Part shown: piece after piece, positions 1-64,000 of the stretch
Layout of the letters: each line of letters begins with the position of its first letter
Numbering within the stretch: position 1 is the stretch's first letter
IMG/VR virus record: IMGVR_UViG_3300021387_003647
DNA: 64,000 nucleotides
Reading direction: 5' to 3' (one strand)
Source: an uncultured virus (IMG/VR IMGVR_UViG_3300021387_003647)
Lineage: Duplodnaviria > Heunggongvirae > Uroviricota > Caudoviricetes
Position numbers and translations under genes: made by a program
The notes under the pieces: generated by a model
Told to the model about the DNA's origin: nothing
The model's input: the letters and a program-made list of their open reading frames with translations, nothing else
Database searches by the model: none

Positions 1-2510
1 CAGGATAGTCTTACTCTACATTAAGTAATGCATTAGATGCAATACCACAAGCAAAACAGAAAGGAGGAATGACTATTCGATATGTACAGACTAATGACAA
101 TAAGTATATGCAGTGGAGGCTGATGGCTGCTTCTTTCAGTACTACCGAGAGTGATTGGCAGAGTGAAAATACTGAAGATATACCTACAACTGGAAGTAAT
201 AGTCCTATATCAAGCGGTGGGGTAAGAAAACTTGTATTAAGAATAAAAGGAATTGGAACATCAGGCTCTTCTGTTGGTGCAACTAATGTAGGTGATTATT
301 TCTTCCATAGTACACAAAATACTCTGAAAATAGTCACATCTACATCGCCTTATGGTACAGAAGCAGTAGAACAAATAGTTGGTGCTATCTATATAACCGA
401 TGATAACTACGTTTATACATGGGATGGCACAAGTCTTAATCCAGTAAAAGACAAGACAGAAAGAGAGAGGGCTTTGACTGCTGAAAAAGAGTTGAATGAT
501 AAGTTAATTAAATTAGTTGGTATGGGTACAAGCGGTGCAGGTGCGGGGGTAACAACTATTGGAGATTGCTTTTATCATACTACTCAAAAACAAATCAAGC
601 GATTAGTAAGTAGCACACCGAGTAATCCAGGTTGGGAGATTGTTCCTTTCATTGCTGGTGCAATATATACTTGTAAAGGGCATCTTTATGTATGGGATAG
701 CACTAAAGAAGAACTGGTCAATGAAGATGTTAATGACCTAAAAAAGCATCTTGCAAGTATTGCCACCCAGTCTTTGAGTGATATAAAATTTACCACGACT
801 CCTTATAACAAGGTATTGATACCGTTTACATTTGTTAATGGTCACGAGTATGTCGTGAGAGTTGTCTATCCAAGCGGAGCTACTGACAAAACCTACTTGC
901 AAGTTGCAAACTCAGAAGGCACTGCGCTTATTAATAATATTGGTACAGGCACTGCTACAAGAGATGTTAATTTTGTATGCAATGTAGATAATGGTGTGAA
1001 TTTAGGAATCATTAACGTCACAGCAGCATCTACAGATACATTTACCGTTATAATCAATGATTTGAATAGTGGTCTTTTTCAGGCATTGTATGTGAAATTG
1101 CAGAATGAGATAGACATCATTAATGCTTTTATGCACGATGCAGAAACTGATATAGAGTTTGATTATTCAAGCACACCTGTTGGTACTCAATATTCGAGAA
1201 TAGAATACCTGTTTAATTTTGTAGAAGGGCATCCATATAGAGTAGAAGTAGTTTGTCCAAGTAATACAAACCGAAGTTATTTCCAAGTTAGAGGTGCTGA
1301 TAGTGCTTTGATTAACTTCCTTAGTATTGGATATGGTAGCAGAACATTCGATTTTATATGTAATGTTTCTGGAGGTGTTTCTTTTGCAATGGTAGTTGCT
1401 GAGGTTCTTGTACAGGAAACTTATCAAGTTAAACTGATTAGCTTAGGAACTGTTGACAGAGTTCTTCCTGCCAAGCAGAACGAGGATTTTATGAATTTCT
1501 CGCAACAGTTTGATATGTTGCCTCTGTATCACAAGAAAGCAATTAATGACTACATGAATGTCTTGGGTCAGAATGTTACAAAAGATATATTTGCTTTCAC
1601 ATTTATCACTGATACTCACATGCGTGATACTTACAATGAGAAAGTTGGAGGAGTTCACGGTCTTATGTGTGTCAATGAAGTTGTTAAGACTGGACTTCTT
1701 GATTTGAATGTACTTGGTGGGGACTACGCTGATACCAAGGAAAGTGGGGCACAGATTCCTTTAACGGATTTCATGTCAAGCATGAACAGTGTCAACAGAT
1801 TAACCACGGGTAACAAGTTTGAGCGTTTGGCATTAAGAGGAAACCATGAACTGAAAGACCTTATATCAAAAGATTTATATTACAAATGGGCAATATCAGG
1901 ATTCCATAATACTGATATTGTATATAATGCAAGTGACCCTTATGGATATTATGGTTATATTGATTATGCGCATTTGAAAATTAGAGTCATTTTCCTTGAT
2001 ACTTCTCTACTGAATTATAGAGGGGGCAGTACAGATGAGCAACTTGATTGGCTAATCAATACAGCATTGGATTTTTCAAGCATTTCAGATTATACTGCTA
2101 TATTCCTTGCACATGAGGCTCTTTATCCTTTCTACTATGCAGAACAGTATGCTTCTAATGATTGGGGAACAAAACCAGCATATAGGCAACTGTTAAGTGC
2201 TTTTCATCGTGGTTCTTCTGTTACTATCAATGGTAATACTATAGACTTTACAAGTCAAGGTGGAATACCAATGGTGTATATCGCAGGTCATGGGCATGTA
2301 GATATGTCTTATATCAATAGTGAGAACGATATGGATTTCCTCACTATTCTGACAAAGGATTCCAGTACTGCAAGAGATGCTGACTTACAAGCTAATATTG
2401 GAACTGTGAAAGAATGTGTATTTGACACATATCTGATTGATGCTTGGAACCAAACCATAGTTACAAAACGATATGGATATGGTGAAGATAGGAGCTTTAC
2501 TTTCGACTAA
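1..2510 (+). CDS. 5'-truncated modular protein: shared N-terminal module, internal repeats and C-terminal calcineurin-like metallophosphoesterase (putative virion/tail-associated enzyme)
   Basis: Frame is open to the window edge if TAG at 6-8 is read through. N-terminus (xSYSTLSNALDAIPQAKQKGGMTIRYV..DNKYMQWRLM) matches the paralogs at 19324 and 21446. Motifs DTH, GGD, GNHE, AHE, GHGH. Confidence 0.75.
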
Positions 2511-2578
2511 ATATAAAGTATATATTTAATTGCAGGAATTACAGTTATTAACATACTTATTGTAAAAACTATATACAT

Positions 2579-2608
2579 AAAAAGAGCAGAAACATTCTGC
2601 TCTTTTTA
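2579..2608 (+). terminator. intrinsic terminator-like hairpin
   Basis: AAAAGAGCAGAA-AC-ATTCTGCTCTTTTT. Confidence 0.6.
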
Positions 2609-2612
2609 TTTT

Positions 2613-2620
2613 GATAAATA
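2613..2620 (+). promoter_or_regulatory. putative phage late promoter GATAAATA
   Basis: Recurs just upstream of many genes in this window; resembles the T4 late promoter TATAAATA. Confidence 0.6.
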
Positions 2621-2643
2621 AGGAAATTATCAGATTTAATAAG

Positions 2644-3480
2644 ATGAGATTTCCAAAGAAACTATCGAAAGAGAGACTGTCTGTCCTGAGTGCTGAAGAC
2701 AGAAAGATATATGAGCAGGAGCACAGTGAGAAGAAGCCAGAGAATCCTATTCTCAGCAACGAGTGGAGTTGTGACAACTCCGGTAGTGTTGATGAGAATG
2801 CTATATTCAGTGATATTGATGCTGAGTATGAGAAGATTCTGGAGAATGCATATGTTGACGACGGACTGAAAAGTATCTACAGTCAGTGTGTCAGCGATGT
2901 GCTCGGTGAAGATGAGTTTATGCAGGCTGCTTATATGTTTGAGCAGGAGATTGATGCGATGCTTGCTGACGAGAAAGCAGCGAACAGGAAGTTGTACGAA
3001 GCCGAGGGTCTTGACTCGGGTGCGTGGGTGCGCGGACTGAATCTTGGATGGCTCGGTAAGTTGGCTGCTATCGGACTGACTGGTCTGGCTACCGGTCTGG
3101 CTGCACTAATTACGGCCGGACGTGACAAACTGGCTATTGCTCGACTCAAACGGTATATGAACCGCTTGGTAGAGTTGATAGACCAAGGGCGGTTGAAGAG
3201 ACAGAGTTTCTTCTCATCACTGCTTCCGACTAAGTGGAAACGTTGGCGCGGAGAACAGAATATTGCCTGTTTCCGGAGCATCCAGGAGATGGCTGACCGT
3301 AATATGACGCTCGGCACACTCTCAGCTGCTCATAAACTCGGTTTCCTGGCACCCGGCGGAATGCAGTCGCTTGCTTCCGGAGCCAGTCCACAGCCCGGCA
3401 GTGGTCTTGATGCATTCAAAGAGAATGTTCTCTCGCAACTGAACATCATTGTCCCGGAAGCGAAAGATCCGAAATCATAA
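2644..3480 (+). CDS. hypothetical protein with hydrophobic segment (possible virion protein)
   Basis: Long ORF after GATAAATA; LGWLGKLAAIGLTGLATGLAALITAG segment. Confidence 0.65.
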   Translation: MRFPKKLSKERLSVLSAEDRKIYEQEHSEKKPENPILSNEWSCDNSGSVDENAIFSDIDAEYEKILENAYVDDGLKSIYSQCVSDVLGEDEFMQAAYMFEQEIDAMLADEKAANRKLYEAEGLDSGAWVRGLNLGWLGKLAAIGLTGLATGLAALITAGRDKLAIARLKRYMNRLVELIDQGRLKRQSFFSSLLPTKWKRWRGEQNIACFRSIQEMADRNMTLGTLSAAHKLGFLAPGGMQSLASGASPQPGSGLDAFKENVLSQLNIIVPEAKDPKS

Positions 3481-3523
3481 ACAATTCAAGCAGACATTCA
3501 GAAATGAGTGTCTGCTTATTATG

Positions 3524-3670
3524 TTAGGGGATAAGATGAGCATTCTTACCCCAATAAAATCCCAATGACTTTGTCAGAAAATTAATATAAAACCATTTGT
3601 ACTTCTTATTGTACTCAACTCCAACATACCACCAACTATTCGGTGTATTGTAAAATCTTATCTTCATCAT
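3524..3670 (-). CDS. small hypothetical protein (48 aa)
   Basis: Manually read ATG..TAA ORF (MMKIRFYNTPNSWWYVGVEY...) continuing the minus-strand gene run. Confidence 0.4.
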   Translation of the reverse strand: MMKIRFYNTPNSWWYVGVEYNKKYKWFYINFLTKSLGFYWGKNAHLIP

Positions 3671-3689
3671 TTCTTTCGTTTAATTTATT

Positions 3690-4034
3690 TTATGCCGGTT
3701 CAATCCTGGACCAAGCAACGACTTGTCGTTTTTCTCTAAGACTCTCGAAGTCGAACTTCGGGTCATATCCGTATTTCAGTTTATCTGCTTCGTTCAGTGC
3801 ATCAAACTCCTGAGCAGTCTTGTGAGTCTCTTCGCAGAACTTATCCCGTGCCGCAGTGTATGTTGCATACAGCATTTCCCGCGGAGTAATATGAGAAATA
3901 CCCACTGCCCGCTGAATATTGTTCAGAGACAACTCCATACCTTTGTCAACAGCAACTACAACATGCTCGAACTGATGACCGTTCTCGTACATATGTAGCA
4001 AACAAACATCTAATTTTACTTTCTCTGCCATCAT
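3690..4034 (-). CDS. hypothetical protein
   Basis: ORF track; tightly packed with neighbour. Confidence 0.6.
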   Translation of the reverse strand: MMAEKVKLDVCLLHMYENGHQFEHVVVAVDKGMELSLNNIQRAVGISHITPREMLYATYTAARDKFCEETHKTAQEFDALNEADKLKYGYDPKFDFESLREKRQVVAWSRIEPA

Positions 4035-4037
4035 TTA

Positions 4038-4943
4038 TTATATTATAAGTTTTAAACCAGTATCTCCGATGGGTCTCTCGTGCAAATGTTTCCACGGATT
4101 TTGTGATTCTGCGTATTTTCTCGCAATATCATATTCTTGCTTCCATCTGTATCCATCTTTCGTATCGATGTTAAGTCGTTCGTATTCAAATGTTCCGGTA
4201 ATCGTATGATAATCCGGGTCTATTAACTGTGGAATTAATGCATGTACTTCTGAAACTTTTTCTACAGTATTGTTTTCATCCACAATATAATATACATCGA
4301 ATGAATCATTCAAATCATAAACAATTTTCTTCTCTGTTGCAGTATGTATAGCATCAAAATTCAATACATCTTTTACTTGTTCGATATTATCGTTAAAGAT
4401 AATTCGAAACTGACGGTCTGGTCCAATCCAACTTTTAGCAATAAAATGCAAATCGACATCCAATGCAAAGAATGACTTTTCCGATTTGTTATTCTTGACA
4501 ATATATTTTGGTTTAATTTTCTTAATACTTTCTTCTTCAATAACTTCTTGTTCTGACTTCTCAATATTTTGTTGAACAACTTTCTCTTCACCCATCAGTT
4601 CGCCGATGCGTTCCTTGAGCCGTTGTAGCACAACTTCTTTCGGCAGAAACTCGAATTCAGCATCTTCCAGCCAGCAGTCACTGTTCGCTTTCTCTGACCA
4701 GAATGCAGACGTTCCGATACTCATATCCCAGAACGGACGTTTCTCATCAAACCACGGAGTACGCTCGATATGACACACAGTGCCGTTGATGCACCACCCG
4801 ATGTCGTTCGAACACCACTCGACTTTCTTAATGTTCGTGATGAATATCGACTCGTGTCCGACTGCACCGTCATTGTTCGTATAGTCCTGCTCTACAATGC
4901 AAGACTGTCCGATGTACTTTTTCGATAGTTCTTTAATCTTCAT
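4038..4943 (-). CDS. hypothetical protein
   Basis: 301-aa ORF preceded by AACTTT-N13-AGTATAAT motif. Confidence 0.65.
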   Translation of the reverse strand: MKIKELSKKYIGQSCIVEQDYTNNDGAVGHESIFITNIKKVEWCSNDIGWCINGTVCHIERTPWFDEKRPFWDMSIGTSAFWSEKANSDCWLEDAEFEFLPKEVVLQRLKERIGELMGEEKVVQQNIEKSEQEVIEEESIKKIKPKYIVKNNKSEKSFFALDVDLHFIAKSWIGPDRQFRIIFNDNIEQVKDVLNFDAIHTATEKKIVYDLNDSFDVYYIVDENNTVEKVSEVHALIPQLIDPDYHTITGTFEYERLNIDTKDGYRWKQEYDIARKYAESQNPWKHLHERPIGDTGLKLII

Positions 4944-4971
4944 AAACTTTCTTTTTTAATGATTTCTACTA

Positions 4972-4998
4972 ATTATACTACAGAAAGTTCATAAAGTT
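4972..4998 (-). promoter_or_regulatory. putative phage promoter AACTTT-N13-AGTATAAT
   Basis: Same motif and spacing at 9479, 40078, 40861, 47297 and 61547. Confidence 0.6.
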
Positions 4999-5063
4999 AA
5001 CGTTCGGATTATCCAAATACCTAAATAATCCTAACGAGTCATTGTCGGTACGAAAATTATTTG

Positions 5064-5071
5064 TACCTTTG
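5064..5071 (+). promoter_or_regulatory. Bacteroidota-type -7 promoter element TAnnTTTG
   Basis: TACCTTTG in intergenic DNA upstream of 5169. Confidence 0.55.
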
Positions 5072-5168
5072 CTCACGAAATAAGCGAGAACAGGCTGCGC
5101 TCGGCAATTCGAACAAGTTCGATTGCACTCGTTGGCACTGTCCTTATGCCATAAATACATTATATTAT

Positions 5169-5516
5169 ATGAAAGAAAGACAAGACATAGGACTGAAAGT
5201 CCAGGATGTGAAACCTGGCAAGCGGGTATTCTATTATCCGTGGGTTAGTGAGCAGGAGAATCCCAAGGGAGAGCCGGCAATGATTACCGGCGAAGCATGT
5301 GAAGTCTGCGGAACGTTATGTTGTCGGATAGACATTCGCTCTGGAGTAGTTGCATTGCGTAATCTGTCAGAAGAGAATGTTCCGGAGAAACGACTCCCGG
5401 CCAGGAAACGTAAGGCAAAGTCCCGTTATCAGCGATTCCTGGAACTGGACGGTTGCTGGACCGATGACTTCAGAGAGTATATCCGTAACGGGTGGTATAA
5501 AGATGTAGAAGACTAA
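5169..5516 (+). CDS. hypothetical protein
   Basis: ATG start (MKERQDIG) within ORF 5061..5516. Confidence 0.55.
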   Translation: MKERQDIGLKVQDVKPGKRVFYYPWVSEQENPKGEPAMITGEACEVCGTLCCRIDIRSGVVALRNLSEENVPEKRLPARKRKAKSRYQRFLELDGCWTDDFREYIRNGWYKDVED

Positions 5517-5568
5517 AAATCAAAGCATATGAAAAGAGACTCACAATCGGGAGTCTCTCTGTCATCAT

Positions 5569-6708
5569 TTATTTCTTCTTGTTATGATAGTCGCGGATGT
5601 CTTCCAGTGCAGCAGTTTCGTCAACATTCAGTGACTTCGGCAATTGATAATTTATCTCGATGATGTAGTTGCCGGTAGTCTCGCGGCCCCAGTTGTCCTG
5701 GACAGTCAAGCCCTTGTAGCGCAGCGACAGCCGCTTGCCGGGAGGTGTCAGTTTCGAGATGTTCACCGCCATCTCCTGACCGCTGGGCAGTTTCAATTGA
5801 TACTTCGTACCCAACAGACAGTCTTCGTAGGGAATGTAAATCTTCTCGATGACATCGGCACCGCGCACTTCATAGCGACTAGTATCGAAGTCGTACTGCG
5901 CAATGACAATCAGTTTGCCGCTGGGGTCTCCGGCTTTCTTCGCCTCACAGCCCTCTGCTTCGTAGATGATGTACTGTCCGTCCTGTACTCCCTGTGGGAA
6001 CATCACCGTCTTCTCGAACTCCTTGGTGACAAATCCCGTACCGTGACAGTGGTTACACGTCTTCTCGACGATATATCCCTCACCGTGACAACGGGAACAT
6101 ACGTGACTCTGCTGCATAATGCCGAACGCTGTGCGCTGCACAGTCGTCTCCTAGCCAGTACCGTGACATACGGGACACTGTTTCCGCCCGCTACCGCCGT
6201 CACCGTGACACTCCGGACAGCGCACTTCCTTCTTATACTTAATCTTACGGGGGACGGGATTGAACAGTTCCTCGATACCCACCTTCAGGCGTATCTGCAA
6301 GTCTTTGCCCGGAATAACTGTGCGTGTCTGACGGCCGCGTCCGCTTCCAAACCCGCCGAAGCCTCCAAACCCGCCGAACATACTGGCAATGTCGTCGAAC
6401 GGACTTCCTGCACCGAACCCGTCGAAGCCGCCGCCGTGCTCAGCACCGTCGATGGTTCCGGTCAGGTCATAACGCTCACGCTTCTCCGGGTCACTCAATA
6501 TAGAGTATGCCAGGTTTGCTTCCTGAAACTTCTTGCTGGCTTCCTTTTGTTCTGCTTCCGGCTTGTCTGAATTACGGTCCGGATGATATTTCAGCGACAA
6601 CTTGCGGAAAGCCTTCTTAATCTCTTCGGGAGTGGCATCTTTCTTCACTCCCAGAATGTCATATAAATTTTTCTCTTCCATTTTTCTGTTAAAGTCTTTT
6701 TTATCCAT
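5569..6708 (-). CDS. dnaJ: DnaJ/Hsp40 chaperone (joined through in-frame TAG at 6151-6153)
   Basis: J domain with HPD, G/F-rich linker, four CxxCxGxG repeats spanning the TAG, C-terminal domain. Confidence 0.92.
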
Positions 6709-6800
6709 TGTATTTTACTGCAAAAATCGTACCGAGTCTAAAATATGGAAATCCCAGCACTATTTGCCAGTTATTTATTATCTATTAAACACGCGGCCAC

Positions 6801-6838
6801 AAAAACCCGGCTCGTGATAATCAGCGAGCCGGGAAAAA
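6801..6838 (-). terminator. terminator hairpin (near-identical copy at 49209-49246)
   Basis: CCCGGCTCG..CGAGCCGGG stem with A/T tracts on both sides. Confidence 0.7.
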
Positions 6839-6861
6839 TAACACAATTATTATGATAGTTT

Positions 6862-7401
6862 TTATCCGTTGCCGGAGGGAATGTCATCACCACCTCCAGA
6901 ATTTGAACCGGTTGATGTGTCGATTGTGCCAGTAGATGAATCTGTTGTCTGTGACTGAGTCTGGTCATCAATGAAGTTCGGAGTTTCTTCATCATCACTT
7001 CCATCAGTAGAAGAATCTTTGCTGTGGTCCCAATACAGAATCATCGAATTGATTGCTTTCTGTAACTCTTCAGACGGTTTATACGTAATCTTACGGTGCA
7101 TATCTGCCAAATGCAAGTCATCTGGATTCTCAGCCCATTTACTTTCAATGCTTGGAACAAACTTTCCAAGAGGACCAAGATCAACGGTATAACCGTCTGA
7201 TAAGAACTCAACTGCTCCGTCTAGCAAGAACTCAATACCGACTCTTGCTTCTTTGTAGTCAATAGAAGAACCACGAGAACTATACTTTAAAATATCCTCG
7301 TAAGTCTTCACTCCGTTCGGAACTGCTTTTCCGAACCATCCAGTCTTTTTCAAGCCGTTGATAATTCTCACAAACGGCTGTTTTAAAATCTTAATTTTCA
7401 T
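6862..7401 (-). CDS. Bacteroidota-type HU-related DNA-binding protein
   Basis: FLSDGYTVDLGPLGKFVPSI...ITYKPSEEL pattern; acidic/Gly tail; paralog of 48629..49177. Confidence 0.7.
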   Translation of the reverse strand: MKIKILKQPFVRIINGLKKTGWFGKAVPNGVKTYEDILKYSSRGSSIDYKEARVGIEFLLDGAVEFLSDGYTVDLGPLGKFVPSIESKWAENPDDLHLADMHRKITYKPSEELQKAINSMILYWDHSKDSSTDGSDDEETPNFIDDQTQSQTTDSSTGTIDTSTGSNSGGGDDIPSGNG

Positions 7402-7468
7402 GATTAAAAAAAACACTATTTTATTTTTACGTTTTATTTATCTGTATTAAAATGTGCCAAAACAGAAA

Positions 7469-7522
7469 TCTATAGATTTTAACTCTAAACTCTATAGATT
7501 TTAGCCCAGGATTCTATAGATT
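7469..7522. repeat. 3x TCTATAGATT at 22-bp period
   Basis: Copies start at 7469, 7491 and 7513. Confidence 0.85.
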
Positions 7523-7627
7523 CTTGTTTTGAACCTATTTTTGGAGAGTCAAAACAGTCGATGAAAAATGAAAAAATTTTTCTGTGATAAATAATACAAA
7601 CTCAAAATTAATTATAAATTTTAAGCA

Positions 7628-8482
7628 ATGACAGAAAACAATAAGAAGGCTCTTTATGAGAGCATCATGCAGAAAGTTTCTCAGCAGGTAGTTGAGATGA
7701 TGAATGAGAGTAACCAACTAAACGAAGCATATAAATCTTCTGTTGTTAAAAAATTCACAGAAATAACAGACTTAGCTGTTGAAAAGTACCCGGATATGAT
7801 GATGTGCTATGCAGATTATTACCCAAAAATGAATGAATTTCATATGGTATCACCAGCATTTGGCAAAAAGAATATGAGAGATGTTCTTCGGGCTGCTACA
7901 GAAAAAGAATGGAACACTCGTTGGAAGAAATTATTTAGCGGTCAGAATGATTTGGTTCTTTCTGAATTAACAGATGATGATTTAATAGATGGCGGAAAGA
8001 TATATAAAAAGAATCAATTTATCAAAGAATATAAAGACAAAGATATTCATTCTATTCCTTGTCTCGTAATAGGATATTCTAGTCGGAAATATAGTTATGA
8101 ACTTATTATTGCAAGTTATGTACTTCCGCTTAAAGAATCTGCTATACAAAAAGCAAGAGAGATGAGTAATAAGAAACGAGAACGTTTTGGTAATAATAAT
8201 CCAAGAAAAGAAAATGAATATACTGTTGAATACAAAAAAGAATTGGAAGATATAAAATCCAGAAAAGCAAGATTACTCTCTCAACACATTTTTGCTGAAG
8301 ATGAAGAACTACAAAAAGAAATAGTATCAGAAATAAACACTTTTTGTAGAAATATTGTAAAAATATTAAATTCAAAGAAATTATATAAAGACAGTTATCA
8401 AAGATTTGCGATATTTCGTTATATATACGATGCTATGGTACATTACGTTCATAACGTATTTGAAAGAGAACTGTTTAGATGA
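7628..8482 (+). CDS. hypothetical protein (late promoter; KKALYESIM leader)
   Basis: 284-aa ORF; GATAAATA at 7586-7593. Confidence 0.65.
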   Translation: MTENNKKALYESIMQKVSQQVVEMMNESNQLNEAYKSSVVKKFTEITDLAVEKYPDMMMCYADYYPKMNEFHMVSPAFGKKNMRDVLRAATEKEWNTRWKKLFSGQNDLVLSELTDDDLIDGGKIYKKNQFIKEYKDKDIHSIPCLVIGYSSRKYSYELIIASYVLPLKESAIQKAREMSNKKRERFGNNNPRKENEYTVEYKKELEDIKSRKARLLSQHIFAEDEELQKEIVSEINTFCRNIVKILNSKKLYKDSYQRFAIFRYIYDAMVHYVHNVFERELFR

Positions 8483-8488
8483 TATAAG

Positions 8489-8520
8489 AAAGAGCACTCT
8501 CAGCCGAGTGCTCTTTTTTT
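8489..8520. terminator. bidirectional terminator between convergent genes
   Basis: AAAGAGCACTC..GAGTGCTCTTTTTTT. Confidence 0.7.
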
Positions 8521-9089
8521 TATTGAAAACAATCTGCGTATTTCTTTTGTAGTTCTGGTGAGAAGTATTTCCTGAATTCCGGAAGTATCTTCATCTTGTC
8601 TGCATTCTCCCGGATAATTGTCAAGAACTTCTCTTCTTCCGGAACATTCTTATAACTCGTTGAACCGTTACGAACAATATCTGCTTCTTTATTGAAGATA
8701 CGAATCATTGCTTCGATACAGTCACGAGACGATGCAACATAGTCTGGCTTTGAGACATTCGGTTTACTCCGAAGAATTAACATCAGAGAAGTCTTGAACT
8801 TCTCGTATTTCTTCTGATTAATCTCTTTCGATGTTTTCCTTCCGTTTTCATTCTTTATTAATCTGATAAACGGGTCACCGTAGCATAACAAATGCTGAAA
8901 GTTTATTTCAATCGTCCAATGGTCTGTTCTTTTTGTCTTATTATAGATATGAAAGTGCGGAGGACGGACATAGTCAACATCACCGTTCAATGCCATATAA
9001 AACTTACCATTGTTGATGGTTTTCAACTTCTTATCTTCTATGTCAGCAATTCCGACATAGAAACTTGACATTTCAAATAACTGCTTCAT
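8520..9089 (-). CDS. PPHFH-motif protein (DUF4160-like)
   Basis: DYVRPPHFHIY motif; paralog of 46675..47244; ATGA overlap with upstream gene. Confidence 0.55.
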   Translation of the reverse strand: MKQLFEMSSFYVGIADIEDKKLKTINNGKFYMALNGDVDYVRPPHFHIYNKTKRTDHWTIEINFQHLLCYGDPFIRLIKNENGRKTSKEINQKKYEKFKTSLMLILRSKPNVSKPDYVASSRDCIEAMIRIFNKEADIVRNGSTSYKNVPEEEKFLTIIRENADKMKILPEFRKYFSPELQKKYADCFQ

Positions 9090-9448
9090 GACCAAAATAC
9101 AAATAACCAATCTATTTCTTCATCCGGTGTAAACGGGTGCTTGATGTCGTCTGTCTCCATAAACTTAGACAGTTCTCTCTTAGCGGCGACCAAGTCATTA
9201 AACTGATAACTCTTTCCACCAATGCACGACTGCTCTATGTACATCAATCCGTACTTATCAGCAATCTGTTGAGCAATACGCTCGTTCTGCTCTTCTTCAT
9301 CAGTCAAATGTTCAGTAGGTTCAAGAAGTCTCGACCGGTTCTGTTTCACCGGCTTGTACTTCATCATATCTCTTGCTTCGTCAAGAGATTCATCCAGATG
9401 GTATTCATCTTTGAATGTGTCTATCAGACACGGAGTTTTTATATTCAT
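9086..9448 (-). CDS. hypothetical protein (paralog of 46301..46678)
   Basis: Highly similar second copy in the window. Confidence 0.7.
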   Translation of the reverse strand: MNIKTPCLIDTFKDEYHLDESLDEARDMMKYKPVKQNRSRLLEPTEHLTDEEEQNERIAQQIADKYGLMYIEQSCIGGKSYQFNDLVAAKRELSKFMETDDIKHPFTPDEEIDWLFVFWS

Positions 9449-9621
9449 TATATTATTACTGAATTAGTTTTCCTATTTATTATACTAATAATGTATACGA
9501 AAGTTTATGTTCGGAGAATTATTTTCTTAAATAATCCTAACAAAGTATTGTCGGTTAGAAAAAATTTCGTATCTTTGCACCGTAATAAATAACAAAGTTA
9601 TAAATTTTAAAAATTAGAGAA

Positions 9622-10887
9622 ATGAATCCTTTAAAACCTACAGAAGAAAGAATTAACATTCTGGCAAACTTGATTGCGTTGTCAGCAGTGATGGATGAAG
9701 AGGCTATCGGCGATAGATTTGACTTCAAGGGAAAGAACGATGAATTTCTTGGAAAACCGTTCACAGAATGGTTGAAGAAGAATTATCCCGATGTATTTGC
9801 AAAAGCAGACAGAAAGTTCGAAATTAACAATGATGAGTATTTCGACAGAATCACTTATTGTTTCTGGATTCAGAATTGGGACGGAAACGAACGTGACTTG
9901 CTTGATAAGTATTGTGAATTCGTATTGATTGACGGAGACCGCTTGGAAGCAACTCTCAATGAATGTGAGAAAAATTTCGAAGATTGGGTAGAAAGTATGA
10001 AAGAAGACGAGGATGACTACGATGAAGAAGATTTCGATGAAACTTGTACTTTTGACGGTCGTATTCGTTCTTCTGACTTGATTTGGGATTCTGAAGAAGA
10101 AGTCCGTAGAGATTTGAACAAGCTGAAGAAAGAAGCCGGTTCTACTACCAATCTGAAAGCAACTCGTGCTGCAAATGCCAAGAAGATTCAGACCATCAAC
10201 TCGTGGGTTCCCGAAGTACAGCCCGGTCGCAAGGCAAAGGTGATGCCGAAAATGGCTTTTATTGATATGCTGATTGATGATGTGTATCAGTATCTGTGTC
10301 CCGAAGAGCAGCAATGGGTTGAAATATACCAAGACGGCGGAAGACCTGGTCCTGTGATGAAGAAAGTCAGCGACAATATGTACGAGCAATATCCGCAGCC
10401 TAAGTTCTACGAGGCTTTCATTGCCGGACTGAACGACAAGAAGAACAAACGTTTCGCACTGATTCGCAAGGATGTTTCCAAACTGGCTGACCCGATTACC
10501 AGTTTCAGCGAAGCTTACCATCTGAAGAAAGGTCTCGGCACTGTGCACAACGGCTCTATCTGGTTTGTCGGCATCGGACTCTGGACCGACATCAATATGG
10601 ACGGTGAAGCAGGACGCGGTTCTGCAACGGCATTCGCTTACTACGACGGCAAGGACTGGCGTGCCTTCGTGCCCACTCGCGGCAATACCATCAATGCAAA
10701 GACGAAGCATATCATTCTGTACAGCCGTCACTCAAACAAGTACAGCAGCATAGAAGGCATCGTCCGTCCGGAAGACTACGAGTATCTGACGGCTCACAAC
10801 TACAATCTCGATATGATTGGTGAGATAAACGATCCGGATACTGACCTGATGCTTGCTTCGCTGGAAGTCCGACTAGTAGATGCATAA
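9622..10887 (+). CDS. hypothetical protein
   Basis: 421-aa ORF preceded by TATCTTTG (9570-9577) and followed by a terminator hairpin. Confidence 0.7.
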   Translation: MNPLKPTEERINILANLIALSAVMDEEAIGDRFDFKGKNDEFLGKPFTEWLKKNYPDVFAKADRKFEINNDEYFDRITYCFWIQNWDGNERDLLDKYCEFVLIDGDRLEATLNECEKNFEDWVESMKEDEDDYDEEDFDETCTFDGRIRSSDLIWDSEEEVRRDLNKLKKEAGSTTNLKATRAANAKKIQTINSWVPEVQPGRKAKVMPKMAFIDMLIDDVYQYLCPEEQQWVEIYQDGGRPGPVMKKVSDNMYEQYPQPKFYEAFIAGLNDKKNKRFALIRKDVSKLADPITSFSEAYHLKKGLGTVHNGSIWFVGIGLWTDINMDGEAGRGSATAFAYYDGKDWRAFVPTRGNTINAKTKHIILYSRHSNKYSSIEGIVRPEDYEYLTAHNYNLDMIGEINDPDTDLMLASLEVRLVDA

Positions 10888-10938
10888 ACAACCATCACCA
10901 TAAAAGAAAAGCGGCAGTCTTGATGACTGTCGCTCTTT

Positions 10939-12270
10939 TTATTTCTTGCGGGCATTGAATATCCAGCCGTTGGGATTCTCGGGAATCTTCCGGAACTCGA
11001 TGTCGTGTGTCTGACTGGTTATCTCGCAGTCGGGATTCTTCCATATGTTACGATTGACAACGATGCCGGTGATGTTCTCTGCCCGGCCCTGGTGGTTCAG
11101 GGGATTGTTCATCACCACCCGCTCGACAGACACTTCGTGCAGGAATTCAAATATCTTGAAGTAACGTACCCGGTCGCAGATGACCGTTGGACACTCCCGG
11201 ATAGCATCTTCCCAATTGCCGTACTTGCCGATGTAGTTGGTATTGTCGATGCGCAGCGGACACTTCACATACACTTCCGGACGATACGTGTCGTCGTGCT
11301 TGGCACAGTAAGTCACCACATAATACCACACGATGAGCAGTTGGTTCAGCGTCAGTGTAGAGTTCTTCGGGAATACAATCAGTACTTTCTTGCCATCAGC
11401 ATCATCGCGGAAACTTACCTGTACGTGAGTGGGCTTGATGTGCTCGACAGACTTATTCGGGATGGTTGCGAGTATGTCATAGGGAATGTTGATAGAGTCC
11501 ATACCCTGCTGTTGCAGTTTATCAATGAACATCTCGATATAACGGTCGTCGTCTTTATGATAGCCTTTCTGAAAATGAAGCAGTTGATAGCAGGCTTTCT
11601 CGATGTTGTTGTAGTAACGGGAATAATGATAGTTCTTGTTGCGATACGAAGTGCCGTCCAAGTAAAAAGCCATACTCATATTGTTACGGTATACAGCCTG
11701 GGAGTAGTTGCGGAGAACCTTGGAAACGGGAGTGCTCAGAGCAAACAGACTGACTACCAGCGGAGCAACATATTCAGCATCTGAAGTGATGTCGGTGACA
11801 TCAAACAGCAGTTCTATCTCAAAGACAGTATCTTCCTTGCTTTCCGAAGAGCGGACTTTCTCTACATACGACTGCAACAGCGGCCGTGGGTCAGTGACCT
11901 GTAAGTCGCCGTCGAGTACCATACCGTCTTCTTTACGATACTCGTGAGCAGGAAACATATTCTGCTTGAAGTCTTTGTGCTCAGGATTCATCACAAGTCC
12001 GCGGATGGCATAACGCTCGATATACTTATTCATATCGAAGACATACTCAAGCCGCTTGACCATTGCCGGCAGATTCTTGTAGAGTGTCTCGATGAAGTTG
12101 ATATGATGGAACACAAAGACGAAGTTCAGCGAGTGGGCAAACTGACGAGTCTCTTGATGAAAGACATCATCATCATCGCCGACGGTCACCTGCTCTTCAG
12201 GATTATCATCGACTTGTATGCTGTCGAAATAATCCTCGTATAACCTGTTATCTCTTCTGACTAATCTCAT
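10939..12270 (-). CDS. hypothetical protein, 'EDYFD' N-terminal family
   Basis: 443-aa ORF; RLYEDYFDS then acidic tract. Confidence 0.7.
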   Translation of the reverse strand: MRLVRRDNRLYEDYFDSIQVDDNPEEQVTVGDDDDVFHQETRQFAHSLNFVFVFHHINFIETLYKNLPAMVKRLEYVFDMNKYIERYAIRGLVMNPEHKDFKQNMFPAHEYRKEDGMVLDGDLQVTDPRPLLQSYVEKVRSSESKEDTVFEIELLFDVTDITSDAEYVAPLVVSLFALSTPVSKVLRNYSQAVYRNNMSMAFYLDGTSYRNKNYHYSRYYNNIEKACYQLLHFQKGYHKDDDRYIEMFIDKLQQQGMDSINIPYDILATIPNKSVEHIKPTHVQVSFRDDADGKKVLIVFPKNSTLTLNQLLIVWYYVVTYCAKHDDTYRPEVYVKCPLRIDNTNYIGKYGNWEDAIRECPTVICDRVRYFKIFEFLHEVSVERVVMNNPLNHQGRAENITGIVVNRNIWKNPDCEITSQTHDIEFRKIPENPNGWIFNARKK

Positions 12271-12824
12271 TGCTTGTCTCGTTGGTCTTTATCGATGAAC
12301 CATCCCTGTGGCCGTCCGGCTCCTGGAAGTACGTAGCGGCGGAAGTGTACGGCATCTTCCATGGTCTTGTCGGTAGAGACGGTCTGCGTGGGACGGTCGT
12401 ACCACAGACGCTTCTTGTAGCGGATGTTGCCCACAGAGTTCATGTTCACACGGTTCTGAAGCATGATGATATAGCACGAACGTGCCGGCATCTGACTCAT
12501 CAGGTGAATATCGTCTTCTGGACGCTGCTCTTTGATCTTCGGCATACCCGTCAACGGGTCTATCTTCGACCAGTCGTAGCGCACTTCGTTGATGATGATA
12601 CCTTTCGTATCTACCAGGTCTTCGTCGATGAGGTGCAGAATATCAGCTGCTTTCGCTTCGGCCAGCGATGTGGAAAGCGAGCCGAGTGCTTCGTTAATCT
12701 CGTCAGCATCGTAGAACCGCGAGTTGGCTTCCACGAGATGCTGTCCGTTGCTTAGTCTGACCAGTGTCAGCCGGTCGGAATCTTTCCAGTGAGTCTTGCG
12801 TGACTCAGTTATCTTGTTACTCAT
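12267..12824 (-). CDS. hypothetical protein
   Basis: ATGA overlap with next gene; GATAAATA at 12850-12857. Confidence 0.65.
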   Translation of the reverse strand: MSNKITESRKTHWKDSDRLTLVRLSNGQHLVEANSRFYDADEINEALGSLSTSLAEAKAADILHLIDEDLVDTKGIIINEVRYDWSKIDPLTGMPKIKEQRPEDDIHLMSQMPARSCYIIMLQNRVNMNSVGNIRYKKRLWYDRPTQTVSTDKTMEDAVHFRRYVLPGAGRPQGWFIDKDQRDKQ

Positions 12825-12917
12825 TTCTTTAAATTAGGAAACTTTTCGGTATTTATCTGCGTATATTTTCGTTTGCTCTGCGTCTCAGCAGCAGCCCGGA
12901 ACGTTCTATTTGTATAG

Positions 12918-13148
12918 TTATCTCATATTTCTGGTTTCTGAATGAACTTGAAAAGTTTGGTATGGTCTTAGCAATGCATCATTCACATCTATCCTGTCGA
13001 ACTTTTGCTTGTTTGTTGTTACATCACGAGTGGCTAAATGATTTCCTTTAGCAGAATGCGTATCTTTTATATTACACACATCCCACTCATCATAAACATC
13101 ACAAGGAAATCTTCCGTCTATTCTACTTTTTTGTCTATAGAATTTCAT
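12918..13148 (-). CDS. hypothetical protein
   Basis: 76-aa ORF; ATGA overlap with the reconstituted interrupted gene. Confidence 0.55.
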   Translation of the reverse strand: MKFYRQKSRIDGRFPCDVYDEWDVCNIKDTHSAKGNHLATRDVTTNKQKFDRIDVNDALLRPYQTFQVHSETRNMR

Positions 13149-13285
13149 ATTTCTTCTTCGTAATTATATTTTAAGTCTAAATCACTTATTTCGTTAAGAA
13201 CTATTGCGTAATCACAGATGATATTCAGCATATCGAGTTTGCCTTCTGGATATTCCCACGCCTGACAAGTGAATACCAGCAGTAC

Positions 13286-14614
13286 GTCAAAACTTGCACA
13301 TAGTTTAACATTGTGCTTTATTGACTTCTTGCTTCACAGAACCACTGCTTTTTAGCAAATCATCATTTCTGATGATTGGTTCATCCACAGTTGGGTTCTC
13401 CACAAGCTTGGATTCGGGTGTACTGCACCCTATTATTCTTAAACATTCGTCAAGTATATTACAAGCGGCATTGTAGTCCCGGCTGATGATTTGCCCGCAC
13501 TGCGGGCAAACCCACTCTCGGTCTTTCAATGTCAATTGCTTGTTGACATAGCCGCAATGATTACATATTTTACTTGACGGGTAGAATCTGTCAACGAATA
13601 CTATCTTTCTATTGTACCATTTTGCCTTGTATTCAAGCATACGTCTAAATTCACCGAAGTTCATCTCTAATATACTCTCTGCAAGTTTATGGTTTCGTGA
13701 CATACCTTTCACATTCAAATCCTCCATACATATGACTTGGTTTTCGTCAATGAGTGAATTACTTATACTGTGAAGATAGTATTGTTTTCTATCATCTATT
13801 TTCTTATATAACTTAGCAAGTCTGATTCTTGCCTTGTTTCTGTTGTTGCTTCCTTTCTGTTTTCTTGATAGTTGCTTTTGACGTTTCTTTATCTTCTTTG
13901 ACTCTGACTTCTTGAAGTGAAGGTTATCAAAGACTTCACCTTCGCTTGTTATAACGAAGTCTTTGATTCCTAAATCTATACCGATAGCAGAATTGCTTTC
14001 TTTGACTTGATGAGTCAGATTTCCGTCAACTAAAATCGAAAGATAATACTCACCACAAGGAAGATGCTTCAATGTTGCCGACTTGATACAGTCTCTATGC
14101 TTCTGAAGATATTCAGCATATTTTCTGCTACATCTAAATTTAACATTCTTGATATTAGCAAGTGAAATATTGTAGTCTGTATAAACGTTGCGTTTAGATA
14201 TTGCACCGAGTTCAAATCTACACGATTGCTTGTTATCGTGTTTAGACTTGAACTTAGGAAAACCAGAACGCTGTTCGAAGAAATTCTTATATGCAGATAA
14301 CATATCTATAAGAGCCTATTTCAATACTCTTGTATTTTGTTCCCTAAGCCAGATGAAGTTGTCGTCTTTCAATAGTTCGTGATGAACGAAATGACCCAAT
14401 GTAGTCAGATTCTCTGATATTTGATTATTCTTGTAAGATTCAATCTTTCTGTTAAGACACTGATTATAGACTACACGATAACAACCAAGCAACTTGTTGA
14501 ACTGAGTTGCTTGTTCCTTGTTAGGGTATAATCTTATCTTGATTGCTCTTAGCATATCTTATTTATCTATGAATTTATGAGATTGTGAACGTTTGTTCAG
14601 ATTTTCGTTTAACT
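13286..14614 (-). mobile_element. IS200/IS605-family TnpB-only (IS1341-like) element
   Basis: Removing this span restores an ORF; left flank TTAAC, element ends TTGAC; no tnpA inside. Confidence 0.7.
13305..14555 (-). CDS. tnpB: RNA-guided endonuclease TnpB (joined through TAG at 14316-14318)
   Basis: HTH_OrfB start (AIKIRLYPN), RuvC GIDLG, EDL, CxxC zinc ribbon, RDYNAA. Confidence 0.92.
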
Positions 14615-14774
14615 GTTAAGAATACCCTTCGGATAGTCCAACCCGAAATCAAATGCTGCTCTTGCAATCTGGTCTTCTCTGTTTCTTTTCATTTATAAAT
14701 CTTATTAGTTATACTTATTATACTGCGGTTTTCTGAAATGGTTAATAAATACGGAAATTCTTTTTGTTTCATTA

Positions 14775-15731
14775 ATGAACATCATACGCGACATACTATA
14801 CTACCAGGACTCTGCTGAGTATTCTTCCGTACAAGACTACATCACAGAGTGTCTGCATCCAGAAGCATTCTCTAGACAGATTCCCGTACACGATCGGAGT
14901 TGTAACAACTCCACTTAGTCGGAAATTCCCTTGTGGGTGAACGTCTATTATGACAATCAGCAACAGGATATGATGGTGCTGGACAGTACAAAACCGGAGA
15001 ATGCCGAGTATAATCCGCGCTATACCATGATGGGAACGATTATCAGTCACCAAGCAGAACGCAGACGGGGCGGAAAGCGATGGGTCCGGATACTGAGTCC
15101 GTATATGCTGATGGTAGAAGCAGACCCGAGTGTGATAAAGAATCCCAACGAACTGGAACGTATGTTAAGAGAGTCTGTTGATAAAGAGATGGGTGAGTTC
15201 CGTGCCCGACTCGGCCAGGGTATGAAAGATGTTACGTTGGACTTGATGAATCAGTGGGACGTTGAGTGGATTTCCGAGAATCTGATGACTGTACTGACGG
15301 CTATTGACGAATGCAGTACGTGGGTGAAGAGTCCGGATAATCATATTCGGAGTCTGTTGACTGACCGGAACGTTGTTTATACTTCTCTGACGTGTGACTA
15401 TAATCTGGGACAGTGCTCGGATGACATCACTGTGATGCTCGGCGGTTTCGGTCCCGATTTTTACAGGCAGACATCACGCGGAATCGAAGAATACGAAGAA
15501 GAGTATTACCGGCAGAGTGAATATCATCAATTGGATATGGACGAGTTCTTGCAGCGCAGTCAGAGTCCGGCAATTGTACAGGCAGCAGAAACCGGTTCAG
15601 AGTCTGAAGAAGAACAGCAACCGGAGAGCCTGTGCGTGAAAATGGCTTGGCAAGAACTTCAGAAGCAATATCCCGGAGTGCAAATGATAGACCTCTGTAT
15701 ACCTATAATGATGCGAGTGGAAGTGAGTTAA
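14775..15731 (+). CDS. hypothetical protein (extended upstream through one TAG)
   Basis: ATG at 14775 is in frame with ORF 14931; AATAAATACGGAAA upstream. Confidence 0.6.
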
Positions 15732-15897
15732 ATCGTTATAATTGTTAAAATAGCATAAATGTTCGTGCAAAATTATTGTTATTTCGAAAATAATGATTAC
15801 CTTTGCATACGAAATAATTAAAATTATAAGAATGTATTTAAGTTAGTAAATAAAATATGATAATTCAATTATATAAGAACTTTGTGATAAATAGTAT

Positions 15898-17278
15898 ATG
15901 AGTAAGAATAATCAGTTTCTCCGTGCAGTTCACACGTTCGTCAGTTATGACGAACAGTTGAACAGTATGACCGTTGATTCTGTTTCGCTCTATGATTAGG
16001 GTTTGTATTTCCTTCGTCAAGAATACTTCAGATGTAGAGACTTAAACTGGTCTGAAATTCCGAAATATCCGTCAAAGTTTGGTTTGTTTGATTTAGTTAA
16101 TCCAACTGATGCATTTCAAAATTCTAAATTAGACATTAATGTAAAGAAAGAGTGTATAAGTTAGGCTTATAATAATTGGTTCAGTTGGATTAAGACAAAG
16201 AAAGACTACAGAGTTCACCCGGAGAAATACAAGAGTGAACCAAAGATGCCAAAATACAAATACAGAAAGAAAACACATAATATAATATCTATAGATAAGA
16301 CCAGATTTAGAGGAAAAGATGCAAATAAAATAACTTTACCGTGCTCTGATTATAAGATTCAATTTAAGGAAAGAATATATTGTGATGCTTAAAATCAAGT
16401 TCATAAATGATTATAAGTTCAAGATTACATTTATATATGATTAGAATCTGAAGTATATTGATGAGTTAAGAGAAAATAAAGTTAAATCACACTCAGTTGT
16501 TTCGAAAGATAAATCGTTGGGAATCGACTTGGGAGTCAAGAATCTGTTGACTTGTGTGACGTTTGGATTAGATAAAGATTCTTCTTTTATAATTCGTGGT
16601 AACGAACTGAAACAAAGAATCAACGAGACAAATAACTCAATGGCTTATCTATAGTCTTGTGTACTAAATTCGAAGAACAGAGAACTGACTAAAGTTTCTC
16701 GAAAAGATAAGTTATTAAAGCAGATAAAACTTTCGAAGAGAATGACTAAAATTCTCTTTGACTACAATAACTATAAATTTAACTATATTCATAACGTAAG
16801 TAGTATGATAAAAGATTATTGCTTAAATAATAATATAGGTAAAGTAGTTATCGGTCATAATGAATTCTGGAAAAATGAATCGAATATGGGAAAAGAAAAC
16901 AATCGTATATTCTGTTCAATTCCCCATTCTGAATTTATATTTAAGTTGAAATATAAACTCGAAGAAGTTGGAATAGAATTCATAGAAGTCGAAGAATCAT
17001 ATACTTCTAAGTGTGACCATTTAGCAAACGAAACTATGGAACACCACAGTTCATATCTAGGAAAGAGAACGAAACGTGGTCTATTCAAATCATCAACTGG
17101 AAAATTGTTGAATGCCGACTGCAACGGTGCAGTGGGAATTTTGCGTAAAGCAAATGTAATACAGAATACTGACTTGGTCAGTTTACTGGATAGAGGTGAC
17201 GTTGTATCACCATGTGTTCTGAATGTTCGAGGATTTAAAAATCCGCAGAATAGACAGAGCACGAAATTAGTAGTATAA
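15898..17278 (+). pseudogene. tnpB: second TnpB/IS605 OrfB-like gene; four in-frame TAGs plus one frameshift near 16334-16390
   Basis: PKMPKYK, GIDLGVKNL, EESYTSKCD, KRGLF, NADCNGA motifs; frame changes between the N- and C-terminal halves. Confidence 0.75.
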
Positions 17279-17560
17279 TTTATAGATTTGATTGGAATTT
17301 ATAAATTTTATGAAAATAGTACAATTACGCAGCAAATATAATCATTATTTCTAACATTGTATTGTTTACTCTCGAATTTTAACATCATTTAATAGTATGA
17401 TACAAATTTTTACAAATACAAGAATGTTTTGAAATATTTAGATTAATTGATGTATTGAAACAAAAAGAGACAGATGTGAAATCTGCCTCTTGTGTTTGAA
17501 TATGTGATGAGTTATTTACATTAAGTGTTTAATTCCCTTGTCTATACATTCTCTATTTTA

Positions 17561-18073
17561 TCAATCTAATATAGTAATAACTGCTTCTGGAAAATCAGAA
17601 CTTACAAAAGAAGATACTAATAAATAATTTGCTCCAGTTGGGATTGTTTTTGTTATTGTGTTTATATCTTTATCAGTTATACTAACATTAAACGTTTCAA
17701 TAATAGATGATTCTTGGATATCATAGTATATTGGTTTACTAGGAGAGACTCCCTCGCCCGATAAATTTGGAATATCTAAAAATGATAAATTACCTAAATC
17801 CTGTGCAAATGCGTTGTAGTAAGCATTTTGAATTACATTATTAATTGCAGTAATGCTAATTGTTTTACCTGCTAAAGATGGGTTTAAGTTATAAACAAAT
17901 ATTTTTTCTGTTAAAACAGCAGGATTTGCTGCTTCCATTATTGCTTTTCTATCCTCATAATCTAAAAAAAGAGTTCCAAATCTTCCTACTTTTAGAAGAT
18001 AACTATTGAACAAAACTTTTCCGGCTGAATTTTCAGAAAAATCAGCACCATTAATTACTAATATTTTACTCAT
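17561..18073 (-). CDS. hypothetical protein co-transcribed with the SGNH cassette
   Basis: 170-aa ORF starting 12 bp after the stop at 18086. Confidence 0.65.
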   Translation of the reverse strand: MSKILVINGADFSENSAGKVLFNSYLLKVGRFGTLFLDYEDRKAIMEAANPAVLTEKIFVYNLNPSLAGKTISITAINNVIQNAYYNAFAQDLGNLSFLDIPNLSGEGVSPSKPIYYDIQESSIIETFNVSITDKDINTITKTIPTGANYLLVSSFVSSDFPEAVITILD

Positions 18074-18085
18074 AATTTTAAATAT

Positions 18086-19324
18086 TTAATTTTTAGATAC
18101 AAATTGATTTATATTATTATTTATTGCATTTGTCACCATTTTGGCACCAATAACATTTGGGTGAGTATAATCGTCTAATATTTCGGTATAATTACTACCA
18201 TTTATATTTACTAATTTATTCAAGTCTAAATAAGGAACAGAAAAATAATCACAGCACTTTTTTACAGCCTAACAAAATTCTCTTAATGAATTTGTATTAT
18301 TCATATAAGGAATTGTTATACCGTTAATCATACTATTTAATGGAGTTAAACATATAATTTGAGTATTTGGATATGTCTCTTTTATGTTTTTAAGAAGATA
18401 TTTATAAGCAGCATAAAATGTTGTATTACTATCTATAGCATCAGAAATATTTCCAAGTGTTTTATTATGATACCAATCGTTAATTCCTCCTAAAATAAAA
18501 ATATAATCAGGCGCATAACCAGTTGTTCCTTCTGAAAACAGTTCGTTATAATGTAAACAAATTCTATTTATTATATCTCCTCCACCATAAGCATAAATTC
18601 TATTTATTATAGCATTTTGTTTTTTACATAACCTACCCCACCAAGTCATATCAACACTTGTTATTCCAGCATTGTTTCCTGTATAATAAGGAACATTGCT
18701 ACCTGGATAAGAGTCATAAGTCGTAATAGAATCTCCCATAAATGAGATTCTTTTTCCTTTTAATAAAGAACTTGTAAAATTCTTAACTGTAATATCTCCA
18801 TCTTTAAAATAAACTACTGCATTACCTAATTCATCAGAAATTGCAAAATCATATTCATTTTCAGTAGTGACTATCTTTAATTGATTATCATTTGATTGTG
18901 AACTATCAAAATGTTTGGTTTTAATATCTCCGTTTTTCAATATTAAAATAGCATTTCCACTCTCGTCAGAAATAGCAAGGTCTCCATTATAAGTACCTTC
19001 ATATATTTGAACCTTTTTATCTAATTGTCTAGATACTCCTCCGCTCTTCACCAAGTTCTCTGAACATGCAATAGGTTCATCATCCACTCCTTGCCAGTCA
19101 TTTCCTGAAGTGCTAAATATAGTATTCATCAATCTATACTGCACATACTTATCATTACTGTCTATATATCGAATTGTCATTCCTCCTTTACGTTTTTGAA
19201 TGGGTACTTCATCTAATGCATCACTCAAAGTAAGATATGAATTCCCTGTATATTCGCTTATATCAAATATACTATGTGTGTAATTCGAATCTGAGTTATT
19301 AACTAAAATCTTGTTTACACTCAT
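18086..19324 (-). CDS. modular protein: shared N-terminal module plus SGNH/GDSL esterase (joined through TAG at 18269-18271)
   Basis: GDSIT block I, GGIND block III, and catalytic DYTHPN block V found only after the TAG. Confidence 0.85.
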
Positions 19325-19343
19325 CTTAAAAAATTTTATTGTC

Positions 19344-19380
19344 CGGCCATACTCGTAAATTTTTTAGTGTGCAGGTTTTG
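19344..19380 (-). repeat. left inverted repeat (37 bp), candidate recombination site
   Basis: Reverse complement CAAAACCTGCACACTAAAAAATTTACGAGTATGGCCG matches 21392-21428 at 36/37. Confidence 0.85.
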
Positions 19381-19644
19381 CACTTTATGAGTATTAAAGC
19401 CGTTGTTAATTTTAATCTTTACGTCCGAAACGCGCCCGCCGTCTTTGTTGTGATTTATTCAAGCGGTCCTACCTTCCGGAACGGGTTCTTCTGCCTTCAC
19501 AGAAGAGTGCTCTTCTAAAGAGATATGTGTTACGCAGAACTGCCGCAGCAGTCTCGTGTGTCTGATCAGTCTTACTTCTGTTTCCAGTTGCTGCTTAATG
19601 TCTTTATTTTCTCATTCAATTACCTGAATTTAAATTTGCTATCG

Positions 19645-19798
19645 TATTTATCACTCAATTTCGCAGAAACGAAACAACCGTCAAGTACTGCTATTATATG
19701 AGCAACTTGTTCTATTTATCAAAGCACAAACAACAAATTTTTCGATTTGCTTTGGCTTCTTCTTTCCTATTCTTCCTTAATGATACGAATTATTTATC
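19645..19798 (-). promoter_or_regulatory. three leftward GATAAATA late-promoter motifs inside the invertible segment
   Basis: TATTTATC at 19645, 19713 and 19791. Confidence 0.6.
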
Positions 19799-19931
19799 AC
19801 AACACTAAATCGTCAAAATCAAAAACGCTCTTAAAGTCTAAAAATATATATAAAATCCAAATAAAACTTAAAATATTTGCACGTTACATTAATATATAGT
19901 ATATTTGCAAAAAATTTAAATTCATAGATAT

Positions 19932-21317
19932 ATGAGAAAGAAACAATTATTCAAAACAGATGTGAAGAATGTTCCCGATTTCGAGAATATGACTGACGAG
20001 AAGTTTATGAGCGAACTTCGAGTCTATTCTGCTAAACTTGCTGAAGAGCAAGAAGATGATGTGAATATGTCGTTGACTATTCCGAAAACTGCTGTTGTTG
20101 ACAATACTCTACCTGTTGATAATAATATTACAGATATTAAAGAAGCAGCATATGAATACTTTCTGTCTGTTAGAGCCAGGAAGATAGTCAAAGATGCAAT
20201 CGGAGAAGAAAGTTCATATGACATCAAACGTTTCAAGAGTCAGTTCCCGAACGAAGAAGAACTCATCAGAGAACTTGAGACTACATCGATAACTACTACT
20301 CTGAAACAAAGATTCGGACATCTCCCGGCATCTGGCATTACAGATTTTAAGATGTATGCTAATCCGAAGGATTTCGAGCATTACATAGACTGTTCGAATA
20401 TGAGTGTAGTGGAATGTATTGTTGAGTATATCAAATACAAATCAGCATCTCTGAAAAGAAGCAGTATTATGTGTCATTATCCGTCTATCATATACTATCT
20501 ACTGAAGATTGAATATGAGAATAATATCGTTCTGATGCCGACTGTAATGGGAAATCTGTTTATGACACAGTTCGAGAAGTATCTGAGAATGCATAATCTC
20601 TGTACTAATACGATAATGTCAATGGTCGGTTCTCTGAAGGCTGCACTTAAATGGTCAGCCCTGTATGGTTCAAGATTGTCTATCGACATCAACGGTTATA
20701 AAATAAAAGAGAGTGACAGCAAACCGAAGATTTCACTTACTTATGAAGAGATATGTAAGATATACTATTTCGATTTTGAGAATACGAATATTTCAAGAAC
20801 AAGGAGAAAGACATTCGAGAAAGTCAGAGACCATTTCATTATGTCTTGTTTCTTGGGACAGCGTTTCTCCGATACGATACGTATCACGAAGAGTAATTTC
20901 ATAAACACGACTTACGATACTTTCAAGATTACTCAACAGAAGACTGGAAGTAAGGCAGTGGTATCGTTCAACAAGATTTTCGGAGAGTATCCCGTTATCG
21001 TTCGTGAAATCCTGGAGAAATATGACTATAATGCACCATACACAGGAACAATGAGTACTTTTAACAGTTGCCTTCACGAGATATGCAGATTGGCTGGGTT
21101 GACTGAAGAAGTCAAATATGAAACGAAAGTACAGGGAGTTATCATAGAAAAGACTTACAAGAAGTATGAATTAATAACTTCACACAGTGCCCGCCGTACG
21201 TTCATCACCCAGGCTGTCAGAAGAGGACTGCATACACAGCAAATCAAGAGAGCATCTGGACATACTACTGAGAAGTCATTTGGAAAGTATGTTATCTTCA
21301 ACGATGATGTTGAATAA
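19932..21317 (+). CDS. tyrosine recombinase/invertase
   Basis: Catalytic set R (GQRFSD), K (QQKTG), HSARR, GHT, Y (GKYV); TATATTTG host-type promoter at 19900-19907. Confidence 0.9.
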   Translation: MRKKQLFKTDVKNVPDFENMTDEKFMSELRVYSAKLAEEQEDDVNMSLTIPKTAVVDNTLPVDNNITDIKEAAYEYFLSVRARKIVKDAIGEESSYDIKRFKSQFPNEEELIRELETTSITTTLKQRFGHLPASGITDFKMYANPKDFEHYIDCSNMSVVECIVEYIKYKSASLKRSSIMCHYPSIIYYLLKIEYENNIVLMPTVMGNLFMTQFEKYLRMHNLCTNTIMSMVGSLKAALKWSALYGSRLSIDINGYKIKESDSKPKISLTYEEICKIYYFDFENTNISRTRRKTFEKVRDHFIMSCFLGQRFSDTIRITKSNFINTTYDTFKITQQKTGSKAVVSFNKIFGEYPVIVREILEKYDYNAPYTGTMSTFNSCLHEICRLAGLTEEVKYETKVQGVIIEKTYKKYELITSHSARRTFITQAVRRGLHTQQIKRASGHTTEKSFGKYVIFNDDVE

Positions 21318-21341
21318 ATTTACTTAAATTCTGCTTATTTC

Positions 21342-21379
21342 GAAAGTGCTGAAATTACTTGTTTCAGCACTTTCTTTTT
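21342..21379 (+). terminator. intrinsic terminator after recombinase
   Basis: GAAAGTGCTGAAA..TTTCAGCACTTTC followed by a T tract. Confidence 0.75.
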
Positions 21380-21391
21380 GTCTTCGAACTC

Positions 21392-21428
21392 CAAAACCTG
21401 CACACTAAAAAATTTACAAGTATGGCCG
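21392..21428 (+). repeat. right inverted repeat (37 bp)
   Basis: CAAAACCTGCACACTAAAAAATTTACAAGTATGGCCG. Confidence 0.85.
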
Positions 21429-21445
21429 AATGAATTAAAAAATAA

Positions 21446-24262
21446 ATGAGTGTAAACAAAATTTTAGTTAATAATAATGATTCGAATTACACACATAGTA
21501 TATTCGATATAAGTGAATATACAGGATAGTCTTACTCTACATTGAGTGATGCTCTGAATGATATTCCGCAAGCAAAACGCAAAGGCGGAATGACCGTTCG
21601 TTATGTTAAGGACAATAAGTATGTACAGTACAGACTGATGTCTGACTCATTCAATACTACTGAAGCTAATTGGCAGGGAGTGGCAGATGAAGTTAAAGCT
21701 GGAAGTAAAGGTTTGGTCGATAGTAACGCCATAGTTAAAAATCAGTCGCAATTTATAACACAGACTTATGCTAACAAAACTCTTATATTAGAATTTGGTG
21801 GAATAAACTCAACTACTGGTGAGCCCAATACTTTACAGAAAAGATGTAGGAATAGTTCTCTCCTTTTAGGTAAGTCATCTATTGTGGTTAATAGTGGTTA
21901 TAGAATTGTCAATATATCAGAATATGACAATTTAGGTGATTTTATTCCAGATTCAGGAATATTGTTTGAAGGTGTTGTGACAGCCTATATTTCTACATCA
22001 GAGAACAATATAAAATATACATTCGCCAGATTAGATGACGCTGCAATAGAGCCAAGTGAGTATTCATCTATTATAAGAGCGTTTTCAGACATAACCAGCA
22101 ATATCCCAAGTTATTATGATTACGCAGGCGTTACTGCTGTAGAATTTTATGGAGGAACAAATAAAATAACTATTGAATCAATAATTATAGTTGATAGCAT
22201 AAGGCATTATAGGACAATCACTCAAATCCAACATACCTTTACTTTTGATACACTTTTGAATGCACCACAAGCACTGATATACAACAGATTAACTAAAGAA
22301 GTAAATATTGTCACAAGCAATATATTAGGGGAATACGATGTGCTACTTATCCTTCGTGAAAGTGACGGTAAATATTCTACTGGTGTTTTAATGGGAGAGT
22401 ATGCAAAAAGTGTGGGTCAAACCTACAATAATCCAATACAAAAATTGCTTAAAAACGATTCAAATAAAAAATCTTTAAGTATTGATATTACAGATGGGTT
22501 GCGAAATGTAAATGCTATAAATGGAGAGTTTGAGTCAACTGAAACAAATGGACATTACGCTAATGAAATAGAGTTGGTTGGAGATGAAGTATTAGTAGAA
22601 TTTCCATCTTTTAAGTTTTAGTCAAACAGATTAGGTTATGCCTTCTTAAACCAACAACGTGACTATATCATTGGTTATAAGCTAACTTCCAATACAGGAA
22701 TTAACTATATTAATGCTGATATTTTGCAATCAGCGATAGAAAACGGAGCGAAATATCTTAGATTAAGTCTTAATAATAGAGATATTGATAGCTTCAATAT
22801 ATATCATTTGGATAATAGGCATACTGTAAGAAACGATGTATCAGAATTGTTTACTTTTGGTAATAATGGTACTATAAGAGCTGACGATGGAGTAATATAG
22901 TCTATAAGTTCACAAGTTTTTACCTATTCAAATGCAGTCAACATTGATACCTTCGGCAAATATATTGTAATATTAATGCCAAGATACATTGTTGCATCAA
23001 CAAGTAAACAACATTCTGGAGGTCTTGCATTCTATGACAATCAGGACAATTATATCTCAGGCATAAATATGCCATTTGGTGAAATAGGAATAGAATATGT
23101 ATGTGTAGAAATACCCGCAAATGCATCATATATGAGAACTACCTATTACCAAGATACTTATGATTCATTTAATTATAAAGGAACATTTAGATGCTTTACA
23201 AGTGATTGTGTATCCGCAATTTGTTCACTGATAGAAAAGAATCAAAATAGCGTTTCATACTTCAGTAATACACATAGGTTTACATTCCCGACAAAGATAA
23301 TAGATAAAGCGTTTGTTTGGGATGATAATGTAGTAAATATCAATGAAGAAGAAAAAACAGGAATGGGGGTAATAAGGTTAGCATATAATTACCGTGATTA
23401 TGGAAAACCTACACCTCTAATTTTATATTTTCATGGAACTGGAGGGTTTGATTCATTCAACAATGACGAGTTTATTGATACACAGTTACCCTATATTGAT
23501 TATTTGTGTAAATGCGGATATAATGTTGCTGCAATATATGCTTGGTGCAATGGTTACGATCAAACGAATTTCCCGACACCTTTCTCACTTGGTAATTATG
23601 TCAAAGGATATGAATATATCAAAGCTCATTATAACATTGAACAAGATGGAGTATATGTACTTGGTCGTTCAGCAGGGTGTTATAGTGTCCTAAGTTTAGG
23701 ATACAATGGGGGAATTAAGATTAAAGCTGCTGCCATTCATTCTGGTGCAACTGGACTAATTGCAAGAGCAAATAGTTCATATCAAACCTACTTAAAAAAG
23801 TTTGTGTTTGATAATGATGTTAATTATGAGTTCACTGCACAGTATTTAAATGATAATTTTGAAAAATATTCCTCATACGAGAATATACTACTTGGTGTAT
23901 CCGAATTAGATAAACAAAAAATGATTAATGCTACTATACAACGAGACGTTTCTATACTTGGAACACATAAGAGGTATCAACCCTTTCCATCAAAGATATG
24001 GGCAGCAAGCGATGATACTTCTATTAATTATCAAAATCTTGTTGATTATGCCAAGTCTGTTGCATTAAGTGGTGGGTTATGCGAGTTTAGAAGGATGCCA
24101 TCAAACTATACTGATGATATTGTAACAATCCCAAATGCACATCATATTACAGATACACATGGTCCTTCTATAAATTCAGTAGTCACTAAATTGGGATTTA
24201 CAGTTGAAAATATACCAGTAGGATATTATGAGACAATAGAGTTCTTTGAAAGATTTGGATAA
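21446..24262 (+). CDS. 938-aa modular protein: shared N-terminal module plus C-terminal alpha/beta hydrolase (three in-frame TAGs)
   Basis: Starts MSVNKILVNN like 19324; only TAG stops (21527, 22619, 22898) in frame; PLILYFHGTGG and GRSAG motifs. Confidence 0.82.
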
Positions 24263-24309
24263 TAGTATATAATTCTTACAAAAAGTATGTACATAACATT
24301 CACAAAAAA

Positions 24310-24341
24310 AGAAGCAGAGATGCGATGTTCTCTGCTTCTTT
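24310..24341. terminator. bidirectional terminator
   Basis: AGAAGCAGAGA..TCTCTGCTTCT between convergent genes. Confidence 0.65.
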
Positions 24342-24361
24342 GAAAAATGAAAATAAGTTTA

Positions 24362-24592
24362 TTACGAAGTTTTGTGATATGTTGTTGTGTTGAAAGCGAA
24401 GAGGATTCGCAGTAGCACTATCAGTCCGTACATTTCCCAGAATGTCAAGACGGGTGCTCCGAATTTAGGGATGATGATAATCATCCAGAGCCATTGTGCA
24501 AAGCCGGCTAGTATCAGGCTGATGATAAGTGCAGCAACCAATGCTGACAAGCAGCCCATTATGATTTGTTCTCCAATATTACTCATAGTCAA
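24362..24592 (-). CDS. small membrane protein
   Basis: Two hydrophobic helices; LTFWEMYGL. Confidence 0.6.
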   Translation of the reverse strand: MTMSNIGEQIIMGCLSALVAALIISLILAGFAQWLWMIIIIPKFGAPVLTFWEMYGLIVLLRILFAFNTTTYHKTS

Positions 24593-24595
24593 TTA

Positions 24596-24865
24596 TTATT
24601 TTGTTACTCCGGTTTCACTGGAACTATTTTCATTAACAGTCTCTTCAGCATTCATACTCATAATAGAAGCATCTCCGGGCATGAACGGTTTGTTTGCGGG
24701 AACAGTCTCTGCTTTGCTTATCGAATAAGCAATCCACAATACTGTTGCTCCGGCCAGTAATCCGAATACAACTGGATAACTTGATGCTAACCATATCAAG
24801 AATCCCAAGTAGCAAAGGCTCACTATCAATATCAGCGGCCAATAATTTTTACATTTTTTACTCAT
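24596..24865 (-). CDS. small membrane protein
   Basis: Two hydrophobic helices; operon packing. Confidence 0.6.
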   Translation of the reverse strand: MSKKCKNYWPLILIVSLCYLGFLIWLASSYPVVFGLLAGATVLWIAYSISKAETVPANKPFMPGDASIMSMNAEETVNENSSSETGVTK

Positions 24866-25085
24866 AGTTGTGTAATGTTTCGTTAAGTCCTCGTATTACT
24901 TTCAGTTCATTCACCAGAGATTCGGGAATGTCGTTGATTTTGATGTACTGGTTGTCATAATCAGACCAGATACACGTACATTCCACTTTCGACAGCAGAT
25001 AGATGACTCGGTCGAGTGTCTCTACGGGAATGTTCACCGACTTTCCCGTTTTGTTCTTTTTCAGTTGTGACAGTTTGAATTCCAT
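24858..25085 (-). CDS. hypothetical protein
   Basis: ATG start MEFKLSQ in ORF 24858..25178. Confidence 0.5.
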   Translation of the reverse strand: MEFKLSQLKKNKTGKSVNIPVETLDRVIYLLSKVECTCIWSDYDNQYIKINDIPESLVNELKVIRGLNETLHNYE

Positions 25086-25181
25086 TTCTTTGTTCTTTTT
25101 AAAATTCGTATCTGTAATATATACTATAGAATTCTGGTTTTGTCTAAGAAAAAATCCGCAAAGTCCCCGATTTAACAAAAT

Positions 25182-25394
25182 TTAGGCAAACAGTGTGTTA
25201 AAAATGCTCCTGATTGTCATCTTCCACTTGCCGTCTTTCAGTTCCCGGCCGTTGATATACAGATGATTGTTATACTGTACGATAGACTGTCCGAAGAACG
25301 AAGACTTCGGAATATCATATCTAACGCCGTCTACGATTACTCCGGAATCGTCTTGTATAATAGTATGTTCGTTTTGATTAATATAATTTGCCAT
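25182..25394 (-). CDS. hypothetical protein
   Basis: ORF track; operon packing. Confidence 0.55.
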   Translation of the reverse strand: MANYINQNEHTIIQDDSGVIVDGVRYDIPKSSFFGQSIVQYNNHLYINGRELKDGKWKMTIRSIFNTLFA

Positions 25395-25405
25395 GTTCGA
25401 TTTGT

Positions 25406-25897
25406 TTATTCTTCTGTTTCGAAACTTTCCACTTGTGCTTTCAGACTCTGTACGCGGTCGTACATATTTTTCAATTGACTGGCCCGGAGATTATTTCCGG
25501 GTAAGTTCACTGCTTTGTAGTATTGTAGTTCTGCTTCCTGCCACTCAGCACGAGCAATCTGATAGTCGGCTTCTTTCCAAGCCAAAGCAGTATCCGGTTC
25601 GAGAATCTCGATGTTCTGTTCGAATGCTTCTCGTCCGATGGTGTTGATAAGAATATTACGGAGCCGTTCTTTACAATCAGCAATGAACTGTGGATCTACT
25701 TCTGTGTCGGTCACATAGACTTTCAACTGTTCACTGCCAGTTTCAGTAAACAGCATACACAGTCGGTTCATTTTTGTGAGAGTCTGGACTATCTCAAGCA
25801 GTTTAGTGGAGTTATTACAACTCCGGATTAACTTGAGAAGTTTCCAGGATTCTCTCCAACGAACCCACCATTGCTTTATGTTCTAAACAATTTTCAT
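25406..25897 (-). CDS. hypothetical protein (TAG at codon 5)
   Basis: Reading through TAG gives an ATG at 25897 forming an ATGA overlap with the upstream stop. Confidence 0.6.
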
Positions 25898-26301
25898 TTA
25901 ATTAACTCGTTCTTTATATTATTATACAATTCTTTATATTTTTCTTCAGTTATCGGAACTGGATGTCTCATTAAAATTCCAAGACTAGAACTAGTATATT
26001 CTTGGTCAAGTTTTTCCGGCCAACTTACTGTATAATGAATATATGCATCACCATCTATTTTATCAATTCGAGCAATATGTTTAAAATTATCACTTGACCA
26101 ATATTTACTACATTTCAATGCAGCAAATGGAGATTTATAATAATATCCATCTCGAAGTTCTTCTAACTCTTTAATTAATGCTTTTCTATCTTCTTCTAAA
26201 ATACTTAAAGTTCTTTCAACTTCTTGTAATCGTTTTGTATAATTATTGAAGTCGTCTAATTCTTTAAACTGAAGTATGCCGTTTTCTTTTTCATAACTCA
26301 A
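25894..26301 (-). CDS. hypothetical protein
   Basis: ORF track. Confidence 0.55.
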   Translation of the reverse strand: MSYEKENGILQFKELDDFNNYTKRLQEVERTLSILEEDRKALIKELEELRDGYYYKSPFAALKCSKYWSSDNFKHIARIDKIDGDAYIHYTVSWPEKLDQEYTSSSLGILMRHPVPITEEKYKELYNNIKNELIK

Positions 26302-26310
26302 AACAATATT

Positions 26311-27003
26311 TTACTTTCTATCCCAACTCATCAGAATCTTCGAGTATATGTCAGAGATCTTGAAGAACTCGTTCATATTCTCTTCAACGATTTCCCGTGA
26401 ATATTCCAGTTTCATCTTCTTGATGCTGTCCATCATAAACTGCATATTGTTAGCGAAGAATTTCGTGACATCCTTCTCTTTCATCTCTTCCATCAGTCCG
26501 AAGACATTCTGAGTAATATAGTCGTCATAGAAACTGACGAGCAAGTCACACTCGCGGAGTATTCTCTGATGAACAGTCAGGTTTGCATCATCGATAACAT
26601 ACGGGAACTGCGTTGCATCGATATTCTCCTTGCAGAGATTAATGATGAAAACGACATCTTCTCCTTCGAGTACTTCCTTCAGACAGTCTTCCAGTCCCTG
26701 CTTAGCAATCTTTACGTTTGTTGCATCGTCGAACCGTCCGGCACTGTGGTTGAAATCGTGGAATAGTGCACTCAGAATCAGGATATACAAATCTTCGTTT
26801 CCTAACTGGAACCCGTAGTTATGACCGCCCTATTTACAGCGGTTGAACAGGTTGATGATATGATAAATCATTCCGAGTGTATGTCGGAGATTATGATACG
26901 GGTTCGTCATTGTCACACAATGACGGATATACCAGTTGTAGAACTTCGTCAGGTTCTCGTTGGCATATATACATTCGTGTACTGCTGCATAGTCAAGTTT
27001 CAT
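26311..27003 (-). CDS. HD-domain phosphohydrolase (joined through TAG at 26830-26832)
   Basis: NPYHNLRH upstream of the TAG; LFHDFNH and ECD downstream. Confidence 0.8.
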
Positions 27004-27069
27004 TTTTCTCTTTGTTCATTAATTTTAAGGTGTTCAACGATTCGTGAACGACAGTGTTTCCTTGAACGC

Positions 27070-27495
27070 TTACTCGTTGATGGAATAGAACGGATGCGGG
27101 ATGATGTCTGAGTTCTTTGCCGGCTCTACCACGATATAAACTCGCATCGAGTCGTATTCAGAATTGTTGCAGATATAGTCTAGACGTGTCATCTTGAACG
27201 AGCGCAACTGTCCGTTAACATCTATCCAGAGAATCGCTCCAGTCTCCGGTAGCATCCGTGCCGAGAAGTCTTCAACCAACACTTCCATTCTCGGTGTGCT
27301 CATCTCTGACTCTGCTGCTTCATCAAACACATACGTGATGACTGTTACCGGAATCTCCGACTCATATGCTTCTCGCAGTCGCTCTTCATCTTCTTCGATG
27401 ATTTGCTCCCTCAACCGTTCTTCACGAAGTTCGTCTCTGGTCCGTTTCGAGAACAGACCAGAGAACCACTTCTTCATTGTCTTCCACCACTTCAT
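27070..27495 (-). CDS. hypothetical protein
   Basis: ORF track; operon packing. Confidence 0.6.
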   Translation of the reverse strand: MKWWKTMKKWFSGLFSKRTRDELREERLREQIIEEDEERLREAYESEIPVTVITYVFDEAAESEMSTPRMEVLVEDFSARMLPETGAILWIDVNGQLRSFKMTRLDYICNNSEYDSMRVYIVVEPAKNSDIIPHPFYSINE

Positions 27496-27498
27496 AGG

Positions 27499-27909
27499 TT
27501 ACGCTTCAAAGATAGTCCAGAGCTTGGTCTGGTTCTCTTTTACATCGATAATCTCCATCAAGGGACGTGCGTGGACAAAGTCCAGGTTCTCGATATATGA
27601 GATGATGATGTTCATATCGGTTACATCCATCTTCTGACTGTTCGCCTCCACGAACTTCACCACTTCTACCAGTCGCTGCTGCTGACCGCTGTTGTTCGAC
27701 AGCACAGTACGATAGGGAAGTGAGTCAACACACTGATGGAACCGCTGCATAAACAGCGGAGTCACCTTCAGATACTGCTTGTACACTTTGGTCTGAGGAG
27801 CCGGCATATCGCTGTCGTCCTCTTCCATCTTGATGTCCTCGGGTTTGATGGGCTCTGGCTCCAGTGCTTTCTTCAGAGCTTCTTTGTTGTCTTTTTTGTT
27901 GTTTGCCAT
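27499..27909 (-). CDS. hypothetical protein
   Basis: ORF track; operon packing. Confidence 0.6.
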   Translation of the reverse strand: MANNKKDNKEALKKALEPEPIKPEDIKMEEDDSDMPAPQTKVYKQYLKVTPLFMQRFHQCVDSLPYRTVLSNNSGQQQRLVEVVKFVEANSQKMDVTDMNIIISYIENLDFVHARPLMEIIDVKENQTKLWTIFEA

Positions 27910-27936
27910 TTTTCTTTACTTATTATAAATTTTTGT

Positions 27937-28296
27937 TTAGTTTCCGAAATTCAGATTACTGAAGTTTGGCATCTGGGGCATGGCCGGCATACTTGGCATC
28001 TTAGGCATTGAAGCCTGCTGTTGCTTGTACATCGATTCCATCGACCTGCGTTGTTGTTCAATCATATCTGCCGTGTCGTCGCCGCTCTGTCCTTTCTCCT
28101 GCTTGTCGATGAAGTCGTTATGAGCTTCCAGCAGCATCAGTACATCGAACATCGCCATACCGTTCAGTTCCGACGGCGGGATATGAATATCCTTTGCGAA
28201 TGCATATGTCAAGTCAGCGATGTTCTTGTACGGCAACATGAACAGGTGTTTCAGATTGAAACTGTCAGAGAGGAAGTACTCTACCCCGGTGGACAT
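27937..28296 (-). CDS. putative baseplate hub assembly protein (T4 gp51-like); start uncertain
   Basis: HIPPSELNGMAMFDV pattern directly after a gp26-like gene. Confidence 0.4.
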   Translation of the reverse strand: MSTGVEYFLSDSFNLKHLFMLPYKNIADLTYAFAKDIHIPPSELNGMAMFDVLMLLEAHNDFIDKQEKGQSGDDTADMIEQQRRSMESMYKQQQASMPKMPSMPAMPQMPNFSNLNFGN

Positions 28297-28369
28297 AATA
28301 CTTCCCCGTCTGGCTGTCAGATGCTTTTCATTCCAGTGCGTATAAATCACCGGGTCGTAGTTCAGCGGA

Positions 28370-29434
28370 TCAGAAGTCCAGTTCGTCAATTCTCTCGCCG
28401 ATGATAGCCTTAATGCCGCCGCGAAAGTTGAGCGGTGTCTCAGCCTCCTTTCCGTCATCAGTGGTGTATGACATCACCGGACTCACGGCACGAGTGAGGA
28501 TTGTCCTCATTCTTGAGATAATAGACCATTCATACGAACCCCATCGGTGCGACTCAGCGAGCAGCGATACGTAACCGTCGTCGGTCAGGTTGCGCCAGTC
28601 CTGGATCAGCATCGGAGCAATCTTGGCGAAGTCCATGTCGAATGCTTCCTGCAACTGTGCCTTGCGCTGCGAGTACTGCTTAATCCACATCGTAGTACCG
28701 ATGCTCGGCATGTAGATGTTCAGGTCCTTGGCGTTCGGAGTCTTGGCCTTGAACGTAAAGCAACGCTTGTCGCTGTTGTAGTAGTTGTCGAGCAACTTCT
28801 GCGGGAAGTCAACAAACTTGATGTTGTCCTTCTTTACTACCACATCATCCGTCTCGTTCACTGCAATCTTCAACTCATTATGACCGTCGGTGTATGTCAG
28901 GTCATGGATAGAGATAAGGATGTACAGACGGTCTACAGAGTTCAGATCCTTGTAGTTGGCTGTCTTTCCGGGAGACGAGATAGAGCAGCAACGCTCAATG
29001 ACGTGGTTGATAGCATCGTCAATTTCCTGGAGTTCGGTCTCATCCATCAGTGACCACGAACGGATTTCTCCCATCGATGCACTACGGATATAAATCTGTG
29101 CACCTTCAGGCAGGAACAATCCACCGGTGGGAAGGTCTTTGACGGGAATGGGAATAAATCCCAAGCCAATCTCCTTCTGTTCCTGACGGATTTCTTCACG
29201 GCGCTCAGCCTGTGCTTCCCTCAGTGTCTTCTTACGAGTAGCCTGCTGCTCTTCGAATGTAGTCTCCTCAACGGGTTCAGTTTCTACATTCTTGGGAGCA
29301 TTCTTGTTTACCCGGTCAGCCGGACTCACCACAGACGATGCTGCCTGTCCGTTCTTCTCTTCTTCTTGTGCGGCATGCATTGCCAACACTTCCTCGATGG
29401 TATGCTTACCACCATTGTTGTTATTTTCTGGCAT
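28370..29434 (-). CDS. putative baseplate hub protein (T4 gp26-like)
   Basis: LPTGG..IRS...EI, DLNSVDRLYILISI and terminal PLNFRGGIKAI resemble the gp26 family. Confidence 0.5.
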   Translation of the reverse strand: MPENNNNGGKHTIEEVLAMHAAQEEEKNGQAASSVVSPADRVNKNAPKNVETEPVEETTFEEQQATRKKTLREAQAERREEIRQEQKEIGLGFIPIPVKDLPTGGLFLPEGAQIYIRSASMGEIRSWSLMDETELQEIDDAINHVIERCCSISSPGKTANYKDLNSVDRLYILISIHDLTYTDGHNELKIAVNETDDVVVKKDNIKFVDFPQKLLDNYYNSDKRCFTFKAKTPNAKDLNIYMPSIGTTMWIKQYSQRKAQLQEAFDMDFAKIAPMLIQDWRNLTDDGYVSLLAESHRWGSYEWSIISRMRTILTRAVSPVMSYTTDDGKEAETPLNFRGGIKAIIGERIDELDF

Positions 29435-29670
29435 CTTAATAAAAAATAAATTTTCTTTTTTCTTGATTCATTACTATTTATATCACGTTTTCCTAAATAT
29501 TGTACTCCGGAATATAAAAAAGTTTTAAAATACGGAAATTTTTCTTTCCGAATAGTCATAAAAATACTTTCTTTAATAAAACTGTATTTCTGATTTTATT
29601 TTTGAATTCATTAGAATAAAAATAAGAATTCAATGATTTTACTATGATAATTCTGTGAATTTTCGTTGCA

Positions 29671-29750
29671 ATTCACGTGATTGTAGAAATATAATCATAG
29701 TGATTACGAAAATGAAATCACGTGATTGCAGAATTAAAATCACAAGACTA
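29671..29750. repeat. degenerate ~22-bp periodic array with TCACGTGATT core
   Basis: Units near 29673, 29695, 29718 and 29740; includes palindrome AATCACGTGATT. Confidence 0.6.
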
Positions 29751-29791
29751 TAAAATCTGAGAAACACGCATAAGTCTCTCAGATTCTTAAT

Positions 29792-30115
29792 TCAACAACC
29801 GCCACTGGAACCACAACCGCCACTATAACTGCGATAACTGCTGACTCCGCATCCGCCAGACTTTCCACAACTGCCGCTGCTCCATATATCACGAAGATGC
29901 TGAGTTATATTACCTTCATATGTATCAGTAGAGTCTTTAGAATTGTTTGTTCCACAATGACAACCATATGCTTCCTGTCCGTTAAATATCTCATTGTTGT
30001 AACTGGCTTGTGCGCATTTCGCAGCGATTTTCTTTGTAATCTTGTCAACAGCATCGTTTACCGCATCGGCAACCATGCTTCTCAATTCGTATTCATCAAT
30101 CAGAATCTTTGCCAT
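29792..30115 (-). CDS. small protein with Cys/Gly/Ser-rich C-terminus
   Basis: ...SSGSCGKSGGCGVSSYRSYSGGCGSSGGC. Confidence 0.65.
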   Translation of the reverse strand: MAKILIDEYELRSMVADAVNDAVDKITKKIAAKCAQASYNNEIFNGQEAYGCHCGTNNSKDSTDTYEGNITQHLRDIWSSGSCGKSGGCGVSSYRSYSGGCGSSGGC

Positions 30116-30139
30116 AATTGTATATCGTTAAATTAATTT

Positions 30140-31003
30140 TCAAATCCAGTAGGGATGGATGCTTCCGTCTTCATATACTACTCCGAAGTAGTATTTCTTC
30201 TCGAAGAGTTTGCGAGTCGCAGCCTTGAACATATCCGACATGTTCGCTCGCAACAGTTTATTTACCAGGAAACAAGTCCGCTTCAATGTGAACCGTCCTT
30301 CGTATGAGGGAATCCACGGACGGATGTCGAACTCCGTCTTGCAGCCGTGCGCAAACGGCGATTTCATCTTCATACCGAACACTTCTTCGAAGTTCACGTA
30401 CATCGACTCCATGTTGAACAACTCTACGAGTTTGATGTCGCGGAAACCCATCCGGTTGTAATGTTCGATGCAAGCCAGGATGTCTTCTTTCTCACAGAGA
30501 TACGGCTTCACCATGTTCAAGTTGACCGTCACTTTCTCTTTATACGGCATCTCCGCATAGAACTGCTGTCGGTCGAATGTTGACTTGTGGCCGCGCATCC
30601 GGTCGGCAATATCTTCCTTGTAGTGTTGCGGCGATATAGCCAGTCCGTCACACAGCTCCAGAATCTTCTTGAAGATGTTCCGCTGCCGGTAGCATTCTTC
30701 TGGAATAGCCGATATGACATATACCTTCAATGTTGTATTCTGCTTCAGCAGCATAATCAGTTCTAGCAAGTGAGTCATAAATAGCATCGGCTCTCCGCCA
30801 CTGATACATACTGACCCGATATGGTCTTTATATAATAGTATACGCTTGTAGATGGCACCGACATCCGGCACTGCCGACTTCCCGGACAGTCCCCGGTTCG
30901 TTGCATCGATGCAGAACGGACATTTGTTCGGACAACTCTTGGTAAAGTGCACCTGCAGTTCGTTGCAAATCTGGTCACATGTATTTACGTTGTATTTTAT
31001 CAT
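30140..31003 (-). CDS. radical SAM protein
   Basis: CPNKCPFC (CxxxCxxC) and SGGEP. Confidence 0.9.
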   Translation of the reverse strand: MIKYNVNTCDQICNELQVHFTKSCPNKCPFCIDATNRGLSGKSAVPDVGAIYKRILLYKDHIGSVCISGGEPMLFMTHLLELIMLLKQNTTLKVYVISAIPEECYRQRNIFKKILELCDGLAISPQHYKEDIADRMRGHKSTFDRQQFYAEMPYKEKVTVNLNMVKPYLCEKEDILACIEHYNRMGFRDIKLVELFNMESMYVNFEEVFGMKMKSPFAHGCKTEFDIRPWIPSYEGRFTLKRTCFLVNKLLRANMSDMFKAATRKLFEKKYYFGVVYEDGSIHPYWI

Positions 31004-31037
31004 TTCTTACTAATTATACTCTAACAATCACTTAATG

Positions 31038-31739
31038 TCAGTTATTCGGATTCTCCCGATAATGCAGTCTATATTCTTCTGCCAACTGAAACAGTTCATC
31101 TTTATCGAAAGACTTAGCGAAGACGTTGTATTTGTTCTTTGCTGTTTCTTTCCGGCCGAGCACATCAGCAATATGCCGGATAAAGTCCATATCTCGGTCT
31201 GTAAGACTAAGTATCATCGAATTGACCATCCAGATGACTGTCTTCTTCGACATATGATAATGGCAGCGGAGTTTCCAGAAGTCACTGCCGCAGCCGGCAA
31301 GATAATACTGGAACGTATAGCCCAATCGGGTCAGAGTCTTGCCTTTTGCCTTCAACGTAGCAGCACAACCGCCAAGCAACAGCAACATCCGGCGTTTGTT
31401 CCATTCGTTAGTCACAATAGTCACCATACCGCTGCATCGGGCTTGATGCATATTCTCTATCTTTGTTACTTTCCGGCGATATTTGCTTGTCTTGCAGTTG
31501 TCGAGTGTTCGCAGATAGGCAACCATATGACCGGCCTCGTGAATGCGAATCATCTGTTCGCTCACCAACAGACGGAACAGCCATTCTCCGATGACTGTAT
31601 CGACAAAAAACTTGCCGAATGCGCACATTGCTTTAAAGAAGATAATATATACAACTATCCATACAACAATAAAGCAGAACAATGCCCAGAAATCACTTGC
31701 GAAGTACATATCTTTTATTATATCATTGTTTATATTCAT
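31038..31739 (-). CDS. membrane-anchored HExxH metallopeptidase-like protein (M41/M50-like)
   Basis: N-terminal hydrophobic helix, IHEAGH, LLGG.AA, GSD. Confidence 0.6.
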   Translation of the reverse strand: MNINNDIIKDMYFASDFWALFCFIVVWIVVYIIFFKAMCAFGKFFVDTVIGEWLFRLLVSEQMIRIHEAGHMVAYLRTLDNCKTSKYRRKVTKIENMHQARCSGMVTIVTNEWNKRRMLLLLGGCAATLKAKGKTLTRLGYTFQYYLAGCGSDFWKLRCHYHMSKKTVIWMVNSMILSLTDRDMDFIRHIADVLGRKETAKNKYNVFAKSFDKDELFQLAEEYRLHYRENPNN

Positions 31740-31883
31740 CTAGATGATTTGTTCGAATCATCTAGCATCATTTGACTAAATCATCAGCATCATCAGAGCA
31801 AATCATCTAGAACATCTGACAGAATCATCTACATCATTTAATGAATCCATATAGAAGTTTTGTTCAAATGATGCGCATCATTA

Positions 31884-32177
31884 TCAATCCCATCCTACAT
31901 CACAGTAGCCTTCTCCTTCGATGACCATACAATGATAGTCAAATGCTCCAGGAAGAAGTATCTGGTCCATCTGAAATTTTGCTCTATGAAATTCTTCTTC
32001 GGTCAACTGCTTGATAAACACCCATTCATCTTTTTTGAACCAGTGTCTCTTACGGCGATACTCTTTGTAAAACCAGATAATATCACCTTTTAACTGAAGG
32101 ATTTTCTCGTGCCTCGTATAAATCGTATGTTTCCTGTAAGGAATCTTCTCTTTAGGAATGTAGTTCGCTTCACTCAT
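31884..32177 (-). CDS. hypothetical protein
   Basis: ORF track. Confidence 0.55.
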   Translation of the reverse strand: MSEANYIPKEKIPYRKHTIYTRHEKILQLKGDIIWFYKEYRRKRHWFKKDEWVFIKQLTEEEFHRAKFQMDQILLPGAFDYHCMVIEGEGYCDVGWD

Positions 32178-32178
32178 A

Positions 32179-32412
32179 TTAACATATTTTATCGATTAAA
32201 CGTTCGTAGTATTCATCTTCTGGATAAACTTCGCTTAACGGGAAACCAGAGTCACAACCAATCTTGTTTTTTGGTATAACTACTGGTTCTTCCATCATCA
32301 TTACATCGCATAAATTACGATCGTTCTTTGTATCATAAACGCAATATACGCATTCCATGCATTTAACTTTAGGTTCTTTCGTATCGTTAATCTTCTTCAT
32401 CGCTATCATCAT
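32179..32412 (-). CDS. hypothetical Cys-rich protein
   Basis: CxxCxxC..C..C; start uncertain. Confidence 0.5.
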   Translation of the reverse strand: MMIAMKKINDTKEPKVKCMECVYCVYDTKNDRNLCDVMMMEEPVVIPKNKIGCDSGFPLSEVYPEDEYYERLIDKIC

Positions 32413-32641
32413 TTAATACAAATACTTCATCACCGATATGAACCATTTCCTTAACGAGATGGTTGGGAGAGAGGATAAGTCCGCATGATTTCTGATGCGA
32501 CATCATTTCGATGCCGATAATCGTGAAACCACAGTGGCCGATTTCCACTTCATCGCCGATGTGCATAACCACACCGGTCTTGTCGTCACAGCATACAATA
32601 TATCCGCGACCCGTTACTCTGACAATGTCCGTTACTATCAT
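32387..32641 (-). CDS. hypothetical protein (small beta-barrel-like)
   Basis: ORF track; VTGRG..IGDEVEI. Confidence 0.55.
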   Translation of the reverse strand: MIVTDIVRVTGRGYIVCCDDKTGVVMHIGDEVEIGHCGFTIIGIEMMSHQKSCGLILSPNHLVKEMVHIGDEVFVLNDDSDEED

Positions 32642-32645
32642 ATCT

Positions 32646-32900
32646 TTACCAGTCTGATTCTAAATTATGCTCGTACATAAATTCAGTGCATTTGTCTGCG
32701 TACTTCTTGCGGATTTCTCCGATAGTAGTGTCTGGACCGTATTCCTTCTCTAAGATGCAAAACATTTCCAGTTCACTCATCATATCTTCCCACCGGTTGA
32801 TAATCTTCTCATCCGTATCTAACACTTCATCTTCTTCGGACATAATCTGAAACTCCTGTCCGTCAGATGCTCCCCAAAGTTTTTCTTTTTCTTCGTTCAT
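32646..32900 (-). CDS. hypothetical protein
   Basis: ATGA overlap with upstream gene. Confidence 0.6.
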   Translation of the reverse strand: MNEEKEKLWGASDGQEFQIMSEEDEVLDTDEKIINRWEDMMSELEMFCILEKEYGPDTTIGEIRKKYADKCTEFMYEHNLESDW

Positions 32901-33175
32901 TGCTTTTCTTCATTTAGTCGTATTATTTCCAGATACCACTGTTCAGTAGTATCAATGAGTTTCTTCAATTGTTTCTCGGAAATCTTCTGAGTAATCAGAG
33001 ACTTGACTTCGATTTTTCTTGATTCGTAGTTTGGGAATACAAAGAACTTCACAGTGTCATCAAGTTCTTCTCTAAGCATAATTCTCATACGATCAATCAT
33101 TTGCACAACCCGTTCAGTCGGCATATCTTTCGCACCGACATCAAACACCAGGAACAATTTCTTACAGTCTTTCAT
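32897..33175 (-). CDS. hypothetical protein
   Basis: ATG at 33175 overlaps the upstream TGA. Confidence 0.6.
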   Translation of the reverse strand: MKDCKKLFLVFDVGAKDMPTERVVQMIDRMRIMLREELDDTVKFFVFPNYESRKIEVKSLITQKISEKQLKKLIDTTEQWYLEIIRLNEEKQ

Positions 33176-33630
33176 AACAGTGTATTGCTTTGAATTTTCG
33201 GAAACTTCACTACGTGCGACATCTTGACGCGCCGCAGCAACTGCTGATATTCGTGAACATACGTCATCGGCACTTTCTCTTCGTGATATGAGTATTTGAC
33301 ACATACGCAGAACTTTGCTCCGCCAGAATTGGGCAACTTGTCAAAGTCTTTGATAACACTCATAAAGAAGTCATCACGCGGCTTCTCGCCGGTGTAAACC
33401 ATTTGTCCAGCTATGAAATCAACGAAACTATTCTCCTGGAAAAACTCCAGACTCAGCGGGATATAGTTCATATCTTCAGCAAAGAAAGTTTCTTCACCGT
33501 AGTGCCGTGCAATGACACTGACCAACCACTTGCCGTCCGTCTCGCGCTTCTTCAGTTCGGTGACTGGACATTCCCAATAACGATGATTATAGATGCAATC
33601 ATCAAGCATTAATACTTTCGGATCTACCAT
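33172..33630 (-). CDS. hypothetical protein
   Basis: Preceded by TATTTTTG host-type promoter (33661-33668). Confidence 0.6.
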   Translation of the reverse strand: MVDPKVLMLDDCIYNHRYWECPVTELKKRETDGKWLVSVIARHYGEETFFAEDMNYIPLSLEFFQENSFVDFIAGQMVYTGEKPRDDFFMSVIKDFDKLPNSGGAKFCVCVKYSYHEEKVPMTYVHEYQQLLRRVKMSHVVKFPKIQSNTLL

Positions 33631-33756
33631 TGTTCTTTTTCTTTAAGTTGTTTCTGCCTGCAAAAATACACATAATATTTTAAATCTGCAAACTTTCTGG
33701 CAGAAAACTTGCGGAAATTAACATTTTTAACATTTGAAGCAGTATAAATGACGAGA

Positions 33757-34833
33757 TTATGCAATCAACGGATTCACCATCATCGGTTTTATGAGCATCT
33801 CGCGGAGTTTGTCTGTATAGATGTTGATATGCTATATAATCTCTTCATCGGTGGGAGATATATTCAAATTTGTTAGATTGTCTAGTTCATCTATTACTTC
33901 CTTATCAAAGAAAAGACGAAGGGTCTTGAGGATAGAATATCTTGAATTTGTGTTGACATACTAGATAAACTGCGGACCGTATTCAAGAAACTGGTCGACA
34001 TTCCCGAAGATAAAATCACGCAAATAACCACAAATACACATATTTCGGAACGCATAATGGATAAGAGTCTGTTTGATGAAGTGCTCATATATATTCTTGG
34101 AATAGACAGTAAAATCACACGATATATCATGGAGATAAGTAACACCCTTTACATTAACCGGGAAACTACGCATCCCGTTCTTGACTGGTAATGCGTGATA
34201 CGAACGCTGAACAATTCGCTTGAACACTCTCGGCAACAGCCAAGCCTGGAATCCGGAATAGATGTTAATATGCTTAGCATCCGGGTCAACTATCGCACTG
34301 ACAATCTCGTAGATTCTCTCAACTTCCGGTTCGTAAGAGCCGTTGCCGTCAGCATCGGTCAGCATCGAGACAACTCTCCGACTCATCGGATCCGTTGTTG
34401 CCTGTTGAGTGCCGGCAATCCATTTCGGACTCATCACTGTATAAGACACAGAACCGTAGAGAAGATTGTTTAATGTCAGAATGAACGACATCACACTGCA
34501 ATAAGTGCGGCGGTTGAAGTTCACGTATAGATTCACCATACTCTCGTTAATAGAGACGTGTTCTGGATAGAACTCTATCGCATCTTCCAGTTCCCGTTCT
34601 GAACCGGATGTCAGCCAGTCATCAACATACTGATACATATCAACATAGTGTAGAATCTTCTTAGTCAGTTTCAGATTCGGCTAGTTGAGTTTGACAACAG
34701 TGTTGTCCCACATAGCAATGCGAAGGTCCCACTCTGCGGGAATCACTTCCCTGCTGCCGACAACATTCTAAGCATCCTGTTGCTCGATGTCGTCGGCACT
34801 GATACGGTCCAGATAATCTTCAAACAGTTTCAT
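33757..34833 (-). CDS. hypothetical protein, 'EDY(F/L)D' family (four in-frame TAGs)
   Basis: MKLFEDYLDR start; continuous to TAA at 33757 if TAG is read. Confidence 0.65.
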
Positions 34834-34847
34834 GTTCTATTTATTGC

Positions 34848-36011
34848 TCAGATAAGATTGCTGATATATTCCAGGTCCGTTGCCTTTGTGAAGTCAGCCA
34901 ATCGGTTGAAAGTCTTATCAAGATTATTCTTGAAAGAATGTTTTGTGTCACTCATCGGCAGGAAGTAATATTCATTATTCGGCTTGACTTTCTGTTTGCT
35001 TCTCCAGTCGAGCATCTGCATCAGATTATCTAAAGCATGATTCTCGTAATTAACTTTAATATACGGATTTATACAATCTGACATTTCAACAGATGAATCA
35101 ATATTATAATCAAAGGAAGTTGCAATGAATTGTAATCTCCCAATAATAATATCAATTAAGTTCATCTTAAAGATATAGTCTATCTTTGAGCGGCAAATAA
35201 CCTTCAACTGTTTTTCGAAAACATCTTTCTTGCTTTTCTATTTGTTCGGAATAAAATTGAAAGCAATCGTTGTTTCCCAGAAATTATTGTTCCGTTTCAT
35301 TATATGATGGAACGAATTCTCAAACTTACGGTTGAAGTAGTTGCTAGCAATAAACCCGAAACAATCAGAAAACTCATCATCTTTGATTATATTTCTGCCG
35401 GGAAGTTTCCCCATTTGAATAATCGCATTAATATAATTAGAAAAGTACGAGTTGTTTTCTTTCGAAAAATTCACAAAATTATTATCTTTCAAAAAGAGTA
35501 GCAAACTTCCAAACATACCTAGTTCTACTTTGTATAACTTATGTGAGTTATTATTGTTATTCAGACCGTCTTCCGCTGCCATCCACATATTGTCTTCTTC
35601 AATGTAATCATCTTCTTCAATAACTACATATCTTTTCGCTCCGAACTTCCGAGCTATCATAAACAAATGCCAACACAAATCCAGAATCTGGACTGCTGCA
35701 CATCTTTGCAATACGATTCTCCACATCGGACATTTAACAACACGGCTTGCGAAAATGTTATGCTCGAATGTTTCCTGACTATAATGCAAAATATTCTTAT
35801 CATTTTCTAGATAAGTATTCATACGGCGGAACAACTGGTCATTGTTCGCATTGTCCGTCTCAAACTTTATTGTAAGATGATAACCACCGAAACTATGAGC
35901 ATATTCTTTCGAATCAATACTCACAGCATCAGAGTCATTGAACAAATCTTCAGCAGACTTGTTGTCGAAGTAGTCAGTCTCGTATAAATACGGATTCTAA
36001 ACCTTTTTCAT
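34848..36011 (-). CDS. hypothetical protein, 'DYFD' family (two in-frame TAGs)
   Basis: Joins ORFs 35238..35945 and 34848..35207; YLYETDYFD near the start. Confidence 0.65.
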
Positions 36012-36255
36012 TTCTCTTAAGTTATTTATTTCTAATAATTATACTTTAGAAAATGACATGTGTATGCTCGTAAGGAAATTTTTTAATTCCTCGACGGTCT
36101 TTTTCTCTGCAATTACATGTATGCTTTCCGTTAAAAATAGTTAATACAGAGAAACTTTTTCTGGAAATGCTTGTATAATATAAAAATAATGTGTACCTTT
36201 GTGCGCAGAAACAAGTATAATATATAATAATGTATAATTTAAAAGCAAAAGAATC

Positions 36256-36957
36256 ATGGAACTGAATAAGAAGTACCCAAGGACTTATCACCTGCCGTTC
36301 TCACCCGGAACGACCAGTGATGACAAGAAACTCGGAGCCGACTGGTTTAAAGACTACGAGGGTAAAGAAATTATGATTTCCGAGAAACTAGACGGAGAGG
36401 CGACCGCAATGAATGTCCAAGATGTATATGCTCGTTCGCACGGTGCTCCCACTCGTAAAGAATGGGCTCGTAATCTCTGGCAAGCAGACGGACTTTATTG
36501 GAGAATACGTTCTCTTATCGGAGAAACAGAAATGATTTACGGAGAGAATCTCTACGGCATACATTCTATTGAATATACTAAACTTCCAAGTTATTGGCAT
36601 ATGTATGCAATGAACGACGGCGAGCGATGGTATTCGTGGGACGAGGTAGAAGAGATGGCTAAGATTCTCGACGTGCCGACTGTTCCTGTTCTCTGGCGCG
36701 GAATCGCTGAATCTGAGAAGCAGATTACTGACCTGATAATGAAGCATGTTGCTGAACTGTCAGTGTACGGTCCCACTCGTGAAGGCATTGTGATGCGTAC
36801 AGTCGAGAGTTTCCCGTTTGAAGAAGATGGAGAAGAAGCATTCCCGCATCACGTATGCAAGTGGGTGCGTCCGCATCACGTTCAGACTAATGTATTCTGG
36901 ACGAAGAACTGGAAGCGTGCGAAACTGATTTATGAAACTGAGGCACAACAGCAATGA
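36256..36957 (+). CDS. RNA ligase family protein
   Basis: YPRTYHLPFSPG, EKLDGE, GEN, EGIVMR, KWVR. Confidence 0.85.
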   Translation: MELNKKYPRTYHLPFSPGTTSDDKKLGADWFKDYEGKEIMISEKLDGEATAMNVQDVYARSHGAPTRKEWARNLWQADGLYWRIRSLIGETEMIYGENLYGIHSIEYTKLPSYWHMYAMNDGERWYSWDEVEEMAKILDVPTVPVLWRGIAESEKQITDLIMKHVAELSVYGPTREGIVMRTVESFPFEEDGEEAFPHHVCKWVRPHHVQTNVFWTKNWKRAKLIYETEAQQQ

Positions 36958-37136
36958 CAAGAGAAGAACTGATTTCACTATCTGGACAAGTAGTCAACGG
37001 AATGCTGTCTGCTGACGGTTCTATCATCTCAAAAGTGATAGACCGGACATTGCACAAGCAAATTGCAGAAAGCGCTGTTGATGTTGCTTACGATATGCTG
37101 AAGAAGATTGACAGCACGGATTTAAAAACTGAATAA
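36954..37136 (+). CDS. hypothetical protein
   Basis: ATGA overlap; operon packing. Confidence 0.55.
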   Translation: MTREELISLSGQVVNGMLSADGSIISKVIDRTLHKQIAESAVDVAYDMLKKIDSTDLKTE

Positions 37137-37139
37137 AAG

Positions 37140-38282
37140 ATGATTGCTTACAATTACATAGAAGACCACTGTCTAGACAGTTTGCGAGAACTGATGCAGC
37201 AGACTCCCCAGGACAAGAAGTTCCATGGTGAGGGTGATGTGCTTGCCCATACACTGATGGTTCACGATTTGGTTGACCTGCGCGGACTCTCTGCATCACA
37301 GGCAGCTGCTCTGAAAATTGCTGCACTGATGCATGACATCGGGAAAGTCCGCACCACACAAGTTGCCGGAGAAGACATTACTTGTCCGAACCATTCGCAG
37401 GTGGGTGCTCGTATGACCCGTGAAATTCTGTGGAAGCAGTTCGGACTTGCCGGCACAGAAGAAGCCATCAATTTCCGCGAAACGGTTGTCAACCTGGTGC
37501 GCTATCACGGATTCCCTCCGCATGTTATTGAAGATGAGTTCGCCCTGGCGAAAATGTATCGTGCTGCTGCCAACAGTCTGCTCGGAGCAAAGGACTTCAC
37601 GATGGATTTACTCTATCGTCTGGCTAAAGCAGATATGGCGGGCCGTGTCTGTCAGGACCAGGAAGATGCACTCGCTGCCGTTGAGTGTTTCCGCGATATG
37701 GCAGAAGAAGAGCATATTCTGAACAATGCTCCGGATTTTGTCAACTATGATGATGATCAGAAATATAATCTGAATAAGTTCTTGAATTTCAAGACCGGTA
37801 ATTGCAAGAATGCAAACTTGTTTAACGATACGCAGAACACCGTTCAAATGGTTTGCGGACTTCCCGGAACGGGCAAAGACACTTATATTCATCAGCGGCT
37901 GCAAAGTCCGTATATCGAACAGAAACCGGTTATCTCGCTGGATGATATTCGCAAGAAACTGCGATTGCAACCGGGTGACACGAACGGCATCGTCATTCAG
38001 ACTGCGAAAGAACAGGCGAAGGAGTATCTGCGCAAGCAAGAACACTTTGTGTGGAATGCCACGAACCTGACATATCTGCAACGCAAACAGATTATTGATT
38101 TGTGTGAGACTTATCATACTCGTGTGCAGATACATTATCTGGAGACGACTGCTGACGAACAGATAAAACGTAATCACAAACGTCCGAATGTCGTTCCGCA
38201 AAGTACGATTGACGAAATGATTGGGAAACTCCAGTTGCCAGAGTATTTCGAAGCGTATTATGTAAGTTGGAATGTTGTTTAA
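37140..38282 (+). CDS. HD-domain plus P-loop polynucleotide kinase (HD-Pnk-like end-healing enzyme)
   Basis: FHGEGDV.AHT, HDIGK, GLPGTGKDT, SLDDIR, WNATN. Confidence 0.8.
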   Translation: MIAYNYIEDHCLDSLRELMQQTPQDKKFHGEGDVLAHTLMVHDLVDLRGLSASQAAALKIAALMHDIGKVRTTQVAGEDITCPNHSQVGARMTREILWKQFGLAGTEEAINFRETVVNLVRYHGFPPHVIEDEFALAKMYRAAANSLLGAKDFTMDLLYRLAKADMAGRVCQDQEDALAAVECFRDMAEEEHILNNAPDFVNYDDDQKYNLNKFLNFKTGNCKNANLFNDTQNTVQMVCGLPGTGKDTYIHQRLQSPYIEQKPVISLDDIRKKLRLQPGDTNGIVIQTAKEQAKEYLRKQEHFVWNATNLTYLQRKQIIDLCETYHTRVQIHYLETTADEQIKRNHKRPNVVPQSTIDEMIGKLQLPEYFEAYYVSWNVV

Positions 38283-38337
38283 GATGATGAAGAGTTTTGA
38301 AGAGCAAGATTATTTGAACCAAAGATAAAGAAGAAAG

Positions 38338-38667
38338 ATGAAGAAATATTTCGCAGATATAGACGCAGGGAACTTGTGGTTATACCCTCATATAAAAGAA
38401 GTCGACTATGACCACTATGTGGAAATATCTAAGACTACTATTATGGGTTATGATGGAGACGTTAATCCTAATGGCCTGACTAGAACAGAAAAGAAAACTA
38501 TCAATTATTCTTTGTTCTGGAAGTATACTTTGTACGATACATATGAAGATGCTGAAGAATATCTGAAGCAAAGACTTGAAGAACGTCTCAAAGAAATCAA
38601 GCCAGAATTCGAGCATTTAAAAATCGAAATAAGTAACATTGAAACTGCATTAAAGAAATATGAATGA
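38338..38667 (+). CDS. hypothetical protein
   Basis: ORF track. Confidence 0.55.
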   Translation: MKKYFADIDAGNLWLYPHIKEVDYDHYVEISKTTIMGYDGDVNPNGLTRTEKKTINYSLFWKYTLYDTYEDAEEYLKQRLEERLKEIKPEFEHLKIEISNIETALKKYE

Positions 38668-39064
38668 TTTATTATTGACAAGAAAAGAGTTTAAAGAGAA
38701 AGTCTTTGCTCAGACGAACGGTAAATGTTGTGTTCCGGGATGTGACTGTGATGCAGTAGATGCTCATCATATCATGGACCGGAAACTGTGGAATGACGGC
38801 GGATACTATCTGTCGAACGGCGCTGCATTGTGTGCTAAGCATCACATGGATGCAGAACAAGGCCGGATTACTCCCAGACAATGCATAGAATATATGGGCA
38901 TATCATTTGGTGACATCCGCATTCCTGATGCTCTCAAAGAAGAGTACAATCATCCTGTCTTCGCTTACGACTTAGCAATAAAGAACGACGAGATTGACAA
39001 ATGGGGCAACAAAATAGAACAAAAAAACTACGACCCAGATTGGTATAAGAAGTATGATGATTAA
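38660..39064 (+). CDS. HNH endonuclease-like protein
   Basis: CCVPGC, DAHHI, NGAALCAKHH. Confidence 0.75.
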   Translation: MNDLLLTRKEFKEKVFAQTNGKCCVPGCDCDAVDAHHIMDRKLWNDGGYYLSNGAALCAKHHMDAEQGRITPRQCIEYMGISFGDIRIPDALKEEYNHPVFAYDLAIKNDEIDKWGNKIEQKNYDPDWYKKYDD

Positions 39065-39140
39065 AATATCCAGACACACGAAGAAAGAGAGACTTCATAA
39101 CGAAAGTCTCTCTTTTGTTTTTCATAATCGTAGTAGTGAT

Positions 39141-40043
39141 TTATTTCTCGAACTCTGTGTACAGACTGTTTATCTTGTCGTATAAGTAAGTCTTGATGTC
39201 TTTCATCTTCTGAATATGTCCGCTGCGCCGCAGCACCTTGAAGATGATGTTGCCGGCAGCCTGCTCTCCGTCTTTCGCAATAGCAAACTTACGAGCCTTG
39301 ACTATCTGGTCGTAAATCTTCTGGGTCTCATCAATCAGCATCTCAGCAAAGGGAATCGATCGGGTCTGATAAGCCAGTTCCTCGTACTTGTTAATCATAT
39401 TGATACACTTCGCTGCGGTCGTCTTGATGAGTTCGCGGTCCTTGATACCGTCGCGACTTCTCGGAATCTTCAGCCACCGACCGTATAGAACTGAATAGAT
39501 GCCGTTGCTCTCGGTGACAACATCCGTGTTCTGTACGTACATCTCTACCGGATAACCGTAAATCAGCAGTTTGTGCTTCTTGTTGAAGTTGTCCTTGATA
39601 TGGTTGAAGATGCTCTGTAACGTCTCGGGAGTTCCGTACTGGCGCAGTTTTGCGTAGTCAACAACCACGTGCAAATCCACATCGCTGTACTTACTCCAAT
39701 TGAACTGAGCCAGTGAACCGACCAGTTGAATGTCGTAGATACGCATCTCGGGGAACTAGTCTATATCCTCCACGAAGTCTCGTGCAATCTTGATGAGTCG
39801 CTTGCGGATAACTTTCTTCAAGTCGCCTGTCTTTAGGTTGAACACCGTGGGACAGAGTGTACTCTTCTCGCGGAAACTGTTCAGGTTCACCTGGTCCGGA
39901 GTAATCTCATCTGCTTCATCAGTATAGTCTTCCGTCGGATAATCTTCATCCGTATTACCCGTCTGCGCATACTGTTCTACAGAATCTATCGGGAATATCT
40001 CTTCGAAAATGTCATCGAACTCGTTTGAATAATCGTTTGTCAT
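39141..40043 (-). CDS. nucleotidyltransferase (Pol beta superfamily), joined through TAG at 39756-39758
   Basis: VGSLAQFNWSKYSDVDLHV; GATAAATA at 40069-40076. Confidence 0.8.
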
Positions 40044-40108
40044 TTCTAAAAATCCTTAAACTTTTCGGTATTTATCAAACTTTATAAAAAACTCTGAGTA
40101 TAATTAGT

Positions 40109-40519
40109 ATGGAAGAGAAAAAGACATTTAACATAGACTCTGTGTTCAGCGATATTGGCGAGGACATTGAAGAGAATCCCGCAGCAGAATTACAGGACGG
40201 GAAAGACATGGACGAATGGTTCGAGACGTGTATATACAGTCCGCGGACATTCAAGGGCAACTGTATTACGGGCATCGAGAGCGATGAGTACAGTGTGAAA
40301 GTGCGATACCAGTTGGATGATATTTCCCAGCCGGAACAAGTGCGTACATTATCTATATGTGCTGCAACCGTAAAAGAGTTGGGCTATGTTATCAGCGAAT
40401 TCAAGCCGGAAGACGATACAGCATGCAACGAATTGCTGATATATGGGCATCCCGACGACCCGGACGATGAGTTTCATTCTCGACTGGATACAGACCTGAG
40501 CCGCTGGTTCAGTGTATAG
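40109..40519 (+). CDS. hypothetical protein; 3' end is a TAG, so it probably continues in frame into 40523..40861
   Basis: Promoter motif at 40078-40104; ORF 40523 is in the same frame 3 nt after the TAG. Confidence 0.55.
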   Translation: MEEKKTFNIDSVFSDIGEDIEENPAAELQDGKDMDEWFETCIYSPRTFKGNCITGIESDEYSVKVRYQLDDISQPEQVRTLSICAATVKELGYVISEFKPEDDTACNELLIYGHPDDPDDEFHSRLDTDLSRWFSV

Positions 40520-40916
40520 AACGTGTTCCGGTATGTACGGGTGTCGGGATGTTTCGAAAGTATCGAAGACATGCAGCAGACTATCAGGCGGTTGTATGAC
40601 AATCTGACCGATCGGAAGCACGAAGCGAAAGTACGCATTCATATGGACTCAAAAGTCAGAGACGACGAAGGACGGTTGCGCACGATAGCCGATCTGGTGC
40701 ATAGCGGGTATATCAAACCGGAGATTATCCAGAACGGGCAGAATATGATAGACTACGTTTACCGGAAAGTTCCCCGGTCGTGGACAGCGAAACTGTTTAC
40801 GAAAGACTTGGTGATGCCTTCGTTGTTCAGCAGTGAAGATACGGAAAATTCCGAAAAATAAACTTTCCCGGAATTCCGGAGTATAATTAGCAGAAACATA
40901 AAAGATTTACTGACAA

Positions 40917-41354
40917 ATGGAAAAGTTTTTGAGATTAGAGTACGCAGACGGCACGAAGCGAGTCATCAAGCACGGCTACCTGGATGACTTTGAAGTACGT
41001 GCAGTGACGAATACATCCGATGCGAAGATACTGGAGCCGCTGACTATCTGTGTTCATTATTATGATATTGCTACAGGCAGTGACTGCGAAGACCTGGTGC
41101 TGCGCGGAGAGATGGTATATAGTGAGGAACTGACTTACGATGAGTGCAAGCAGTTGATTGCCGACTTCAGCACCCGTCTGAAGCACTTTGATGCCGAACC
41201 GCAGTATTCCTATAACAAACAGCAGCACCGTGCTTCGCTGGTCAATATGAAGATTGCCGAAGATGCTAGTGATCCGTATGAGTATTCATTCGGTGTCGGC
41301 AAGAACGAACTCGCTGCAATGCAGGAATTAATCCGTCACTTTGAACAGGTATAA
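40917..41354 (+). CDS. hypothetical protein
   Basis: Promoter motif at 40861-40887. Confidence 0.6.
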   Translation: MEKFLRLEYADGTKRVIKHGYLDDFEVRAVTNTSDAKILEPLTICVHYYDIATGSDCEDLVLRGEMVYSEELTYDECKQLIADFSTRLKHFDAEPQYSYNKQQHRASLVNMKIAEDASDPYEYSFGVGKNELAAMQELIRHFEQV

Positions 41355-41360
41355 CAAGTT

Positions 41361-42494
41361 ATGGCAGCAAAGAAAGACGATTTCACTACACTGACTATCA
41401 AGTCGGGAACAGCCATCTTTATCTCTGACATCCACTTCGGAAAGTATCAGTCGATAGAAGAGTGGCAGCACAACCAGCGTGACTATTTCCAGAACTGGTT
41501 CTTCCCGTTCATCAAGCAGCAGTTACAGAAGACTCCCGATGCTGTACTAATAGTTCTCGGAGATGTCTATGACGACCGCAAGAGCATCGACATCGATGTC
41601 AACAACTTGTGTATCGATGTGTTCGAAGAACTGGCTGCGATGCTGCCGTGCTATGTCATCAACGGCAACCACGACTTGACAAAGCGCACCAACAGCGGCA
41701 ACTCGTCACTGCGTTCACTGAACAACATCAACAATCTGACTATTATCAAGGAGCCGATGCTGTTGAAGTTCAAGCAAGGCACGAAAGTACTGGCTAGTGC
41801 TGCTGCTATTCCGTATCTGGGAGACTGCAACGAAGAGAACAAGGAACTGGTGCGATTCTCCGGCCGGGCTGAATATGCACTGATGCACGATGATATCTCG
41901 AAGATGAAGTTCGACAACGGTATGACGATTGTCGGTGCAGTAGATGCAGAGAAGTTCTCCGGCCGGGTATTCTCCGGCCATGTGCATAAGCGACAGGAGA
42001 CAGAGAAAGTAGTCTATGTGGGCAGTCCGTATCATCTGGAATACAGTGATGTGGGTAATCAAAAAGGCATCTATGTGTTGAACGTGGCAACAGGTGACTT
42101 GGAGTTTGTCCCCAACAACTATTCTCCGGTATTCCAGAAGATTCCCATCGAGAAGTTTATGAATATGACGGATGATGAGAAAGTTCGAGCACTGAAAAAC
42201 AACTATACAGAGATTCAGTATATCGATGTAGACGGTGAGAAATATCCGCTGGCACAAATCAAGAACTTCTTGACTACGTGCGGTGCAAAGGATGCTCACC
42301 TGAAGGAACTGCACTCGAAAATAGAGATAAAAGACAACGGGGAAGAAGTAGTCCACGAAGAGAAACCCTTAGAAGAACTCATCAACTATTCTATTGACAA
42401 TATTCAGAACGCTGATGAGCAGCTAAAGGCAGAACTGAAAACACTGTCGGCACGCTATTTGCATGAAGCACAACAAGAACAGGGAGAGAAATGA
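41361..42494 (+). CDS. Mre11/SbcD-like recombination endonuclease (T4 gp47-like)
   Basis: SDIHFG, LGDVYD, GNHD, SGHVH, YVGSPY. Confidence 0.85.
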   Translation: MAAKKDDFTTLTIKSGTAIFISDIHFGKYQSIEEWQHNQRDYFQNWFFPFIKQQLQKTPDAVLIVLGDVYDDRKSIDIDVNNLCIDVFEELAAMLPCYVINGNHDLTKRTNSGNSSLRSLNNINNLTIIKEPMLLKFKQGTKVLASAAAIPYLGDCNEENKELVRFSGRAEYALMHDDISKMKFDNGMTIVGAVDAEKFSGRVFSGHVHKRQETEKVVYVGSPYHLEYSDVGNQKGIYVLNVATGDLEFVPNNYSPVFQKIPIEKFMNMTDDEKVRALKNNYTEIQYIDVDGEKYPLAQIKNFLTTCGAKDAHLKELHSKIEIKDNGEEVVHEEKPLEELINYSIDNIQNADEQLKAELKTLSARYLHEAQQEQGEK

Positions 42495-42961
42495 TGGATA
42501 TACACGAAGAAAACAGACAGCGAATACTGGAGAAGTTTAAGAAACGTAAGGAACAGAATCTCCAGGAAGCAGAGAGTTGCGAGTATCGCAGACTCCCTGA
42601 GAATGTTGATGAACGCATCGACTATCTGATGAACTACGTAGCCGGTCTCGACATCGAGTTGAAAGATACGATGGTTGACATATGGGACGGTTTCGTAGAA
42701 CTGGAATTCTGTTTTGACGGAGATGTTATTTTCAATATTCGAGTGTATTGCGAATACAAGCCAGAAGACGAAGATATGTGTACGTTCGTCATTCATTGTC
42801 TGAAGTCGAAACTCCCAAACGGCAATAACATTCTGTTCAGCGGTGCTGTGAATATGAGACAAACACTGTTCCCGTTTATCAACGATATAATCACTAAAGC
42901 AAAGGAAAAGCAATGGACAATCACAGAAGAGACAATATCCAGAGATTCTATGACTATCTGA
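42491..42961 (+). CDS. hypothetical protein
   Basis: ATGA overlap. Confidence 0.6.
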   Translation: MMDIHEENRQRILEKFKKRKEQNLQEAESCEYRRLPENVDERIDYLMNYVAGLDIELKDTMVDIWDGFVELEFCFDGDVIFNIRVYCEYKPEDEDMCTFVIHCLKSKLPNGNNILFSGAVNMRQTLFPFINDIITKAKEKQWTITEETISRDSMTI

Positions 42962-43350
42962 ATCGAAAGAAGAACAATCAGTGCAAAGACTGGATAAACA
43001 CTATCACACGAGAAGAATGGCATCGCTTGGAACGTATGATGTGGGAATTTTCCCGCTTGGAGATTTCCGACTTTCTTATCTCATGCTGGTACGACTACGA
43101 AGATGATGAAGGTCACTGGACTACCCGTTCGTTTCACTGGTGGATATTCTTCCCGGACAATTACGAACTGAGTGTCGACTTGTGGACGCTTCCGCTGGAA
43201 GATGAGCAGTGCGAAGAAGAATGCGTATTCAGTATATGGAATCCGCAGAACGAACTGCTCGTATCAGACACACTAAGTCTGACTGATATTGTTGACAAAT
43301 GGATTAGTATATACGAACAGACCAAAAAAGAAATGACTGCTGAAGCATAA
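42913..43350 (+). CDS. hypothetical protein
   Basis: ORF track. Confidence 0.55.
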   Translation: MDNHRRDNIQRFYDYLNRKKNNQCKDWINTITREEWHRLERMMWEFSRLEISDFLISCWYDYEDDEGHWTTRSFHWWIFFPDNYELSVDLWTLPLEDEQCEEECVFSIWNPQNELLVSDTLSLTDIVDKWISIYEQTKKEMTAEA

Positions 43351-43370
43351 ACTCTCAGCAGTCATCTTTT

Positions 43371-44684
43371 TTATAATTCCGTTTCCAGCAACCGTTGTAT
43401 ATACTCATTATCGCTATATACACTGCTTGCAATCTTCGTGATATGTCCGTTATTCAACGGGAAAGCCATATAACAACTGAATTCTTTTTGGTTGGGAATA
43501 AAACTTCCGACACCCACTTCACGATATCTGAACTGTACCAGCCGATTTGATTCTACATATTTTTTTGTATCAGAATTCTTTACGGCAACTGGTCTGGCTC
43601 GACAAGACCGAATATACTTGCTTCGAATTCTTTTGTCGCGTAGTTCATAACGAGCATTGCTTCCTCGAGTCTCAGCAGTCTTATTACCGAGTCCGTTCAC
43701 TTTTACATCGCAACGCACACTGATGCATACAGAGAACTATTGCAGGAACTGTACGGGGATATTATCCATCACGCAACCTTTGATGCAACCGCCTAATATC
43801 TTGTAATCTATATCGTGAGCATCTTTGTTTACAGGGCTTGCATTTACACGAATCAGCAACTGGTCTTCTGCTAACCAGTTCCAGTCGATAGGAGTCAGTA
43901 GAATATCATCTATCTGCTTGGCTTCTTGCATCGCTATGTTCATAATACGAGTCAGGTTCACACTGTTCTTCAGCCAACTCACTATGTTCAACATCCGTTG
44001 AGACTTCTCTTTAAAATCATAAATCAGTTTATAGATTTCATCGAAGTCGTAATGGGTATCGTAGAATTCAGCGCCGACAATCTCTCCTTCTTTGTCGTCG
44101 CGAAAGAAAAACAACTTACCGGTATCATCTGGATGGTCCGGAATCGTGGTCTGCAATTTCTCCATCAGTTCCGAGAACTGTGCAACGAACTCATCTTCGC
44201 TGACTTTCAGCTATGGTGTCCAGCGAATCGTATATTCTTCTTTAATGTCTGGGAATACAGCCATCGAGTGATAACCGTATTTTTCTTTGTGAATATTACG
44301 GATAGATGCATCCTCGGGAAGTTCCAGTATCTCTTCACGAGTCAAACGGATAGAGTCCAACTGTTCGTTATGTTCTCCTCGAATATCTGTTATCAACAGT
44401 TCCTGGACTTTTGCCTGTAATACCAGTGGGCTCATCGATAGGATTCTCTCTATTAACTTCAGTTTCGTCTTCGGATTTGCCTTGCCGACAGTATATACAC
44501 TATGAATCTGCAACTGCAAAGCCATTACTTGCGGACCGGCAATTTCTTCTGCATTCAGTCCTTCAGCACTGACAAGGTCATCATCTTCGTCGCCTTCGAA
44601 GTTGTCGAAGTAGTCTTCGTTAATCTCCCGCCCGGAGAACATCTTCGTATAGTCTTCTGTCTTATGTCTGCGTTTAATTTCCAT
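43371..44684 (-). CDS. hypothetical protein, 'EDYFD' family (TAGs at 44211 and 43737)
   Basis: Three same-frame ORFs separated only by TAG. Confidence 0.7.
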
Positions 44685-45432
44685 ATAGCGGGTACTTCTC
44701 CTTTCCGTCATAATATCTTTTAGTGTAGAATTCTTTCACTTCTTCAGCCCAGTCTGTTCCCGGTTCTGTCGGCAACAAATGCTCACAGAATACTCTCATG
44801 ATGTTAATAAATTCTGTCCGGTCTTTATGTTTATCTTTCCAAATCTCTTCCCACATCACACCATATACCCAATCAGTCATCGCAGAATTTTCAGTCCCAC
44901 CAACAGATACTCGACTAATAAAGTGTGCTGTTGCATTTGGAATCTGTGAAGGAACTTTTATATTAAATACTGCTGTCAATAAACGATGAACTTCTCCAAC
45001 CGTTTTCATATTTGAAACACAATCCAATCTTAATGTGAAATAATCACTAATCCATTCTTTAATATATGACAAATCACTGTTTCCGAAATGATTAAAGTTG
45101 ATACGCTTTACTTCTGGTAAACCTTCATCATCTTCCTTTGTATTTTCTTCTTCGTAAGAAGGATATATCGGTTCAGATGGAGTTATTACATCTCCACTCA
45201 TCTTCAGAATATAATTCAATCGCTTAATGAACTGTTTGGATATTCGTGCCACTTCGCTCGCAGTCATCAAGGGATGGACAATACTAAAGTCAAAATCCAG
45301 ATGCAATGTCGGCTTGGGACGATTCAATGCTTCAGCATCATCTTCCAACTCTTTCTCCACATCTATATCCGGAGCCAGATCATCAACGTGGTCGAAGTAA
45401 TCTTCGTCTATTCTTTTATATTTGCGAATCAT
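44674..45432 (-). CDS. hypothetical protein, 'EDYFD' family
   Basis: MIRKYKRIDEDYFD; GATAAATA at 45456-45463. Confidence 0.7.
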   Translation of the reverse strand: MIRKYKRIDEDYFDHVDDLAPDIDVEKELEDDAEALNRPKPTLHLDFDFSIVHPLMTASEVARISKQFIKRLNYILKMSGDVITPSEPIYPSYEEENTKEDDEGLPEVKRINFNHFGNSDLSYIKEWISDYFTLRLDCVSNMKTVGEVHRLLTAVFNIKVPSQIPNATAHFISRVSVGGTENSAMTDWVYGVMWEEIWKDKHKDRTEFINIMRVFCEHLLPTEPGTDWAEEVKEFYTKRYYDGKEKYPLYGN

Positions 45433-45532
45433 TTGTGTAAATCGTGAAATTTCCGTATTTATCAACAAAAAGAGAGTAGTTCGATAACACACGAACAACT
45501 CTCTAAACAATTATGATACGTAAAAAATAAAA

Positions 45533-46123
45533 TTATAATCCGCTTTGAATCGTGAAGAAGTCATTGCTTCCGTCTGTGGAAGTTCCGATGATATGAGCAC
45601 TGCGATGTTCCTTGCCTTCTTCGTCAGTCTCCGTGCGCACATAATACTCTACCTGGCCGGTAAAGTCCTTCACTACAGCAGCACACCAGGGATGGCTGTC
45701 AACGAACTTCTGTACACAAGGATACTTCTTCAGCAACTTGTCATAGTCAAACACGGCAACACGTCCGCTGTCTGCACAGAACTCTCCGAGCACGTTGTTG
45801 TCTTTCATAAACTGCTCTTTCTGTTTCTTCCAGTCTTCGTAGAACGCAGCCTTCTCTTCCTTAGACTTTCCCGAGAAATTATACTCGTTCCAGAACTTGA
45901 AATACATCTCGTCCCAATTACCCGGACGTTCGTCGCCTTCCAGTTTTCCCTGATACACGAAACAACTCCAGTCTCCGTAAATCGTGTTCTCGTTAATCAG
46001 TGCTTCGTAGTCACCCACCCGATTGTACGATACCTTGCCGTCATCTCCCACAATCTCATCCTTGACATAGCAAGGGTCTGTAATCAGCACATTTGTGCTC
46101 TCTTTGAAATCAACTTGTTTCAT
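45533..46123 (-). CDS. hypothetical phage protein (ITDPCY...GEFCADSG motifs)
   Basis: 196-aa ORF with promoter variant upstream. Confidence 0.65.
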   Translation of the reverse strand: MKQVDFKESTNVLITDPCYVKDEIVGDDGKVSYNRVGDYEALINENTIYGDWSCFVYQGKLEGDERPGNWDEMYFKFWNEYNFSGKSKEEKAAFYEDWKKQKEQFMKDNNVLGEFCADSGRVAVFDYDKLLKKYPCVQKFVDSHPWCAAVVKDFTGQVEYYVRTETDEEGKEHRSAHIIGTSTDGSNDFFTIQSGL

Positions 46124-46300
46124 TTCTCTACAATTTTAATTATTTCTCTGTTAATTGTACTCCGAAACTTCAAAAAAGTTTTCGTTCGGATTTCCGTATG
46201 AAGAGAATTATGAATATTTAGAAAATAATTTTCCGAACATAAACTTTCGTATATAATTTATAGTATAATAAATAGGAAAACTAATTTTTAATAAGATAAA

Positions 46301-46678
46301 ATGAAAATATCAAAACCGTGTCTAATAGACACATTCAAAGATGAATACCATCTGAACGAGAACGAATCTCTTGATGAAGCAAGAGATATGATGAAGTACA
46401 AGCCGGTGAAGAAAAGTCCGAACCGTCCGAGATTATTACACCCCGAAGAGCAATTAACTGACGAAGAAGAGCAGAACGAGCGTATTGCAGAACAGATTGC
46501 GAACAAGTACGGATTGCTTTATATAGAACAGTCTTGTATTGGCGGAAAGAGTTATCAGTTTAATGACTTGGTTGCCGCTAAGAGAGAACTATCTAAATTT
46601 ATGAAGACCGGTGATATTGAACAGCCGTTTGAATCAGAAAAAGAAACAGTAGATTGGTTATTTGTATTTTGGTCATGA
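46301..46678 (+). CDS. hypothetical protein (paralog of 9086..9448)
   Basis: Sequence similarity to the first copy. Confidence 0.7.
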   Translation: MKISKPCLIDTFKDEYHLNENESLDEARDMMKYKPVKKSPNRPRLLHPEEQLTDEEEQNERIAEQIANKYGLLYIEQSCIGGKSYQFNDLVAAKRELSKFMKTGDIEQPFESEKETVDWLFVFWS

Positions 46679-47244
46679 AGAACGCATTATTTGAAATGTC
46701 AAGTTTCTACGTCGGTTTATCTGATATTGACGGAAAGAAACAAAAGTCAGGTAAAGGAAAATACTATCTGGCTTTAAACGGTGATATTGATTATGTTCGT
46801 CCACCGCATTTCCATATTTATGATAAGACAAGGCGAACGAACGATTGGACAATTGAAATCAATCTACAGAGATTTCTTTGCACGGGAGAGCCGTTTATAC
46901 GAAGAATTCACGATGGTCAAAGTAAACAAAATGCTGACGAAATTAATCAATTAAAATATCGAAAGTTGAAGAACTTATTGTTAACTATTCTGTATCAAAA
47001 GCCGAATGTCTCGAAGCCAGACTATGTTGCATCATCTCGTGACTGTATCGAAGCAATGATTCGTATCTTCAATAAAGAAGCAGATATAGTGCGCAATGGC
47101 TCAACGAGTTACAAGAACGTCCCAGAAGAAGAGAAGTTCTTGACGATTATTCGAGAGAATGCTGATAAGATGAAGATACTCCCGGAATTCAGGAAATACT
47201 TCTCACCAGAACTACAAAAGAAATACGCAGATTGTTTTCAATAA
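46675..47244 (+). CDS. PPHFH-motif protein (DUF4160-like), paralog of 8520..9089
   Basis: C-terminal ~80 aa identical to the first copy. Confidence 0.6.
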   Translation: MKNALFEMSSFYVGLSDIDGKKQKSGKGKYYLALNGDIDYVRPPHFHIYDKTRRTNDWTIEINLQRFLCTGEPFIRRIHDGQSKQNADEINQLKYRKLKNLLLTILYQKPNVSKPDYVASSRDCIEAMIRIFNKEADIVRNGSTSYKNVPEEEKFLTIIRENADKMKILPEFRKYFSPELQKKYADCFQ

Positions 47245-47327
47245 AGAAGAGCACTCGAACTGAGTGCTCTTTTTGTCTTCGGAAATTTCCGAAAGAAACT
47301 TTATTTCGTTTCGTGAGTATAATATAT

Positions 47328-47534
47328 ATGAAGAGTTTTACAACAATACTAAGAGAGAATGCTCAGAACCTGGATATGTATTCGAATATTACCGGACCGA
47401 AAGCAGAAAGAGTTCGGGAACTATAGAAATAGATTCTGAATATAGCAGATGAACTAGATACTCTGTTGATTCCAGAATCTGAATACGATTTGAATATGTC
47501 TATTAACTTAGAAACAGAAGAGCACTCGAACTGA
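47328..47534 (+). CDS. small hypothetical protein (68 aa, two TAGs)
   Basis: ATG directly after AACTTT-N13-AGTATAAT; bounded by duplicated terminators at ~47245 and ~47516. Confidence 0.45.
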
Positions 47535-47545
47535 GTGCTCTTCTT

Positions 47546-48454
47546 TTAATATTCTATGATTTCGATGTCTTCGTATAAATCTGTGTAGTAGTTTAGAACC
47601 CAAGCTCGAATGAACTTTTGGATGTTCCAACCAGATTCACTATTCGCACGAATGCTATATTTCTGATTGGGATTTTCTTTTGAAATACTGGGATTCATTC
47701 GAAGAAAAGCCCGATATGCATCCAAATGATTAAACGGTCTATTTGGATATTTCATTTCATCAATATCAAATCCACGAAGATAATCAGGTACTTCGTAAAT
47801 TTCATTATTTTTGAGAGCGATACTTTTGCTTTCTACTTCTGGATAAACATACTTTAGAATCAAGAAATCATCTATCGTCAGTTCACGAGTCGGCCCATAT
47901 AATTTTAGTTTCTTTCGATACTCTTCCATTTTTTCTTCATATTCTTGAAGAGCATCTTCATATGCATCTGCTGTAGCGTATTTTCCAGATTGATACTACC
48001 GAAGGAATTCTTCAACATTTTTCTTGTATTCTTCCAGTTCTTTTTGATATTGTTCGTATTCATCTTTATGAAATTTTCTATTAATTTTATATCCCCAATA
48101 TCTTTTCTATTCTGGCGGATCGAATGGAAGACCTTCGTTATTTATGAATTTTTTCATTCTTGGTTTATTTGGTTTCTTCGGAAACGGCATACTCATATAT
48201 TCACTATGAATCCACTTTTCGTATTCTTCACGAAACTCTTCTTTATTGAACTTCGGAAGTTTCACATCGGCATTGACAGCCATTTCATTCAAGTTGAATG
48301 CTTCCTTCAACTCACTAGTCACTCCGGCAATGAAGTCATCTGCTTCGCTGTCGTGAGATTCGTTCAGAGTCCAGTCCAGACTCTCTATGAAGCCGATGAC
48401 GCTCTGCGAAATCGTCTCCATAATCTTTTCGTATATAATTTTCCTGTTTCTCAT
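47546..48454 (-). CDS. hypothetical protein (two TAGs; RKIIYEKIM leader)
   Basis: Joins 48107..48514 and 47546..47929 in frame; GATAAATA at 48460-48467. Confidence 0.65.
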
Positions 48455-48490
48455 ATGATTATTTATCAAGCAAAAAATATACACAAAACG

Positions 48491-48567
48491 ACCTAAGGTG
48501 TTACAAAAAATCACCTAAGGTGTTTTTGCAAAACATCTAAGGTGTTAATGGGGTAAGACCTAAGGTC
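48491..48567. repeat. 4x A(C/T)CTAAGGT at 22-23-bp period
   Basis: Copies at 48491, 48513, 48535 and 48558. Confidence 0.85.
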
Positions 48568-48628
48568 ATTTTTAATAAAACTTTCGATGATAAATAATGA
48601 AAGAAATTTTATTCATTTTTTAAAAAAT

Positions 48629-49177
48629 ATGAAAACGGTTGCTTTATATTCAGTTTTTGAATCAGTGATTTCTAAGATTCGCTGTTTCTTTATGAGATTC
48701 CGCTCACGCGGAGTCATTGACTTCGAGACGCTAGTGAACACTTCTCTGAAGGGAAGTACGTTCCGTCCATCAGAAGTGTTGGGTGCGTTCGAACTAATTA
48801 AGGAAGGTGCTATTGATTTTATGGCACTTGGATTCCGTGTTGACATCGGAAACGACTTCATCAGTATCTGGCCGAATATCATCGGCAGTGTGAAAGACAC
48901 TGTTGACCCGAGTACGGGAAAGGTGATTCCCGCAGATCCGTCTAAACTGACAGCAGCTGACGGTGAGACAAAAGTCGGTTGTACTGTTGCAAAAAAGTAT
49001 AACAAGAAAGTCAGCAAGATTATTGAGTGGAAGAAAATCAAGGAATCAGATAAACCAGAAGACCTGGTTGATGATACCGAAGATCCGAATGACAATCCGG
49101 AAACGATTCCAACCATCGACACATCCACCGGTTCGAACAACTCTGGCGGTGATGACATTCCTTCTGGAAACGGATAA
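48629..49177 (+). CDS. Bacteroidota-type HU-related DNA-binding protein
   Basis: Paralog of 6862..7401, sharing the TIDTSTGSN..GGDDIPSGNG tail. Confidence 0.6.
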   Translation: MKTVALYSVFESVISKIRCFFMRFRSRGVIDFETLVNTSLKGSTFRPSEVLGAFELIKEGAIDFMALGFRVDIGNDFISIWPNIIGSVKDTVDPSTGKVIPADPSKLTAADGETKVGCTVAKKYNKKVSKIIEWKKIKESDKPEDLVDDTEDPNDNPETIPTIDTSTGSNNSGGDDIPSGNG

Positions 49178-49256
49178 ATTCTATCATAATTGAACGTGAT
49201 AAGTATTAATTTTCCCGGCTCGCTGATTATCACGAGCCGGGTTTTTGTGTCTGTCC

Positions 49257-49520
49257 TCACCTCCACGTAATCTCATAGACATCGTGTTCTCGTGGATCGT
49301 CGGGACAGCCTTTCTCTAACTTCGTTCCGTAACCCAGATTACGTAGTTTCTCAAGAACGTAATCCGGTGTGCCTCCCGAAATATAGCAGTAAAACTGTTT
49401 CTTCTGAGTTGCTTGACGGATTTTCTCCATAATAGGATACAACTCGCTATCATCCAACTTGATGGCATCTTTTGTCATCTGTCTTGCCTTGTCTGCACTA
49501 AAAATCTTAAAATCTGGCAT
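49257..49520 (-). CDS. hypothetical protein
   Basis: ORF track. Confidence 0.6.
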   Translation of the reverse strand: MPDFKIFSADKARQMTKDAIKLDDSELYPIMEKIRQATQKKQFYCYISGGTPDYVLEKLRNLGYGTKLEKGCPDDPREHDVYEITWR

Positions 49521-49555
49521 AATTGTTTGGTTTTATTGAATATACATTACTATTG

Positions 49556-50245
49556 TTATTTTGACCATTTATAGAATCCGTAGATGCAGTTGAGCGTCCA
49601 GAACAGGAACTGCGCTGCCATGCAGTAGTCACCGGCAATGAGCCACATAATGACTGAACCGACATCGATGATAAACCAGAACAGCCACTGTTCACGGTAA
49701 CGATAGGTCAGCAGGATTTGTCCGATGAATGCCGGGACCGTTGTGACAGAGTCCATCAACGGCTGCGTGTCGTCTGTCAGACAAAGTATCGCATTCAACA
49801 GTACGATAGCGATAACCATCCCGCCGGTAATCTCGATGAACCGTTGTTTACTTAACCGGCGAGTCTCTACTTCAGCAGTCTCGCGGTTGTAGTGATTCAG
49901 CCACGTCAACATACCGATGAGCATCATCACAGCATAGAATGCGTTCTCGGCCAGTTCGCCGTAGAGTCGCTGCTCATATGCCAGGATGCAGTATGTGATA
50001 AGTTGCAGCCACCCGAATGCATAGAACAGCCATTTCTTCTGACTGCACAGTACTACACTGATGACGCCCGCACTGCCGCTGATGAGCGAGATAGCAGCTG
50101 CATCTGTCACTCGGAACGTCACATACTGGATAATCAGTCCGGAGAGCATAAACAGCAGTCCGAACCAACTGTCGAACAGTTCATTCTTCAGAACTCCAAA
50201 TAAGTTCCTAAAGTGATATGCCAGTTCTTCTAATACGTCTTTCAT
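49556..50245 (-). CDS. pnuC: nicotinamide riboside transporter PnuC
   Basis: Multi-pass membrane protein; DSVTT, REQWLFW, YGFYKW; overlaps nadR-like gene. Confidence 0.85.
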   Translation of the reverse strand: MKDVLEELAYHFRNLFGVLKNELFDSWFGLLFMLSGLIIQYVTFRVTDAAAISLISGSAGVISVVLCSQKKWLFYAFGWLQLITYCILAYEQRLYGELAENAFYAVMMLIGMLTWLNHYNRETAEVETRRLSKQRFIEITGGMVIAIVLLNAILCLTDDTQPLMDSVTTVPAFIGQILLTYRYREQWLFWFIIDVGSVIMWLIAGDYCMAAQFLFWTLNCIYGFYKWSK

Positions 50246-51336
50246 TTCAAATTCTGAATATAGTCACGAACAGTCTCGAAATTCTTCAGGAACTCTCCGC
50301 CGGTCAGTGCAGTGACTTTCTCTTTTTCGATTCCGAACTGCTTCATTATATTATGAAGAATCTTGATATTCTTCTTGCGTTCTTCGATACTCGACTGCTT
50401 CATATAACGACAACCGTCATCCACGAAGTTCGGATTACCCGGAGTCAGCACAAAGATATGGTCCCAATGATAGTACTTCGCAATGCTCTTGGCATGTTGC
50501 AACAGTGCAGAATAGTCTTTCAGAGAAATATCAATATCCGGGTCGGCAGCATAGGCACGGGCATACATCAGCGTCACTAAGTTGTCTGTGTCCTGGATAG
50601 TGATGCCGCTGGTAGCGTTCATCACGGCCTTCTTGTACTCTTCGTACTGCCCGGAGATAAACTGATGGAAGTCGTTCGCTACCAAGTCCACATCGGTAAT
50701 GTTTCGCTGTTCCATATAGACTCGTCCGTACTCAACTGTCTTGGGAATATTGAAGTACTTCGCAATGTCGTTGACAAGCGTTGTCTTGCCTTCAGAAGCA
50801 GTTCCGATGACCAGGATATTCTTCACGAAGTACGGCTGGAAGGTCTTGACAATCTGCGAGAACCACTTCATAGGCTCTTTACGAATAGCAGTACCGGAGA
50901 TGGGATTCACCCGGTCAATGCAGATAACCGGCTCTTCAATGGTTGTCAAGTCCTCGCAATATTTCTCTTCGGCAACATACCACCAGTACTGTTTATACAG
51001 TGTGACACATTCCGGCTCGACAATCAGTTTAATCTGTCGCTTCACTTCTGTCGTCCAGACTTTCCAGTTGTGGAGCGACATCGACTCATCGATGCCCAAC
51101 TTCGTGTCGTTCACTTTGAGCACCGTTATCTGCTCGTCACCTTTGAAGAATTCAGTGACGAGCGCATAACGTTTGTTCAGGTCGAGATTGATTTCGTTGG
51201 CTCTCGGTTCATCATCATAGCCGCACACCACAACAAATACCCTATTGCACTGCTTCTTGGCTTTCATAATGACATCAAGATGTCCGCGATGCATCGGACA
51301 ATACCCACCGAAACAAATTCCTATTGTATCTGCCAT
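50242..51336 (-). CDS. nadR: NadR-like NMN adenylyltransferase / ribosylnicotinamide kinase (no HTH)
   Basis: PMHRGH, ISGTAIR, GTASEGKTT, EYGR, DTD, DDG.R. Confidence 0.85.
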   Translation of the reverse strand: MADTIGICFGGYCPMHRGHLDVIMKAKKQCNRVFVVVCGYDDEPRANEINLDLNKRYALVTEFFKGDEQITVLKVNDTKLGIDESMSLHNWKVWTTEVKRQIKLIVEPECVTLYKQYWWYVAEEKYCEDLTTIEEPVICIDRVNPISGTAIRKEPMKWFSQIVKTFQPYFVKNILVIGTASEGKTTLVNDIAKYFNIPKTVEYGRVYMEQRNITDVDLVANDFHQFISGQYEEYKKAVMNATSGITIQDTDNLVTLMYARAYAADPDIDISLKDYSALLQHAKSIAKYYHWDHIFVLTPGNPNFVDDGCRYMKQSSIEERKKNIKILHNIMKQFGIEKEKVTALTGGEFLKNFETVRDYIQNLK

Positions 51337-51348
51337 AGTCTCAACAGT

Positions 51349-53454
51349 TTAGAAATAGAATTTCAAGTCTGCGAATACACCGGTTCCGGCATTACGGAAC
51401 CAGCGCAACTTGTCGTTTGCACCGACCGCAGCATTATAGTAGTTCGTGCGATTGAAGATGTTGTTTACACGCAGTCCGGCTTCAATCTGTCGCCAGCGAT
51501 AACTTCCTTCGATATTGAATGTCAGATACTCCGGAATGGTGTAGACGTTCTCCAAGTCGATATACATCTTCGTATGATACTGACTGTTCAGTGCTACACG
51601 CCAGTTGCGGGCCTGATAGTTCAATTCGTTATTGAACACGAAAGCGGGTGTCAGAATGTGCGTACTCTCTCCGTAAGTCTCAGTCTTGATACGGTTTCGG
51701 CCCAATGAAGTATTCAGCACATAGTGAAAATTAGTGAAGAAATTCCAGTCAACCGTTGCTTCTGCTCCGTAGCGATATGACTTGTCGGCAGTGTCGTGCA
51801 GAGGCAGTCCGTTCAGTCCGTACTGTCCATTGAGCACTCGCTCGTTGCGGAAGTTCATATAATACAGGTTGACGTTTGCTTTGATACGGTTCATCGATGT
51901 CTCGTAACCCAACTCCACATCATAAGAACGTTCTGCCTTGTTGGTTGTCAGGTCCCCGACATAGTACTCATTACCGCCGAACATATCCGTGCGAGTCGGT
52001 TCACGACTTACTTCAGCATAGCGCACATACAGTTTGTTCTGTGGGTCGATATTATACGAAATCCCAAGACCGTAATTGATGAAATCCCAACGGGTATCAT
52101 ATCTGCCGGAACCAAACGTCATCAGCGGATTCATATGGTCGATGTAGTCGAAGTCCACGTGACGATACTGGATGTTCCCGTTGAAGTTGAAGCGGCCCAG
52201 TGTGTAACTGACGGCAGCAAACACTTCAGCATCGTTCTTACGGCCGGTGTTGTCATAGTACTCGCTTGGATCCACATTACGGAAATGCTCCTTCACCCGG
52301 TCGTTCATAAAGTGTTCGCGCTTATACTTATATACATTCGTACCGACGGTGAAGTTCAGGTCATTGAAGAAGAACTTGGCTGCTGCATTGGCACCATAGA
52401 GATAATGCTCAAGACCGTAGGTATAGAGAATGCCCGTCGGTTGCCAGTCAGTGTCAACCATCTTCCACATATAGTTGTCCAGGTCCATATTGTACCATCC
52501 GTTCTGATATTGCAGGTAAGCAGATGCTGTCAGGAAGATATTCTCGCCGACCTTTCCCTTATACTGTATTCTGTTCACGGTCTGGAACCACTCGTCGATG
52601 TCGTCAGCTACATTGCCGTTAGCATGTTTGTTCTGGGCCAGTTCGTCCATCGTAGAACCAATCCATCCCTGACAGTTGCGATGACGGCCGTTCAGCGACA
52701 ACACATCGATGCTGTGATTATCGTTGAACCAATAACCGTACTTCAACGTAAATGCCTGGCTGTTGTTGAACGAGTTGTCCTTGAATCCGTCGGTCTGCTG
52801 TTGTGTAGCCTTGACATGGAATGCGTGATGTTTGCCTAACAGTCCGGAATTGTATATCAGCGAAGTCTTGTATGTATTCCACGAACCGCCGCCGACATAT
52901 GCATATGATATCGTGTCGGTCAACAGATTCACCGACTCCATATTGATTGAACCGCCACTGCTGGCCGTGCCGTTGTTGATTGCTGAAGAACCGCGTTCTA
53001 CCTTGATACTATGCATACTCGACATCAGGTCCGGTGAGTTGGCGAAGTATGTGCCGTAATCTTCCGATTCGTTCCAGGGCATACCGTCCAGTGTAACATT
53101 GATGCGAGTCTGGTCAAGTCCGCGAATACGGAAATAGCCGTATCCGAACTCCGTACCATTATCGTTCATCGAGAAAACATTCGGCATCTTCGCAAACAAG
53201 TGGGAAGGTTCCTGACCGTAGTTCTCAGTGATAAGCGTCTTGTTGTCGATGAGATAGCCGACATTGACGTTGTTGCGATACAGCGAAGTAACGGTCACTT
53301 CGTCCAGACAGATGGTATCGCTGACTGTAGCATCGGGGGAAATCTCCGCTGTAGTTGTTACATACTTAGCAGACTTGCTGCCGTTCCTGTTCTCAGACTG
53401 TGCACCCAGAGCGATGATGCTCATCAGTGCAATCATAAAAATCTTTTTGTTCAT
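51349..53454 (-). CDS. TonB-dependent outer-membrane receptor
   Basis: Signal peptide, LDEVTVT box, plug RIRG..INVTLDGMP, VNNIFN, terminal Phe; TACCTTTG promoter at 53496-53503. Confidence 0.9.
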   Translation of the reverse strand: MNKKIFMIALMSIIALGAQSENRNGSKSAKYVTTTAEISPDATVSDTICLDEVTVTSLYRNNVNVGYLIDNKTLITENYGQEPSHLFAKMPNVFSMNDNGTEFGYGYFRIRGLDQTRINVTLDGMPWNESEDYGTYFANSPDLMSSMHSIKVERGSSAINNGTASSGGSINMESVNLLTDTISYAYVGGGSWNTYKTSLIYNSGLLGKHHAFHVKATQQQTDGFKDNSFNNSQAFTLKYGYWFNDNHSIDVLSLNGRHRNCQGWIGSTMDELAQNKHANGNVADDIDEWFQTVNRIQYKGKVGENIFLTASAYLQYQNGWYNMDLDNYMWKMVDTDWQPTGILYTYGLEHYLYGANAAAKFFFNDLNFTVGTNVYKYKREHFMNDRVKEHFRNVDPSEYYDNTGRKNDAEVFAAVSYTLGRFNFNGNIQYRHVDFDYIDHMNPLMTFGSGRYDTRWDFINYGLGISYNIDPQNKLYVRYAEVSREPTRTDMFGGNEYYVGDLTTNKAERSYDVELGYETSMNRIKANVNLYYMNFRNERVLNGQYGLNGLPLHDTADKSYRYGAEATVDWNFFTNFHYVLNTSLGRNRIKTETYGESTHILTPAFVFNNELNYQARNWRVALNSQYHTKMYIDLENVYTIPEYLTFNIEGSYRWRQIEAGLRVNNIFNRTNYYNAAVGANDKLRWFRNAGTGVFADLKFYF

Positions 53455-53623
53455 AATAAATGTTTGTTTAAACGTTAATGAATTAATTTCGCTGACAAAG
53501 GTAAGCATTATTTCTGAACCGTGCAAACTTTTTGCCGGAAAACTTTCATTTGTTAGGAATAATTAGGAAATGGAACATAAAAAGAGCCCAGCCATTGCTG
53601 ACTGAGCCCCAAGAAAAGAAATG

Positions 53624-55798
53624 TTAAACTTTTAAACTAAACTTCTTATAGAATTCATCTTCGTGAAGAATCTCGATACCGAGTTCTTTGGCAGTCTGAA
53701 GTTTCTTCGGGCCCGGACTCTCTCCGATGACCAGGTAGTTCGTCTTCTTGCTGACACTGTGTCCGCACTTGGCACCGAATGATTCCAGAAAGTCTTCAGC
53801 ACTGTCACCGGGAAAATACTTGCTGGCTCCGGAGAAAACTATCTTCAGACCTTCCAGTACCGGTCCGATGCTGTTCATACTTGGCTGTTCATCAGCACCA
53901 GTGGCAGTCAGTTGCAAACCGATTTCCGTCATCTTGTCCAACCAGTACTGTCCGTCTTCCGTCATAAACTGTCGGATATTCGCAGCCAGCACATCGCCGA
54001 TGCCGTCGATGTCCTTCAGTTCTTCTTCCGATGCATTCATCAGATTCTCGAAGGACTTGAACACTTTCACCAGGTTACGGGCATTCTGCTTGCCGATGCC
54101 GTCGATAGAGAGTCCGCTGATGATACGTTCCAACGGTTGAGTCTTCGACAGACGGATATTCTTATAATACTTCTTGATGCTCTTCTCACCATAACCGGCA
54201 CCCAGACGGTCAGCCAGTTCTTCGGGAGTGTAGTTCTTCTCCAAGTCATATAAGTCCAGCGGTTCGCAGATGACATTCTTCTCCACCATAGCGGCAATCA
54301 CTTCCGGTCCGATGTCCTGGATGTTCATCACGTCTTTCGAACACCAGTTCTCGATACGTCCGTTCACTTGTGCCGGACAGTTCTTGTTCGGACATTGCAG
54401 TGACTTGAAATCATCGCTCAGCACCAGTTCAGCACCGCATACCGGACAATGTGTGGGAGTCTCTATTACCTCAATCATCTTAAAGTCCTTGATACCGCTT
54501 TGCTCTACCCATCTGCGATATTCATCTTCTAATGGAGTACCGAGACAATACGGAATGACTCCACCCGACCGGGTAATCTTGATGGGACCGTTCAGCATCA
54601 AACCGTTATTCAGGATAAACAGCGGATTATTCAATGTCAGGTTCGAAACTGTTACACCATCTACGGGCACAGGACGTACATTGCCAACAGGAGTTACTGC
54701 ACCCTGACGACCCACTTGCCACGTCACAGACTCCAGCAACGTAATGGCTTCTCGCTCTTCGTTCCATTTACGGGCAATTCCCCACTCAATGGCACGATGG
54801 TCAACAGTCTTCATACGCTCTTCCTGACTCAACACTTTGATGACAACACCGTCGTAGTCGAAGTCCGGATTAGACTCATCCAGGTGTTTCTTGTATCCAG
54901 CAACAGTTTCGAGCACATCTTCCTTGTTGACATACACGGGTCGGGCATACTCTTCTATAAAGAAACCAAGATACTCGAACACAATACCCAAGTCGAAAGT
55001 ACGCAAGTCACAGTTGGCATATTCAGGATGCACTCGTCCGTTCTCTGTTACGATAATATCCCACGGGCGGAATGTCAACCGGCGAACTGCCGTGATGCGA
55101 GAATCCAGTTGTTTGATAGTTCCAGAGCAGGCATTGCGACAGTTTGCCATCAGTTTCTTGCCACTTGCAGCCAATTCCTGGTTGATGGCGGCAAATACCG
55201 AACGAGACATCAACACTTCACCGCGCACATAGATATCTTTACCGCGATAAAATACTTTGTTGCCGTTCAGAGTCAGCGGAATCGTCTTGATTGTCTTTGC
55301 ATTTGCCGTCACATCATCACCGATGTTCTTATCACCGCGAGTAGATGCGCTGACCATCACTCCGTCCTTGTAGTGAATCTCCAGCGATACACCGTCGAAC
55401 TTCGTACTGATTTCATAAGTCAGTGCCTTCTGCTTATTCAACCATGCCTCCAGTTCGTTCTGGTTGTACGTGTTGTCAATCGTCAACATCGAAATGGGAT
55501 GTTTCACCTTATCGAAACCGTCCTGAATGTCAGAACCCACTCGTTGTGTCGGAGAGTTCGGGAATATCGTTCCCGTCTGCTTCTCCATATCTTCCAGGCG
55601 ATGCAGTTGCAAATCGAATTCTGTATCAGAGAACTCCGACTGCTTTCCTTGATAGTACAGTTTCGATGCTTCATCCAGTCGGTCAGTCAGTTCCCGCTGT
55701 TCAGTCAGCAAGTCCTTGTGTGACTCTTCCGGCTGCTCAGCAGTCTCGCTGTTCCCGAATATCAAGTCATCATCGAATAAGTTATAACTGTCTGGCAT
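53624..55798 (-). CDS. ligA: NAD-dependent DNA ligase
   Basis: KFDG, TRGD, VRGE, DGVVIK, zinc finger, HhH and BRCT domains. Confidence 0.95.
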   Translation of the reverse strand: MPDSYNLFDDDLIFGNSETAEQPEESHKDLLTEQRELTDRLDEASKLYYQGKQSEFSDTEFDLQLHRLEDMEKQTGTIFPNSPTQRVGSDIQDGFDKVKHPISMLTIDNTYNQNELEAWLNKQKALTYEISTKFDGVSLEIHYKDGVMVSASTRGDKNIGDDVTANAKTIKTIPLTLNGNKVFYRGKDIYVRGEVLMSRSVFAAINQELAASGKKLMANCRNACSGTIKQLDSRITAVRRLTFRPWDIIVTENGRVHPEYANCDLRTFDLGIVFEYLGFFIEEYARPVYVNKEDVLETVAGYKKHLDESNPDFDYDGVVIKVLSQEERMKTVDHRAIEWGIARKWNEEREAITLLESVTWQVGRQGAVTPVGNVRPVPVDGVTVSNLTLNNPLFILNNGLMLNGPIKITRSGGVIPYCLGTPLEDEYRRWVEQSGIKDFKMIEVIETPTHCPVCGAELVLSDDFKSLQCPNKNCPAQVNGRIENWCSKDVMNIQDIGPEVIAAMVEKNVICEPLDLYDLEKNYTPEELADRLGAGYGEKSIKKYYKNIRLSKTQPLERIISGLSIDGIGKQNARNLVKVFKSFENLMNASEEELKDIDGIGDVLAANIRQFMTEDGQYWLDKMTEIGLQLTATGADEQPSMNSIGPVLEGLKIVFSGASKYFPGDSAEDFLESFGAKCGHSVSKKTNYLVIGESPGPKKLQTAKELGIEILHEDEFYKKFSLKV

Positions 55799-55803
55799 AG
55801 TCG

Positions 55804-56310
55804 TTATGATTTTACGATTTTCACTTGAGCATTCATTGTTTTCGTAGCAGCATCTTTCTTCTTCTCTGGAGTATCCTTTTTCGCAGCAGAAGCAGCAGTC
55901 TTACGACGAGCCTGTGTTGCCGGTTTGCCGTTCTGAGCCTCAGTTATCAGATTGTAAATCTTCTCGGGAGTCTCGTTCACTTCCAGTTCGTCGCCATAGA
56001 GGTCGAGCATCGTAGTCTCACCGTCAGTCAGAATAGTAATGATGTAGTTGTAGTTTACAACAGCCACTGAGTTGTCGTCTGCCAGATGTACACGAATACA
56101 GGAACTTCCGACCAGTGTACTGATTTTCTCGGGAGTCTCGTTCACAACGATTTCACCGGTGTCATCCACCATATGATACGTTACCTTCGTTGCATCGCTT
56201 TCGTCATCGTGCAATGCGAACATAAATGCCGATACGTTGATGCCGGCGGGATGATTCCCCTCTGCACTGTGCAGACGGATAAACTTTGATTCTTGGTCCT
56301 TTTGTAACAT
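55804..56310 (-). CDS. hypothetical protein with two tandem 'VNETPEKI' domains
   Basis: Internal duplication; Lys/Ala-rich tail. Confidence 0.65.
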   Translation of the reverse strand: MLQKDQESKFIRLHSAEGNHPAGINVSAFMFALHDDESDATKVTYHMVDDTGEIVVNETPEKISTLVGSSCIRVHLADDNSVAVVNYNYIITILTDGETTMLDLYGDELEVNETPEKIYNLITEAQNGKPATQARRKTAASAAKKDTPEKKKDAATKTMNAQVKIVKS

Positions 56311-56336
56311 AATAATACTTATTTTTATTGTTTAAC

Positions 56337-56723
56337 TTATAGTTTCTTAATCGGCACGAACACATCATACTGTGTGTCGTCTTCGAAGTGTTCAACAGAG
56401 TCTTCAAACCACGAGCCCCACTTGTATCGCTGATAGATGAACTTCTCTCCGTCCCACTTGGCTTTCGAAGCATTGCGACACGAACCCAGATACTCTGCAC
56501 CCACTTCCAGTTCACTCTTCGGAATGGCTCCGCAGCGAATCAGGTTCTTGATGACTACTTCTTCAAACTCTTTACGGTCTTTGAAGATGGGAACATCCGG
56601 AATGTGGTCTTCATCCTTTATCGGACCCATCTTCTGGAAATACTCCACTGTGAGTTGATGCTGCTGTGCCTTACGCTCAGTTGCTTCCTTCTTCTGTTGT
56701 GCTATGATATCTTCTCTATTCAT
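56337..56723 (-). CDS. hypothetical phage protein
   Basis: ORF; GSCRNA..AKWDG motif. Confidence 0.65.
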   Translation of the reverse strand: MNREDIIAQQKKEATERKAQQHQLTVEYFQKMGPIKDEDHIPDVPIFKDRKEFEEVVIKNLIRCGAIPKSELEVGAEYLGSCRNASKAKWDGEKFIYQRYKWGSWFEDSVEHFEDDTQYDVFVPIKKL

Positions 56724-57171
56724 CTTCTACTTTTACTAGATTCATCTTTCTTACTACTTCCTGAGTCAACCAGTCGTCTTCGAATACTTGTCTGTTTCCG
56801 CCACTATAAACAGAAGTTCCGTCCGGCTTACGATACATCTTCAGATACGGCTGGTTAGTCTCATAAGTAATATCTACGAGCCACCAATAACCCTCTTCAT
56901 CTTGAAGTATGTCTTCCTCATAAATCGGCTGTGCGTTCTGGTCAAACACTTTCGTAGCGTGTTTATAACTGATGACTGTCGCTCTCAGTTTCGACTCATT
57001 GAAATAGATGTCATAACCGGAACTACCATCCGTAGAACTTTGCAGAAACTTATATCCCTGTTTACGCAGACTCTCAAAGATAGGATCCGTCACTTCTTCA
57101 TACTGACTCAAATCGTCGAATGCAGCAATCATCTCGCCGTCCTGGAATACTTCATACCTTGTTTTTGCCAT
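56716..57171 (-). CDS. hypothetical protein (YopX-like C-terminus)
   Basis: DQNAQPIYEEDIL; TACCTTTG promoter at 57200-57207. Confidence 0.55.
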   Translation of the reverse strand: MAKTRYEVFQDGEMIAAFDDLSQYEEVTDPIFESLRKQGYKFLQSSTDGSSGYDIYFNESKLRATVISYKHATKVFDQNAQPIYEEDILQDEEGYWWLVDITYETNQPYLKMYRKPDGTSVYSGGNRQVFEDDWLTQEVVRKMNLVKVEDE

Positions 57172-57305
57172 TTCTTTTTATTTTTAAAGTTTTCTGCTCC
57201 AAAGGTAATCATTATTTTTCAAACGACAATGACTTTGCTGCATCTTTTAGGACTAATTAACAGTTCATTGTGCAAAATCTGCACTTTGACTCCCAGAAAA
57301 CCGCA

Positions 57306-57965
57306 TCAGATGATGCGATTCACTACTTTCTGGTCGATTTCCTTCTCCATCATAAACGATGCGAAGTAGTCGGCCTGTGCTACAATCTGCACCAGTGGAA
57401 TGTCGTTCATCGACTGCATCAGGTCTGACTTCGTATAAGGACTCATCATCAGTCCGATGTCAGTCATTCCCATATGCCACATAATCGCAGCCAGTTCGTT
57501 CATATTCAACTGAATCATCGTCTGGAGTATCGCACAACTCGCACTGCCGTGCCCTAGAGGAATCTGCTTCTCAATCTCATATGAGATGTACTTCTGCCAC
57601 GAGTTGGTATCATCCTTGAAGAACTTTACCGTCTCCTTGTACTGATTGATTTTACATACATCGTGCAGCAGACAACACAATGTCAGCGACTGCAACGGAA
57701 CAGTCTGGTCGATGTTCTTCTCCTGAAGACCCAGTTCTCGTGCCATATCCATCAGTTTCAGTGCCGCGTAATAGACGTTCAGACTATGCCGGACCAGTCC
57801 GTACTTGAAGCAGCCGTGGAATTTACTACTTGCCGGAGCTACGAAGAAGTCAGTCTTCGTTTCCAGCCATTCAATCAAATTGTCCATACCCGGACGTTCT
57901 ACTTGTCGGAGCAGTCCCAGAAACTCTTCCTTCATCTGTGCTCCCTGTTGATCTGTGTATACCAT
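57306..57965 (-). CDS. HD-domain hydrolase
   Basis: APASSKFH, HSLNV, LLHDVCK, GHG, WHMG, QAD. Confidence 0.85.
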   Translation of the reverse strand: MVYTDQQGAQMKEEFLGLLRQVERPGMDNLIEWLETKTDFFVAPASSKFHGCFKYGLVRHSLNVYYAALKLMDMARELGLQEKNIDQTVPLQSLTLCCLLHDVCKINQYKETVKFFKDDTNSWQKYISYEIEKQIPLGHGSASCAILQTMIQLNMNELAAIMWHMGMTDIGLMMSPYTKSDLMQSMNDIPLVQIVAQADYFASFMMEKEIDQKVVNRII

Positions 57966-58046
57966 TATTAATATATAAATTAAAATTTATGTTTCTATAA
58001 GAATATACTACAGATCTACAGATGAGTCTATTTTTAGGAAAATCCG

Positions 58047-59282
58047 TTAATCTTCGTTCTCTTCTTCTCGGATGTCTTCTTCGAAGTACCATTCGGCAAA
58101 CTGATGCAGATAATCATAGAGTTCGATGAAACCGCGGGGATTATAATCCTGGTCACAAGTCTTGCTCGGGTTAATGACCATCGGCATACTAGTCAGCCAA
58201 ATCATCAGTTTGATGAAACGGACTGTCTCTTCACGACATTCAGTTAACATCTTCCGGTAACTCTCGTAACCGAGCATCTTGAACTGCATCATAAACATCT
58301 TTGAACGACCCATAGAAGTGCCGCTGAAACTGATGTTATGCTCGTATAGTTTTTCCAGTTCGTTCTTGATTTCTGTCAGACGGTCGAACTGTTCCTTAGT
58401 CGGACAACCGGGAATACCGAACTCTTTCTGCTGATACACACTCGTATAGATATTAATCTCAGTGCTAAGCGGAGAATGGTCCCAATAGAATGAGTCGAAG
58501 ATGTTCGGGAATGTTTTCTTCTTCTGACTCATACCGGTACTGTCATACTTATCAGTATCTTTTGATTCATCAGTTGCTTCGGTGTCCCGTATAATCTTCC
58601 TGGCTTCGTCTTCCAAGTCCAGAATCTTCAGATGACCGTTGAATGCTTCGTTCATATCTATAGCATCCCAAGACCATCCCCACTTGATGTCATTACCGGT
58701 AATCTCATCATACACCGCTTCGTGTTCGAACAACAGAGCAAGACCGGGAAGTTTCTTGTTCTCTTCCTCTGGACTCTCTTCTTCTATCATATCCAGCAGA
58801 CGTTTCTTGTCTTCTTCTGAGTGCTCCGTATCTTTAGCGAGCATTTCTTTCAAATAATCCTTCGTGCTCTTCTCGCTGCGCAGGAAACCATAGAGTTTAC
58901 GCAACGGATAATACTTGTCAGCTTCGTGCTGCTCATGCCCGTGCTCACCCATTTCCTTGTCAGCACGTTCCCAATACTTGATATTGTCTTCCAGGGAATG
59001 ACCGTACAGACAACGCTCAACAGCCTTGTAAACATCTTCTATGTTCGCACCGGTAATCTTCTCGATTATCTCGACATTGAAGTCGCGGTCGATATTCTCT
59101 ACACTGCCGTAGTCATCATACTTTCCACGCACCGGAAGTCCCCATGGAGCAATCAGTGCATCGGGAATAAACAACTCGTGAAGATTTCTGACTGCATTCT
59201 CAGTCACAATGAAACACACTACTCGGTCGCCGCAGCGAATGGGCAACTTCGAAATAAAACCCGTCGTATTGAAACATCCCAT
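58047..59282 (-). CDS. hypothetical protein
   Basis: 411-aa ORF. Confidence 0.7.
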   Translation of the reverse strand: MGCFNTTGFISKLPIRCGDRVVCFIVTENAVRNLHELFIPDALIAPWGLPVRGKYDDYGSVENIDRDFNVEIIEKITGANIEDVYKAVERCLYGHSLEDNIKYWERADKEMGEHGHEQHEADKYYPLRKLYGFLRSEKSTKDYLKEMLAKDTEHSEEDKKRLLDMIEEESPEEENKKLPGLALLFEHEAVYDEITGNDIKWGWSWDAIDMNEAFNGHLKILDLEDEARKIIRDTEATDESKDTDKYDSTGMSQKKKTFPNIFDSFYWDHSPLSTEINIYTSVYQQKEFGIPGCPTKEQFDRLTEIKNELEKLYEHNISFSGTSMGRSKMFMMQFKMLGYESYRKMLTECREETVRFIKLMIWLTSMPMVINPSKTCDQDYNPRGFIELYDYLHQFAEWYFEEDIREEENED

Positions 59283-59294
59283 GTTCTTTTGTTT

Positions 59295-59849
59295 TTAATC
59301 GTTAAACTCTTCCATCATAAAATACTTAGCGGGAACTTCCTTCACTAGCCACACACCGTTAGTGCTCAGAAAGAACTCATAACCGTCAGCAGCCATCTGC
59401 TTCGCATTGATGCGAATAATGATGATTTGCTTGGAGTGTCGCTTGCCGACCATCTCTGCCGTTTCTTCATCGACAGACAGATGAACATACAGACGACTCA
59501 TCGGCTTCAGACCTTCCTTGATGATGGTGTTCCAGTACATCTTCTCTGAAGTGCCGTGATAGAGAATATCGGGCGGTGTCGCCGGCTGTAGTTCTACATC
59601 AACGGGAATAGAATGTCCCTGACGTGCACGAATGCATCGTTTGTCGTCAGAATACTCATAGCGGTTCTTGTTGTTCGTAGCAACAATATCGTCCAGCAAC
59701 TTGGGAGTATAACCCTGTTCACGTATCAGTTCGCTGACCAGTCGCCAGCCGTGCTTGTCTATCAGTCCGGCATCAAATGCTTCCTTGTCGTGCCGGAGCA
59801 GGAAAGCCAGATGCTTTCCCTTGTTAATCAATCGCTTCTCGTAACTCAT
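59295..59849 (-). CDS. kptA: RNA 2'-phosphotransferase (Tpt1/KptA)
   Basis: LLRH, K.RY, IRARQGHS, LYHGT, VHLS, NGVWL. Confidence 0.92.
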   Translation of the reverse strand: MSYEKRLINKGKHLAFLLRHDKEAFDAGLIDKHGWRLVSELIREQGYTPKLLDDIVATNNKNRYEYSDDKRCIRARQGHSIPVDVELQPATPPDILYHGTSEKMYWNTIIKEGLKPMSRLYVHLSVDEETAEMVGKRHSKQIIIIRINAKQMAADGYEFFLSTNGVWLVKEVPAKYFMMEEFND

Positions 59850-59851
59850 AA

Positions 59852-60805
59852 TTATAAATCGTTAATGTCTTCTTCTCTTAAATATTCCAAATCAACCAGC
59901 AGCATCAAGTCACGTGCCTGTACAATATCGTCACACTTGTCTCTGGTCTCGAAGTTCCAGAACTTCAATGCAGTCTCTTTTGCTTCTCCGAAAGTAGTGA
60001 AAGCCTTTGCCAGACTAGCCTTGCCGAGCCTTTCATCCAGACTATCACCCCAACTGAATGAAGTGTCTTCTGGTTTAACGATGAAATACTTCACTTCAGA
60101 ATTATAATACGGAATCGTCTTGAAGAACAAATTATGATTGTCTTCGGGAATGTTCAGTTCCTTCGTGTCTCTGGGAAGTTGCACCACCCAAGGAATTTTC
60201 CGGATGTGAAGTTCAAACGGATAGTATGTCTGATAGAGCACATACAGCGGAGACTGGTCTTTCAAGTCCTTGAACCTTATCGGAGTATACTCTTCTTTCG
60301 GCAACTGATACTCTTCCTTATACAGCAATGTCCTGCGCAACTGCTCGTAGCGGTCGTTCAGCGATTTCATTCGCTTGTATAATACTCGGAGTTCATTACA
60401 GCACGTACTGCGGAGTTCATCAACAGCAAGTTCCCTGGTCGTGCAGATACTGCAACTCAGACAACTGTCCTTGTCGGTGAAGTCGCTGACTCCGCGCTCA
60501 GCCCACATCGACTTGTAGACCCTAATAAAACCGTCCCAGACTTTCTGACCGTCATCATTGATGGTAATCTGCTCCGGGAACCAGAAGAACATCACATCAT
60601 CACCGTCATTGTACGGACGGCAGATATAATTCTGATATGCTGCTTCTGCTGCGTCATCACTACCGAAGATGTGCTTGAAATACTCCTTCAGTGTAAACAC
60701 ATAAGGAACGTTCACTTCCTTCACCTGCGGTTCTTCACCGTTCACTGCCAAGTAAACTACATCACCCGGCTTCACGTCTTTGAATGTCTTAATGTCTTTA
60801 TCCAT
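59852..60805 (-). CDS. hypothetical protein (paralog of next gene)
   Basis: Shared FxxxKxGDxVYLA..FPE..SCxICTT motifs. Confidence 0.65.
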   Translation of the reverse strand: MDKDIKTFKDVKPGDVVYLAVNGEEPQVKEVNVPYVFTLKEYFKHIFGSDDAAEAAYQNYICRPYNDGDDVMFFWFPEQITINDDGQKVWDGFIRVYKSMWAERGVSDFTDKDSCLSCSICTTRELAVDELRSTCCNELRVLYKRMKSLNDRYEQLRRTLLYKEEYQLPKEEYTPIRFKDLKDQSPLYVLYQTYYPFELHIRKIPWVVQLPRDTKELNIPEDNHNLFFKTIPYYNSEVKYFIVKPEDTSFSWGDSLDERLGKASLAKAFTTFGEAKETALKFWNFETRDKCDDIVQARDLMLLVDLEYLREEDINDL

Positions 60806-60808
60806 AAC

Positions 60809-61384
60809 TTATACGTTTTTAATTGTTTCTTCTAACTTTGCTTCCTGGTCGGCAATCTCCACCAGGTCTGACTGTGCCTTGCGGATACGCTCTTCAGCGT
60901 TTTTACGGGCAACTTCCATCTCGCCGCGGATAATCGTAATCGCTTCTTCCAGTGTTGTGCAGATGTTACAACTGCGACGCAGATATTCGTGGGTGTTGTC
61001 GTGATTCTCCGTGAAATCGAAAGTCTCGTCACCCCACGTAGCATCACTCTCCACTCGCTCTACAGCATCCCAATAAGGAGGCTCTGCATTCGGGCCGGTC
61101 TGCGGACGCTCATACTCAGGAAAGAAGAGGAAAGTCCAGTTGTCCCACCAGTGGAAATTCTTCCACTCCAGTTCTGTCTTGTTGGCAGTCCACGGATACT
61201 TCTTGACATGCATCTCATACTGTTCCTGATTCGTCATCACCTGGGGATACAGTTTCTTAATCGTGTACTCGCGGTTGTGGTTGTCGAAGATAGCCAGATA
61301 AACCGGGTCACCCGTCTTCAGTTCGCCGAACTTCTTGTAGTTGGCGTTCTTGTCTGTTGTGTAATTGAATTCTAAATTGTCCAT
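60809..61384 (-). CDS. hypothetical protein
   Basis: TACCTTTG promoter at 61413-61420. Confidence 0.65.
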   Translation of the reverse strand: MDNLEFNYTTDKNANYKKFGELKTGDPVYLAIFDNHNREYTIKKLYPQVMTNQEQYEMHVKKYPWTANKTELEWKNFHWWDNWTFLFFPEYERPQTGPNAEPPYWDAVERVESDATWGDETFDFTENHDNTHEYLRRSCNICTTLEEAITIIRGEMEVARKNAEERIRKAQSDLVEIADQEAKLEETIKNV

Positions 61385-61602
61385 AATCTTTTTATGCTTT
61401 AATTTCTGCAAGCAAAGGTACAACATTTTTTGTTACCATGCAAACATTTCGCAGGAAAAGTTCCAGTATTTAACACTCCTTAACTAAACGGCTGCATTTT
61501 CGTCAGTTTTTGAACGTATTTTCGGAAATAAAATCCTCACGATTAGAACTTTCCCCGTATTATATAGTATAATGTATAGAAACGAATATAAATTGAAGTG
61601 AA

Positions 61603-62151
61603 ATGACAAGATTTGAAATTTTTAAGGAGAAACTGAAGATTTGCTGGAAACTCTGGAGAGCCAACCAGTATTTCTTTGCATCGTATCGGGGAGATATGAG
61701 TGTGGGTGTGCAGATATTAGGTAAGAAGAATCTGTCGTGTTTTAACTCTGAGCCTACTTATCCGATATTCATCGAGACGTGCGAGAAGATGTGCCGTCAG
61801 TTGGCGGAAGAGTCCAACGAACAGTGGGAATCTGTCGGAGAGCAGATTCTGAGGTATGACGACTTGTTTGCGCTGCTTAACTACGGCATCTACTGCTACG
61901 TATCATTGCCCGATGACTTTCAGGACAGTTCAAAACGATGGGTAGTCAAAGGCAACGGTGAGACAAAGCACATTGAAGTGTGGGAGTCTCGTGCTGACGG
62001 CAAACTGCTGTGGGAATACAACAGCGGCGACGAGATGAAAGAGAAACTCTGGGAACCACAGACAGCATCTGGAAGAATCTTCTATTTCCTGCATTATGAA
62101 GCAAAAGAACAGTCAGCAGAGGGCATCATAGAAGATAATTTTCCTAAGTGA
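61603..62151 (+). CDS. hypothetical protein
   Basis: Promoter motif at 61547-61573. Confidence 0.6.
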   Translation: MTRFEIFKEKLKICWKLWRANQYFFASYRGDMSVGVQILGKKNLSCFNSEPTYPIFIETCEKMCRQLAEESNEQWESVGEQILRYDDLFALLNYGIYCYVSLPDDFQDSSKRWVVKGNGETKHIEVWESRADGKLLWEYNSGDEMKEKLWEPQTASGRIFYFLHYEAKEQSAEGIIEDNFPK

Positions 62152-62166
62152 GATAAATACTTCGTT

Positions 62167-62457
62167 ATGCTATGGTATATCATATACATAATAGTAGCGA
62201 TTTATGTGCTATTCTGCCTGTCGTATAACATACGAAAAGGCAAGAAGTTCTTTAAGAAACAGATCAGGAATAGCCTGAATGGACGTCTCGGAACTGTCAA
62301 GGACAATCTCGGAGGCTGTGCATATGAAGTATTGGTATATTCACCAGAAGGAAACATCAAGCGGACGTGCTGGTCCGAGACCGGAGACATAGAAGTAGGC
62401 ACGGAAGTGACACTACAATGGAACGAAAAAGAAAACAAATATTTCTTGCAGCTTTAA
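62167..62457 (+). CDS. small membrane-anchored protein (NfeD-like OB fold possible)
   Basis: N-terminal hydrophobic helix; IEVGTEV. Confidence 0.5.
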   Translation: MLWYIIYIIVAIYVLFCLSYNIRKGKKFFKKQIRNSLNGRLGTVKDNLGGCAYEVLVYSPEGNIKRTCWSETGDIEVGTEVTLQWNEKENKYFLQL

Positions 62458-62599
62458 ACAAGCGCATTGCTTTTGACATAGTTAATTTATAAATTTTTCG
62501 AGAGGACAATTCGTTCTCTCGTTTTTTATATTAAAAAGAGTGCTCCCGTTTCTGAGAGCACTCAAATCAATGAAAGTATTAAAACCACAAAACATTTCA

Positions 62600-63709
62600 T
62601 TACATATCCAGATAGTCGGACATATCGTCATCTTCGGGCTTCGGAGCCTTGCTGATGCGACTGTCTTCAATCTCTTCGGGATTCTCCTTCATGAATCCTT
62701 TCTCAATAGCATCAATACTGAGCTTAATCTTCAGCACTGAAGAAATCCAGTTCAGAATCAGTTTACCGGTCCGGCGAGTCTCTTCGTTCTTGAAGAAGTC
62801 ATAGACGTTGGTAATGTCACTGCTCTTCGGTGTGGGCTGTGCAATCTTACCGTCGATACCGCCATCGAGCCAACCCTGCTTCTTCATCACACGATAAGCC
62901 ATCTGCGGAGCCTTACAACCGTAGATAAGATTCTCGTTCACTGCTACATACAGACGGAACATAAAGCTCTTCTGTGTGTCGCCGATAAGGATGTAGTAGA
63001 TGTTGTAGAACGGAGTGTCAGGATCTTCCGGCTTCTCGATATTCTTCTTACGCTGTACGATGCAGACTTCATAACCGCTGGCGGGAGTCTCGTCAATAGG
63101 CAGATACTCACCTTCAGTCACGTAACGCTGACGAGCAGGTGCTTTGTCACCCATAAAGTAACGGTAGTGAATGCTGGTGCCGAGCAAGTCGTTAATCTGT
63201 GCGGAAACTTCCTTAGCCATTGCCTTGTTACGACCCAATGCACAGCCGATAGCATACAGGTTGCTCTTGGCGATAGCACGACGCTGATACAAGTTGGCAA
63301 TGTCGGTCTTAATGTCCATCGATTTAATCTCAACGAGGTCGCTCTTGCGAATACGAACTACAGCCGTGTAGTTCTTCTGGTACTGGAACACCAGCACGTT
63401 CATATTGTGCGGTGTGTAGTTGGCAATCGTGAACACGCGGCCTCCGGGAATTTCAATCTCCTTCAGGATATCGAGCGTCACTTCGTGCTCAGTATGCTGT
63501 TCACGAGCCAGGGCTTCATCACCCATAGAACGGAACCGTGCTGCCAGGTCAGTCTGACCGTACTTCTCAGCACGCTCAGCAGCATCGTAGTACATCGTGC
63601 TGCTGGCCTCATCCAGTGTCATAGCCGATACGTAAGCATCAATCATCGGCCCGCACTGTTCTTGAATCTTTTTTACGATGGCATCAACCATCTTCTGTTT
63701 GTCTTTCAT
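62600..63709 (-). CDS. hypothetical protein (late promoter)
   Basis: 369-aa ORF; GATAAATA at 63743-63750. Confidence 0.7.
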   Translation of the reverse strand: MKDKQKMVDAIVKKIQEQCGPMIDAYVSAMTLDEASSTMYYDAAERAEKYGQTDLAARFRSMGDEALAREQHTEHEVTLDILKEIEIPGGRVFTIANYTPHNMNVLVFQYQKNYTAVVRIRKSDLVEIKSMDIKTDIANLYQRRAIAKSNLYAIGCALGRNKAMAKEVSAQINDLLGTSIHYRYFMGDKAPARQRYVTEGEYLPIDETPASGYEVCIVQRKKNIEKPEDPDTPFYNIYYILIGDTQKSFMFRLYVAVNENLIYGCKAPQMAYRVMKKQGWLDGGIDGKIAQPTPKSSDITNVYDFFKNEETRRTGKLILNWISSVLKIKLSIDAIEKGFMKENPEEIEDSRISKAPKPEDDDMSDYLDM

Positions 63710-63764
63710 TATTATTTGCGCAAAAAATATTTTAATTTGTGTTATTTATCAACGACTGTCAGAG

Positions 63765-64000
63765 TCATTTTAAATATTCGTCTTCGTTGAGCGAGAGATT
63801 GAATTCCGTCTCGTGCTCGTGGTCGTGAACCAGGTGCTGTGGGAACTTGTCTTCGGTCTTCTTGTGACACCCGACATAGATGCCGACATTGCCCGTCTGC
63901 ATCTGTTCAATGGAGCAATAGTAATACTCGTAACCTTCTGGAGTCCAGTACTCCGCCAACAATGCGTAGTTGCGCTTATGCTCGTAATAACTGATAGTGC
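63765..64000 (-). CDS. partial hypothetical protein
   Basis: Frame is open to the window edge. Confidence 0.5.
   Translation of the reverse strand, partial: TISYYEHKRNYALLAEYWTPEGYEYYYCSIEQMQTGNVGIYVGCHKKTEDKFPQHLVHDHEHETEFNLSLNEDEYLK

Follow-up and report, generated by a model that had tools for sequence, protein, structure and literature searches.

Two divergent genes whose products share an N-terminus and end in different enzymes lie on either side of a tyrosine recombinase gene in the virus sequence considered here (the window, 64,000 nucleotides in full), and the question raised by this arrangement is whether a phage-like genome turns a promoter around in order to choose between them. 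On balance we think it somewhat probable that the locus is a promoter-inversion switch. Within that reading, the roles of GATAAATA as promoter and of the recombinase in acting on the repeats around it, the inversion itself and the identity of the proteins as fibres are what we infer from the anatomy set out below (Table 1).

Table 1. Features of the recombinase locus and its surroundings, in order of position in the window
Feature	Position	Strand	Remarks
Third paralogue	3..2510 (start cut by window edge)	+	Same N-terminal domain, C-terminal metallophosphoesterase
Predicted intrinsic terminator closing left operon	17465..17491	-	11-pair stem and T-run
ORF, 170 aa	17561..18073	-	13 nt downstream of left gene
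Left fibre-like gene, 412 aa	18086..19324 (ATG end 19324)	-	Shared N-terminal domain, two repeats, C-terminal SGNH esterase
Left inverted repeat	19344..19381 (38-nt core; 42 nt, to 19385)		19 nt from left ATG
Conserved structured leader / non-coding RNA within segment	19405..19600	-	Conservation, consensus fold
Three GATAAATA promoter-like motifs	19645-19652, 19713-19720, 19791-19798	-	Facing left gene
TTTG ... TATATTTG boxes	19874..19907	+	24 nt upstream of recombinase ATG; both conserved in L002
Tyrosine recombinase, 461 aa	19932..21317	+	Pfam, PHROG, homologue alignment
Intrinsic terminator, recombinase/right-repeat interval	21342..21379	+	14-pair stem (21342-21374) and T-run
Right inverted repeat	21391..21428 (38-nt core; 42 nt from 21387)		17 nt from right ATG
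Right fibre-like gene, 938 aa	21446..24262	+	Shared N-terminal domain, long middle, C-terminal domain probably alpha/beta hydrolase

The initial annotation had placed the recombinase gene between 37-bp inverted repeats matching at 36 positions; the arms prove to be slightly longer, with 37 of 38 nt identical in a pairwise alignment of the core, and a repeat search extends them to 42 nt at 93%. A 27-nt core probe allowed up to 3 mismatches found two sites in the window, both of them these arms, against none expected from 100 shuffles. The inner boundary of the core is abrupt, with unrelated sequence inward of both arms; on the outer side a dissimilar spacer separates the core from each start codon, at the 17-19 nt originally given and upheld by pairwise alignment, and beyond the spacers the two genes are alike again in the first part of their coding sequences, over 159 nt at 79% and over 77 nt at 70%. 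A plain duplication of gene 5' ends would not be expected to produce such an island of near identity, with an unlike inner side and a diverged spacer. The anatomy is that of an inverton: inverted repeats bound a segment that holds a recombinase gene, and the flanking genes, start codons included, lie outside the repeats.

Both flanking genes do begin with MSVNKILVNN, and their products have the N-terminus in common over about 80 aa. The SGNH esterase proposed for the end of the left gene was borne out by Pfam (Lipase_GDSL_2, PF13472, 66.1 bits against a cut-off of 32.9), by GDSL chains in the PDB (down to E 3e-9) and by the four conserved blocks GDS, G, GxND and DxxH, present as FMGDS, YGGG, GGIND and DDYTHP. 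The 170-aa ORF behind the esterase gene is separate from it, a correction to the initial annotation, and matches nothing in Pfam, PHROG or NCBIfam. The C-terminal domain of the right gene, previously called an alpha/beta hydrolase, is probably one: matches to Pfam Peptidase_S9 (17.5 bits, cut-off 22.6) and to a PDB lipase (E 0.0026) lie below their cut-offs, but the Atlas searches agree with the assignment, the structure search giving TM 0.54-0.61 by query to S9/DLH/esterase clusters and the feature search placing all of its best ten matches in the Peptidase_S9/DLH/esterase clan, and GRSAG and HGTGG motifs are present. The N-terminal domain, modelled confidently at residues 17-81, gives three matches in BFVD at E up to 0.001, all of them long proteins from uncultured gut phages, plus a weaker one to a crAss-like virus ‘Tail fiber protein’ at E 0.084; against the PDB the best Z is 3.4, and tailspike N-termini score Z 2.1-2.4. 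A match to PHROG 5240 ‘tail fiber’ is confined to the SGNH part of the left gene. This weak likeness suggests that the two flanking proteins may be fibres or virion proteins.

The window is a TAG-recoded (code 15-like), phage-like genome that probably infects a member of the Bacteroidota in the ruminant gut. One in-frame TAG lies in the left gene (at 18271) and three, read as sense, in the right gene (at 21527, 22619 and 22898); both genes truly end in TAA. The DnaJ gene (5569-6708) and the TnpB gene (13305-14555) are likewise full-length when TAG is sense, each with its Pfam domain running on past the TAG and so lying on both sides of it, and one TAG of the right gene falls at the identical codon in the third paralogue. 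The recombinase gene has no in-frame TAG, and no tRNA genes were found in the 64-kb window. Under the standard code the two flanking genes would contain four in-frame stops, as would be expected of pseudogenes, and one might then ascribe the inverted arrangement to chimeric assembly. We hold this to be extremely improbable. It is contradicted by the TAG pattern (all four of the stops are TAG and the genuine ends TAA, TAG falls inside DnaJ and TnpB genes with uninterrupted domains, and the right gene shares its codon with the third paralogue), by junctions reproduced in contigs of run X1, and by the same arrangement in L002 and L011, two divergent metagenomic relatives from other samples.

The segment between the repeats is asymmetric, as first described: GATAAATA points toward the left gene only, and toward the right gene there is a terminator and no such motif. 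We recovered the three left-facing motifs, earlier classed as late promoters, as minus-strand copies of GATAAATA. The window has 15 copies of this motif where 4.33 +/- 1.79 would be expected, and 15 was reached in 0 of 100 shuffles. Twelve copies stand 12-42 nt upstream of an ATG that opens an ORF of 96-416 aa; the sole exceptions are the three in the segment, at 328-474 nt from the left ATG. Neither fibre-like gene has a copy of its own, and the motif is also found upstream of the TnpB gene and further non-structural genes. The copies in the segment have counterparts at corresponding positions in L002, L011 and a third relative, L019. It behaves here as a genuine expression signal, presumably a promoter. 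The terminator on the right is strong, as had been claimed (-20.4 kcal/mol, z-score -5.89), and it lies only 72 nt from the right ATG.

Between the GATAAATA motifs and the left repeat lies a conserved structured leader, which is 87% identical to its counterpart in L002 and among the best-conserved stretches in that comparison (79-82% per 50-nt bin over 19450-19599, as compared to mostly 0.60-0.74, with a range of 0.37-0.82, for bins of the recombinase coding sequence). Its consensus fold is stronger on the minus strand (-49 kcal/mol) than on the plus strand (-33), with compensatory changes in 4 of 53 pairs and a z-score of -2.14. A covariance model of the leader finds L011 5340-5552 at 25.9 bits, and Rfam holds no match to it.

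The recombinase itself is identified by Phage_integrase (PF00589, 29.5 bits, cut-off 27.1), SAM_5 (PF13102, 24.8 bits, cut-off 22.3) and PHROG 1 integrase (E 2.9e-13), and its catalytic R-K-H-R-H/W-Y set is complete, R311, K337, H418, R421, H444 and Y453 being invariant among 14 aligned homologues. No curated invertase model in NCBIfam (e.g., Tsr-type) matches it; the sole NCBIfam match at E up to 0.01 is XerA-type, with 19.3 bits against a cut-off of 220, and no PDB sequence matched its profile at E up to 0.001. The boxes upstream of the gene resemble a host promoter of Bacteroidota type, for which the consensus is TTTG / TAnnTTTG.

Taken together, these features would make the segment of about 2.0 kb an invertible promoter-plus-leader cassette. 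Its cargo would comprise its own recombinase gene, with a host-type promoter and free of TAG, and a terminator closing that end of the segment; the opposite end would hold phage-type GATAAATA promoters, three in tandem, and a conserved structured leader of about 200 nt reading outward through the repeat. In the sequenced orientation the promoters and leader would drive the SGNH-tipped gene and the next ORF, and the gene for the putative alpha/beta hydrolase would face the terminator; an exchange between the repeats would reverse the segment, so that the right gene received the promoters and leader instead. If this is true, a phage population would be mixed for two surface-glycan-modifying enzymes, at the level of particles, provided the products are virion proteins, or of infections. 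That such a switch tracks phase-variable capsules, as the initial annotation suggested, is speculation.

That annotation had also pointed to comparison with related genomes, and here L002 and L011 were found to conserve the layout: a fibre-like gene, repeat, leader, GATAAATA, recombinase, terminator, repeat and a second fibre-like gene with the N-terminus shared. L011 has a recombinase 54% identical to that of the window, repeats of 85-93 nt at 92-94% identity and an equivalent 15-pair terminator. In L002 the recombinase is 61% identical and an imperfect repeat pair, TGCACAATTTT...TATGGCCG, lies on both sides; its arms are unlike in the middle 10 nt, a mismatch that could block exchange, and a near-motif, GATAAACT, stands 13 nt before the ATG of its right gene. 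L019 and L021 retain the leader-side half only, with no second fibre-like gene and no repeat 3' of the recombinase in L019. Among the 29 sources with both flanks, a BLAST search found flanking repeats of at least 20 nt in the window and L011 only. The recombinases of L003-L009, 61-62% identical to that of the window and 80-85% identical in DNA to that of L002, are flanked by a C5 DNA methylase and RtcB, and have neither repeats nor a fibre-like gene, so the clade is not dedicated to such a switch. L002, L010, L013 and L025 agree at 94-96% from the 3' end of the recombinase gene across the hairpin to the right repeat; past the repeat's outer edge their homology is lost, and three or four different genes follow. 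Many relatives' contigs end at or near the module.

Run X3 and the probable source come from one sample; all five RNA contigs of that run placed on 17000-25000 fall within 17487-19738. They cover the 170-aa ORF, the left gene, the left repeat and 340 nt on the leader side; one spans 19399-19738, and the leftmost ends at 17487, at the predicted minus-strand terminator. Contig 5 of run X1 (19296-21448) runs through the whole segment and into the unique spacer at each end, with the segment oriented as in the reference. No inverted form and no strand-changing joint were seen in the assembled contigs of four runs; because contigs drop rare variants, this is weak evidence against inversion. The proposal that the promoter flips draws on the inverton anatomy, the asymmetry, the conserved layout and the RNA contigs of the left unit, and has against it that assembled contigs show the reference orientation alone.

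That single orientation is also what one would see if the divergent pair were static, the 38-nt element being a shared cis-regulatory site (a promoter, an operator or a 5'-UTR element), the recombinase an integrase or an enzyme with some other task, and both genes expressed without any flip of the DNA. Such a reading would accommodate the close recombinase relatives in unrelated contexts without repeats, the leader with one fibre-like gene and no partner in L019, the near-motif before the L002 right gene, and the intactness of both genes, which implies that both are expressed at some time. We nevertheless regard it as unlikely, if well worth weighing: the element occurs nowhere else in the 64 kb and lacks GATAAATA, the signal used by 12 other genes; the terminator is so close to the right ATG; and the right repeat stays with the recombinase module in L002, L010, L013 and L025, whichever gene follows it. 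A static pair also leaves unexplained why three divergent loci should have kept one leader and promoter set for two genes.

Alternatively, the exact break in homology at the right repeat in those four relatives might mean that the module exchanges whole fibre-gene cassettes between related phages, or is a mobile cassette bounded by inverted repeats at its ends and carrying promoters that point outward. Its recombinase would then act mainly between molecules or move the cassette, with frequent intramolecular switching not its role; the highly similar recombinase genes in quite different contexts, and the relatives' contigs that often end near the module, fit this as well. We judge it improbable. 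A site-specific recombinase flanked by two inversely oriented sites would bring about inversion regardless; the neighbours in three loci have kept both the same N-terminal domain and the divergent orientation, as if a two-way arrangement were being preserved; and an unsystematic look for target duplications or empty sites found none.

Read as a promoter-inversion switch, the locus is probably a variant on known promoter-inversion and fibre-switch designs. The Salmonella Hin system has a serine invertase within its invertible H-segment and provides one-sided ON/OFF control of fljBA; our locus resembles it in having the recombinase gene inside a segment whose outward promoter, here a predicted one, reads across one repeat, but differs in its tyrosine recombinase, proposed two-gene choice, phage genome and long structured leader. 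E. coli fimS shares the tyrosine recombinase type and the promoter inversion proposed here, but FimB and FimE are encoded outside its 314-bp segment, which has 9-bp repeats and sets one operon ON or OFF, whereas here the recombinase gene lies inside and there would be two genes to choose between. Invertible promoters of Bacteroidales (invertons) were reportedly described by Jiang et al. in 2019; these lie in chromosomes, act for the most part as ON/OFF switches and are turned by Mpi (serine) or Tsr-type invertases. Promoter inversion between short inverted repeats, in the phylum of the probable host, is what our locus is proposed to have in common with them, but the latter belongs to a phage-like genome and its recombinase has no NCBIfam invertase match. 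In the sap system of Campylobacter fetus one outward promoter on an invertible segment selects the surface (S-layer) protein, RecA-dependently and with no dedicated recombinase known in the segment. The placing of an outward promoter, predicted in our case, between homologous genes that point in opposite directions and have conserved 5' ends is alike, and the phage-like genome and the recombinase inside the segment are not.

Among phages, Mu Gin and P1 Cin, both cited in PMC9881135 and PMC13501310, alternate two host-recognition proteins by site-specific inversion, using serine invertases and a segment whose coding cassettes supply alternative C-termini to a constant N-terminal part. The proposed choice between two host-recognition proteins by phage inversion is similar, but a switch of the Gin/Hin/Cin/Pin type was rejected for our locus: the enzyme is a tyrosine recombinase, the segment holds no alternative coding cassettes, and with complete genes outside it only promoters, leader and recombinase would turn. 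TPMM yielded 16 candidate viral invertons from read statistics, some near or inside coding sequences, with a segment of about 120 bp inside a coding sequence as the worked example; a recombinase-bearing two-gene promoter switch is not described in the available part of that source (PMC13501310).

A broader possibility, which we consider quite doubtful, is that the module is a phage-borne multi-target expression shuffler, bringing its cassette by nested inversions to any one of at least three paralogous enzyme-tipped genes, with the leader as a new gating cis-acting RNA. The leader would then gate whichever TAG-containing gene it joins, timed for instance to a recoded late phase, and the third paralogue might have a repeat of its own a little beyond the window edge. 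TAG recoding, the structured leader and the third paralogue were not mentioned in the initial annotation. The 5' end of the third paralogue is nearly identical to that of the right gene.

We note that the recombinase ORF lies between two divergent genes whose products both start MSVNKILVNN, with an inverted repeat before each of them. The initial annotation had these repeats, their distances from the genes and the recombinase coordinates right, since the repeat search, the arm alignment and the core probe all agree. The repeat search returned inverted arms of 42 nt at 93% identity, together with inverted stretches of 159 nt (79%) and 77 nt (70%) that extend into the 5' coding regions, and direct alignment of the gene-proximal regions gave a repeat core of 38 nt with 37 identical positions. 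Similarity sets in abruptly on the inner side of this core; on the outer side there is a dissimilar spacer of 17-19 nt, after which similarity resumes from the ATG. A 27-nt core probe, with 3 mismatches allowed, found two sites in the 64 kb, namely the two repeats, where none was expected, and the longest identical run common to both arms is 26 nt, shorter than a 31-mer. A 14-pair hairpin with a T-run stands 3' of the recombinase, and the right repeat and the right ATG fall within the next 72 nt.

Coordinates of the features discussed, in the window unless a locus is named
Feature	Position	Strand	Remark
Third paralogue	3-2510	+	cut by window start; same N-terminal domain, C-terminal metallophosphoesterase
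GATAAATA before ORF starts	2613, 7442, 7586, 12857, 14567, 15886, 40076, 45463, 48467, 48589, 62152, 63750
GATAAATA in segment	19652, 19720, 19798	-
DnaJ gene	5569-6708	-	TAG as sense
TnpB gene	13305-14555	-	TAG as sense
Second TnpB gene	15898-17278	+	overlapping frames 15898-16392 and 16382-17278; in-frame TAG
Predicted terminator	17465-17491	-
ORF beyond left gene	17561-18073
Left gene	19324-18086	-	SGNH-tipped
Inverted arms	19344-19385 / 21387-21428		repeat search
Repeat core	19344-19381 / 21391-21428		direct alignment
Leader, window	19405-19600	-
Leader, L002	5429-5640	-
Leader, L011	5340-5552	-
Mini-ORF	~19616-19605		ATG AGA AAA/AAG TAA
Match to repeat core	19909-19918	+	10 nt, A/T-rich
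Recombinase ORF	19932-21317	+	461 aa
Right gene	21446-24262	+	probably alpha/beta-hydrolase-tipped
Further TAG-as-sense genes	33757-34833, 43371-44711	-
TonB-dependent receptor	51349-53526	-	Plug and beta-barrel
Switch-less relative, L006	4678-9758		recombinase homologue, C5 DNA methylase, RtcB, RF-1-domain protein

The window contains 15 copies of the octamer GATAAATA, where 4.33 +/- 1.79 were expected and none of 100 shuffles reached 15. For 12 of these copies the ATG of an ORF of 96-416 aa follows at a distance of 12-42 nt, counted from the first base of the motif. Because it is enriched and so often placed before ORF starts, GATAAATA behaves as the genome's own expression signal, and its distribution marks it out as a candidate promoter element of this phage group; a TnpB gene is also preceded by it. 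A sigma-70 consensus scan gave no enrichment (47 found against 40.9 +/- 7.5). T-rich bases usually precede the motif. The other three copies are those of the segment between the repeats, all on the minus strand, with no ORF directly behind them and 328-474 nt upstream of the left gene. The segment bears, in other words, three "orphan" copies aimed at the left repeat, and neither the left nor the right gene has a copy of its own. The asymmetry that the initial annotation had described is borne out: the GATAAATA copies face the left gene and the terminator hairpin is on the recombinase side.

Between these copies and the left repeat we found a conserved stretch, absent from that first account, which is 87% identical between the window and L002, one of the metagenomic loci carrying a homologue of the recombinase. 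Its 50-nt bins over 19450-19599 score 79-82%, and most bins of the recombinase coding sequence score 0.60-0.74 (range 0.37-0.82). The window/L002 consensus folds at -49 kcal/mol on the minus strand as compared to -33 on the plus, and the minus-strand fold has many G-U pairs and four compensatory changes among 53 pairs; the window copy alone has a fold z-score of -2.14. A covariance model built from the window and L002 finds a third leader at the equivalent place in a further locus, L011 (25.9 bits, rough E 1e-5), and none in L019, where the best score (11.4 bits) falls elsewhere in the locus. For this leader, the only Rfam matches at E up to 1 were two at chance level. On these three sequences the secondary structure is put forward as a proposal. 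The simplest reading is that of a conserved RNA on the minus strand, running toward the left repeat. The leader was also compared with the repeats for guide-like complementarity, and this was rejected, as only A/T-rich 9-10-mers were seen and 370 of 500 shuffles equalled it. A conserved mini-ORF lies just upstream of the leader.

The segment would on this anatomy be a self-contained cassette, with the recombinase, a host-type promoter and a terminator at one end and three phage-type promoters and an outward-reading leader at the other. In the sequenced orientation the SGNH gene would be served and the alpha/beta-hydrolase gene would face the terminator; recombination at the repeats would exchange which of the two genes is served.

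The recombinase matches Pfam Phage_integrase and SAM_5 above their cut-offs, its gene has no in-frame TAG, and R311, K337, H418, R421, H444 and Y453 are kept in an alignment with 13 homologues (39-67% identity). None of the curated NCBIfam invertase or integrase models fits it, and no relative was found by sequence among solved structures. Its relatives in GTDB genomes number only three, all distant (30-31% identical) Bacteroidota integrases. The TTTG and TATATTTG boxes 5' of the gene, both conserved in L002, resemble what we take to be the Bacteroidota promoter consensus. Directly after the -7-like box is a match to the A/T core of the repeats, no better than chance in shuffles, which could be an autoregulatory site. 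A contig of 836,250 bases carries a 99%-identical recombinase (protein cluster P0001), and contigs of 271 kb and 353 kb carry other relatives, which hints at very large genomes or host-linked assemblies.

In the left protein (412 aa) the shared N-terminal domain is followed by two repeats and by an SGNH domain in which all four blocks are present, and the C-terminal domain of the right protein (938 aa) contains HGTGG and GRSAG motifs. The Pfam and PDB sequence matches of this C-terminus to alpha/beta hydrolases are below cut-offs; an Atlas model of it aligns to S9/DLH/esterase clusters with TM 0.54-0.61, and its single-sequence AlphaFold model was too poor to use (pLDDT 33). A model built from seven sequences is confident for residues 17-81 of the shared N-terminal domain. 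Three BFVD matches to that model (E up to 0.001) are N-termini of long uncultured-gut-phage proteins that carry lipase, GDSL, beta-helix or collagen-like parts, and, given this modelled resemblance, "fibre-like" seems a reasonable label for both enzyme-tipped proteins, used here as a label only and implying no place in the virion. A PDB fold search with the domain gave Z of 3.4 or less, with solved-tailspike matches at noise level. Among GenBank phages only two records matched the left protein, over 20% of its length. Homology of the ORF beyond the left gene to the ORF after the corresponding gene of locus L013 was unsupported (E 0.027 over 39 aa).

Under the standard code the right gene is interrupted three times and the left gene once, in all four cases by TAG; the stop codon of each is TAA. 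With TAG taken as sense, many further ORFs of the window become longer, and no long ORF there requires it as a stop. In the DnaJ gene the J, zinc-finger and C-terminal domains are distributed over the two sides of a TAG, a TnpB gene shows all three Pfam domains when TAG is sense, and the right gene and the third paralogue have a TAG at the identical codon; the in-frame TAGs are therefore sense codons and not decay. No tRNA, suppressor tRNA included, was found within the 64-kb window.

A metagenome scan with the recombinase alignment gave 35 loci, and in six of them (L002, L010, L011, L013, L019 and L021) a gene with the shared N-terminal domain stands beside the recombinase. Comparison of these relatives favours the layout in part. 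L002 has the whole of it (left gene of the long N-terminal type, repeat pair, leader, recombinase, hairpin, right gene with a shorter N-terminus), with two exact GATAAATA copies and one variant; its repeat arms share TGCACAATTTT and TATGGCCG and differ in the middle 10 nt, and its post-recombinase hairpin is a weak fold (z-score -1.75) not called as a terminator. L011 keeps it as well: repeats of 85-93 nt (92-94%) extend into two genes starting MILNKIKIND, two exact GATAAATA copies and one variant (GATAAAAT) face the left gene, and a 15-pair terminator lies 3' of the recombinase, the contig stopping just inside the right gene. Against this, L019 and L021 have the leader-side half only, and in L003-L009 the recombinase, whose DNA is 80-85% identical to that of L002, sits between a C5 methylase and RtcB without repeats or a fibre-like gene. 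Flanking repeats of at least 20 nt by BLAST were found in 2 of the 29 sources with both flanks, the other seven sources being short of a flank. L002, L010, L013 and L025 share, at 94-96% identity, a stretch made up of the 3' end of the recombinase gene, the hairpin and the right repeat; because this homology stops at the repeat's outer edge, where three or four different genes begin, the right repeat is to be counted as part of the recombinase module and as a recombination boundary. L010 was considered as a flipped L002 and rejected: its repeat is a right-arm one, and its gene matches the left gene of L002 at only 78% over 268 nt. The RF-1-domain protein of L006, a relative lacking the switch, is of interest for stop-codon recoding.

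Orientation was judged from Logan assembled contigs of four runs. A 2153-nt contig (19296-21448) from the probable source run connects the segment with the unique spacer at either end, and its orientation is that of the reference; since contigs drop minority forms, this shows only that the reference orientation is the major form there. Its breaks at 19296 and 21448 fall outside the repeats, with depth of 65-131 in those bins, and are ascribed to further copies, within the sample, of the sequence coding for the N-terminus. No strand-changing joints are listed in the contigs of the four runs, and five 'skip' joints, with AT-rich sides of 21-24 letters, were put down to repeats or to other organisms. 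The sample's metatranscriptome gave five RNA contigs on 17000-25000, all of them within 17487-19738. They cover the left gene and the ORF beyond it; one bridges the left repeat's outer boundary by more than 31 letters on both sides, the leader contig (19399-19738) abuts the preceding one, and the leftmost ends at 17487, inside a predicted minus-strand terminator. These contigs fit one minus-strand transcript that would begin near the third motif, at a point upstream of 19738, and run through the leader, the repeat and both ORFs; DNA carry-over is also possible. Over 19739-25000, with the recombinase and right gene, there is no RNA contig and the DNA depth equals that of the left side, which we do not count as evidence. 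In one RNA contig the T6 run of the left repeat (19359) is longer by one T, which is absent from the contigs of the source run and of a second DNA run of the sample; a strain variant, slippage or a misassembly could account for it.

On balance we lean towards a promoter-inversion switch between the left and right genes. The anatomy, the promoter asymmetry, the layout in relatives and the expression of the left unit all lend partial support to the reading of the initial annotation, and inversion itself is still proposed. Counting against it, the flipped form is unseen in the contigs of the four runs, closely related recombinases occur in other contexts, L019 has half the layout, and the L002 arms differ in mid-repeat. 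The same absence of a flipped form would suit a static gene pair in which the common 38-nt element is regulatory, an arrangement we consider improbable, if not greatly so.

Alternatively, the module might mainly mediate cassette exchange or move as a unit. The different genes beginning at the right repeat's outer edge and the relatives placed beside a methylase are what such a module might leave; the layout recurs in L002 and L011, and we think this explanation unlikely. That the locus reflects decay or artefact is contradicted, with the TAGs read as sense and the segment assembled into its unique spacers, and would be very surprising.

The known phage host-range switches use serine invertases that flip coding cassettes (Mu, P1) or diversity-generating retroelements (DGRs) that mutate the receptor-binding tip, and the promoter invertons we know of are bacterial. 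The proposed switch is like the Salmonella Hin segment in layout, with recombinase and outward promoter inside the segment; like the Campylobacter fetus sap inversion in logic, one promoter lying between opposed homologous genes; like Mu Gin and P1 Cin in purpose; and like fimS and the Bacteroidales tyrosine invertases in enzyme class. It is not a member of the Gin/Hin family, because the recombinase is of another class and the segment holds no coding cassettes. In open-access papers and bioRxiv we found no phage promoter-inversion switch between whole fibre genes; precedent elsewhere is possible. The closest report found there is a 2026 list of 16 candidate viral invertons from read statistics (PMC13501310). 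If true, a phage with its own tyrosine-recombinase promoter inverton would represent a third route to phage phenotypic heterogeneity, choosing between complete, alternative glycan-modifying fibre-like genes. The finding also offers a promoter-like motif for the phage group, a leader RNA without an Rfam family and a recombinase clade with candidate sites. The setting adds weight, as to our knowledge the biology of large uncultivated stop-codon-recoded gut phages is almost unknown.

We infer that the window belongs to a large phage or phage-like element in which TAG is recoded, its assignment to phages included. It has no close relative among GenBank phages, with no megablast match, or in IMG/VR by protein and DNA-pattern scans. 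The runs containing the region are animal gut samples, labelled bovine and sheep gut beyond the source sample; a ruminant-gut habitat, which we infer, rests mostly on small shares of words in labelled runs, because beyond the source sample contigs were compared with the window only for one sheep-gut run. Other genes of the window encode an NAD-dependent ligase, a radical-SAM enzyme, HD and AAA kinase-like proteins and a NadR-like protein. The two TnpB genes, IS605-type and both with in-frame TAG, adjoin the locus, and the second may be frameshifted. The TonB-dependent receptor is unusual cargo for a phage-like recoded genome.
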